DNA of 64,000 nt from Callorhinchus milii (Eukaryota): positions 43,712,001-43,776,000 of the forward strand of contig NW_024704742.1 of NCBI RefSeq assembly GCF_018977255.1, read 5' to 3'. Under the pieces are notes generated by a model. The model did not search any database and was not told the origin of the DNA. It saw nothing but the letters and a program-made list of their open reading frames with translations. The position numbers and the translations under genes were made by a program. Of this stretch, positions 1 to 64,000 are shown piece after piece; position 1 is the first letter of the stretch; every line of letters begins with the position of its first letter.

Positions 1-150
1 AGGGAGGGTTTTTTTCAAAGTGGGAGTGATGATGGCAGTTTTTAGGTGAATGGGAACAGACCCAGAGGAGAGGGACAGGTTGATGATGTCTGTGATAAGT
101 GGGGCAATGAGGTGGAGCTGAGAGATAAGGAGTGGAGTGGGGATGAGTCC
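1..150 (-). mobile_element. L2-clade LINE ORF2 fragment (runs off window)
   Basis: Minus-strand translation approx. LITDIINLSLSSGSVPIHLKTAIITPTLKK, typical of the L2 segment just before the RT core. Confidence 0.75.
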
Positions 151-1176
151 ATAAAGAGTTAACCCTACAAGTCATTTAGTTGCATTTAGGATTTAGTTGT
201 CATGGCAGAAAAGGAAAAGATGTTCAGTGCGTCACTATTTGGGAGTTTGGAAATACTGTATGCCAATTCTGAGTTGTTGAGTTTCTCCTCTTCTGAAAAA
301 TACAGAATCAAAATTCAGGACTTTTTTTTTACTGTTTATGTAAACCTGAACAATTGCCTTCTGTAATCCAGATGGTGAATAGAAAGAACGAAAGGAATAC
401 AAAGACCATTTTGTGTTTCACTTTGCATTCCATTTTTAAAAATATAGTAAATATGCTAATGCATTCCTCAAAAAGGATAAACAAATTAAACCTCCCACTC
501 AGTCCACATCTAATATGAGCTGACAAAGATAGTGCATATTAAAACCAAAAATATTTCCTCAAATGTCAAACCTCTCATTAAGCTGAGAATCCAGTTTTAA
601 ATAATCCCTGTATAATTTCCAGCCTTGAGATACTTGCATACTTAACAATTTAGTAACAATAGTGCAGTAGCTTTACGGCTGATTCATTAAAAGTCAAATC
701 AGCCATATGTTAAACAAAAACACTGCTGTATCAGCTGCCACATTTTGCCTTAGCTCTCTCATGAAACCTGCTACAACAAAAAAAATTGCTTCAAATTTAC
801 TTAAAGTTGCTAAGTTGTACTTTGTAGCAATTTCTAAATATGGGGAATTGCATGACTGAATTCTCCGACTCTCAAATATCCCACTTTGATCTATGAAAAT
901 GCCCTAGGCTCCTTCTCTGTGCATTAATACATTTCATTGACAGGTACAATTGTGTTAACAATTCTGAGCATTGTTTTCTTTGTTTTAAGAACAATATCAA
1001 ACCATGCAAAAATAAACAGAAATGAAAAGATGACTTATGGAATGCATTGGCTAGATGACATGTTGTTATGTTAAATGTCGCCTAGCTTCTGAAAAATTAC
1101 CTACTGATCCAAGAAGTCAAGATGCTAGAACCAGAGAAAAGGGTTGTAGTTATGTCCGGAGTCTTTCCCTCTAGTG

Positions 1177-1410
1177 GTAAACAACAACTTGCGTTGATAT
1201 AGCACTTTCGTACAGGGTAGCATCTTGGCACGCTGAGGGTAAACAACAACAACTTGCACTTATATCACGCCCTTCACGCGAAGCAGAGTCTCGGAGCGCT
1301 TAACAGTGGCGGAGCCCGACGCTGAGCTGGGGGTAGGGAGGAGGTGACTGTAATCACGGTTGAAGAGGAAGGTCTTCGGTTGCGATCTGAAAGAGGGGAA
1401 GGAGGTTTGA
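1177..1410 (-). mobile_element. Two stacked L2 3' tail fragments
   Basis: Two (AAC)n-cttgc..tatag/tatca tails, each preceded by ggtaaacaacaac; the second extends into L2 3' end sequence. Confidence 0.65.
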
Positions 1411-1914
1411 CATTTCAAGAAAAGCAAGAAAAGCAACCTCTTTTTGTGCCAATGCATACATTTCTCATTTTCCACTGCAGGCGTCATTTTGACCTCTGTG
1501 CATAAAACTGTAAAATTGGTATGCATCAAAGAGTGCTGAATTATGAGCAGTTGACTCACATTCAATAGGAATTGGGTTACGCAAGGCCAAATTTGAATTT
1601 ACCTCAATTTAAAATATAATTGCTATGCACTGTGCTCAGCTCAACGCAACAACATTGACAATGGAATTTTTTCCCAAAATACATTTCATCACTCAAAAAA
1701 AACCCGTAGCTTATTGTTGTTGGTAGCAAAAATTAATTCCAGAACTCAAAGTGTAATTCATTATGAACTTCACATATTTTCACGAATTTCTAAAGCAATC
1801 AAAATCAGCTATATGACAGTTCCGGATTTTGGCTAAGTTTGTTCTTGAGGAGGCTGTTATGCTCCTGCACTTCATAATATAAGTATAATTTGAAATAAAG
1901 TCCGTATTCACTCC

Positions 1915-2188
1915 CCAATCTACCACTCGGCTCCTCCGCTCAACTGGGACTGGCACTGGCCTCCTGCTCGTCCCTCATGCGTTCCATCCTACCATTGAAG
2001 GTCGCACTTTCAGCGACTACGCCCCCAAACTCTGGAACACTCTCCCTCAATCTCTCCGCCTTGCTCCCTCTCTTCCCTTTTCAAGTCCCATTTGAAAACC
2101 TTCCTCTTCGACAGTGGAGTCACTGTTAAGCGCTCTGAGATGCTACCCTGCGTGGAGGGAGCTATATAAGTGCAAGTTGTTGTTGTTG
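1915..2188 (+). mobile_element. L2 LINE 3' fragment
   Basis: Degenerate end of ORF2 (GRTFSDYAPKLWNTLPQSLRLAPSL) followed by gctatataagtgcaag(ttg)n tail. Confidence 0.8.
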
Positions 2189-3760
2189 ACGTTATGTAGG
2201 CAGCAGCAACAACAACTTACACTTATATAGCACCCTCCACTCAGGGTAGCATCTCAGAGCGCTTATGTTTATTATTTGCAGCAAATTTGCACCAGAAATG
2301 TCCCACAAACAATAATGAGATAAGTAGTCAATTAATCAGAATTATTTTAGGTGAATTTGGATGAGGGAGGGATATTAACTAGAACATTTGGAAAAAACTT
2401 ACTTTTCTTTCAAATGGCAGTTTTCATCTGTCTCAAAGCAAATGGGATCTAGTTTTAACTCATTAGAAAACATAATGATAATCCAAAAGAAAATAATAAA
2501 CATACTTGCAATATAGCCATTTACCATATCGGAACATCTCTAAGCGCTGTTTAAAAAGAAGTTATTTTTAAATGTAATGAATGCTGAAATCTAGTCCAAT
2601 GCGGCAACTAATCATCACCAGCAACATCCCACAAACAATAATAATAATAATAAATAATCCTTGAATTTACTATAGTGCCTTATTATGTTATTGAAACATC
2701 ACAAAGTGCTTCTACAGGATTCTACTGTAAAGTATAGTGACTATGTATTTCTAAGCAATGTCCCATAAACAGCCATGAAGTAAATGGTCAACTTTATCTG
2801 TGGTACACAAGAACATAAGAATCTGCTGGACGAAAGAAGACCAAGGTCCATCTAATTCACCTTCCACCATCCTGGCAGTCACTTGACATGTTGTGTCCCA
2901 AACTATGCACTGTATCCCGAGATATTATTTTCTATTAGAAATCTATCCAATTTGTTCTTGAAACAAATGACATTTTCTGCTTCCACTGTCGCACTGGTAT
3001 TATTGGCCAGGGTAAATGGTAGAAACTCCTTTCTCTTTCGAAGAGTGCCACAGTATCTTTATGGGATATTTTGCCACAAAATACAAACAGTCACACCATT
3101 TTACAAAATATCTTGTCAAATGCTTGGTAACATCTCAACTATGTGATAAAGCACTATTTCACTTCATGCCTTGGCACGCTCTACCTCTCCGACCTGCTTA
3201 TTCCCCACTTCGTTTCCTGCCCCCTTCCCTCAGCTGGCTCTGATCTCTGAACTTCCTTTGTTTCTGTTTTCTGCATCATCAGAGGTCATGCTTTCGGTCA
3301 CTATGCCCTGAATCTCTCTGCGTCAATCCTTTCGCCTTACCCATCTTCAGATCATACCTGAAGACATTCTTTTTCGATTGTTCCTATGGTCACCTTCCCT
3401 CTTTTTTAAACAGTGCTTAGAAATGTTCCGACATGAGATAAGAGGAGTAGCCAATGAACTTGAATTTTTGGGAGGGATTATACTGACCTTAACCCATTAA
3501 TTTGCAATTAAATTTAAAACTGGGTCTCCAATAGCAAGATAACCGTATTTGGACACACAGTTTTACTTAAGCGTTGGCAGATCAAATGCAATCTGCAACA
3601 GAAAGACAAACAGCGTTAAACAGCACAGCTAACACAGCCATTTGCAACAACAGAAGATAACAGATCTGTTCGCTGACTTCAGGAAATTGAAGGACAGGCA
3701 AATCACAGAGCACAATGTGATGAATAGCATCACAATCAGACATGAATGAAGGATGATTCG

Positions 3761-4054
3761 TAATAATAATATTCCTTGCATTTGATATAGCACCTCATCA
3801 CGTCTTCGAGACGTCTCAAAGCGCTTCATAGAATATACTGTAAAGTGGATTGACTGTATATTTTGTGGGCGAAACGTAGCAGCCAATTGAGCACAGCTTC
3901 CCACAAACAGTCGTGGATTGAGTGACCACATTTTATGGGGGGGTTTGGGGAGGGTTTATTAGCAAAGCAATCTGCCAGTCGACTAACAACCAAATTCCTA
4001 CTTACTGCTAGGTAAACAGAGACTTGTGGAGTAAGGAAACTTGCCTAAGGTTTC
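3761..4054 (-). mobile_element. Deu-domain SINE, 5'-truncated, subfamily with internal insert
   Basis: Reverse complement of the Deu core (tgtttgtggga..ctgtgc.caattggctgc) with (ATT)n tail. Confidence 0.8.
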
Positions 4055-4069
4055 ATTCAGAGGAGGTTT

Positions 4070-4346
4070 CAAACCAAGGTCCCTCCTGTCCTTTCAGGTG
4101 GATATTAACAATCCTATGCATTACTCAAAAAGAGAAATTTCCCCTGGTGCCCAGGCCAATAACAACCCCCACCAACAAAACAAATTGGTTGTTCACTTCA
4201 TGGCTGTTTGTGGGAAATTACTGTGTGTAAATAGACTACTGTGTTCACCTACAAAAATACAGTCTTTCTAGCAAATCCTGTGAAGTGCTTTGAGATTATT
4301 CAATAATTAGTAAGGTGCTATATTAAATGTAATGGTTATTATTATT
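4070..4346 (+). mobile_element. Older Deu-SINE (SacSINE1/AmnSINE1-like) relic
   Basis: cctgtcctttcaggtggatattaacaatcc...ggctgtttgtgggaaattactgtgtg...gtgctatattaaatg. Confidence 0.65.
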
Positions 4347-6159
4347 CAAAATGTATTCCCTTCTACCTTAATAATATACCACAACCCAATCTTCAGAAAA
4401 GACCCTCTGTCTGTAACAGTAACATTGTGATATTCCTATTTTCCACACCAACCATCCTTATGAACACTAAATGACGGACAAATGCAGGGCCAAACTGTGA
4501 CCAATATTGCATTGTAGACCATTACTCACCATGAAATGGGCCGAGGAGTAAGTCATGAAGGACTCACAGAAAGCAAATATTCTTTCCACCAGTTTGGCCT
4601 GTATTTGAACTTGCATCCCAAGTGAAAAGACTGCACTATCCTGCAGTCTCCTAAAAGTAACTGTATTTCATTCCATGGTTCATATCATCTTGCACTTCCT
4701 TCCACTCAGGCTACCAATGTTATCTTAGCCTTTAACAGGATATTTTTCTGACACAGATAATTCAGCTGTATTGCTATCATTATGGTGAAGATTGACATCC
4801 CCTAAACTAACATTTTAGAACATAATCGTAAATACCCTGTCAACTGAGATTTTACACTGTGTCATGCATCCAATTGCTTGCTTGGGTGCTTCGTTCATCA
4901 CCTGTGCATAACCCAAATTATTGTGTCGGTGCCTTTTTAACTCTTGCTTTTTCTCTGTTGAATTTGAATTTTTACAATGTGCTTTAGGATTATATAAGCA
5001 ACTCAGAGTACTGAAAAGGAAGAGATTCCATTGCATGGTAGAGCAAGTTTGATTCAGCAAGTTTGCCTGAAAATACAGAGTCATTACTCTTCGCAGAAAA
5101 ACTTACGTGAACCGCTTATAGAGGGATTTCAAAGTGATAAGGTGCTATATCAAATGAAAGGATTATTATGTTATTATTACTTAGCACCAAATCAGTTCTG
5201 GTGGGGATGATGCTGCAGCTTTCCTAACATGTTATTAATAAGCAATATTAGAACCAATTAAAAGGCTCATCTGAGGAGGGGAGTGAGTAGATTAACAAAG
5301 GTAGGTGATGAGGACCTGTTTGAGACCATGACTACTGTCCAGACACCTGCAGAATAATAAAGAAAGGGGAACGAAGCCTACTGAAAGTTATTTGTAGCAA
5401 ATTGCTGGGAGAGCTTTAGCCTGTTGGGTTGTTCTAGTTTTCACAGTCCATCAATCTCGGCGGACAGTGAGGGCATCCGCACCTTGCACCGGTACAGATT
5501 GCACAGGGAGACTACAAATAGCACAGCGTCAATCAAGTGACCAAAGAGCAAGTCAAATAATTCATCAGAGAAATATTATTGTTTTAGATGTAATCTTATA
5601 GTTATTTGGATAAATCACAAGCATATTTAAAAATAAACATTAGTGTTGTGCATTAAAACAGTATTTATTACGCATAAAGTAACCTGCATCATCAGTTTGC
5701 AAGAGGAAAGTCCATTGAGTTGCTTACTCTAAAGGACTCTGCAGAAAGGCTCCAACCTCCATTCGCCTCAACGAGAAAACTAAGTTTTCTATTAATCTAA
5801 GATATTTTTCTATTGGATTGATTCCAATCTGACACTTGAGGAAAGTTGTAGCATGTAAAAATATATTAAATTATTCAGCAGACTAAATTGGCTATTTGTG
5901 GAGCCTTATGAATATTAAAGCATAGCTTAAAACAAACTTTCTCCATGTTCAGGTCTTATTCAAAATTGCAATAGTTTTGCTACATCTTTGTAATGGGATT
6001 TAATCATGTCTGGTTGTATTTTGATTAGAGCTTTGAGAAGGAATGTCTAAATACAATGCTGAGAATTTATAAGAACATTCTCACCTGTATTAAAAAAATT
6101 AGGGGATGAGAGAGAAATGCATCATATATTTGGGATGAGAGAGAAAGTTATCAATGTTT

Positions 6160-6480
6160 CCCAGTGACTCAGCTGGTAGTCATTGACATGAGACCAACCA
6201 TAGATATCAGGAAATGGTCATAATCAATTCCTGCTGTATGCTGAGTTAGCTGATCTTGGCTAGTTTGGCAACTCACCTAAATGTCCGTGGTTAGGGAGGA
6301 TTATGCAGGAGTTCCCACTTTTGATCTTAATCCAGTAAACATCATGGGAAGCGCATATATTTGTTCATCAGGAAGGATGAGATCAGGTTTGACTGCATTG
6401 CTTCTGCATTCTGCATTGCTTGGTTAACCTGCTGAAAATCATTGTCTTGCTTCACAAATGAAAAATGCTGACTTGAACAT
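6160..6480 (+). mobile_element. Ancient SINE relic, AmnSINE2-like (second copy near 21100-21300)
   Basis: tgctgagttagctgatct...ggttagggagg...tgatcttaatccagt resembles my recollection of the AmnSINE2 consensus; family name unverified. Confidence 0.4.
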
Positions 6481-6762
6481 GGCATTTCTTTACCCGGAGG
6501 GTAAGCAATGACGAACAGGTTGGCAGGAAGGATGGTTGAGTCCAGGACACTGGGCTAATTTAAAAAAAACAGCATGATGCTGTGAATGGGAGGAGGGCAG
6601 AGTATTTTGCGAGGCTGACATCCGCTGGGCTGAAGGGCCTTTTTATCCAAATTAATGTGACCAGGCGTGAATGTCAGCACAAATGGATAGGAAATATAAT
6701 AGAAGAGGAACAACAACAACAACTTGCATTTATACAGCGCCCTTCATGCAGGGTAGCATCTT

Positions 6763-6912
6763 AGAGCACTGGCGCCCCAGAGCACCGGCACCCCAAAGCA
6801 CCAGAGTCCCAGAGCACCGGCGCCCCAGAGCACCGGCGCCCCAGAGCACCGGCGCCCCAGAGCACCAGAGTCCCAGAGCACCGGCGTCCCAGAGCACCAG
6901 AGTCCCAGAGCC
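6763..6912 (+). repeat. 16-bp minisatellite, about 9.4 copies
   Basis: Units agagcaccggcgcccc and agagcaccagagtccc read directly. Confidence 0.95.
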
Positions 6913-8189
6913 AACTGTTGCGCTACTGGACTAAGTCAAGAGCCACATTGAACGTTTGCTGAGTTCCCAATCTCAACCCCATAATCAAGGGAAGATATAA
7001 CCAAAGGGGGAAGGAACAGAGCAGTCAGTTAATAATTGAATAAAACATGGAGAAACAAAAACAACAAAAACAGAATGAATGAAGGCTTTAAAGAAACATA
7101 ACAGCATTAGTGCTTTCCATACTGCATTAGTGATAATATATTTGCCTCCCCCATTGAGAACCTATATTTAACACTAATTGAGTGTGGTGGGAGGCCTCAG
7201 GTGTGTCATCAGATTTGTACATTGCTAAACACAGCAGCATTAATGCCATGGACTGTGGTACTAATGCTGTTTAGCAGCAGCACATTAGTGATAAAATTCT
7301 GCCCTAGATTTCTTAACTATCCACCTTGGGATCAAAACATATACGTGCTTTACATGCTTATAGACTTTAAGTTGCATCCAAATGTACTCTTGTGATACGC
7401 CTTTCAGCCGCTGCACAGGATAATTTACCATGGAGACTTGAGTCTTAAGATTTCACTTGGGTGGTTTATTGGTTATCACGTTGTTATTTCTCTTTTGGGT
7501 TCGGTTTAATGCATGTAACATATGTGGTAACCACCTGCTTAATTGGTCCCCTTGCAGTTGTTAGTTCCAATTACCTTTTGTCAAAACTGCATTGGGTTTT
7601 GTCGACTTTTTAAAGATAACTCTGCGCTCATTGTAAACTGCTCAGAACAAATATTATTTTGAAACCACATTACAGTACATATTCTTCCCCAAAATTTAAT
7701 CTGAACCTTATCGGCAAAAGAAAATACATTTTAAATATAGTGGTGCCCAGTCATGTGACTAAAATCAAGAACTTACCCTGTGCGGCTGTGCTCCAAATAG
7801 ACTCAAGTCCCTGATCTATAATCCAATTGAAGAATGATAACTTACTTTCAGGGTGTTAACTCTGTCAAGTATTACCTGTTAAGGGTCTCAAGTGTAATGA
7901 GTTCTGGCATTTTTTGTGTGTAGTGTATAGTAGAATTGACTTGACGAGCAGCTGCAAAGCAGAAGCACAGTAATGGCTGGCGCAGAGGAGTAAAGTGTTA
8001 TTTTAAGGCAATGTTGAACTACCAATTAGTTTTTCAGATATTAAAGAACGTGTCATTCTTCAATGCTTCCAACCCTCACCCACACAAAAAACGCAGTTCC
8101 ATTCTCCCCAGTTATTCACAGGATATCGTGTATTCACATGTATCTTTGGCGCAGCATAATTGTTTTGTATTCATTACAATAGTTTATAA

Positions 8190-9265
8190 CAAACAACCAA
8201 CAAACCAAATTACATTTGTATAGTGCATTTCACATCAGAAGGATGTCCCAAGGTGCCGGATAATTAGCGTTTGGGCATTGGGGAAGGTGGAGGGCAGGGG
8301 GGGGAAGGAGGGTGATCGAAGGCATCCTCTGTGTGATGGGAAGCCAATGGAGTTGGGTGAGGAAGGTGATAGGGTCACGGAGCCTGGTGCGGGAGAGGAC
8401 ACAGGCTGCAGAGTTCTGGATGATCTACAGCCTATGGAGGGAGGAGTTGGAGAAGCCGACAGCCAGGGAGTTATAGAAGTTATGAATGCGTGTATGAAGA
8501 TCTCGGCCGCCTGCGGTGTGAGACAGTGGCAGAGCCGAGCGATGTTGCGGAGGTGGGGGAAGGCGGAGCAGTTTGTGGCACGGATGTGGGGTATGAAGGA
8601 CAGTTGAGGGACAAACAGGATGCCGATATTTCGTAGTGGCTCCGTGAGATGTAGAGCGTACCCATGGAGGGAGATGCTGTCAGTGAACGAGGTATGGAAA
8701 TTCTGATAGGAGCCAAGCAGGAGGGCCTCGGTCTTGTTGACATTGAACTGCAGGAAGTTAGCTCTCATCCAGGACTGGATGTCTGACAGGTAGTCTGTGA
8801 GGACAGCAGTGGTCCTGGAGTCAAGGGTGGAGGCAGAGAGGTAGCGTTAGGTGTCATCTGCTTACATGTGGAAGTTGACCCCATGTCTGCGGTGACCAAG
8901 GAAGAGCATATAGATATTGAAAAGGAGAGGGCCAAGAAAGAGCCGCTGAGGAACGCCGCACGAGACAGTGCGGGGGCTGGAAGAGAAGCCGTTAGTGGCG
9001 ACGAAGTGGAGACAGTGGGAGAAGTAGGATTCAAACCAGGCAAGGGCAGATCCGCAAAGATTGATTTGAGAGTAGAGGCGGTGTAGGAGGATAGAGTGGT
9101 CGAAAGTGTCGAAGGCAGCAGAGGAGGTCAAGGAGGCAAAGAGAGCCCTGGTCGCAGATATTCAGAATGCTGTTGGTGACTTTCCTGTGGGCAGCATGGA
9201 AACATGTTTGGAGGGGTTCAGCGAGGGAATGGCAAGAGAGGAAAGAGCAAAGCTGGGACACGATA
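8190..9265 (-). mobile_element. Degenerate L2 LINE (RT core to 3' tail)
   Basis: ORF pieces AAFDTFDHSILLHRL, GVPQRLFLGPLLFNIY, NFLQFNVNKTEALLLG; YADD motif disrupted (FHM*ADDT). Confidence 0.92.
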
Positions 9266-9545
9266 GTTACCAAAGGAAATATTGCTATTATGCAGTTAGT
9301 TGGATAATTATGCAAAGATGTTACCTTATAATAATAATAATCATCTTTACATTTATATAGAGCCTTATCATATCTTCAAAACGTCTCAAAGCACTTCACA
9401 GGATTTTACTGTAAGGTGCGGTGATTGTATTGGTCGGTGAACAAACACTCACTGATCGCTCAGGGTAAGCGCAATCCTAAGGCAAGTCATGGCTGTTTTC
9501 CAGTCAAGCACCACTACAGCAACTGTTCTGATGGAGAAAACTACT

Positions 9546-9551
9546 TTTATT
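9546..9551 (-). terminator. SEPSECS: Candidate SEPSECS polyadenylation signal AATAAA
   Basis: tttatt on the plus strand, about 245 nt past the stop codon. Confidence 0.55.
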
Positions 9552-9794
9552 CATGTCAATGATTTATACATCATAATAAGACCGAATTATTCTTTCAGCT
9601 GGTTGCAATTAAATTACTAACGTACATTAATTCAGAATAATAGCACAATCCTCTACCACTAGTTTTTACACAGAGCAGCGGAAAATAAAAAAAATTAGCT
9701 GTGAACAATAATGACAATTCTCAATGATCCCATTCAAGATGTTATTATTGCATTTCCAGAGCATAATGCTGAGTGCTTGCCCCTGAAGAACATT

Positions 9795-10125
9795 TTACAA
9801 TGACACCACTCCATCAGTTGGGGCAGCTGTTTCATCCGTCCCAATTCTCAGAACATCGTGGACACTTCCTGATAACTCACATACACCAGCATCTTCAGAT
9901 TTTTCCAATGTTTTGGTTCCAGTTTCACTTCTTAGATTTCCTCGCTCTTTCCTCAAACTCTTAAGGCACTTATCCAGTTTTTTAATAAAGAGGTCCACGT
10001 CCTGTTTTTTCATTCCGACAGCCGATGCAGCATTCAGATAAGGGCACGGATAGTCATTAGCATGTGACATGAAGCCCTGGAATGTGTACCCATTTACAGT
10101 CTGTTTTGAGCCAAGAGGAACAACT
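9795..10125 (-). CDS. SEPSECS: SEPSECS coding exon 11 (last, with stop)
   Basis: ttcag acceptor; (R)[55 protein letters not shown]...GVVSL*; matches the human SepSecS C-terminal region. Confidence 0.96.
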
Positions 10126-10667
10126 CTGAAATGAGAAGAAAAAGAAAGTTGTTAGATCCTGGCCAAGCAGCAGTCCAAACAAGTTTGCTCCTCTTATCCC
10201 TGCTCCAATCCAAGGATGAGAGGTTTCAGCTATTAAGAGACTTTAAGTTATGAGCATCTCTCACTAAAAGGGGGACTTAATAAAGGTCTTCAATATTATG
10301 AAGAGTTTACGATAAGGTAAATAGTAATTGCTTATTTCTATTGGCTGGTAAATCAATAGAGGTCACAACTTAAACTACTTAAAATAAAAAGTTAACAACA
10401 TAAACTTGCATTGATATAACACCCTTCATGCGAGGTAGCGTCTTGGAGCACTTGAATTAAAGTAGCAAATCGAGAACAAAAAGTGACATATGATAGACCG
10501 AAGAACGTAAAAATGGCACCAAATTCTGTAACCACTATGGTCTCACTATAGATCACCACATGTACAGCAACATCAATCCTGATTCTCGCCTCAATCTTCA
10601 AGAACATAAACAAAACAGAAGGGAATTATCCGATGTTTTAAAGGGTAAGATCCTCTTAGTAACTCAC

Positions 10668-10758
10668 CTGGCTCCAGATACCAGTCTGGTGAAAAGCATT
10701 GATCCAAGCTGAGTAACCGACTCATCACCATATTGATGGAATCTTTTCAGGGACATTG
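10668..10758 (-). CDS. SEPSECS: SEPSECS coding exon 10 (91 nt)
   Basis: AG/GT flanks; (A)MSLKRFHQYGDESVTQLGSMLFTRLVSGA(R). Confidence 0.96.
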
Positions 10759-11695
10759 CTGAAACAAATAAGACAGGCAATTGCAGTATGAGTTGTATGC
10801 ACAGTCTACTCTTCTCAGGGATTGCCTCTTGGCCAATTTGTGTTTAAATGCAAAATAGACACATAGGAGAAGAGAGGCCAGATGTTGTGTTCTAACACTT
10901 CTCTGCATCTATTCATACACCTGTCCAGGCATGCATCTAATTCACCGATAGTTGGCTAAAGTACAGGAAGTGAATACTGCAAGCTTAAGTTGTAAAGTCA
11001 CAATCCCCATATGGTGCATTCTCAATCAGAGCCATGCTAGTCTCGGAAAGACTCTGATGCGAGGCAATGAATTTCCTACAGACGCAAGAGACAGGAGGAA
11101 TAAAAATAAAGGAGGAAACATGTACTTCACACGTAGCCTAGCAGCTGCTTGCAGAGCAGAAGCAGAGAGTCTGACCCACCTAGCTTTGAATGTAGGTAGC
11201 AAAAGTGACCCAAAGACAAGAGGGAAAGGAGTGAAGAGAAAACAATAAGTTCCAGGTCAATAAAAGTGGGAACTGAGGCCCTGGCATACTTATATGTTGC
11301 AAAAACATATTTCATAATTCCCAGAACTGATAGCTAATTTTCTGAAATGTAGAACTACAATTAGTTACAATTATGGTCACATTGTCCTGCATTCAAATTT
11401 AAGATAAGATTTGTTTTACTCAAAAACATTTCCTTTTTTGCTCATGGGGAAAAAGGTTAAAGAAATCAGCTATTAACTTAAATTAAGAAAACCCAGTCAT
11501 TGTTTTGTAATGAACACTGTCATATTGTTCGATGATAATATTTATAGTAATGAAACTGACATCCAGATTTTATAAAACCAGAACGGCTTATTGATAAGAA
11601 ACATTTAGATGTTATGAAGCAGCAACACCAGACACGGAACTCTCAGCCTGCAGATGCTTCATTTGGGAGAAAACCAATTAAATCTCTTTCAGCCG

Positions 11696-11735
11696 TTAAT
11701 TTTATCAATTCAAGTACTTGAATTGATAAAATTAA
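11696..11735. repeat. Perfect 40-bp palindrome without spacer
   Basis: TTAATTTTATCAATTCAAGT|ACTTGAATTGATAAAATTAA. Confidence 0.95.
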
Positions 11736-13213
11736 GCACTAGCGGCTCCAGAACATCTGAAGTGTCACTACGCTATGCGTACATTACACTGCTGTCACCT
11801 ACTTCACAGGTAAGTCTCCAAGAAGCAGACTGAGATAGGAAGAATATGCTGTATGATGAGTCGGGGGATCAGTTACGTCCCACAAGTGTCAAACATCACG
11901 TGAGCAGGCTAGAGATTACACCTTGAACTTGCATTTTTAGAATGCCTTATCACATTGAAAAGTCTTAGTGTTTCACAAGTAGTTAGCATCAAGTGCAGTG
12001 GCTGTTATTGTAGGTAAACAGGGCAGCCATTATGCCCAGAAAGGTCCCACAAACAGTCAGTCATGAGTTGAATGGCCAATTAATCTGTACGATCATAGAC
12101 AGAAAACCGTGGATAAATTCCCCTCTCTTTTCAAATTGGTATCTTATCTTTGCCTAAAACAGACAGATAGAATCTTGCTTTAACTTTTCATCTTATCTTT
12201 GATCAGCCTGCAAGCCAAAATCCTAAAGCAAAGGGTGGTCTTAGCTGGACAAGCAGAAATCCATCAACATGCTTAAGAGTATCCACACCAAACCGTCAGT
12301 TCCACATATGAATTATGTTATGAATGCCAACTATCCATGAACGTTTTCCTGTGCATGAAATAGAATACTCATTTTCTCCCTGCAGGATGCCTCATTTTTT
12401 ATCTAATTCTGGAGATTAGTCATGGGTTGGCAAGAGCCAATGCTTGGGGGCCCTACAGTCAGTGTTGGGATCCTGCTGAAGTTTAATCAGCTGAAATCAC
12501 AAAGCTTGCCATTGAAAGTACTGCCTAGTCTGGCTTCCCACTGCTTGTCCAGCTAGGCTCACCCTATGCTTTAGGACTCTGGCTTTCTGGTGATCAGTCT
12601 ACTCTTCCAGGTCCTGCCAATGAACCACACTAGCTGGTCTGTCAACAGCAGCGCCCAGCAATTCTAACAATGTTAGTAATTCAGCAATATTAGCTGGACT
12701 GGCATGTTACAGTTTAAACCCATAATTGTCTCTGAAGAGAGAATGCTACAAAATGAGCCAAACTCAGATTGTAAACACAGGTTTTCATTCTCCATATTGT
12801 TTTATTCTCTATATTTTCCATATTGTGGCCAAATTTTCAGATTTTATGCCTAATCCTCTGGAACAACCACTCTTTACACCCTCCATCTCTATCTGTCTTG
12901 AAGTCCCACCTTAAAAGTTATCTCTTTAACCGTGCCTCTGGTCAGCCCCACCTTCTCCTCCTCATCCCTTCCTTGCCTGTCATCCAAACCCATAATTGTA
13001 AAGAGTTCCAAGACATTGTCCCACATGAAGGGTGCTGTATAAATGCAAGTTGTTGTTATCTTTATATATATATTTTAAAGTATTATTTTAATATATTTTA
13101 TTTTAATATACTTTACAGTATATTCTGTGAAGCGCTTTGAGAAGTCTCGAAGACGTGATAAGGTGCTATATCAAATGCAAGGATTATTAATCTTATTATT
13201 ATTATCTGTTAAA

Positions 13214-13530
13214 TCCTGTAGCTCAGTGGTTAGAGCACTCGCTTTGCAAGCGAGAGACTTGAGTTCAATTCCAGGCAGAGCGAAACCTTGGGCAAGTTTC
13301 CTTACTCCACACAGAGCCTAATAATAATCCCTCCAAAACCAAAACCAATAATAAATTGGTCATTTTCAATCTACGACTGTTTGTGGGACATTGCTGTGCG
13401 CAATTGGCTGCCGCGTTCGCCCACAAATACACAGTCAATTCACTTTACAGTGTGCTCTGTGAAGCGCTTTGGGACGTCCTCCGGACGTGAAGAGCGCTAT
13501 ATCAAATGCAAGGATTATTATTATTATTAT
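13214..13530 (+). mobile_element. Near full-length young tRNA-derived Deu-domain SINE
   Basis: Pol III A box TAGCTCAGTGG, B box GAGTTCAATTCC, stem-loop CTCGC-TTTGCAA-GCGAG, Deu core, L2-type tail ending in (ATT)n. Confidence 0.92.
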
Positions 13531-13554
13531 AAATCATACCTGGGAAGTCCTGAA

Positions 13555-13830
13555 TGGAGATTAGGAGGAGCTTTCCCACACAGAGAGTGGTGAGAGTGTG
13601 GAAGGCTCTGCCACAGTCAGTTGTTGGGGCAGAAATCAATGTGCACATTCAAAAAAAGACTGAACACACAAGTTGAGGGAGAATGAAGTTGAGGTTACGG
13701 GGGAAAGGCTGGGATACGGGAAGAGGGAAAGGATCTAGGATGGGCACTCGTGTGTAGTAGAAACGCAGGCCGGACTGGATGGGCAAAATAGCTTGTTTCT
13801 GAGTTGTAGTCTCTTTGAATCTATAAATTT
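13555..13830 (+). mobile_element. CR1-clade LINE 3' relic
   Basis: Approx. RRSFPTQRVVRVWKALPQSVVGA followed by a CR1-like 3' UTR (gatgggcaaaatagcttgtttctg). Confidence 0.7.
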
Positions 13831-14749
13831 TTTTAACCCAGAAGTTACTAGGAATTGAAAAGAGTCTGCATTTTCTCAAAGCTAATTTCATCTGGTTTTG
13901 TGACTCAGATGCAGACAAACCTGATAAACCCAACACCTAACAGCAGGATACGGATCCAGAGTACCTGTGTGACAAATTGCAAAGCTTTCTTCACTGTTCT
14001 CCGTCATTTAATCATGAAAATATTTCAGGGAGACAATGTCATCACATTTAAAAGCAGAAATGAAACTCATCAAAAAAAAATTTTTTTTTAATAAAAGACA
14101 TCTGGAGTTGAAATGCTAAAACCTTTCCCCGACGCAGAAGAAAAAAAGCAAATGACAACTGAGAGATCTCTGCCTCTGCTACTATATGCTGCTGTTTCCT
14201 TCTCATTAAAATAATTCAGCTGACCAAATGCAAGATGGTGATCTCCTACTAAAAATAACCCATCAATACTGCATATTGTATCCCATCATCTACTATACCT
14301 TCAGGTCTCTTTTCTCCTCTAATTTTAATATTCAATACAGGATCCCAAAACCTCAACATCATCTTTACAACCTACTCTTGTGAATGATAAGGTCAGATTT
14401 AAAAGATAAAATATTAAGTACTTTTTTTTCATTTGAGAGGGAGAATTGTGCGCTCATGAAGGTGAGAGATGTTACCGCCAGTAAGTGGTATATATTTCCA
14501 TTTTTGGGCACCCGGTTTAGCAACAAGCACCCCCAGACTAGAAAAAGCCCAGGTAAATACAGAGCAAAACTGATCTACTCTGCTCTAACTTCAGAAGAAC
14601 ATCCCCAACTGAACCAGTGTGAACTTTTCTGTTCTCGCAACTGCCATCGGGGAGACTGCCAATTTGGTGTCAAATTCAGGACAGTTTTGTGCTATAACGT
14701 CAGATCTGTAAGAAATTGGGTCGAAATCTGCTAAAGTTATTTTCTTTTT

Positions 14750-15315
14750 GGACAGCTGGGTGTCTGATACATGCAAAAATTCAACACCATACTTACAGAT
14801 ATCCAAAAGACATTGAGAATTCCATGCATGCCATCTACATGTGGAAATGTCTATGCTTGGAATGGAATACAGATTCCATCCCTGGCAGGATGGATCCTGC
14901 TTACCTTATCCCAGAGAGTAAACGCTGCCCCTCCAAGTTTTATCACTGAGCCAGACTGGCTGGTTTATCATCAACAGTGCCCTGGAGTACAGCGGACCTG
15001 TCTGGCTCAGCAATCAGACACCAAGACTGCCCCAGAGGATTGACTCCATTCCAACATTCTGTTGCCAAGCACGTAACCTTGGAGCCAGTTTAGTTCCAAA
15101 AAGATCCTTTTTACTTAACTTCTCAAGGAGGATGAAATGCAAGAGTATTGCCACCATCTTTCTACCCACAGCTCAAACACACATCCCTCTCCACCCACTG
15201 TGCAATGGCTCTCACCAGTTGGAGGAGCGGAGTTTGAGCAGCAGCTACTCAGCTCTCTGCATGCAGTGAGGGCTCAAACCTCTGCTTGTCGCATGTCAAA
15301 CGACCAACCCCAGCC
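14750..15315 (+). mobile_element. Unidentified interspersed repeat family, copy A
   Basis: Homologous by eye to about 24520-25170, 28030-28565 (minus), 35050-35600, 12430-12660, 39160-39325 and 46180-46360 (minus). Confidence 0.7.
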
Positions 15316-16427
15316 AATAGCGACTTATAAATCTGGACTAGATTAAAATCCAGAATGCGGAGGCCAAAGCCCAGCATGCCAACTTCTGGACCTCTAGCAC
15401 TTTCTAGTTAATCTTTATAATAAATATGTAGCTGATCCATCCAACTCAATCTGAGGCACAGATCCAGCCTTGGCATTCAGATGGAATACATTTGGTGGCA
15501 CCTGAACTTCTTGATTGAATTACCAGCTCTTAGTGACATGACTAATGCAAAATAAATTCATGTCAACATTGGAGGAAACCTATTCTTAGGTTTGCTACAT
15601 TGTGCTGTCACAGACAGAGTGTACTTTACATAAATGTTTGGCAAAAATATTAAATCGCTGAAAGCAAATTTCTACCACTATACAAGGCCAGAAAACAGTG
15701 TCCACCATGTGCAAGGTGAACCACTCACAGCAAGCACTATCCTTCTTCAGGTACATTCAGGTAACTGTGAGTCAGAATCCTGTAATGCATTTGGAGATCA
15801 TTTTGAATTCTTTATTAATTCGACCTTCATTTGGAAATCTATTTCCTTCAGCGATTTTTTAAGGGCTCCAGAAAACCAGCTTCCAAAACGAGATTAAATT
15901 TCACAATTTTCCAAAATCCTGTATAATATTAAATTTCAAGTCAATAGCCTTAAGGCTAAAACCATGAGAAATGTCATGCTATGAGTGGCAGATGAGCAGC
16001 AGAAAAGTGGGAATGCTGACATATGGCTCCTCCACTGTTAATTATATCTCACAAGTTGTGCTGGTTCCCCTTCTCTTGTCTTTTTGTGGGGTTGGGACAT
16101 GTGTAAGTGAGTTTGATATAATTTTAATAAGAAGCAGAATCCTTGATTTGATAAAGAGCCTTATGATGTCATTGAGACATCTCAAAGCGCTTCACAGAAT
16201 TTACTGTAAAGTGAATTGATTGTAATATTTTCTGGGTGAAATTGTCAACATGCGCAACGTCAACTTACACACATATTGTGGCATTATGTTTGCCGCATGA
16301 CCATAATGCGCAGGCACAGAACTACACAGGAGCAAAATTAAAGTCCTGAGGCTGACTTCAAATTATCAGTCACCATCACTTCTGTACTACTCCTTTTATT
16401 TCTCCTTTTATTTATTATTTGTGGAAG

Positions 16428-16697
16428 CCACACGCCTCTGTTTACCGAGCAGTAAGTAGGAACCCGGTTGTTAGTCGATTGGCAGATCACTTTCCGGGGT
16501 TAATAATCCGTTCAAAATAAAGAAATAATAATTTGGTCACCCAATCCACAACTGTTTGTGGACGCTGCTGTGTGAAATTGGCTGCCGTGTTTCACCCACA
16601 AAATATATAGTCAATTCACTTTACAGTATATTCTGGAAAGCGCTTTGAGACGTCTCAACAATATAAGGTGCTGTATCAAATGCAAGGATTATTATTT
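16428..16697 (+). mobile_element. Deu-SINE, 5'-truncated, insert-bearing subfamily
   Basis: gtaagtaggaacccggttgttagtcgattggc insert, Deu core, ATT tail. Confidence 0.8.
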
Positions 16698-17087
16698 TGG
16701 TGCTCTTGGTTGTGCGTGCAGCACCCAACAATAGGATGGCAAAACAATGAAACATGAGGTCATGATGAATGTTAAGCAATGGGGAGTGCCCCACTGATAT
16801 ATTGCTTGTTTAGCTCACAAGTAGTGCAGAGACAGCACTGTTGGAAACTAATGGAAGATGTATTTTAAGAGCGTAACTATACTAAAACACCAATTCCTGT
16901 ACTACAGTGACCTCTAGTGTGAAAAGCTTGCCTAACCATGCTAGTCCTCCGCTACCCCAATTACCCTCATTAATATTTGTAGCATTACCCAGCTCAAGGA
17001 ATATTCACTGTATAACCCCTTGGTCCTCTCTTCTCCCCAAAACACATGTGAGTGTGAATATCAAATATTAAAAAGAATACTAGTTAC

Positions 17088-17181
17088 CTAAAGATATAGG
17101 GTTATGTGACGTCTCCAGAAGTCTTTCTCCATAAGCTTCAGACAACCTCTTCATCTCATTTGAAAGGTAAGTGTACATTTC
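17088..17181 (-). CDS. SEPSECS: SEPSECS coding exon 9 (94 nt)
   Basis: AG/GT flanks; [31 protein letters not shown]. Confidence 0.96.
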
Positions 17182-20084
17182 CTGCAAAATAACAAATTTC
17201 ATATCACTACAAAGTGATTCACCACAATTTCTACTTGAATTTGAATCATTTAGATGCTAATGATCGAGTGAAAGACTGTGCACACTGTCAGCATGCACAT
17301 AACCCAACCTTCTTCCCTCCCCAAAATCATCTTGTAAGCTGTTAAGCTAATGTACAGCAGAAAATAAACATCAGTTCATTTTGTGCCTAGAAAAGGGCAC
17401 AGAATACAGGGGAAAGCAAAAAATATTACAACATAAAACATGAAATGTTATTGATCTTCCAAGCTGTACACACTGTCATTTATTAGAATAGGACACATTC
17501 ATTGAGATGTTTTTGGCAACTTACACACAGTTGAGAACATCAATAGAATAAATCTTGAAACTAGTCCTTATCCATTCTTTAAGGTTATAACTTCAATAGA
17601 TACATGATTGTTTTTTTAAAAATAACTCATGCTTCATAGCTCTGAAGATATTGCTCCTGACAGGAGAGTGTTGACAGATATCATTAGCTGGTTACATTAA
17701 TGAGCATCTCTGAATATTTATTTTCACTTGTCAATTCGCATTATTGCTGGTGCCTCATTTAGGACTGTGACCTTGGTGATTGGTTTGAAGCATACCATTT
17801 CTCTTTCTTTAGGTTTTCCAGCACACTATATTCACACATTATAATAGGCCATAAATAATCAGCTGACTTGTACATCAAACCTTTTTTTATGCAAAAAAAA
17901 GACAAATTAGCTCCACACTATCTCCTCTACAGCCATGGGCACACACCGTACATACCAATGTAAAAATCACCGAAGCAACATTTACATCAGGGAATAAAAT
18001 GCTATTCACATCACTGCATGAGTCACATTCCCAGGGCTTGGAGGTTGTAATAACCTGCAGCACAGTAAAATGTAAGCACTGCATCTTGTGGGTGTCCCTT
18101 TTATCCAAATCTTTACTTGTATTTATTGATTTACTGCCACACCTCTAAAAACGTAAAACCTTCAATCAATCACTTGCTTGATTCAAGGACCTCTGACTGC
18201 ATATTTCCAGCAGAACATGTTCCTTATAGTGTCGTTCTGTAATCGGTAATTATTTTTNAATAAATATGCATTTCATTGCAACAATTTATCTTTTCCACGC
18301 TATTAAATCTCCATGAATTCTAAATAAAGAATGGTGACTGTCTGACTACATTACATCTGTGTAAATGACGTTGTTAATGAACGTTTAATGAGTCTTTGAA
18401 AATTAATCTAATTGTGCCATTTCATCTTAATTGAATCCCTGCACAAACCAAAGCGGAATTGATCCTGTGTAAATAGGACCAAGAAGAATGTTTATGGTGG
18501 ACACAGTCCCTTCAGAATTCAAATTAAACTAAAATACAATATTAATTAAAAACACTACCACAAAGTTCATTTTTTTCTTAAAAAGGGAAAATACAAGATA
18601 GGCAAATAAAATGAGAAAAAAATATTCACATACGTAGACATATCATTGGACACATACAAGGTATAACATTGAGAAACAAGTTTGCTGTTTTGTAGTGTGC
18701 TTGATGCATTTAAAATATATACCAGTGTTTATTATTTAGCATCAACAGACTTAACATAATACACACTTCAAGCAAATCTTGTACTTGCAATAAAGAGGTT
18801 AGCTCATGTAAGTTTCAACCCAACCTTATGAAATATTCAACAGACTGCAGTCAGAAGGGTTTATCATACACTGATTGCTAAAAATAATTCACATTCCATG
18901 CTCCGAACTTCTGGAACTTCCTTCCTCTACCCCCTCCTTTTTGTCGCTCTCCATCTGTCTTTAAATCCTGGCTTTAAATGGTCTGTGGCTATCTACCAGT
19001 TGTCCCTCCCCAACTCGTTCAGTGCCTGATCCCCTTTTGGCAGTTTGACTGTTGCTATTATGAATGCAAGTTGTTGTTGATCAACATTGCAAAAGGCACT
19101 ATCAATAATGTCAACTGGAATGTCAGCCAAATAAGCCCAACTACATGTACAGGTCCCAGTTTACAGTGAAAGCTTAAAATTCACAATATTTTTTTAAGTG
19201 ACTAACAATCTGTTTCCAATTTCAAATTGTTGCTGTACCATCTTCAGAAAGATGTCAGCAACCTAAGCTTTTCAAAGGATCTATTTGCAACGTATCTGCA
19301 CACAGCATTAGAGCCAAAGGAAATGCTGAGTTTCCAATCTGTTCATGAGCATTAGTGGCACTGCCTGACATTGTATGAAACCAGACCAGAAATGTAGCAA
19401 ACACACAGCTAAATCCCCTTAATATTAATAATGGTACATGTACAATTTTTTTTGTGTGTTTTGAACTACAGTATATATGAAAGCTACCCACATTATTCTT
19501 CTCTTAGAAGTATTCTTCTGAATTACATAGCAGGATAAACAATATTTCATTGCTTTCAAAAAATGTCCTTGCCCATGCTCCATCACCTGATAACTTTACT
19601 TTCCCTCTCTCCTCCCTTGAAGGCATTGACCTATGTTCGCATAGCAATTTCTCAGGCCCCCTCATCTTCATCTCCTAACTTCTATCTGAGGTGTTAGTTC
19701 CTGTGGCAGACAACTGAATTGAATTTTTGGACAATGATTACATAAAATAAAATCTAAACATTGTGATATATTCCAGCTTCAAAATTCATTAAAATGGAGG
19801 TAATACCTGCAGACATAAATTGTTGTCGTTAGAACAGGAACTTTCTGCACACTTACTGGTGACTTTATCTACCCTATTGCACTATTTTATTAGTTGCAGA
19901 GCTTCTCCCACCCTCGCATGGCATCAAGAACGGGGACAATGGAGGTAACAGATTTTGGGCTATTCCCTTCAATTATGTCACTGGACCTTACGGTGTCACA
20001 TAAAATATCTGCTCTCAGACTTGGCCTTTAATACAAAACACTGCAACGAGATTACAGATCAAAACAAGGAAATCAGTGCATATA

Positions 20085-20395
20085 AAATAATCCTTGCATT
20101 TGGTATAACGCCTTTCACTCTGAGAAGAGCACCTTAAAGCATTTCACACTGTAAAACCTAATGACCTAATGATATTTTGCAGACAAACTCAACAGCTAAT
20201 CTGCACAATGTCACACAAACAGCCGTGAAGGGAATAATTAATTTTTATTTGGGGAATTGTTGGCTAGGACACCGGGATAAACTCCCTTGTTTTTTTAGAA
20301 TCTTTAACGTCCACCTGAATAGGTATATGGGGCATCCCCTCGGTTTAACTTCTTAGCCGAAAGACAGCACTGCTGACAATACAACACACCCCTTG
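20085..20395 (-). mobile_element. Older Deu-SINE relic
   Basis: Reverse-oriented tail, Deu core and tctttaacgtccacctgaa central block. Confidence 0.65.
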
Positions 20396-23066
20396 CATCA
20401 GTGTTCAGCAGAGACTATATTGGTTAAAAGCCCTCAATGAACTTTTTTCCTTGCATTATGCTTTGAAAACAAGTCATTTTCAAAATGGCAGCAGCAGAAT
20501 GCATCAGGGAGGGGTTCAAAGGAATAGACAGGTATTCAATTAATTCAAGAAAGGGGTGTGAACACCAGTTCTTCTGATTAATCACATTGAAGGTTAGATT
20601 TATTGTTTGAATGAGTTCATGGTGGAGGATTTCACAGATGCATACATTTCTCAAATGTGTAAAAATGAGCTATGGAGTACCCTAGTTTGTGGAGCTAATT
20701 AGTTGGCTTCTTGCCTTGCCTGGTCACAAGGCACCTCAATGCTATTCTAAGCTATTTTGTATCTGCAAATGACAGACCAAGCTGGTCTAACTGCACCTGT
20801 GTCGTTTTTTTTTGCTGTTTTCAGCATTCAGACTTGCAACTAGTCAGGCATTACTGCACAGTTAGAACTGCTGTGAATGCAGTAAAGTGCTGTGACAGCC
20901 GCCATAAATCAAGAACGTTTCCACTGCATTAATCTTTTCAGTACTGACACTCATTTGTATCTTGCAGAATAGAAGCTTATTTGCATCACACATAACCTTA
21001 TGCATTATTTTTGAAAGGATCAGCATCCCTGAATGGTTGAACTTGTTTATCTGGTAAGTACCTGATCCATACAAATCGGGAAGGGGCCAGCTTTGATATT
21101 TGGTCTGTGCTCGTGAACTGATCTCAACCACAGCTGAAGTAGGGACAGCAGTGGGCAAGGGAGGGAAATAACAGCTCGGGTTCCTTCTATGTGTCCCAGT
21201 GACTCCTACTAGAGGTTGGATCAGACTCAGATGTGATGAACAGCCCATGGCCTAATAATAGTCGCTGTCAAGCCTCATGCATGAATACAAATGAGGTGCT
21301 TTGAGGAAAGAAGAGAACAAGAGACAATTGCTACAGAGAAATTGTCAAAATCAAAAAAGAGATTTATTAGCAGGTTCAGCAAATTGTCTATGCTCCCAAT
21401 GGCAGTTTTCTTGAGCAATATAATATTCATCCTGCCCACCTTTCAATCTAATTTCCTTACCATTTTCTCCCCTTACTTCTCTCCTGAAGGCAACTCACTT
21501 GTGCTGAATCTGCAATACCTTGCTCAAGTGACCACGTCCATATGTTAATCTTTTCCGATACTGAGAGTTCACACACACACGCAGGGTCCTTTACTTCTAT
21601 CCATGCCTAACTCTGTCATTGGTAAGGTCCATGTCTAACTCTGTCCTGACCGGCACACACAGACTTCCAGCAGAATAACAATCAGAAATTGAAACTCTGG
21701 CAATGTTTTCCTCTTCTAACTCGGGAATGCCAAAGGGCAATTGTAGAATGACAAGAAAAATATAACCTAATTTTCTCATGGCTACACAAAAATTCACCTT
21801 TAAAAATTGTGTGCAAGCATTCAGTCCCAGATCTATTTTTAAATTCAGATTGTGTGCAATCAGATTCTATTCTCAACTCTTTTGAACCAGGCTCTGACCA
21901 GCTGCAATACCTCGATTAGATTTTGCATCTACTTGTCACTGCAATAACTTTGAAGTCAGCTATTTTCTAATGGGATAGCACATGATTATTCCAGTTGAAC
22001 ATTTATGTTCTGCCTACTAATCTAAGAAGGCTGCCAAAGTCAATTTTAAAACAATATAGAGAACTGATATGACAGAACCATAGTGTTTCTGCAGATGGCC
22101 ATCTGGATTAATATATCAAAATAATTTCTGATTGAAACAGAATATTCTTGTCCATATTTTTCTTGCAGCAGTTTACAATTCCTAGTATAGCTTATGGGAA
22201 GATTTATGACATGATTAATCTCACCAGGCGTTTCAATGCAGTAAATCCTCTTCATCTGATGCAAATAAGGTCGTCACAGCAGAAACCTGATAAATGCATG
22301 TCTATTTTGGGAACAAATATGATGCCCGGACCTGGACTTATGGTCAAAATCAGGACATTTGTAGAATATCAGGGATTAGAATAATTATTGTGTCATTTTA
22401 TTCCCACATACAGAATTTGTTCCTAATAACGCTGTCAGTTGTATTTAACATTTCCCCATCAGTAACAGATGAATCTGGTAAGGCAGCTGCTGTGAACTCA
22501 CTCCTGTCTGAGGTGGCTCCAGCAGCCAGTACTTTAGGGTTGTGTGAGAGCTCAGTACTAGCACCGACTTGAAAGACAGGAGTCTGTGCCAGATACAGAC
22601 AAGGCCACTGTGGGGGAGAATCTGTTCCCAATAGTCACACAACTGGGAGCCTACTTAACTTTTTCTGAAACCCCTAGTGATAGCGGCTGCATTCCATCAC
22701 CAAGTGATCTCAATCTGGACACAAGTATTTGATGAGCAAATTGGACCTGACTGTTAATACACCCTCAGTAATGGTGGAAGCATTCCAGAGGGATCCTCTT
22801 CTCCAGTCTCTGTGAATCACCGCTGGGTCTATCTGCAGCAAAAAATGTAACTCTCATGACCTCATTTGTTTGGGATATGGCGAGACTGAAATTACACTGG
22901 ATTTTTCCAGGCTTTCCAAATTTTCTTGCAAAATATTGATGAAAGCGGTCAAAGACCCACTCAGGGCCTCATGCCCCAGAGCAGGAGGTAAACTAGTCTC
23001 CCCAAAGTTGGTCTGGCTTTGAAAACACAACCTGCGAACCAGGGCAAACATGACCATATAGATATA

Positions 23067-23380
23067 ATAAATAATAATCCTTGCATTTGATATAGCGCCT
23101 CATCAAGTTGTCGAGATGTCTCAAGGCATCTCACAGAACATACTGTAAAATGATTTGACTGTATATTTGATGGGCGAAACACAGAAGCCAATTGCGCACA
23201 GCAATGTTCCACAAACAGGGACCAAATTATTATTAATTTTAAGGGATTATTATCCACAGAAATGTGATCCCTAATCAACCAACAATCGGGTAGCTACTTA
23301 CTGCTCAGTAAACAGGCGTGTGGAGTAAGGAAATTTGCATTAGGCATCACCCTGGCCAGGAATAAAATCTGGGTCCTCGA
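23067..23380 (-). mobile_element. Deu-SINE, insert-bearing subfamily
   Basis: Reverse complement of tail, Deu core and gtggagtaaggaaatttgc. Confidence 0.8.
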
Positions 23381-23735
23381 ATTTGTGAAGCCTTTGGGTA
23401 AACCCTTGGGTATTCGAATTTCCCCAATTCGGGCAACTATCACCTTGATGAAAAATGCATAAGATAAATTGAAAGATTGAAAACTCAGTGATTTTAAGAA
23501 TGTAACATCTGAACTTGGCTCCTCTTTTACACTCTTTAAAGGTCAGAGGGATGGAAGCATAAGTACTGGATAGCTATAAAATTAGTTACACAACGCATCG
23601 GGAAAAGAGGCACACAAAGTGCATCAGAGAGGTGCAACGTCTAACATCATTTTCAACTGTGCAGCATTTTAATATATAAAGATTATAGAATACTACGTAA
23701 GCATGTGTTTCTGGGCTGGGACATACTGGACTCAC

Positions 23736-23827
23736 CTTTCTTTCTTTTAGAAGTTTCTTATAACCGTTCACACCCAGCGACAGCAATGTAATCAGAATAT
23801 CCATTGAGGGTGATGCTGAAGCTCTGC
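23736..23827 (-). CDS. SEPSECS: SEPSECS coding exon 8 (92 nt)
   Basis: AG/GT flanks; (G)[30 protein letters not shown]. Confidence 0.97.
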
Positions 23828-24519
23828 CTAGAAAGCAAAGAGACATTTTGATTCCTTCATCCTGAACTGAATTGCTTCTCATTATTAAAAATATGCACAC
23901 CTCCCCCATGGTTTAGTGGTAGACACATCACCAGATGTTATACTGATCCCACAGATCAGGAACCCAACATGTAATCACTGGTCTGGGTTAAGTTATATCA
24001 AATATAGAAATGCTATATCAAATGCAAGGATTATTATTATTAAGTTAACCAATCTGACTATTGAGGTTAAGACCATAATAACATCTAAAAGGAAATTGAA
24101 TAAATATCTGAAAAGAGAGAATATAAAAGGATACAAGGAAAGAAGGAATTGTGCTCACAGTAGTTGTTCCAGTGGTTGATCTCTGAGCAGCTTAGGCTCA
24201 TAGGCAAAATGGTCTTCAGTCAAGTGGACACTGGAGTTGCTACACATAGCTTCAGTATCTCAGACTTCAGGAGAGGAGAATTAGGAAGAGCAAACTTCTA
24301 AGATATCCATTAACCTTTACTAGGAGTGTGGCCTGTTACAAGTTCATGAATGGGAAATCTACATATAATGAGATCAGCTCGGCGAAGAGGCTTCCTCTGC
24401 TGGGGCCATTAGCAACTCTCCTCCCTTCCACCATGTCAAACCGTCAACTATCAGCCACTGTCTGAAATAAGAATACCTTCTATACTAAGGGAGATACTCA
24501 AAATATTTGGGTTTTTTGG

Positions 24520-25170
24520 TCAGTCTAACACGTGCAGAAACTAACCACCATGTTTAAGATTATCCAACCAAACTGAGAGTTCCATGCATCGCACCTACAT
24601 TGTTGGAATGGAATACGCCTTCTCTCCCTGGAGGGACACATCCTGCTTACCTAATTCTGGAAAGGATTAGGGTTAGGTCAGTAAGAGCCAAGGCTTGGGG
24701 ACCCCAGATGTGCATTGGGGTACTGCTGGAGTCTAACCAACTAAAACCACGTAGGCCTGTCTGGCAAGCTTTCCCACTGCTTGTCCAGCTCGGATCTCCC
24801 TACTCATTAGAGCTTTGGCTTGGAGGGTTAACAGGAGCTGAGTGGGATGACTCCCTGCGCCCAGTGACATTCTGCCCTTTCAGGTCCTGCCGATGAGCCA
24901 GTACAATGCACCAGCACCTTGGAACTCCTACTGACATGAAAGACACTATACAAATGTAATTTGTTGTTGTTGTTGTTGTATTTTGATCAGCAGTGCCCTG
25001 GAATACTGCGGACCCGCCTCACTCAGGAAACACACTACCAAGACCAACACCAGAGATTGGCTTGATTCTGACATTCTCTGCCAAACTGTTTAGCTCCAAA
25101 GACACTCCTCTCTCCACCAGAGGCACAGTCACTAGTCGGTCATTTAACATTCGACAAATGTGGCTTTGAG
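24520..25170 (+). mobile_element. Unidentified repeat family, copy B (interrupted by an L2 tail near 24915-24980)
   Basis: Shares the LEWNxxSLPxGxxPAYLI reading with copies A and C, and RAKAWGPQ with copy C. Confidence 0.7.
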
Positions 25171-25541
25171 CCCTTAAAATATTAGAAGTGGAAAAAAAAC
25201 ACTTTTAATAAGTAACTTTGCCCAATATATTACTTCATATTGCCAACACATTTAATATTGGAGGCTTGATATTCCTCACGGTAGAAAAGATCACTCATGG
25301 CTAAGCTCCTGAACTTAACCATTTTCTAAATTGAACAGACTGTTTCTTTACCCTAAATTCAGAGAAAATCATGGTCAGATCTAGGCTAAAGATCCTTAAA
25401 GGGAGTTTCAGATATACACTTTGTCTTGCAGTTGATATTGACACAAATTGAAACTACAACAAGATTGAAACTAAAATAGCAGTCATCTCAATACGACCTT
25501 GCATTTAACTTAATTTCATCAGTTGTGAGCGATAGCACTTA

Positions 25542-25676
<135 letters not shown>

Positions 25677-28029
25677 CTAGAGAAAAAAAATTTAAAGTTA
25701 AAAGTAATAAAAAGGAGATACCGGGGGCAATTTATTTAAAAAGCATGCTCAGATTCTAACTATATTGAACAAGATATTTCTCATTTGTAGCCTTTTAAAA
25801 TCAGAATGAATCTTTGAAAAATTATAGCACAAAAGGCCCATTGGGTCTCTACTGGTACTAGCTCCCCATCTACTGTAATGTCTACTGTAATTCCATTCCA
25901 CTAAATTTCTCCCTATATCTTTAGTATAATTTTCTTCAAGTATTTATAGCAGCTGCATGTTAAATGCTGTTTTGGATTTAACTTTAACCACCATTTCTGG
26001 TAAAGTTTCCACATTCTAACAATCCTCTCTTTATACATAAGCAAAACCTGCAAACTTTAAAAAAAATCTTCCCTTTAAATTGCATTATTTTTGTCTACTT
26101 TTTGGCTGACATTTACAGTCTTTCATCTTACACAGTAAAGGTTGACTGCACAGTCATGGAAACTGGTTTGGTGAAGATATTGAGCCAACAGTTTGAGGGA
26201 GATGTACAAACACCTGATAATATCTAATTCAGCTCCCTTGCTCTTCAATGTTGTAATTCCCCCAAATAAAATCTTTCCAATGAAATCTTCAGTACAAGAA
26301 TGTTTAAAAGTAATATCGGTAAAAGGAAAACTTTGAAATAGTAGGAAGTGGAATGAATCAACTATATTTTTAAAGGTGTGATTTGAAAAGAGGGAATCTA
26401 TGAGAACGAGACTGTCTCTTTAAAACTAGTTTCTGCTTATCTTGCCCCAGTGGAATATTTGATCTGTAGCCAACACTTATTAAGTATTCTGGCTTAGCCA
26501 GCAGACTTTTGAACAATAGGACTAAGAATTCCTGGCAGTTAATCCCGTTAAAACATGCCACTAATTTGCAAAGCAATTCTGGGCGAAAAATTTCTACCCA
26601 TTCATTGAAAAAGAATCAAATTTCCACCTTTCATGTTGCAATCGGGATTTCCAGTGACAACTTATTTAATGATTATTTCTATCAGAATTGAATCAGAATT
26701 TTACTGTGACATTTAAAAAGGAAATAGGTAGATTCTTGAGTGACGAGGGCATTAAGCAAGGGACAAGAAGAAAACTTGAGGAAATGGAAATTTACTATTC
26801 AGTAAGCATGGCATTGTCTTCTTTGGCAGGACATTTTGTACTTTCCAGTCCTATAATAGGGGGCCTCTCCAGTCTGTTAGCTCCAGTTCTGATGAAAGGT
26901 TGCACTGGAAATGTCAACCCATCTTTCACTTTGAGATCCGGTGCATTGCCAGCATTTTGTGTGTGTTTTTTTTAATTTCACATTTCTAACATTTCCATGT
27001 TTCTCTTTCGATCTCTTTTTCACTGTTGTTCTGAGCAGAACACCGTGATCCTTGCTCTGTCATCTTGCTTCACAGCCAGCTTTAATCTATTTAGCTATTC
27101 GCATTTCATGAGAACATTGTCTCTCAAGTGTTACACCCATAACTTTACCCATGACCAGAGACCAAGATAGAAGCCTTTAATGTATGCACTGTCAGGTTGT
27201 AGAAGCTCCAAGGCTTTGTTCACAGGTTGTTTTTTTATATATAAAAGACAGCACTGAGCTTCAAAATGCAGCTGAAGAGCTTTGGAACAACAATGAATTG
27301 TTTTTGTAAGAGTGAAAATGCTGTTGGTGCGAAATGCTTTAATGTGCTGTACTTCCAAAGAATCCAGCTGTAAAAGCTAACACAGCTAAAGCCAATCGCT
27401 GACGGAAAGTAAAAACATGCAATACAGTAAAAATCATATAAAGGGTTATAAACTGAAAAGACTCTCTGCACTACTTCACAGCCCAACATCCCTCCATCTT
27501 GCTCCTAAATAGCATATTTTAATGAGAACTCGAGTCTATAATCTTTCACACTTTATTAATTAATTTGAATAATAACAAGAGATGTGCCGGACACTTAATA
27601 TTCATTGTACTCGGTAATGAACACACGGCTGAGAAGACTTTATATTTTGTGCACAAATCCTCTGTTATCAGCCACAAGTTTATCAGTCAGCTAACTGGTG
27701 AACGAACCAGCAATTTCACAGCTGCATTGAGATGCAATGACGTTTTGTTGAAATCATGTCTGATTATCAAATTCAGTTTAGGCTCCAAAGATGTCTCAAA
27801 ATTGTCTGGAGAGGAGGGGAATGGAATTAAAAGCAGATTGATCTAGTGGGGTTGAGGGGTGGAGAACAAAAACTACTATAAATACAAAGAGTTGAATGGC
27901 CTCATTTCTGCTGTAATTGTTCCTTGATTCTAAGAGTTGCACAAAGATAGCTTGCTAATCAGGCACAAAGTCACCCCAAGTAATTATTGAATAAATTCAT
28001 TGTGCCTCCTTGTTCTTCTTAATAATATA

Positions 28030-28565
28030 TCCTCCTTAGGCGGGGAGGTTAGCAGGGTCTCCTTGGAGTTGAACTGGCTCCAAGGTGACATGGCAGGCAA
28101 CGGAATGTCAGTATTAAGTCAGCCCTCTGTGGTGGTCTTGGTATTCTGGTTCCTGAGACAGGCGGGTCCACAGTATTTCAAAACACTGCTGATGACAGCG
28201 CAGCAGGACCTGGAAGGGTAGACCAGTCACTGGGGGCTGGGATTCATCCCACTCAGCCCTAAAGGGTAGGGTGGTCCTAGCTGGTCAAGACAGCAATATC
28301 AATGGCAAGCTATATGGTTTTAGCTAGATAGACTCCAGCAGCACCCCAACACACACTCTGGGGTCCCCAAGCCTTGGCTCTTGCCAACCTGCACCTAATA
28401 TTTTCCGGAATTATGTAAGCAGGATACATCCCTTCAGGGAGAGAGTGTGCATTCCATTCCAATAATCTATCTCTGGGATTTTCATGTGTAGGTGGGATGC
28501 ACGGAAATCTCAGCTTGGTTTGGATACTCTTAAGCACAGTGATGGGTTTCTGCATGTATCAGACC
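28030..28565 (-). mobile_element. Unidentified repeat family, copy C
   Basis: ORF 28310..28555 LEWNAHSLPEGMYPAYIIPENIRCRLARAKAWGPQ matches copies A and B. Confidence 0.7.
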
Positions 28566-29199
28566 CCCAAAAAAAGAATCAGTGGTTATGCTTTTAGCGT
28601 ATCTGCCCCACTCTTTGGAACTCCATCCTGGAATCTCTTCTCTCTCTTCCTTCGAGGTCCACCTCTAGACCTTCCTCTTTGACCATGCTTTCAGACATCT
28701 TTACCCCCTTGCACCCCCCGGCCCAGCTCGGATGCAAACCTTATGCTATTCGGCACCTTGGGATGTCCTCCCAATGTGAAAGATGCTATATAAATGTAAA
28801 TTTGTATTGTATTTTGAAGCTACATGAAGGGATGACATTCTCCTTTACTGGAGAAAGGATCTGGGGCAAGTGGTTCAATTCTGTGACAAGTGGGTCCTCA
28901 ACACAAAATAGGCCACAATTTGCAAAAATAAATAGCTATCCTTACTTAGAAAAGCCTCAAGGATAGTTAATCTGTGGAAATCTGGTGCAATACAGATAAA
29001 TGCATTTTGTTGCTGCAGAGTAGAAGGAGATCTGTCTGCTTGGCTCTGCTGTACCTGATCTGTGATTGTTTAGCGAAATCTATTAAAATCTACAGATCCA
29101 AAGTGTTAAAACAAAACATCTGCTCAATTCTGCCTAATTATTACATTACAGTTTATTTCTTTATTGCCTCAGATATTTAAATCTACTACTCAGCCAGTT

Positions 29200-29490
29200 A
29201 CTGTCAAAAGTTTCTTCACACAGGAGGGTGGTTGGAGTGTGAAATTCTCTGCCACAAACTGTTTTTGAGCAGAGTTCAGAAAGTCCTTAATAAGGGAATT
29301 TTATAGATTTTTTTTCAAGAAATAAAGGGATATTAATGTATAGGGGAATGAGTAGAAGAGTAGGATTAGATTACAACAACAGCTTCACACAGGGTACCGT
29401 CTTGGAGATTAGGTGGCTCCTGAGGAGAAATGCACCAATGCAGAGTTGAAGAGTCAAATGGTCCATGTGCTATAATACTGTGTGATTCTA
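29200..29490 (+). mobile_element. CR1 LINE 3' relic
   Basis: FFTQEGGWSV/NSLPQTV-like ORF2 end followed by a CR1-like UTR. Confidence 0.6.
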
Positions 29491-29648
29491 TATATAACTA
29501 CACCCCTACACATGATCTCACAAAAGGATTCTTGGTGATCAATGATCTTGTACATACCTAAGTAAGAAGGACATGTCAAGGTCACTTTCTCTAAAACCAT
29601 CAGATAAAATAGTTCTTAAATCACAGTATCTGAATTAATCTTAATTCA

Positions 29649-29834
<186 letters not shown>

Positions 29835-30269
29835 TCAATACAGTTCAACCCTAAACTTCCTCATATTCTTAGAAGGCCGAATTTATGAATTCTCCAAAAT
29901 GTGCACACTTAAGTTTTAAGCCAATAGTCTTTAGCCTGATTATTGGAAATTGTGTTCCTCTGATCTGTAAGTGTCTTACTCTATTAAACGTCGCAAATAT
30001 TTCACTTTTCAAGTTAGGTGATGCAAATCAAGTTATAAGGCTATTACAGATGTACAAATTGAGGATCTTACATATTTTGCACCAAGTTGGGTTGTACTAT
30101 TCACTGATGGAAATAAGATCTTTACTCAGCATGCATTTTGATCTTAGAGTTCTGTAATCTACAGTTTGGTATTGTGTGTGGTGGACTGCAGGTAATCGAG
30201 CAGGTTTGGGCTAAAGTCAGAACTTTCAACTCACAGTGTAAGCTGACTCTCCAAAACAGTGTGATGGGT

Positions 30270-30575
30270 GGAGGGGGGGAAGGAGCACTGCATTGTCAGA
30301 AGTGTCGTCCTTCCAAAGTTAAACTAAAATCTTGTTACCTGTTCAGGTGGACATTAAAGGTCCCATCGCATTATCTAAAAACAAAAGGGAGTTTCCCCCG
30401 GTATCCTGGCCAACAATCTCCTAGATTATGGAACATTGCTGTGCGCAAATTGGCTGCCAAATTTGTTTACAAAATGAAAAGTCAATACATTTTTACAATA
30501 AATCCTGTGAAACACTTTGAGACGACCTCCTATCAAAAAAGGTACCGTCTCAAAGCCAAGATTATTATTATTCTA
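30270..30575 (+). mobile_element. Older Deu-SINE relic
   Basis: gcactgcattgtcagaagtgtcgtccttcc...ttcaggtggacattaaagg...attgctgtgcgcaaattggctgcc. Confidence 0.7.
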
Positions 30576-30758
30576 TATTGTTTTGTCTAAGGTTTCCTAT
30601 GGTGTGGTGGGTGAAATATCTGCGACACATCAAAGGAACAAAATTTTGCTCTTCCACCAGTAAGGGTTAAATTGATGAACTGAGATTACAGTGCCAGGTC
30701 ACTGTGTAAAAATGTTATACAGTTAAGCTAACTTGAAATAAACAGAGCAATACTTTAC

Positions 30759-30912
30759 CTGTCAGGGACCCTGGGGGCAAAGCAAGAGGTAGTGGAATGT
30801 ACACAAAGGATGTTGTCTGCCCCGAGCTCTTGAATCTTGGCTTCCACAGTCTGCAGATCTGTGCGCAATTCGTCTCCTTCCAGCAGATTCTCAATCACTA
30901 TAGGTTCAAACC
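30759..30912 (-). CDS. SEPSECS: SEPSECS coding exon 5 (154 nt)
   Basis: AG/GT flanks; (G)[50 protein letters not shown](R). Confidence 0.97.
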
Positions 30913-31945
30913 CTGACCCAGAAATACAAATACGTGTGGAAATCAGTGGTTGGTGTAATTCACCCAGACACATTTAAGATTTCACCAGCACTCAATCATC
31001 ATGGAAAAACATGGCTTTCTAACTAACAAAACAGACCACTGATGACAAGGATTGACAAATAAAGTTGTAGAAGTGAATTAAAAAGTCAGTGTCCCAAAGA
31101 GAGAATACACAGTCGTACAAACTTCATTGGAAAACTACAAAAACATTACCAAACTTGTATCACTATCACAGTATAGATTATTGGGGTCTTTTAATCCATA
31201 ATGGTACATCAGTGTTGGCAAAAAGTTTTTTCGCTGAGGGCTTCAAACAAATTTAGTCACATTTGGAATATAAATTAAGGTCAGAATTTACAACTCATAG
31301 ATTCATTTACATATGTAAGTACAATATCCATCTCATGCAATATGCATTTTAAAGAAGCTCTTTATCGGGTCAGCTTAAAATTCAATACAACATTTGAAGT
31401 TAATGTTTAAGTGCACCTGACAGAACAGAAGATTAGACAATACACAAACTACTCCCATCTTGTCTGTTTATGGACAAAGGGAAATCATTTGGTATTGTGG
31501 TCATCCTCACCACCCTTCCCACATATATATAGTTACTTTGGCTTCACATCGACTCTTTACACGTGCAAGGTACACTCTGGGGTCATTATGTTGCGTTCAC
31601 CCAGTGTAGGGAATCTTTCATCATGGTAGACATCATGGAAAAATCCCAATGTAAGCATGTAGAGAAAGTTTGTTACACTTTGTGAACATCACCTAATACC
31701 TCTGAGTTATCAGTGCACAATAACGGTATGTAGCTTCAATCATGCGTTGCTTTTGGCTCCTTATTTCACCTGAATTATGCAGAACCAGTGCCAAAGGGAT
31801 AATAGTTAAAGTGTAAGTTTTAGTAAGAGGTGGTGGGGAGTGGGGGTAGGAATGAAAGAAGAATCATTTCTATCAAAGCCTCTCAATCCAAGTCAGTAAA
31901 CAGTTAATACAATCATATAACACAATAATATTAGAACTTTCTTAC

Positions 31946-32104
31946 CTGCAGTGATCATGGATTTGAAGCATGACTTCTGATCAATTCTTGGCCAAATGAT
32001 AAACTTGGCTTTCGGTCTTCTCGGCCTCAATGCAAGAAAACAAAGTGTCAGGCTCATGCCTGTTGCCATTGGTACAACAAAGCAGCTGGAAAGAGTTCGA
32101 ACAC
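31946..32104 (-). CDS. SEPSECS: SEPSECS coding exon 4 (159 nt)
   Basis: AG/GT flanks; (G)[52 protein letters not shown]. Confidence 0.97.
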
Positions 32105-34156
32105 CTGGCAATATAAGCAGTTCAATGAATGTTAGCAAGTTCTGCAATACTGCTCACCAACAAAGTGAACCTAAAGTTGGAACCAACTTCTAATGTGAAA
32201 GATAACAGCTCATAAGAGCTCAGGCTGAGATCAGCTTACTCAGTGCAGATTTGGGATCAAACTTGTCTCTATTACATGAGCTACCAACAAAAGAAGAAAA
32301 ATAACCAAAATGAGAGCTCTAGGAATTTAAACTGTGTATATTATCTAGTACATCGCAAATCAACCTACATTTCAAGGACGAAAGGCACTTTTTGTGAGTT
32401 TAGAAAATGCTTTCTTACAGCACAAGCTGTGCTCTTGTGTTTATCGTGTCACTTGAATGCTTTGATGGGTTACTGCTGTGTGACTCTCAGCAGCCTATTT
32501 AATACCCTATTATAAAAATGTATGAAATATTTTTTGATGAGCCTAAATAATTCGGCAGTGCTGCAACAGAGCTGCGCATTGCATCAGTGACTATACACAA
32601 TTAATGACATTGCTGGAAGGAAATTGGTCAGGTATGAATAATGGAGGAGTAAATGGCAGATATTGTAGATATTGTGGAGTACTGAGTTTCCGGGAGACAA
32701 GGAGAAATATTGCAGATCTTTCCTCAAATGATTAAATAACTGGGGTAGAGATCATGTTAGCTCCAATAACCAAAATGACTTGCTTTTATTCAATGCTGTA
32801 TGCTTTCATGTTCTAAACAGTACATTTATGAGCTTTTATTAACTAATACTTGGCTACCTCGCTTGCCTACAAAATACACAGTCACTACACTTTAGAATAT
32901 ATACTGTGAAGCGCTTTGAGAAGTCTCGACATGTGATAAGGCTCTATATCAAATTCAAGGATTATTATTATTTATTAAAGCTAGTTTAGAAAATCATTAA
33001 TTTGAATCCAAATTAATAAAATCACCTACTATTTGGTTCTTGAATTCTGTGCAGTATTGATGATATTTTAATGAAAACGCAGATGAGCAAGGCTGAATAT
33101 TTTTTGTGAAAAATTTTGAGCTAGTTTCTGTGCATCTCAGTTACATCTATTTGATAAAAAAGTACAGCTCCATTAATCTTAATGAGGTGCAATCTGTCTC
33201 ATTGTAAAAACTATTCATTTCAATGGGTTTGCAATCTGTTTCAGTTTATCCACATACACACAAAACATTTTCACTGCAATTTTCCAAATGTGGTAAGTTA
33301 TTGCTGAAGTACACTTGTAAACAATATTACTAAACTCATATTACAGAACATAAAAAGGAAGCAAATGTCTATTTTTGAACTGAGTTAATTTTTATTTTGT
33401 AAAAAATATTTTTTGCAGTGACAAACAGCCCCATCCGTTTCACTGGCACTCATTAATAATTTACGAAGAAACCATAAATCATAGCGTTTATAACTTCACC
33501 ATTATACAATTCCCCCAGGGACCACAAGGTCTGAGACTGGCTCAGAAATTCTTTTTTGTAATGCTATGGGGAGGATTGGTGGTCACAGAAGTAATAACAG
33601 CTGTCAAAATGTTCTCCAGCATTATTTTAAAATTAATGAAGAGTGAGTCTGAACTGAGATCAATATGATTTGAACACCTGAATTATTATTCCTTTCCCTC
33701 CACCTCCCTTTCTTTCCTTCTTAGATACTGAAAATAACATAACATTCCACAATTGAGAGGGCCACACTCCTCTGCCAATTGCATCTGTTTCAAAAGAACA
33801 GAAGCAACATGAGTTTGACTTGCCCCATTTTATACCTCCCAAGACAGAGTTTGGAAATGCATTGTGTTAGAAATAGTAGGAAGAAACAAATCCACCTTCT
33901 GACATTCTTTGGTTGTACGAGGTGAGATAGGATAAAAACCAAGTCATGTCAACCTTTTAAACTTTATTTCCTACCTTCTAGGGTCACCTTCAGTTATCAA
34001 ACTATAGTATCATCCAAACTGCAAAAGTCAACCCAAGCCACCAATCGGCATAATACCTGACATAAGACGTGATTTAACAACCTTGGCATTGCAAACCTAT
34101 AATGAACAATTGCAGTGGGATTCCAGTTGTCTATTAACAACTTATCAGGTGAGACA

Positions 34157-34443
34157 TTGGGCAAGTTTCCTTACTCCACAAGCCTCGGTTTGCCTAGTAA
34201 GTAGGAACCTAGTTGTTAGTCGATTGGCGGATCGCTTTTCCGGGAGTAATAATTTCTTTAAAAAAAAATAAGAATTTGGTCACTAGGTCCATGACTGTTT
34301 GTGGGACACTGCTGTGCACAATTGGCTGCTGCATTTCGCCCACAAAATATCCAGTCAATTCACTTTACAGTATATTTTATGAAGCGCTTTGAGACATCTT
34401 GAAGACATGATAAGGCGCTATATCAAATGTAAGGTTATTGTTA
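34157..34443 (+). mobile_element. Deu-SINE, insert-bearing subfamily, 5'-truncated
   Basis: ttgggcaagtttccttactccac, insert, Deu core and tail. Confidence 0.85.
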
Positions 34444-34512
34444 TCAGATACTATATTCCTTGTTATGACTGCGTAAAAAGGACACTATAATTTTGCAAAA
34501 ATGTGATCAAAC

Positions 34513-34631
34513 CTGCCACTCTAAGAATGTCCAGCACTATCGAATTTGTGAGTTTGTTCATGAGGCTGGATCCTGCTGCTTTGGGTTGAATAGCAGCAAC
34601 GTCTCCTGATCGCCCGATCCCATGCATAAAT
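34513..34631 (-). CDS. SEPSECS: SEPSECS coding exon 3 (119 nt)
   Basis: AG/GT flanks; (R)[39 protein letters not shown]; includes the phosphate-binding GRSG..QPK segment. Confidence 0.97.
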
Positions 34632-35049
34632 CTAAATTAAGGCAACACAAATTCAAATCTTAAAACTGTTGGCAGTTTGTGAAAAGTTAGACTTATTGAA
34701 ACCTAACAGTGCTACACATTGTTTATTTAGAGGTATAGTTAAAATTGTTACACACAAACTCTTAATTCAAAGCACAAAAATTAAAAGATCATCTCTGCCA
34801 AAATCATCAGCCTCCTAAGACTGTACAAATGAATCCTCAAGTCAAAATGATAGCGCAAGATATATTTCAGCTTAGACCGCTTATATCAATGTAATTTCAG
34901 CTGCTGTTCACCAGAGAAAATTATCAGACAGATATATTCCCATTAGAGATTAATGTTTTGTAAAATTGATATAACATTTATGTAAAATTAATATAAAATC
35001 AATACAAAGTATCCTCACATATATCCTATTTAAGATTTTTTTAAAAATA

Positions 35050-36035
35050 CATAGCTTGCCATTGATATTGCTGTCTGGCAAGCTTTTCCACTGCTTGTCC
35101 AGCTAGGACTTCCCTACCCATTAGGGCTGTGGTTTGCAGAGTTAACATGAGCTGAGTGTGATGACTCCATGCCCCCAGTGACTGGTCTGCTCTTCCAGGT
35201 CTTGCCAATGAACCAGGATGGCTCTGCTGTCATCAGCAGTGTCCTGGAATACTGCGGACAATCCTGGCTCAGGAACCAGACTACCGTGACCACCACAGAG
35301 GGATGGCTTGGTTCCTACGTTCCATTGTCAGGTAAGTCACCTTCAGCTCCAAGGAGACCTCACTTACCTCCCCAAGGAGAATAGTTACTAGTTGGATGTT
35401 TGACATCCGATAAGTATGGGTTTGAGCCTCACTAGGTGGATGGTAGGTACAAGGAACTCCCTGCATCTCAGCATGAAACGGGTGATAGCATTGTAACCAT
35501 TTTCCCGTCTGCAGCTCGTGCACATGTCCCTTCCTATTCCATCAATTTGAGGTGTGGAGTTTAAGCAGCAGCTGCTTGCCTCCCTGCAGCAAATCAAGGT
35601 GGATTCCATGTGCTGGACGTTCGTGAACTCAGACTCCAGGTAACTCCTTCCAGCACCTATTGCCCCAAGTCTCAGAGTTTCCTCATCAGCTGTCTGGCAG
35701 GCAGCCGCCTTCAGTGTGGTGTAAGGACCTTTACAGAACAGCTTGTAACATCCAGCCACCTTGATGTTCTCGCAGTTCAAGTCCAATGCCATATACCCGG
35801 GTTACACAGCACCAGTTGCTTAATCCAGGACCTCATGCAAGGGGCCTTGGTAAATAGACGTGACCGCTGTGAAGCTGACTTCACCTCCAGGGTGCTTAGT
35901 GACAGGTCAGTGTAGGCTGGAGCCCCCGCCCCCATTCCTACAGCCACTTCCTGTGTTTGCCACAAATCCACCTCACTGCTTGATCCTGGAATTTGCAGAT
36001 GGCTCAGAGGAAGCCTCCCCGGTGCATCCCCAGGA
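35050..36035 (+). mobile_element. Unidentified repeat family, longest copy D
   Basis: 35050-35600 is homologous to the other copies; the GC-richer extension to about 36035 is unassigned. Confidence 0.55.
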
Positions 36036-36038
36036 GCT

Positions 36039-37045
36039 CAACAACAACAACAAGATTCCATTTATAAAGCGCCTTTCACGTCAGGAGGACGTCCCAAGGC
36101 GCTGCACAGTTGGGTCATGACCCGAGCAGGGGGGAAATGGTCAGGGTGAGGGGAGGGAAGGGAGGGAGAGAGGAGGGGGGAAATGGTCAGGGTGAGGGGA
36201 GGGAGGGAGCGAGAAGGGGGAAGAGAGTCGAGGGGAGCTGAAGGCTCGGTCAAAGAGAAAGGTTTTGAGACCGGCCTTGAAGGAGGAAAGGGAGGAAGCG
36301 GCGAAGGCACTGGGGGATAGAGTTCCAGAGCCTCGGGGCTGAGAGGCTGAAGGCCCGACCACCGATGGTAGGGCGGTTGGGGCGGGGGATGTGGAGCAGA
36401 CCGGAGCCGGAGGAACGGAGGGTACGGGCAGGTAGGTAGGGTGATAGTAGGTTGGAGAGGTAGGAGGGGGCAAGGCCGTGAATGGCCTTGTAGGTGAGGA
36501 TGAGGATCTTGAAATCAATCCTCTGGGGGATGGGGAGCCAGTGGAGGTGAGCGAGGGTGGGAGTGATGTGGTCCCGAAGCCTGGTGCGGGACAGTACACG
36601 AGCTGCAGAGTTCTGAATGACCTGCAGCTTGTGGAGGGAGGTGCCGGGAAGGCCGGCGAGGAGAGAGTTTCCATAGTCCAGCCTTGAGGTGACGAAGGCG
36701 TGAACCAGGGTTTCAGCAGCGTGAGGGGTGAGGTAATGCCGTAGTCTGGCGATGTTCCGGAGGTGATGGAAGGCGGTGCCAGTTGTGGTGCGGATGTGAG
36801 GGAGAAAGGACAGCTCAGGGTCGAACAAAACGTTCCTGACTGGCTTTGAGAGGTGGAGAGTGCAGCCTTGGATGCTGATGGTGTCGGCGCCTGAGGTGCG
36901 GAGGCGCTAACGCGAACCAATCAGGAGGGCCTCGGTTTTTCGCACGTTGAGCTGAAGAAAATTGTCTCTCGTCCAGGACTCGATGTCGGACAGGCAGGCT
37001 GTCAGGACATCGGTGGTCGTGGAGTTGAGAGTAGAGGAGGAAAGG
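36039..37045 (-). mobile_element. Young 5'-truncated L2 LINE (about 1 kb)
   Basis: ORF 36250..36828 FDPELSFLPHI...HAFVTSRLDYGNSLLAGLP...LHWLPIPQRIDFKILILTYKA; NFLQLNVRKTEALLIG; CpG-rich; tail gggacgtcctcctgacgtgaaaggcgctttataaatggaatc(ttg)n. Confidence 0.96.
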
Positions 37046-37387
37046 TAGAGTTGGGATCCAAATCCATAAAGGATACATATGTGGCGTACACGACCTGTGT
37101 GCAAACAGTCCTATTTAAGATACTAAAGGGGCATGAGAGCATTGATATAAGTGGCTTTTGAGGTTTAATCAATAGAATTGTTTAAAAGAGAACTGGATAA
37201 GCACCTGAGCAGTAAAAATCATTAAGGGACATGGAGAAAGGGAAAGTGTGATTAATTAATAAGGTAGCTGTAGCACAGATAAATGAGGTGAATCATGCCT
37301 TTCTGTTTAAAAATATTCTATGTTTCTATTAATGCTCTAACATAAAACCATCATGCAGAGTCACGTTGAGGTCTTTTAAAATTAACG

Positions 37388-37775
37388 TCCTCCTGGCTCA
37401 GTTGGTAGCTTTCTCACCTCCGAGTCAGAAGGCTATGGGTTCAAACCCCACATTGGGACTTTGAGCTCATGATTAACATGAAACTTTAAACTGAGGTCCT
37501 GTCTATCTTCTTACCTGGCCACTAAAGATCCCACGGCATTATTCGAAAAGAGAAGGGAGTTTCTCCCTGTGTTTTGCCCAATAATCCCACAGATAAAATT
37601 GATCAAATGCAAGGGATATTTACTTTCATTCATGTCATTCCTGTTAGTGGGACATTGCTGAGTGCAAAATGGCAACCGCAGTTGCCTATAAAAACATAGT
37701 CAATACACTTTACAGTAAATCCTGTAAATTACTTTGTGACATTTTGGCTAGATGATAGGGCAAGGAATATTATGA
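37388..37775 (+). mobile_element. Older near full-length tRNA-headed Deu-SINE (SacSINE1-like)
   Basis: tggctcagttggtagc A box, ggttcaaacccc B box, central block, Deu core. Confidence 0.75.
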
Positions 37776-38168
37776 TGTCATTGCAAGAATATGAGATAAT
37801 ACTCAGGAGATCAGTCAAGAATAATCTAATTGTTTGGATGTTTTAGCTTGCCTTTAAGCCTAGCCATTTATTTCACTGGCCAAAAATTCATTGCGGCTTT
37901 CATATATAACTTACTATATTCGCATTGAGTGAGGAATGTACCATATGTGGCATTAACAAAATATTTAATGGAAATCGATTTTGATTAAGAACACATTCCC
38001 AACTCAAATAGAACCTAGTGTAGCCACAGTAACACACAATTCAAATCTGATAATAAGCAATGCAAGGTGAGGTTTTCTTTGGCAACATGGAGCTGATATG
38101 GCAAGTGCTCTATTGGGGTGCCTCAGATGGGAACACACAAAGCAAACAGAGAGAATATCTGACTGTAC

Positions 38169-38323
38169 CTGTAGTGCCTTTGAGCAACTAAGTTTGAAGC
38201 CACTCTTCCTTCCCTCTCCCCAACTCCACAATTACCAAGAAAGTTGTTACTATCCATAATAGCCAGCTCATGTAGAAACAGTTCAATGGTACTCTCTTCC
38301 CATCCATCTTCTGGGCATTTACC
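38169..38323 (-). CDS. SEPSECS: SEPSECS coding exon 2 (155 nt)
   Basis: ttttctag acceptor, GT donor; [51 protein letters not shown](R); requires phase 0 entry. Confidence 0.97.
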
Positions 38324-39851
38324 CTAGAAAAAAATGGAATAAGATAGAATTCTGAACATTTGTTTTGAAAAAAATGTCATAAAGACATATATTGGACCTT
38401 CAGTGGGATATGGATCATTTAACAGAATAGTGGTTTGGCATGACAGTAACTGGGATTTATAACTCAACTCTTAGCCCCTGACACACAGATTCCTTGTATG
38501 TATTCTGATGATGTTTCTTTCCAGCAGGCTGAAGGCTCTATGCAGTTCAACTAAAATTTATGCATCCTAGAATCTACAGTGACAAAATACAAAATGGAAG
38601 TTACAAGTCAAACCCCAGAAAGAAAATCTTCACTGCTTACTAACATTTTCATTCTATTCCCTTTAATCATTTATTTTTTGAAAATCTCAATTTCCTATCC
38701 TGCAATAAGGAATAAGGGAAACAAATAGCGAGGGAAAAAAATGGAAAATATTTTGTAACTGTCTCCTTGGTAGCTGAGAAATTTAGTTCCTACAGCAAAT
38801 TCCCAGGTAGGTCAATTGGTTGAGCACTTGTCTTCGGATCAGAATTCAAAGCCCATTGGGTCCACTCAGCCCTAAGCTGTGCAACAGGAACACAAAACCT
38901 CCACTAGAGTAAAATGCATTCACTGTAGATGTTATACATATGCTGAAATCACAATGTATTACAAAGTTATAAGGATTCATTGCACAGGGCAAAGCCATTA
39001 CAATATGCTCGTATGGATCCAATCTCTTAGGCCCTCACATTATAAGAGAGTGCAAAAAAATGGCTCAGGAAGTAACATAAGTAGAGCTTCTTGCGCATGG
39101 ACTCAGGAAGCAACATCAGTCACATATGCGAGTGTACACTTCCAATTTTCTAAGTTCTGAGCCGGTGTGCCTGGGCTGTCAACAGCAGAGCCCGAGCAGG
39201 ACCGCACACTCACCTGGCTCAGGAACGGACTTCAGAGACCGCCACAGAGTGTTGGCTCGATTCTGACTTACCCTAGCCAGTTCAGCTCGAGGGAGACTCC
39301 ACTTACCACCCCCCCAAAGGAGGATTTTTTAAATCCTTTGGAACAACTTTCTAAATTTTCAATCTAGAATTAGAAATTACAGTGTTTGTAAGGATACAAA
39401 TGAAAGGAAAAGGTCAATTTTGCAGCTGCCAGTAAAGCTTTGAATGAATACAATTATGGAGCTATAGAATTGAATTCTGAGAGAAAATTTCACTTCCTTG
39501 GCAAATATCCACACTTTTTTTTGCTAATTACTTTGAAATACAGTAGAAACTTGTTGAGACAATGTATTATTGGGGTTTTTTAGTTGATGTGAATCATAAG
39601 TGAGATGAAATAACTAGAAAGGGTCTATTATCAGTAAGATACTTTGTCCCTGTTTACGTAAATTTTGTCTACTCACTACTGCAGGTTCTCACTAACCCAG
39701 ACTCAGAACATCTTAACTCTTAGGAGAACCACAAAAGCAGGAATTTGGTGTCAAATCAGGTGGATGTTAAACATCCCGTGGCAGTATTCAAAAAGAGAAG
39801 ACCAACAATCCAATTAAATTAATCATTCACTATATGGCTGTTTGTAATATA

Positions 39852-40147
39852 AATAATAATCCTTGCATTTGATATAGCGCTTTTCACGTCTTCTCGACAT
39901 CTCAAAGCGCTTCACAGAATATGCTGTAAAGTGAACTGACTTCATATTTGTGAGCAGCCAATTGCGCACAGCAGTGTCCCACAAACAGTTGTGGATTGAA
40001 AATGACCAATTTATTATTGTTTTGTTTTGGAGAGATTATTATTACGTGTATGGAGTAAGGGAACTTGCCCAAGGTTTCGCCCTGCCTGGAATTGAACCCA
40101 GGTGCTCGCTTGCAAGGCGAGTGCTCTAACCACTGAGCTACAGGACT
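39852..40147 (-). mobile_element. Near full-length young Deu-SINE
   Basis: Reverse complement of the 13214 family with an intact tRNA-like head. Confidence 0.92.
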
Positions 40148-41519
40148 AAACTAGAACATTACCATGTGCAAATTGGCTACCAAATTTGTCTACAACTACA
40201 CTACAATTTACAGTAAATCCTGTGAATTGCTTTGAAAGATTTCAACAACATGATAAGGCACTACTGTATATATCAAATGCAAGGATTATTGTTATAATAA
40301 TAAATCTTAAGAGGCTCTAAAACAAATAATCCTGTTTCAATAATAAACCATCATACTCATGAGTTACTGCACCTTGCACAATAGTGTTTACTGGCAACAT
40401 TTTAATAAAGGCATCACAAACACTGGATGCCTGTGGGAGCACAGTGAAGTGGGCATGCCAAGCACTGCTTGGCAACATTTTTAAAAACAGCTCCACAACA
40501 TACAATAGAAACAGCTTGTGTATGAAAGGAAAAGAATTCAAGAGGATTTTAGTGCATACTTTGCAGTTATCAGTACATAACAAACAAAAACTCTCAGAGG
40601 GAGCTTCGTAATTGCAAGAGTACACAGCTCTGTAAGAATCTGCATTACCACAACAAGCTAAAAGTGGGAACAACAGAGAGGCTGTGTGAAAGAGAGAGAG
40701 GTCTGCAACGCATAACTGATAATTGTTCACATAAACAATTCAGCAACTCAAAATTAAATAACACAAGCACGAACCAATATGGTCACTGCCATAAAATAAT
40801 ACACTGAATATTAAGTTTCCATACACTGCAAATCTGTAGCCACCAGTCTCAGAGAACATTAAAATCTAATTTATGGCAGCTGCCCATCCTGTACCCTCCT
40901 TTTTTTCCCCCAGAATTCCGATATTTTGTTTGTAATAATTGATTTAGATTGTGGAGTCCAGATGTATGAAAATGTCGAGTACTGTATTACATTAAAGTAG
41001 TTGTCTTGGGTTTAACAGTGCTTTGAAACGTTTGTTTCACTATGACGGATTGAATCAGACAATCAGTCATACTTTCTCCTGAGCTGAGGTAATTTAGACA
41101 AGCGTTACCAGTCACCATTATTTCATTGTGGAGTCAACAATATTGAGTCACAGATGGCAGGATGTCCCAGTTGCATCTAACTTTTATTGCTTAGTACATC
41201 CCATCACTTGTAATTTATTAGTTACATAAATGAAGGAAGAGAATTTGTCCTGCCTATTTCTATCCAGCAAGAGAGGCAGTTGATCTGTATGAGGTATGCT
41301 GGTTAAATACAGTGAAAATCACATCCCGGAATTAGCAGTAAGATAAAATACAAAACCTCAGGATAGAAATTAGCCTGGAGCCTAGTACATGGAGCACTAT
41401 TTCTAAGTTTGCTGATCAAACAAAAATCAGTGAAATGTTGGAATCGAGTCATTTGTTTGTGACGGTCTTGCCACGCGAGTTCCTGAGCCAGGCAGGTCCT
41501 CAGTACTCCAAGATGTAAA

Positions 41520-42040
41520 CAGATTAGCAAATCGGACAGATGAAATTGAAGGCAGGAAAGTGTGAGGTTATACATTTTGGGAGGAAGAGTTGGGAGAGCA
41601 ATTATATGCTAAACTGTAGCTCGGTGGTTAGAGCACTCGCCTTGTAAGCGAGACACCTGGGTTCAATTCCAGGCAGAGGGCGAAACCTTGGGCAAGTTTC
41701 CTTACTCCACACAGAGCCTAATAATAATCCCTCCAAAACAAAGCAATAATAAATTGGTCATTTTCAATCCACGATGTTTGTGGGACACTGCTGTGCGCAA
41801 TTGGCTGCCGCATTTCGCCCACAAATATACAGTCAATTCAGTTTACAGTCTATTCTGTGAAGCGCTTTGAGACGTCGAGAAGACGTGAAAAGCGCTATGT
41901 CAAATGCAAGGATTTTTATTTAAAAAAGGATTAGAAAATCAGAGAGTCCCAGTGTTTAAGATACAAGAATTAAATTCAAGGTGAGAAGCAGGTGGCAAAG
42001 CTGTGAAGGAACCTAATGGAATACCAGAGTACATTCCTAC
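41520..42040 (+). mobile_element. CR1 LINE RT relic interrupted by a SINE
   Basis: QMKLKAGKCEVIHFGRKS motif upstream of the SINE; CR1-like sequence resumes after about 41920. Confidence 0.7.
41614..41918 (+). mobile_element. Near full-length young Deu-SINE
   Basis: tRNA-like head, Deu core, tail. Confidence 0.92.
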
Positions 42041-42504
42041 AGTATAAAAAAAATCTCCAAGTACAGCACATAGGAAGGGTTAGTTACAATTTGATGAACA
42101 TTCCTTTAAGAGGATGTTAATTAGATGTGCAAGGAATTACAACAACAAATTGCATTCATATCATGCCCTTCAAGCAGGTTAACATCTCAGAATGTTTCAC
42201 AGACATGATCAGGCTTTTAGCAAGGGAGGAGGGGATAGATGCCCCAGGCAAGGTCAAAGAGCTATGTTTTAAGGTGGGATTTAAAGACAGATAGAAAAAG
42301 CTTGAGACAGAGAGGGGAAGCGTGAGCAAACCGGATTAAGAGCATATCAAGCATTAGCATTAGCTAAGGATATGGCTAACTTGAATTAACACTACAAAAA
42401 CTACTTTTTTTTAGATTCTGCCCATGTACAAATAGAGAAAGAAATTGAGACAAAAATGACAACACAGGTCTGTACTGGCTGAAGCACTAATTTGCAATTC
42501 TTAC

Positions 42505-42617
42505 CTTTTCTATAAGCAGGCGAATCAAGACTCATGTGTGCGTCGTGCCTGTGAACCCTGTTGAATATATGAAGAGGAAACAATGTGCTCACTTAAGGAA
42601 AAGTTTTCAGTGTTCAT
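42505..42617 (-). CDS. SEPSECS: SEPSECS coding exon 1 (113 nt as given; apparent 1-nt deletion)
   Basis: MNTENFSLSEHIVSSSYIQQGSQARRTHE(S)* then LIRLLIEK in the -1 frame, ending AAG|gtaag; aligns with human MNRESF...ARRSHEHLIRLLLEK; a repaired CDS would be 1542 nt / 513 aa. Confidence 0.92.
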
Positions 42618-42859
42618 TCTTGCTGCTGTGAAGACAAAAAATACCAGCGATGCATGAATAAAAATCAACTAATGCTGCATTGAGTTTGATTCAGATTGAT
42701 ATCGCCTACAAATATATGGTCACTACATTTTACAGTAAATCCTGAGAATCACTATGAGATGACGTTGAACAATGTGATAAGATGCTATGTCAAATGCAAG
42801 GATTAGTATTATTTTATCAGTTTCACAACTGATCAGGCAGACTTGTCATACATATTTTT

Positions 42860-43150
42860 CAACAACAACTTGCCTTTATATAGGGTAGCATTTCCGAGCA
42901 AAGCAAATGTATTTTGAAATAGCGCCTTTTACATCGGGAAGATGTCCCAAAGTACTTAATGATATTTGATGAGCATCCGAGCTGGGGCGAAAATATGGGA
43001 AGGGGAAAGAAAATGGAAAGCATAGCAAAAAGGTAAGTCTGGAGGTGGATCTTGAACAAGGTAAGAGAGTGATTTGGAGGGATTCTGGGGTGGGAATGAA
43101 GGTAGAAAGGTGAATCCCGCAAGCCAGTGCTCGGTGAGGAAGGGACCGCT
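42860..43150 (-). mobile_element. L2 3' relic
   Basis: FKIHLQTYLF-like ORF2 end and two L2-type tails. Confidence 0.65.
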
Positions 43151-44751
43151 TTTCAGTGGACATTTGTTTAAAAAATAAATTGTAATTTTACAACATCTTA
43201 TTATCTTGTAAATATGGCGGATGTTTATGCCAACAAGCCTCACAAGTAGCTAGAAGGAGAAGCCAATTGGTCATTTAATCTAGCCAGGACAACTGATGAA
43301 ACTCCCTCCTCTTTTGAGAAATAGTACTTAGGGATCTTTAAGTTCTGCCAGAAAATAACCATAAATAAAGATTGTCAATAGGTGAATTACGGACATGTAC
43401 TATACAGAAATATATACATCAGACAGCCCATCATTTATTAATCTGTTTATATTACAAGAGGGGAAGTTTTGAGACAGAATGACAACTATAACAACAACAA
43501 TCAATAAAAGAGAATGAAAGAAGTGTTTGCAAGAACAGAGAAGGTGCAAGTAAGAGAATGTTCACTTATCAAAAGTGAAACTTTTGTTTATGCTGTCTGG
43601 GAAAGCAAGAGAGGTCGCCACAGATAAGCTTCCCTAGACAAGGGAGCAACATTCAAAGCTTGAACAACTTTAGGCTTTATGGAGAGAAGAGTTATTCAGA
43701 ATATGTTTGGCACATAGACGAAACTGAGCGTCCTGAGAGTGCTTTAGCAACAGAGGTGATGTGAGCATTCCACCTAAGGTCAAAGGAGATAGATGATGAA
43801 AGATTAAGAGGGGAGCATCAAAGATAAGTGTCACATTATCGGTTGGTTCTTGTGAGAGAAATGAAGAAACAATATAAGAGGAACTGAAATGAACAAGATT
43901 ATAGTTGCCCGTCAAAGGACTTGAAGAAGATCAAGGTTTAGGTTCAGCCTTTGCACCAAGAGGAATAAAGGTCATAAGCCCTCAGGCTACGCGATCTGAA
44001 GAAAATTGAAGAAAGTAAAATGAAACCGTTAGCAAAAGATACAATGGGTAGAGCGGCTGGCGAGAGGAAAGAATGAATTCATGGATACTAAATATTAAAA
44101 TGGCATCATGATTCTATAAAGTTATTCTAACTTCCATTTTTGAATATATATCTACATATTTTACTGTCAGGTAAGCATCAAACTAGGTGTTACAGGTTCT
44201 GCAAGTCCTGTTGATCAAAAAGATTCACTGAAATCAAACTGGTAAGGCATCATTTTTTAACTCGTATTTGACCTTTGCCTAATGTTCTTTGAGGCGAAGC
44301 TTCATTGGTTGGGAAGCACTACTGTTTTGGTTTTGTCCTGACTCCGCACTTGGGGGCACCCACCACCTTGTCCTACAGTGTTCACGGTGGGGAGTGCAGC
44401 GCAAAAGGTCCCCAGATGAGTCCACAAACTGCATAAAAATATCTTAACCTCAGATGTTTGAGGATGTACTAAGGTTTCTTACGACCAATATGATTTCTAT
44501 AATTCTTTGTGTGGGCATGAGTGGGAAATTGTGACTTGGGATACATGGATTTATTGGAGGAGCAAACAGCAGACACAAATACTATGGAGCTGAACGGTCA
44601 TCTCCTGTGGGTAGATTTCTATGGGAGTAAAGGGTTGGCAGCTGGAGTTGGCTGAATGGCCAGCCTTGGACCCCTACACACATCAGGCTATCATTGTCAA
44701 GTGAATGCGAATTTATTGAGCATTAGCCCACCCCCTGCAGATACAGCCTCC

Positions 44752-44955
44752 TGCACCAGACCATGAGACGCACACACACACTCTCTCCAGCACCAGATTA
44801 TGAGACACACACACACACTCTCTCCAGCACCAGATCATGACTCACACGCACACTCTCTCTCTCTCTCCAGCACCAGATTATGACAGACACTCTCTCTCCA
44901 GCACCGGATGATACACACACACTCTCTCTCTCTCTCTCTCTCTCCAGCACCAGGT
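44752..44955 (+). repeat. Compound minisatellite, about 6 units of ctccagcaccagat.atga + (CA)n(CT)n
   Basis: Read directly. Confidence 0.9.
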
Positions 44956-45389
44956 CACTAGTGAGTCCTTTATACCTATAACCAGTCATTCTCCTTCCCT
45001 CTCACACGAGCACAAACCAGCCTAAGGACAGCACTGATGGTACCGCCTTGTATAGGGAGTATTTGCATTTTACTGAGAGCTTCACACACCCACAGTCACC
45101 AGCTCTTCCAGTGCTGAGCCCGACACCAACCTCACCTCGGAGATGAAGAGCGAGAGGCTGCAGCCAGGGTCTAAAGTCAAAGGAATCAGGCTGGGAGTTT
45201 CATTGGATTTATTGTAAAAAGATGTGGTTACCACTTAAGTGTTCAGTTTGCAAAGCTCCGCCAGGCACAGGCTTTCCGCTTCCAGTGCAGTTCTGAACTA
45301 TAACCTCTCCCCAAAGTCTACAGACTCTCAGTGTAGCAGTTCAGCCTCAGCAGCACTGCCTCCCTCCCTCCTGCTGCATTCATTCCCTC

Positions 45390-45690
45390 TGCATTGGGGG
45401 GGGGGGGGAGGAGGATAATTGAAGGCACAATCGAAGAGGAGGGCCTTGAGATGGGTGTTGAAGGAGGCGAGGGAGGGGGCGAGGCGGAGGGACTGTGGGA
45501 TGGAGTTCCAGAGCATGGGGGCAGAGTGGCAGAAAGCCCACCCGCCAATGGTGGGGCAGGAGAGCCGGGGGAAGTGAATCAGGCTGCCGCCCACTGAGCA
45601 GAGGGAGCGAGCACGATGGGTAGGAGGTTACGAGGTTGCAGAGGTAGGGGGGAGCAAGGCCATGGAGGGGGCTTTGAAGGTGAGGAAAGC
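45390..45690 (-). mobile_element. L2 LINE 3' fragment
   Basis: TIGGWAFCHSAPMLWNSIPQSLRLAPSLASFNTHLKALLF. Confidence 0.88.
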
Positions 45691-46564
45691 AAGAGATTGG
45701 AGAAAATCAATACACTGGATAAAAGGCTGCTCGTATACAAGCATGGTACATTTCAACGAAAATGCAAACACTGTACCTGTACAAAATGCATTTAGGAAGG
45801 GACTGATATTCATGTTTACATCATGAGATTTTCTGTTGATATGTTTTAAATGGTGGTGGTGATGAATAGTAACTATTTTAATCTGCTTCTATTTTACTGT
45901 GCAAAAATATTGAATATGAATATGTATGAGGGGTCAAGGTGGACTCTACCCCCACCCCTCGAAAAAAAAGCTTTGAAGGAGCTCTCTTGTAATTTGGGAG
46001 TGAGACAAGTCAAGCCGATTTTGTTGTGATGTTTTTCTAATGATTTTAGAATTGTTTGGATAAAGAAAAGAAAATATTTTACACTTTTAGAAATCTTGGC
46101 CATGATCCTTTTGTCTAGGAAGAGGCTGAAGTAAGCGTTCAATTAAATTATTAAGAATGACTTCTCTTGGTTGGATCCTAAGACAATCTGGTAGGAAGAG
46201 CTTTCACACACTTCAACTGACTACAGACCTTTGGCTTGGTTCTTGAGCGTGTATTCCATTTCCAGACACAGGAAACTTTCAATATGTAGGTGGCATATGT
46301 ATGTGGGTCTGTCAATCTGGTTTGGATACTCTTAAGCAAGATGATAGTGACAGACTGCATAAAATGCTGTTTATCTACAAGCATGGTACATTTAAACTAA
46401 AATGCAAATACTGTACAAAATGCATTTAGGAAAGGACTGATATTTATGTTTTTGCATCATGAGCTAGACATTCTTGCTTCAGAACAACATCTTCAAGAAA
46501 TAAGACAGCCTGCAAAAAATAAAACAGGCAAAGTCGGGTAAAGAAGAGTACAGCCATATGCCTC

Positions 46565-47000
46565 TAAAAGTGGAAGTGCAAGTGGATAAAATGATAAAAT
46601 CCCGAAATAGAATTCTGGATTTACATTTAGGAGCACAGAACACAAGAGAAATTAATTTATGTTAATTATGTACAATACGCTGGCTTGACCTCATTTGGCG
46701 TATTAAGTTTAGTTTTGGACACCTCATTGTGGATAGGACAATAGGACATCATTGTCATTGAGAGAGTATTAAACTGGAGATTCTGGAAATGGGAGATTTT
46801 TTAGAAGATGTTTTGTTGCACACATAGATATTTGTAAGAATGTGGAATGCCTTACCACAAACTTTATAACAGCATTTGAAAGGGAATTGGATAAATAGTA
46901 ACTTAGAAAAAAAAAGTTATGGGGAAAAGAGCAAAGTACATCCAGGAAAGGAGCTTGAACCAGCAGATCAGGCCAAATGGCTTCCTCTTGTGCCCGTCTT
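46565..47000 (+). mobile_element. CR1 LINE relic (RT C-terminal part and 3' UTR)
   Basis: MLIMYNTLA*PHLAY*V*FWTPH and RMWNALPQ motifs. Confidence 0.65.
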
Positions 47001-47003
47001 CCA

Positions 47004-47430
47004 TTGCAGAAGCTTGCAACAGATCAATTTGAATCTAGAAGGTGTAGTTATTTATTTGATGTAAATTACTTTTTGAGATATGTGAATGTCACCAAGTTGT
47101 CATCTGATTTAATTGAATATCTGAAATCCATCTTCGCTCAACATGGCGTTCCAGAACAAGTCACATCAGATAATGGACCACAATCTTCAGTGGCCTGCTC
47201 TTCCCAGTTTACAAATGACTATTGATTTATCCACATCACAAGCAGTTCAGGATACATGCAAAGAAATGTAAATGAAGGCTGTGTAATACAGACAGGGAAA
47301 CATTTGTTGAACGAAGTATGCAATTCCTAATTTGCTCTTAAATCATATTAGAGTTTGTCCATAAAAAAATAATGAATAGCACAGAATAAGTTCTTATAAA
47401 TAGGAACCTGAGAACAACTTTCCAGTCTAC
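47004..47430 (+). mobile_element. Ty3/Gypsy integrase (rve) relic
   Basis: QKLATDQFE...YLFDVNYFLRY...LKSIFAQHGVPEQVTSDNGPQ...Y*FIHITSS matches the integrase core pattern (HGxP..SDNGPQ). Confidence 0.85.
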
Positions 47431-47879
47431 GTGCACAAACTAAACTTTGAGTGGTCACATTTTGAAGCAGTTAAAGGAAGACAGAAGAATTAAAGCAGAA
47501 CAATCCTGTATAATTTTCAACTCGATACATTTCAATAAGGTAATCACATCTTACTCAAAACTACATAGTATACTACATAGTATACAGAGCGCCTTGGGAC
47601 GTCCTCCCGACGTGAAAGGCGCTCAATAAATGGAATCTTGTTGTTGTTGTTGTATAAGAACATTATAGTTAAAAGAGTAAATACAACATGCTCCTTGCAG
47701 GTTAATTTTTTTATTTCTATAAATATGGTTTCTCTTCAAATGTTGATAATGGTCTCAGCCTCAATAATCACTTGTAACAAAGCACTCCATACTTCAAGCC
47801 ATATTCGTTCTGGTCCAGTAAGAGATTAGTTACACACTGTTAATTGCTCCAGATGGGATTTTATTTCATTTAAAAACAC

Positions 47880-49190
47880 AGTAATTACAGCACAGAAGGA
47901 GGCCATTTCTCGAATAAATAAATTCTCATACTTATGAACCTACACTGCATCCTTCCCATGGTTTTCATATTCTTTCAGTAATGAAGTGCCCAGAACTGCA
48001 CAAGTACTCCATCTGTGGCCTAACCCAATGTCTTACATAAATTCTTGTTTCATTAACCCTATATATAAACCTAGAATTCTTTGTACTTGTTCCCACCTTT
48101 AAAGGTCTGGATAATTGCACCCTTAGACCTCTCCTGAAAATCATTAAGAATGTTAGCATTTAGGGTACACTTTATTTTTTCTCCAATTGTTCTACATCAC
48201 ATTTCTCAACATTGCACTGCATCTGCCAACTTAGCTGTTCACAATGGTAAATCAAATTGGAAGGAATAAGTCAATCATTCTCCAGGTTCTCCATGTTGAT
48301 CTCTCCGTTCCCTCTGCTCAGCAGGCTCCTGCCTGCTCCACGTCCCCCACCTGGCCCGCCCCACCAACATTGGTTGATACCCTTATGGTATCTTCAGTTT
48401 CTCTGTCCCCACTCTTTGGATCTCTATCCCAGTCCCTTTGCCTTGCTCTCTCCCTCACCTCCTTCAATGCTCATCTCAAGACCCTCCTCTTCGACTGCAC
48501 CTTCGGTCACCCTCCTACTCCTGCCCTCCACCCCTCCTGATCCCAACCCCCTGCTCGGGTCCGAATCTCTGACTGTCCAGCACCTTGGGCTGTTGTCACA
48601 ATGTGGAGGCGCTAAACAAATGTAATGTGTTGTTGTTTCTTGCATTTGTCATCACTGTTTGCTTCCCCATAATTTAGTTAATCAACAGAAATATTTTCTT
48701 CTAATTGCCTTTTAACATAGATGAAAATTAATAGTGGTCCTGGCACAGATCCCTCAAATTTACTACGGATTACTGTATCCCATGCACAGCTAATATCCAT
48801 CGCCTTAATTTACCAAAGTGCCTCACATTTTTTCAACAAGGATCTTATATGGTATCTTGTATATATGGCATCCATGTATATACTGCATTCCCTTTATTAA
48901 TAACACACAGCTTTCCTCAGATAATACAATCAAATTAGTCAAGTATTACTTCTCTTTTTTCATATCCATGCTGACTCTCTTGGATCAATCCCAGTTTTTA
49001 TTAGAATTTAACAATCTAACCTATATACAGTCTCTAGACATTCATCTACAACTGAGGTAGGATCAATTGGCCATTTCCCAGCTTATCCTCTTCCCTCCTT
49101 TTGAACATTTGCCACACTCCAATCCTTTGGCTTGATCCGTGTTTCCAAAGGTTCTTCTGAACATTGTGGCTAATTCACTGTCTGTCTAAT
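47880..49190 (-). mobile_element. CR1 relic(s) interrupted by a plus-strand L2 tail (about 48300-48640)
   Basis: VRPQMEYLCSSG-like motif and acagcacagaaggaggccatt 3' end; the L2 piece reads SLTSFNAHLKTLLF. Confidence 0.55.
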
Positions 49191-49206
49191 CCTCGATCTT
49201 CAATGT

Positions 49207-49391
49207 TATAATAATAATAATCCTTGCATTTGATATAGCGCTTTTCACGTCAGGAGGATGTCCCAAAGCGCTTCACAGAACACACTCTAAAGTGGATTGA
49301 CAGTATATTTGTGGGCGAACACGGCAGCCAATTGCGCACAGCAATGTCCCACAAACAGTCGTAGATTGAAAATGATCAATTTATTATTGTT
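49207..49391 (-). mobile_element. 3' half of a young Deu-SINE
   Basis: Near-identical inverted copy of 49660-49850. Confidence 0.9.
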
Positions 49392-49524
49392 ATGAGATAC
49401 CCACTGGTAACTATCATTAGTGGTAACTCTATCACTATGACATAGCAGAGCACCAATAACAGTACCATTGTACCACAGAGCACTGGTAACAGTAATAAAA
49501 AAGAATAATCCTTACATTTATTCT

Positions 49525-49852
49525 GGAGTCCTGTAGCTCAGTGGTTGAGCACTCGCTTTGCAAGCGAGAGACTTGAGTTCAATTCCAGGCAGAGGGCGAA
49601 ACCTTGGGCAAGTTTCCTTACTCCACACGCCTAATAATAATCCCTCCAAAAAAACCAAAAACAATAATAAAATTGGTCATTTTCAACCCACGACTGTTTG
49701 TGGGACATTGCTGTGCGCAATTGGCTGCCGCGTTCGCCCACAAATATACTGTCAATCCACTTTAGAGTGTGTTCTGTGAAGCGCTTTGGGACGTCCTCCT
49801 GACGTGAAAAGCGCTATATCAAATGCAAGGATTATTATTATTATTATTATTA
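49525..49852 (+). mobile_element. Full-length young Deu-SINE nested in the tail of an older minus-strand SINE (49504-50118)
   Basis: Intact head; ttacattt occurs on both sides (likely target-site duplication). Confidence 0.92.
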
Positions 49853-50350
49853 CATTTGGTATAGCACCTTTCAGGTCGGGGGACATCCCAAAGCGCCCAG
49901 CAAGATTTTCTGTGAAGTGCAGTGACTGCGTATTTGTCGGAGAACGAGGCAACCCAATTGCGCGCAGCAATATCCCACAAATAGCCACGTCACACAAAAT
50001 GGCAAACTTTATTTTGGAGAATTGTTGGTGGTACAACAGTGGGAGAGAACTCCCCTTGACCTCTTGGGGTCTTTTGACATCCACCTCAACAGGTATCACA
50101 GGGCGTCTTTACGTCATCATAGAATACCAGCAACAGTACCGTTGTGACATCACAGAGCAGCCACAAACAGTTCCATTGTGACACCATTGTCACGATTAGC
50201 CTCGCAGGGATCCCTGGGAAATCCGCGGCGCAGGATGAACCGGCAGGTTCCCCCTGGTGGCTGATGCGCAGGCGCGTGCCTCGAGAGAGAGAGAGAGCGA
50301 GAGCTGCCGGGTTGGGAGGGGGGGCGTGGCCGGGGGCGGAGTTGCTAGGC

Positions 50351-50530
50351 GCCGGGGGCTGTGAGTGACAGCCTGGGGGGGGCGGGGCCGGGGGCTGTGA
50401 GTGACAGCCTGGGGGAGGGCGGGGCCGGGGGCTGTGAGTGACAGCCTGGGGGAGGGCGGGGCCGGGGGCTGTGAGTGACAGCCGGGGGGGGGCGGGGCCG
50501 GGGGCTGTGAGTGACAGCCGGGGGGGGGGG
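50351..50530 (+). repeat. Promoter tandem repeat, five units of 36-37 bp
   Basis: Unit gccgggggctgTGAGTGACAGcc(t)ggggg(a/g)gggcggg; decamer starts at 50362, 50398, 50435, 50472, 50508. Confidence 0.95.
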
Positions 50531-50571
50531 TTGGGGCAGAGCGCGGATGGAGGCGGCCTCGCGCTCGCTGA

Positions 50572-51099
<528 letters not shown>

Positions 51100-51690
51100 T
51101 AATATTATATACACAGTCACCAGTCTGGCGGAGAGGGTCGCACTCTCACCTCTGAGTCACTCACTCACTCACCCACTCGGCTGTGGGTCCAATGGTCGCC
51201 CTCAGGTCCTCTCCTCTCCCTGTGTGTGTGTGTGTATGGGGGTGGGGCGGGGGGGAGGGGCGATGTATCAATGCAAGTTGTTGTTGTTGTTGTTGTGGCT
51301 CAGGCCCCAGTCTGGACTTTGACCCCCCCGCCCTGGAGCTGCCCGGTGCACCGTCCGGGCGTCACGTCCACCGCCGCATGTGTTCGGACGTGGGTCCGGT
51401 CGGCCCGCGGAAGCCCCGCCGCCCTCGTCCTCAAGAGGGAATGGCGTTCACGCCCGTGTCCGGGCCGACGGTCCGGAAAGCCGGTCGTTCGCTTCGCGGC
51501 CGTTTGCGGAACGTGCCTCTGCGCCGATTCACTGCCCCGTTTCTCAGAACAATGCACAAGTCACTTTTAAGTGTTCCCCTGACGCGAATATCGCTATATC
51601 AAACATAAGGATTTTTTTTAAAATCCAAGGGTGCAATAGGTGGAGAGAAAGAGGATAAACTGGACATCTGAGATCTATTAAATTACTACT

Positions 51691-52001
51691 GGGAGTCCTG
51701 TAGCTCAGTGGTTAGAGCACTCGCCTCACAAGCGAGAGACCTGGGTTTGATTCCCACCAGGGTGAAACCTTGGGCAAGTTTCCTTACTCCACACGCCTGA
51801 TAATAATCCCTCAAGAAAAATAAAACAATAATAAATTGGTCACTTCAAACCACAACTGTTTGTGGGACACATCTGTGCGCAATTGGCTGCCGCGTTTCAT
51901 CCTCGAATATACAGTCAATTCACTTTACAGTCTTCTGTGAAGCGCTTTGAGACGTCGAGAAGACGTGAAATTGCGCTATATCAAATGCAAGGATTATTAT
52001 T
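51691..52001 (+). mobile_element. Full-length young Deu-SINE
   Basis: GGGAGTCCTGTAGCTCAGTGG head, Deu core, tail. Confidence 0.92.
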
Positions 52002-52349
52002 GTTTCTTGATTTTTAGGGAGAGGAAATGTTTTAAATTTTAAAAGACCCAACTTGTATTGTATGAATGAGCTCTGGATTACCAAAGTAGGTTGTGGGTTC
52101 AAGCTCCATGTCAGGACATGAGCTTACATATTCACATGCCCTCCCGACATGAATAATGCAGTAAACCTCACGTAAGTTGTATAATATATGACTTACGTAG
52201 AGTTATATGCAAGTCAGACTTTTATGACTTACACACAACAAGTACTGAACTGCCTGGTGATATTAGGGCAAGGTTTCAAAATGGAAATTTTCAGACCCTT
52301 CATTTTCCAGAATAAGCATTTTCAGGTACTTTTCAATCTGTTTTATGAT

Positions 52350-53620
52350 CTGTCAACCAGTCGCTCTCCTCAGGTTCTGTTCCTCTCCCCCTTAAAACCG
52401 CTGTCATCACTCCACTCCTCAAAAAAGACCCTCAAATTACTGACCCATTGCCAAAGCTCTGGAAGTCGAGCCCCAACAAGCTGGTTTCTGCCCTGGCCAC
52501 AGCACAGAACGGTCCTCTCTCTTTGACCAGGGCTACTTCTGCCTCCTCGTCCTTTTGAACCTCTCCGCCGTGTTAGACCACAATATACTTATCCACCGAC
52601 TCTCCTGCCTCATCAACCCCAGTGGGACAGCACTCGTCTGGTTTGAATCCTACCTAACAAACGCCTCCATTTTATCTCCTGAAACAGTTTCTCCTCCCGC
52701 CCCCACCATGTCACCTGTGGTGTACCCCAGGGCTCCATCCTTGGCCCCATCCTCTTCCTCATCTATATGCTCCCTCTTGGCGATGTCACACGCAAACATG
52801 GGATAAACTTTCATATAATAATAATCCTTGGATTTGATATAGCGCTTTTCACGCCTTCTAGATGTCTCAAAGTGCTTCACAGAATATACTGTAAAGTGAA
52901 TTGACTGTATTTTTTATGGGCAAAACATAGCAGCCAATTGTGCTCAGCAGTGTCCCACAAACAGTTGTGGATTGAAGGGACCAAATTATTATTTTTTTTC
53001 TTGAGGGATTATTATCAGGCTTATCATATGTATGCGGATGACACACAAATCTACTGCTCCTCCTCCGCTGTGATTCCAGGTTCGCCAATGTTCTCTCAGT
53101 TTATCTGGCAGATATCGGGGCCTGGATGAGCAAAAAGGTCCTACAACTAAATTTTGACAAGACGGAAACCGTACTCATTGGCTCCCGTTAACACCTTCTA
53201 TCCTGCGGCTCTGACCTTCTCAACCCCCCTGGCCTATCCCTCAGACTTTCCAAACCAGTGCACAACCTAGGTGTCAGGTTCGATCCACAGCTATGCTTCC
53301 TTACCCACATCCATTCCCTGACTACAACCATCTTCCTCTACCTCCGCCACATTGCCCGACACGATCTTGTCCTCCGTTCCACCATTATACCACTATGCCC
53401 CGAAACTCTGGAAGCCCCGAAACGTGCAGAAGGCCGGAGCCAGTCCTCTATCCCTCCATCTTGCCCCTTCCTTACCCATCTTCAGGTTGCGCCTGAAGAT
53501 CTTCCTATTCGACCGTGCCTTCAGTCACCTCCTTCCCCACCCGCTCGGCATTGTGCTCTGCCACTATCAAGCACACTGGGACGTTACCGTGCGTGAGGGG
53601 CGCTGTATAAATGCACTATT
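52350..53620 (+). mobile_element. Degenerate L2 LINE interrupted by a SINE
   Basis: [47 protein letters not shown]2 tail. Confidence 0.92.
52817..53023 (-). mobile_element. Truncated Deu-SINE inserted in L2
   Basis: Flanked by a tcatat direct repeat (52811-52816 and 53024-53029). Confidence 0.88.
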
Positions 53621-55261
53621 CATTTCCCTCAGACCTGAAAATCTTTTTTTTAAATCAACTAATGTAGCCACTGGTTGTGTTTAATACAGATTTGGTATTT
53701 TGTCTGATGATCAACCAAGTTGCAAAGATCACCAGTAAATCTGTTACTTCCAGCCAGCTCCTAAAGATTGTCTTTAAACTAAGATGCAATTAGGAACTAC
53801 TGTAGTGGAAAGAGTAGGGACTCAGGAGAATAGGCATTATCATAAAACCGTAATCTGCCATAGTCAAAGATGAGCTCTTTTCAGAGTGATTATTGTATTT
53901 GGTACACGGTTTTCAAACAGTTCCACAGAAATTCAAGGATTCTATTTTCCTATCCCCACCATATTAGGTTTGCTCCTTCTTGGCAATTTAATTTTAACAT
54001 TTAGTTAAGTTTAATACTTGAATTCAGTAGTCGAAGCTAATGATATTTTTGCTGAAAATTACATATGCTACAAATTGTTTTATTCCCCTGGTGATTCCGA
54101 AAATTATGAATTTCTACAACTAAGTTAATGTCTCTTAATAATAATCCTTGCCTTTGATATAGTGCCTTATCACGTCATCAAGATATCTCAAAGCACTTCA
54201 CAGGTTATAGTGTAAAATAGTGTGTCTGTGTATATTTGGAGGGAAAACACAGCATAGTGTTGCAAATGGGGTCTTTAACGTCCACCTGGACAGGCACATG
54301 AAATCTCAGTTTAATGTCTCAACAGAAGGTCAGCATTTCTGGCAATGCAGCCTCATTACTGCACAAATTCAATGGTTACTAGTAGAGCAATTGGGTCCCA
54401 GGATGTTCATTTGTCACTTAGCATGTCAAAGTTGTGTAAGACCACAAAAACGACACCAAATGCAGGGTTGTATTGCTGAATCAGTTGAATTCAAATCCCC
54501 AAACGTCGTCAAGCTGTAGCGTGCTCTAGTTAGGTCACACGTGAAGTACTACCTCTCGTTCTGTTTGCACCAATGTAAAGGAGCAGGCCACGCAGAAGTG
54601 AGCAACGAGAGACTCTTTAGAGGGAGCTCTGACGAATTACTTCCCATCTAACGGCTTCTGCTGCTGCCCCTGAGGAATTTCTCTGGGCTCTATTCTTTCA
54701 CCTTTTCACCATCTATTTGCTCCCACTAAGTGACATCAGCCTCAGACTCGAGGTTTACTTCCACATGTATGTGGATGACATCCACTCTATCTTCCCACCT
54801 TTTCCCTAGAATATCCAGAACCCTGCAGTCTAGATCCTCAACCGCACCAGGCTCCACACACCTCCATCCTTGCTTGTCTTCACTGGCTCGCTATCTTCCA
54901 GTCGTTTGAATTCAAGGTGTAAGATGCTTAACGGGATATAGAAAGTATGCTTTCAGATGCACTGTGACAAGAAGACATGAGCATACAGATTCAAGGTTGT
55001 GAAGAGCAAGTTTATAAGAAATTCCTGGAGGTATTTCTTTAGTACATACCTAACATAATCAACAGCTGCCACATATGGAGAAGTCAGGACATTTAAAACA
55101 CAGCTTGATGCTGCATGGAAAAGGTGGTAGGGTTGGTTACAAGAAGAATGAAATTGAATGTGTCAAGGGGCTTCCTCCAAGTTTATCTTGTGATGTGCAT
55201 ATAATACCCTTGTTCAGAATTACCAGTTTCAGTCTAGAACAATTTAATTTAAAAAATCAGT

Positions 55262-55510
55262 GCTAGCAGTCAGTGGGAACCCCATTGTTAGTCGATTGGT
55301 GGATTGCTTTTCTGGGGGTAATCATTCCTTCAAAATAATTGATATTAATTTGGTTATTCAATCCACGACTGTTTGTGGGACACTGCTGTCCGCAATTTCG
55401 CCCACAACATATACAGTCAATTCACTTTACAGTCTATTCTGTGAAGCGATTTGAGACATCTCGAAGACGTGATAAGGTGCTATATCAAATGTAAGGATCA
55501 TCATTATTTA
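55262..55510 (+). mobile_element. Deu-SINE, insert-bearing subfamily, truncated
   Basis: ttgttagtcgattgg insert, core and tail. Confidence 0.8.
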
Positions 55511-57249
55511 ATACAGCACCTTTCATGTTGGGAGTACTGTACATCTCAAAGCACCTCACCTGATTTTTGATGTAAAGTGTGGCGACTGCGTATTTTTGTA
55601 GGAGAATGCCTACAATTTATCTTTGTTAAGAAATCCAGAATGCTTTAGAATCTGCATATTCAGAACAATGAATCTGCTTTTTTTAAGCCTTTAGTCTGCT
55701 TTCAAGTGCTAAACTGATTCATGTAAAAATATAGGTTTTTCTTAAGATGTAAATGCCCATTTTTAAAAATAATTAGTTTTACTTTCTGTTAGAAATCATG
55801 CAAGCTTCTCAGCTGTTATCCAAGCTGTTCAGCTCTATAATTAGAGTAGCATCAATAACCTATTTTGCAACACTGCAGTGATAAGAGTTTCTTATCCTTC
55901 AATAGCGTGATGGCAGATGGATTATATTGTAGATTAAGGTAATACACATTTAAACAGGAAAAGAAAATTTATAGAAATCAATGGCTGTTTGCTTACAAAG
56001 GTGGAAAAAAATTTGAGTGTAATGGACTGTTCATTGAAAATAGATTAAAATTGACTGGATACTATCACATGGTAAGTAAAGAACGAGCCTGTTCTCAAGG
56101 GCATTAGCTTATATGTCAAACATTAAAAGTCTGTAATGAAAAAAGGCCTTTTAGCTCATTGACTCAGTCCATTAACTCTCACCCCAGTACATTTTTCCAT
56201 CTAATTATACTGCAGAAACTCAACAGATTCCATTGCTTTTCTTGATGCATTACTCCAAATAGTCAGTGTTTCGACATTATTTTTGTGCCATTGTGACAAA
56301 AGTTGAACAATCTTCTAGATATGATCTGATTTCTGAATTTGTAAAATCGAACACAACCTCTGTATATATACTATTTCATTAGTTTTTTAAATCACTTCAC
56401 CACATTGGAGGTGGTCTGCCTACTGTTTGTTTGAGGTTCAGTTCACGTCTCCTTCCTTGAATTAAATTTTATTTGTTGTATACTTGTTTACTCATTTTTT
56501 TCTACCAATTGTATGCGGAATCCTTTACATTCATCAGTGTTAAATGAAATGTGCCCATGTCAGCCCAATTGCATTCTTTTCATAGCTAATCTGTGCACAA
56601 ACAGTAATGGGGTGAATGGACAAATGTACCCAGTTTTGGTGTTGAGGTCGGAGCATTTGTCAGCTTAATATGTTCATTATTTGAAAAATAGTGATGTGGG
56701 ATCTTTAATGACTCACCTGTACTACGTAAACAGGCTGAGATAACGTGTTCAAAGGATTTCTAGGATGTACTGCCCAATGCTTTACTCAGAGTGGGGGAAA
56801 GAGATAATATTTACCCACAGAGCCATCAAGGAAGTCCGATCCAAATTTTTAAAAATGAAGTATTCTCAACTAAAATGAAAATCGTTCAATTATTTATTGT
56901 ATCGATTTTATTGAATCTTTAATAAAAGGATTTGTTAAAATGGGTATAAGAAATAGGCTTTTACCAATTGTCATAGAGTCCATAACAAGGGGGAGCATAA
57001 ATATAAAATAACCACCAGCAGAGCTACGACAGTTTAGGATGAACATGGTTACACAGAGAGTGACGAGAATTTGAAACTCACTGCCAGAAGCTGTGGTTAG
57101 AAAGCTTCAACTACACCTTCTGTATTTATGAGAAACCTTGATACATACTTGAGGAATAAGGGAATATAGGGGTATGGGAGGGAGATAGGGAAGTGAGATT
57201 TGGATGGGTGGAAACCCGTGTCAGTATAACCAGTAGCACAAAATGATTA

Positions 57250-57582
57250 TAATAATAAAATAAATTTGAAAAAGCACCTTTCACATTAGGAGGACCTCTC
57301 AAAGTGCTTCACAGTAATGTGTAGTGACTGTATTGTTTAGGCAAACATGACAGACGTGCACTATCCCAATGTCCCATAAATGGCTGTTAAGTAAATGGCC
57401 AATTTTATTTGAGAGATTGTTGGCCAGGACACCAGGAGAAACTCCTTTTCGCGTTTCAAATAGTGTCGTGGATATTTTGTAATGTTCATCAGAACAGGCT
57501 GCGTTGAGGTGCCAGATCAACGGAGGCTGAACCCCCAGTCTTCTCACTCCGAGCCGAGTGCTACCAACTGAGCCGAGGTGAC
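57250..57582 (-). mobile_element. Older tRNA-headed Deu-SINE
   Basis: gagtgctaccaactgagcc (A box on minus strand), central block and tail. Confidence 0.7.
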
Positions 57583-58488
57583 GCAGTCAGGCTGATCAAC
57601 CTGCTTTGGTGCTATTTGGTCTTTGTAATTCTATGTAACGAGATGTAAACAGGTTATTTGAAATGAACAGTGATTATGGAACTGGAGGGATGACGCAGGC
57701 AAGTTAAATGAAAGTAAAGTAAATAATAGATTTTTTTTTCTTCTGTACAGGACAGCATGATGGCAAAATGTCCTTTCATCTCCGCAAATTGCTTCAATCT
57801 AACAGAGTCTGATGGGATGAAAGTCTCTCTTGTGGCTGTTCAAGGCCCTCTGTTTGAGTGGGTTTTGAAACCAGTTCAAAGTGGGTGGAAGTCCACAGTG
57901 TACAACTGCCAATTTGTGCTGAAATTAATGTAGCTAACCTTGCACTGAGAAGCCTTAAGGATGGCGTTGCGCTAAGTAGGAGCATAACAGATTTTTGCCA
58001 AGATGTGCAGCAAGCCCTCATCCAATTTGATTTGCTTTTGAAAGTGGCTATACTTTGAACTGAGCATCCAGATTGGCACATTTCAGGCACGTTTCTTCAT
58101 GTGTAAGAAGTGGCGTGTCGCCTCCGTTTAAAACTAAAATCAATTTTCATCACTCTTGCCAAGTAATTGTCTTGTTATATCCTTTGGGTTTATTTTGAGC
58201 ACTAGAACATGCTAAGAAGATTCTTTACCATGTCAGTCTGAAACTGCATACTTCACCTCAGGCATTTGTAGGACTTGAAACAAATGTGATGAGCCTTTGT
58301 TTCATCAGACTTTAATTTTCCTTCATTAGGTGTTGTTTATTGTAGAAATTCACACACTTCTCCATCAAAGCATTTTTTTTTACTGAAAATGGTTTGTGAG
58401 CGCTGCTGAAACAATTTAGCTTCTTATCTGCAAGATTATATTTAAGAGATGTTTATGAATTGATAGTTTTTTAACCCTTTTTTCCTAG

Positions 58489-58809
<321 letters not shown>

Positions 58810-60079
58810 TAATAAAATACTCTGAATCGTGAAATCGATAACTGATGTAATATAAGAGAGGAAAGAGCTTTTCCTTATACTTATTCCCTTAATTTTAGAC
58901 AATGAATGGCTTTGCTTTAAAAATACAACATTATCAGTCTTCCATCCATTTTTTCAGGTGAAATCATTCTTTTTATCATTGGCTTCTTTAATTTGTTGTA
59001 TTCTGTGAAACTTAGATGTTGGACAGTAAACTTGTTTTGATTTAGTTTCACAGTGTCAGATATTCACCGGAAGTTAAGATATATAATGTAATGGCCAGCC
59101 AAAATCATAATAGATGAATAGGCAATATGGATGATCTACGTTGCCCCCCAGGAGTCCCCTTGATTGATAGTACAGAGGCTTGATTACTTAGTATTACCAC
59201 ATGAATCATTTATTATTTCTGATATTTGAGTAGTCAAGATTATTGTTTAATTTTTAAAACAATTAAGATGTAATGGAAATTCTTAATCCAGCAAACCACA
59301 CACAATATATCATCAGCTAGAATAAACTGAAACTTTATTTTTTAAAAGGAAAGCATCTTGCTCTTTCTTCTCCAAGCCATAAACTAACTTTGGCCAAGGT
59401 TGCAATTTGTTCCATACAGTTAGTTCTGAGCAAGCTACTGTGGAGAGAACTTTATCTGAGTTTCTTTCTCTCTGTGAGGGAACATTTAGCCTGTGAGGTA
59501 ACATTGATAACTGCACAATCTCATGTGTGACAGAAGTTTGGTCCACTCCTCTGTGACGATACATTGTTATCTCTTAAATGTGGAATCTTATAAATTTTTA
59601 ACTTTATTGTTTTGTTGGTCATTTCGATGGTTACTTTAATCTGTGTTCTAGAGCCGTTTTCCTTGTAATCAATCTCTGCTTACCATAGTATTCCAATGTA
59701 TTTGTTCCCTTGTGTCTAATTTGCAGAGAGATTGCTGTGGTCCTTTTTATATTAAAAAAAACAAACTATCTAGGATTTCTTTGTGCTCACAGTAAAAAGA
59801 AAATTCTTAGATAATTGTAATAAATGTAAGTATGTGGGAATTATGGTATGAATTTGTTTGAACATTAGCTTGAATTTAAGATCACCATTTTCCAAGTGGT
59901 CTTTCAAGATCTTCTAAAAAAAACTTAACAAACATTCAAATAACAATGTGAAAAATTTAAATTAACATTTGATCATCATCATAATTGCCTTGACGGGGTT
60001 GTACTCAAAATGTTTAAATTAGCTACTTGACTTAATATTAACTCCAGTCCTATTCGCTCAGCTGCTTCCACCACAAGAC

Positions 60080-60420
60080 TTTCCTGCTTGGCTCCCATCA
60101 GTGCCTTCTCATCTTAGGCGAAGACCACATTGACTTGCATGGATGCTCACTCCACATCACAGAGCAGGTGCAGAACCTCACTCAATGTCTGTGTGACCAC
60201 CAATTTCAAACCCCATGTCCAGGCTCTCACCCGCTCTGCCTTCCCTTACTTCCACAACATCATCCAACTCTGTCACTATCTCTTTATGCCCCCCACCCAC
60301 CTCCACCCCCTCGGGTTAGCGAGACCAAGCATTTATGTGCAGGTTAGATTATTCCAGGCTGTTGTCTCCTGCAGCAGACTCCACAAACCCATTACTCCAT
60401 CTTTGTTCAGCTTCAGTGGC
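60080..60420 (+). mobile_element. Old L2 relic
   Basis: NFKPHVQALTRSAFPYFHNIIQL and RLDYS motifs. Confidence 0.65.
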
Positions 60421-60635
60421 TCATCAATTTTCTGACGAGTGTTTGTTCACCTTAAGGGAATATATTGGGGGTTCCAAATTTATTTTTAGTATCATACAAA
60501 GTTGTATGCAGAAATATTACAAGATCCTTTGACAAAAACTCAAAAGGTTCAGAGGCTTTCTTCTATATATTTCCAGTATTCCATAATTGTACCTTGAAAT
60601 GATTTTGTGAGGAGCCCCATCAGAATCGTTCTTAA

Positions 60636-60884
<249 letters not shown>

Positions 60885-62902
60885 TGATCTTTTTGACAAA
60901 ACATACAGTTTGAGAATTCCTGATCACTTCAGTGGTTAATCTGTGAAGTTTATATGGAAGCAATTGGGCTGCTTTCAGAATGAAGGGACAACTTTTGAAA
61001 GTTCTTCTATTATCAATAATGTATAATATAGATCTTGAAGTAGAACCGTGAATTATTTCTGTTTTTCCTGGTTTGTGTTTCAGAAATTCTATTTTCTATT
61101 GTTTTTGGACAGAGTCTCAAGATCTGTTTGCCCTATGCAATACAGAAGCTGCTCCTCCCCCACATACTCTACCTTCACAAAGCTGTAACCCAAGGGCTTA
61201 ACAGTTAATCTAGATGCAGTGGTTACTGAGTTTGTTTATAAAGCAGCTTAGTTATCATTGCTTATAATAGCAGCTTAGCATGGCACCACATGGCCAAAGT
61301 CTCTTGATGCAGTAGATATCAAAACCTGGATTATTGTTTTACAGCCTAAAGTAATTTGTCTCTATTTACAATCAAATCAAAAGTATGAAACCACATTTCC
61401 AGCAGTTACTCAGCACAAGATCCTGTATGCACTATAAAACACTGAAAAAGTCTGTGCTGGGCAAATCATCTTTTAGTAAGAATATCTCTTCATTTAACAA
61501 TCTTAGTCCACCAAAGAACAGTTTTTTCTTTAACTGATAAGATAAGGTGACCACTTTTTTGCTGTCCTGCTGGAATTTTACCCCTTTCCTGGAGAAACCA
61601 TTCTCATTCTGTCCAGTCAACAGCTTCTGAAAAAAAACTAAGCTGAACCCCTTAGGCACAAAATCAGTTCCCACTAGATGCTCCTAGACATAAGAAGAAA
61701 GAGAGAATTTGCATTTTGATTGCATTTTATATGTCGAAAGTCTCGAAGTGCTTTAGAGTAATTACTGTTGAATACAATTACTGTTTTTTTTAAGGTAAGC
61801 GCAAAGGCCTGTTTGCACATAAAAGGGTCCCACAAACAGCCAGGAGGTGAATGACTAAATAATTGGCAGTATTGTTGACTAGAATTGCAGGAGACACTTT
61901 CTTTTCCTGTTGAATAGCATCATAGGATTTTTAACGCCCATTTGAAGTCAGGCAGACAGGATCTTAGTTTAATGTCTCATTTCTTGGGCATAAAGGTTTC
62001 CCAGCAGATCAAAAATACAGTACTTGTGCTTCATTCTTCACACACACATTGCACATTTAGAATAAAGGTTTAATTTGAGCATTCAACCTTTGGGAATTTC
62101 CTGATGTCAGCACCATAAGATATAAACAAGAATTCCTGACAAGTGATTATTTTGGGAAGGATTTATTAGTGCTAAAACTGTAAAAAAAAATTATGCCATT
62201 AAAAGCCTGTCAACTTAATCTTAATATGGCTAAATTGATGTAACCACCCAAGATGGGGTCTCAGTCAGTTTTCAAGAAAGAAAATGATGCAAGGCAGATG
62301 TGATGGGCTGGTTATTGCACAGTTGTGAATGACCTTTGCAGTATAGAGGCTGAAGCAGCTGGTTAGATGGTGCACTGGATTTAATCCAATAAGACTTCAT
62401 AAATGACTTAATACCATGATGAATGAGGCCAATAGTTTTTTTTAAAAAAAAAGTCAGTTCTTTTTATCAGTTTTCTGCAGACATTTTTGAAGAACAGATG
62501 CAGTGGGGCCCGTTACAACGTGTTGGGATCCATCAAATTCCAACCTCATGCTATAGCTGGTCTCACTGCGTATGCTGTCTGGGTCACAAGCCAGTTCCTG
62601 CGTATTGGCCAGTTCCTGTACTAAAAGAAAAATGGCCACCTTCCAGTCATCATGATAAATGTCTATGTCACTTGCTGTGCTGAACATGCACAAACCAGGA
62701 AGTGATGTCAGCGATGATCTGATTTTTAGATCTTAAAAAGAACGAAATTGTCCTGACTTCCAAGTCATTGGATTATCATCAACATAATTTCCTGCTTTGC
62801 ACATACGCGCACATTAGGGTTCACATCACAGGATCATAGAATCTTAACAACAACAACAAATTACATTTGTATAGCGACCTTCACGTCAGGAGGATGTCCC
62901 AG

Positions 62903-63450
62903 AATAGCACAGAAAGAGGCCATTCGGTCCATCGTGCCTGTGTGCCGGCTCTTTGAAAGAGTTAGGCAACTAGTCCCACTCCCCCACTCTTACACCATAG
63001 CTCTCAGCCTTTCCTTTTTAAGTACCTATCTATTCCCTTTTGAAAGCTATTATCGAATCTGCTCCACCACCCATTCAGGCAGTGAATTCCAGACGGTGAC
63101 AACTCTGGGTAAAACAATTTCTCCACATCTCCCCTCTGGGTTCTTTTGCCAGTTATTTTAAATCTATGTCCCCTGGTTACCGACCCACCACCAGAGGAAA
63201 CTGTTTCTCCCTGTCTACTCTATCAAAACCCCTCATAATTTTGAACACCTCTATTAAATTGCCCCCTCAACCTCTGCTCTTAGGAGAATAATCCCATCTT
63301 CTCTAGTCTCTCCACACAATTTACGTCCCTCACCCCTGGTATAATTTTTGTAAATTTCCTCCGTACCCTTTCCAAGGCCCTGACATCCTTCCTAAAGTGT
63401 GCTGCCCAGAATTGGACACAGTACTCCAGCTATGTCCTAACCAGTGATTA
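62903..63450 (-). mobile_element. CR1-clade LINE 3' end, with an L2 tail adjacent at 62846-62900
   Basis: Minus strand SLVRT*LEYCVQFWAAHFRKDVRALERVRRKFTKIIPG; agcacagaaagaggccattcggtccatc terminus. Confidence 0.88.
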
Positions 63451-63746
63451 TAACTGAATTTGCACTATAAAAAAGCGAGGCTGCATCATTATCAATATAT
63501 TCAATTAAATTGAGGCTTTTTTTCTGGTTTGAAATGCTTGGAGCAGTGATGCTTAATATTGTGTGATCAACATTACCACTATGTAGGGCTGTAGTTTTTC
63601 AGGGGGAAATGAAATATAATCTCTTACCATGTCATTGCTAATCCTGTAGAACTGCGAAGACCTTTGGACTAAGAAACACGAAAAACAACACCTAAAGCAA
63701 TTATTCCTTGTATATGTATCTGACAGATTTTTTTCTCCCTGAATAG

Positions 63747-63944
<198 letters not shown>

Positions 63945-64000
63945 TAAAGTATGACTACATGTAAACATTGAGTTATTTTGAAGTAATCTGTGATCTTTTA

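What the first reader, a model, noticed from the sequence alone, without database searches (positions are those of the whole stretch)
42505..42540. SEPSECS exon 1 frameshift places UGA at codon 31 of the Sec-tRNA synthase
Seen: ATG(42617) to donor (42505) is 113 nt. It reads ...CAT GAG TCT TGA (42527-42525) with TAG five codons later, whereas TTG ATT CGC CTG CTT ATA GAA AAG (LIRLLIEK) is in the -1 frame, which phase-0 exon 2 requires. The -1 frame has its own TGA just upstream (ACA TGA GTC), so the missing base lies in a window of about 8 nt. The other ten exons are intact with human-like sizes, so the gene looks under selection. Known: SepSecS makes Sec-tRNA(Sec), the UGA decoder, and vertebrates depend on selenoproteins; the next in-frame Met (about residue 61) would drop the N-terminal helices; prfB (CUU-UGA) and antizyme (UCC-UGA) use autoregulatory shifts at UGA, but those are +1 and this site needs -1/+2. 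Inference: most likely a 1-nt assembly dropout (GG to G, or TTT to TT) or a heterozygous null; speculatively a UGA-pause recoding site sensing Sec-tRNA.
Basis: partly seen in the sequence, partly recalled or inferred. Interest (0 to 1): 0.75.

Follow-up and report, generated by a model that had tools for sequence, protein, structure and literature searches.

The report
One-base assembly dropout in SEPSECS
The apparent frameshift in the gene for the selenocysteine-tRNA synthase is a single base missing from this genome assembly, because independent DNA and RNA data and public protein records of the same species all show an intact gene.

Summary
The first coding exon of SEPSECS (minus strand, ATG 42617 to donor 42505) is 113 nt. 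The ATG frame stops at TGA 42527-42525, and LIRLLIEK continues in another frame.

The 113-nt form is not found outside this assembly. All 4 contigs that reach the site, from 2 runs of the same species in 2 studies, carry one more base. A genomic contig reads GAG TCT TTG. Three contigs of a second run read GAG TCC TTG. Two of these are spliced: one to exon 2, one to an upstream non-coding exon.

Both forms give a 114-nt open exon with Ser30. All 5 public Callorhinchus milii SEPSECS records examined read HESLIRLLIEK. One record (P0125, 513 aa) maps exactly on the window if base 42528 is read twice. All 12 full-length vertebrate proteins aligned have 38 ungapped codons here. The exon has no slippery heptamer.

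Verdict: a 1-nt consensus dropout, TTT to TT, at a T/C variable third-codon position in an ordinary, expressed SEPSECS gene (~0.88). A private or heterozygous null allele stays possible (~0.10). Recoding is effectively refuted (~0.01). Interest is low.

The parts
42526..42529 (-). Site of the 1-nt deficit. The window reads GAG TC TTG. Independent data read GAG TCT TTG or GAG TCC TTG.
   Evidence: table 4: run X1 has 'A put in behind 42526' and run X5 has 'G put in behind 42528' (both on the + strand). Letters checked. In one search base 42528 is used by both codon 30 and codon 31 of P0125.
42525..42527 (-). TGA at codon 31 of the ATG frame. It exists only in the 113-nt form of the window.
42505..42625 (-). 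First coding exon of SEPSECS: acceptor cacag|CAGCAAGA, ATG at 42617, donor AAG|GTAAGA after 42505. It is 113 coding nt in the window and 114 in independent data.
51150..51172 (-). 3' end of a non-coding 5' exon of SEPSECS inside a CpG island (donor GTGAGA at 51149). Its 5' limit was not determined. The intron runs 51149-42626.
   Evidence: The 17 loose letters of X5 record 4 match only 51156-51172 on the minus strand. Sequence read. GC is 0.62 over 50001-52000.
38169..38323 (-). Coding exon 2 (residues 39-90). It is joined to 42505 in an RNA contig.
   Evidence: The 30-letter loose end of X5 record 2 equals window 38293-38322. Borders.
34513..34631 (-). Coding exon 3
31946..32104 (-). Coding exon 4
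30759..30912 (-). Coding exon 5
29652..29754 (-). Coding exon 6
25547..25676 (-). Coding exon 7. It holds the SLDKNF stretch. That its Lys binds PLP is recalled, not tested.
   Evidence: Pfam SepSecS E 8.4e-17 on this exon alone.
23736..23827 (-). Coding exon 8
17088..17181 (-). Coding exon 9
10668..10758 (-). Coding exon 10
9798..10125 (-). Coding exon 11 (residues 404-513). The stop codon follows.

Best explanation
This is an ordinary, expressed, single-copy SEPSECS gene of the elephant shark (Callorhinchus milii or a very near relative). It has eleven coding exons and at least one upstream non-coding exon. The enzyme is the PLP-dependent O-phosphoseryl-tRNA(Sec) selenium transferase, which makes Sec-tRNA(Sec). 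The frameshift is a fault of this assembly's consensus: one base is missing from codon 30. The true exon is 114 nt and reads ...CAT GAG TC(T/C) TTG ATT..., that is His-Glu-Ser-Leu-Ile. The lost base lies in a T run (TTT called as TT) and at a third-codon position that differs, T or C, between two data sets. Shown: the 114-nt form exists in genomic DNA and in spliced mRNA of the species. Inferred: the assembled individual also has it, and the consensus step lost the base.
For: 1. laid four runs, and two of them (X1, X5) reached the site. All 4 contigs that reach it have one extra base and none has the 113-nt form.
2. X1 is genomic. A single 532-nt contig covers 42350-42690, introns included, with 0 other differences. 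It has an extra A on the + strand behind 42526, which gives TCT TTG.
3. X5 comes from another study. Records 2 and 3 have an extra G behind 42528, which gives TCC TTG. Record 4 is clipped at 42529 and continues with letters that fit the same form.
4. X5 is spliced RNA. Its loose ends match exon 2 at 38293-38322 and an upstream exon at 51156-51172, and its depth is confined to the exon (table 2).
5. All 5 public C. milii SEPSECS records examined read RRTHESLIRLLIEKGK.
6. P0125 (513 aa) is encoded exactly by the window, with base 42528 shared by codons 30 and 31 and GT-AG at the nine junctions the script resolved. The exon 1/2 border was read by eye and from the RNA contig.
7. All 12 full-length vertebrate proteins aligned have 38 ungapped residues from M1 to K38.
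8. The exon-1 DNA occurs once in the 991.5-Mb assembly, so the spliced contigs do not come from a retrocopy.
9. P0125 matches Pfam SepSecS at E 1.5e-174 and human SepSecS 3hl2 at E 6.5e-267.
Against: - It is not known whether X1 or X5 comes from the individual that was assembled. The raw reads behind the assembly were not seen.
- Logan contigs drop minor variants, so a heterozygous 113-nt allele could be hidden in either run.
- Only one genomic run was laid.
- I made no measurement of this assembly's general indel error rate.
Confidence: 0.88

Rival explanations
1. The deletion is a real private or heterozygous loss-of-function allele. The assembled animal carries a true 1-nt deletion in codon 30 on the haplotype that was assembled, and an intact 114-nt allele supplies the function.
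For: - The window reads 113 nt.
- Contigs cannot show minor alleles (stated).
- The site is variable, T or C, between X1 and X5.
- No raw reads of the assembled individual were examined.
Against: - None of the 4 contigs from 2 studies shows the 113-nt form.
- All 5 public protein records have the intact N-terminus.
- From general knowledge, a heterozygous frameshift in one named essential gene is much rarer than a one-base consensus error in a run of identical bases. This was not measured here.
Confidence: 0.1
2. The site is a programmed recoding site. The 113-nt form would be the normal gene, and ribosomes would shift -1/+2 at or before the UGA, perhaps sensing Sec-tRNA supply, to make full-length enzyme.
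For: Only the coincidence that the out-of-frame stop is UGA in the gene that makes the UGA decoder.
Against: - Genomic and mRNA contigs of the species carry 114 nt.
- Public proteins read Ser30-Leu31 with no gap.
- The exon has no X XXY YYZ heptamer.
- All 12 orthologues aligned have an uninterrupted frame.
- The prfB and antizyme shifts (recalled) are +1, not the direction needed here.
- A search for 'SEPSECS' with 'frameshifting' listed 5 papers. By title and start of abstract, none reports such a site (listing only).
Confidence: 0.01
3. The base is added at the RNA level. The genome would truly have 113 nt, and transcription slippage or editing would add a base.
For: The RNA contigs of X5 have one more base than the window.
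Against: The X1 contig spans intron, exon and intron contiguously, so it is genomic or unspliced, and it already has the extra base. The added letter differs between the runs (T in X1, C in X5), as expected of an ordinary polymorphism.
Confidence: 0.005
4. The gene is an early-stage pseudogene.
For: A frameshift at codon 30 in the window.
Against: - The other ten coding exons encode P0125 exactly, with canonical splice sites.
- The gene is single-copy.
- Spliced transcripts carry an open frame.
Confidence: 0.005

Closest known systems
Vertebrate SEPSECS / SepSecS (Pfam PF05889; human structure 3hl2)
   Same: P0125 is encoded exactly by the window apart from the missing base. It aligns end to end with human SepSecS (residues 1-496 against 1-492, E 6.5e-267) and covers the whole Pfam model (1-389 of 389). 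There are eleven coding exons and the first codes for 38 residues, as in the 12 vertebrate proteins aligned.
   Different: - Position 30 is Ser here, His in the three sharks and rays and in human, and Gln in coelacanth, gar, bichir and frog.
- An extra non-coding 5' exon lies 8.5 kb upstream.
- The window's copy lacks one base.
One-base consensus errors in genome assemblies (undercalled runs of identical bases)
   Same: A single base is missing from a T run. Independent reads disagree with the assembly. The rest of the gene is intact.
   Different: The position is also a T/C difference between two data sets, so the loss may have come from merging two alleles and not from run length alone. That is inference. 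The sequencing method of the assembly is unknown to me.
Autoregulatory frameshift sites at UGA: bacterial prfB (RF2) and eukaryotic antizyme (recalled, not tested here)
   Same: A UGA in the zero frame early in a gene whose product relates to decoding that codon.
   Different: Those shifts are +1, fixed in the species and conserved among relatives. Here the shift needed is -1/+2, the shifted form is absent from independent DNA and RNA of the species, and relatives have an open frame.

Membership tests
SepSecS (O-phosphoseryl-tRNA(Sec) selenium transferase, PF05889) | Full-length match to the family profile above the curated cut-off | tested here: met
   P0125, whose 513 residues the window encodes exactly, scores 580.7 bits against a cut-off of 21.1, over model positions 1-389 of 389. 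Exons 2 and 7, taken directly from the window, also match.
SepSecS (O-phosphoseryl-tRNA(Sec) selenium transferase, PF05889) | Orthology to the solved human and mouse enzymes | tested here: met
   3hl2 at E 6.5e-267 and 3bc8 at E 3e-249. The 30 residues of the ATG frame align to human residues 1-29.
SepSecS (O-phosphoseryl-tRNA(Sec) selenium transferase, PF05889) | PLP-binding lysine (in the SLDKNF stretch; its role is recalled) | tested here: met
   SLDKNF is identical in the window's exon 7 and in human 3hl2. The catalytic role of the Lys is recalled, not tested.
SepSecS (O-phosphoseryl-tRNA(Sec) selenium transferase, PF05889) | Enzyme activity on Sep-tRNA(Sec) | not testable with these tools
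   Needs biochemistry.
Programmed -1 ribosomal frameshift site | The two-frame arrangement is the normal state of the gene in the species | tested here: not met
   None of the 4 contigs from 2 runs shows it. All 5 public proteins are single-frame.
Programmed -1 ribosomal frameshift site | Slippery heptamer X XXY YYZ at the shift site | tested here: not met
   A scan of the 113-nt exon found none.
Programmed -1 ribosomal frameshift site | Stimulatory RNA structure downstream | not tested
   Not pursued after one search showed that the mRNA has an open frame.
Programmed -1 ribosomal frameshift site | Conservation of the shift in relatives | tested here: not met
   All 12 full-length vertebrate proteins aligned are ungapped over residues 1-38.
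+1 frameshift at UGA (prfB / antizyme type) | The downstream frame is +1 relative to the start frame | tested here: not met
   Direct reading: the exon is one base short of 114, so the downstream frame is -1/+2.
Assembly consensus indel | Independent sequence data of the same species disagree with the assembly at that base only | tested here: met
   The X1 contig has 0 other letters and 1 gap over 341 bases (table 8).
Assembly consensus indel | The assembly's own raw reads contradict its consensus | not testable with these tools

The most novel reading that the evidence does not exclude
The assembled elephant shark may really carry the 113-nt allele on one chromosome. It would then be a natural heterozygous null of SEPSECS that arose at a T/C polymorphic codon, living normally on one functional copy of the only Sec-tRNA synthase gene.
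Probability: 0.1. Interest if true: 0.2.

Novelty: not a real feature. Interest (0 to 1): 0.05.

Why it matters
It matters mainly as quality control. Gene models built on this assembly will truncate SEPSECS, or need a patched codon, at 42526-42529. Scans that look for recoding near UGA should first check such sites against reads. The biology is ordinary: the elephant shark has an intact, expressed Sec-tRNA synthase like other vertebrates. A minor by-product is evidence that the gene's transcript starts at a non-coding exon in a CpG island that it shares, overlapping head to head, with a PI4K2B-like gene.

Tried and rejected
- **Relatives' reads.** Runs X12 (organism B) and X19 (organism C) were laid at 80% likeness and put nothing on 42350-42690. 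This says nothing about exon 1 in relatives.
- **RNA runs.** No holder is on record as RNA ('no RNA holder listed'). X5 was only guessed to be RNA. Its spliced contigs show it.
- **Second copy.** I looked for another copy, a haplotig or a retrocopy of exon 1 in the window's own assembly and found only the window's locus.
- **Earlier notes of this scan.** There are none for this genome. A word search for 'SEPSECS frameshift' returned 8 notes on archaeal SepSecS loci, none relevant.
- **Odd 5' junction.** The X5 contig's 5' junction at 42631 first looked non-canonical. I read it as the expected GT-AG product (exon end TCAGAG joined to CAGCAAG), with the aligner running 6 letters into the look-alike intron end TCACAG. 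This fits that record's '1 other letter' but is inferred, because the contig's own letters there were not printed.
- **Indel-rate control.** Checking the neighbouring PI4K2B-like gene against public proteins was considered and not run. It would cover too little coding sequence to be informative for the cost.
- One search failed on my wrong frame coordinates and was corrected.

Full report
**Observation**

On the minus strand the window carries a SEPSECS exon with ATG at 42617 and donor AAG|GTAAGA after 42505, which is 113 nt. The ATG frame gives MNTENFSLSEHIVSSSYIQQGSQARRTHES, then TGA (42527-42525), then TAG five codons later. The frame that exon 2 needs reads '*VLIRLLIEK', with its own TGA at 42534-42532. 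So one base is missing between 42532 and 42526. The 30 residues align to residues 1-29 of human SepSecS in five PDB sequences (E about 7e-5).

**The gene**

A search with exon 5 (51 aa, longer proteins) gave 420 proteins at E <= 1e-10 among 438 candidates. The two 100%-identical hits are labelled Callorhinchus milii SEPSECS (P0001, P0002). Their clusters hold further C. milii records, among them P0125 (UniRef100_V9KPT6) and an XP_ record name.

P0125 (513 aa) maps on the window by exact 8-residue words over its whole length:
- Residues 1-30 lie at 42617-42528 and residues 31-38 at 42528-42505. Base 42528 serves two codons, which is the signature of a one-base deficit.
- Residues 39-513 lie in ten further exons: 38323-38169, 34631-34513, 32104-31946, 30912-30759, 29754-29652, 25676-25547, 23827-23736, 17181-17088, 10758-10668 and 10125-9798.
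- GT-AG borders were found at all nine junctions the script resolved. The exon 1/2 border was read by eye and is confirmed by an RNA contig.

P0125 matches Pfam SepSecS over the whole model (E 1.5e-174) and human SepSecS 3hl2 (E 6.5e-267). P0002 differs from the window at three residues of the last exon. P0125 carries the window's residues at those three positions. The window is therefore from C. milii or a very near relative. Its assembly has 991.5 Mb in 1762 contigs and holds exon 1 only once.

**The decisive test**

A run search with window 38050-42750 listed 24 runs. Of these, 20 hold the stretch or part of it, from 8 studies, and four hold at least half of the words (X1-X4, one study). 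The single read-laying run allowed put X1, X5, X12 and X19 on 42350-42690 at 80% likeness.

- **X1.** One 532-nt contig (depth 8.6) covers the whole stretch, both flanking introns included. It has 0 other letters and one gap: an A put in behind 42526 on the + strand. Checked against the + strand letters, this gives GAG TCT TTG ATT on the coding strand, so TT in the window is TTT in the contig.
- **X5** (another study). Records 2 and 3 carry a G put in behind 42528 (depth with it 65.4 of 65.4), which gives GAG TCC TTG ATT. Record 4 is clipped at 42529, and its 13 loose letters continue in the same form.
- **X12 and X19** (organisms B and C). These laid nothing.

So all 4 contigs that reach the site have 114 nt and none has the window's 113 nt. 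Both versions encode Ser30-Leu31 and an open frame.

**X5 is spliced RNA**

- The 30 loose letters of record 2 before 42504 match window 38293-38322 exactly and uniquely. That is the start of exon 2.
- The 17 loose letters of record 4 beyond 42631 match only 51156-51172 on the minus strand. There the sequence runs ...GTGACTCAGAG|GTGAGA.
- X5's depth is confined to 42504-42631 (table 2).

This shows a non-coding 5' exon ending at 51150 and an intron from 51149 to 42626. I read the one 'other letter' of record 4 as the aligner running six letters into the look-alike intron end. That is inference.

The exon-1 DNA has no second copy in the assembly, so a retrocopy does not explain the spliced contigs.

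**Comparison with relatives**

All 5 public C. milii records examined read RRTHESLIRLLIEKGK. All 12 full-length vertebrate proteins aligned have 38 ungapped residues from M1 to K38: 5 C. milii records, 3 sharks and rays, coelacanth, gar, bichir and Xenopus. Human agrees. Position 30 varies: Ser in C. milii, His in sharks, rays and human, Gln in the others. This fits a synonymous T/C difference at its third base.

**Mechanism and rivals**

The best reading is a consensus error of the assembly at a T run and variable site, in a normal, expressed gene (0.88). It is shown that the intact form exists in DNA and mRNA of the species. It is inferred that the assembled animal has it too.

- **Real heterozygous or private null allele (0.10).** It cannot be excluded, because contigs drop minor variants and the assembly's own reads were not seen.
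- **Programmed frameshifting (0.01).** It fails every feature tested. The shifted form is not the species' state. The exon has no X XXY YYZ heptamer. Relatives have an open frame. The direction needed is -1/+2, unlike prfB and antizyme (recalled).
- **RNA-level insertion.** It is contradicted by the genomic contig of X1.
- **Pseudogenisation.** It is contradicted by ten exact exons and spliced transcripts.

A literature search for 'SEPSECS' with 'frameshifting' listed 5 papers. Judged from titles and abstract starts only, none concerns frameshifting in this gene.

**Surroundings**

On the + strand a PI4K2B-like gene starts in the same CpG island (GC 0.62 over 50001-52000). An open frame from about 50581 reads ...[19 protein letters not shown] before a GTGAGT donor near 51021. 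A later exon at 58489-58809 matches Pfam PI3_PI4_kinase (E 1.5e-9). Naming the gene PI4K2B rests on that match plus recalled human synteny. The SEPSECS 5' exon (ending at 51150, minus strand) lies beyond that donor, so the two genes overlap head to head.

**Verdict**

This is not a real biological feature, and interest is low.

Noticed in passing
window 51150-51172 (minus) and 42626-51149: SEPSECS has a non-coding 5' exon in a CpG island, 8.5 kb upstream of the ATG exon. This is shown by an RNA contig of run X5. The exon's 5' end (the transcription start) was not determined.
   Followed up: partly
window about 50581-51021 (+) and 58489-58809 (+): A PI4K2B-like gene lies on the opposite strand. 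Its first coding exon lies inside SEPSECS intron 1, and the SEPSECS 5' exon lies inside its first intron, so the two genes overlap head to head at one CpG island. The gene name rests on a Pfam PI3_PI4_kinase match and recalled human synteny.
   Followed up: partly
window 42528/42529 (codon 30, third base): The genomic contig of X1 has T and the RNA contigs of X5 have C at the base that the window lacks. This is a synonymous Ser30 polymorphism at exactly the dropped position.
   Followed up: partly
window 9798-10125 (minus): Public C. milii records differ at three residues of the last exon (S/A, N/T, P/S between P0002 and P0125). The window agrees with P0125.
   Followed up: yes
window 17182-17256 (minus): The open frame just upstream of exon 9 ([25 protein letters not shown]) is the odd middle segment of public isoform P0001 (496 aa). 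That isoform lacks the end of exon 7 and all of exon 8, so it is an alternative or mis-predicted splice form.
   Followed up: no
window 36250-36906 (minus); 52683-52901 (+): Retrotransposon remains: a 218-aa open frame in intron 2 that looks LINE-like by eye (not searched), and a weak RVT_1 match (E 2e-4, below the Pfam cut-off) near 52.7 kb.
   Followed up: no
e.g. window 16576-16734, 22993-23130, 32843-32989, 39823-40035, 41728-41934, 42690-42806: A short interspersed repeat recurs in both orientations through the introns. It is visible as the repeated pseudo-peptide ...[13 protein letters not shown]...KCKDYY... in the ORF list. One copy begins about 70 nt upstream of the ATG exon.
   Followed up: no
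window 18258: The window holds a single N, inside intron 8 of SEPSECS.
   Followed up: no
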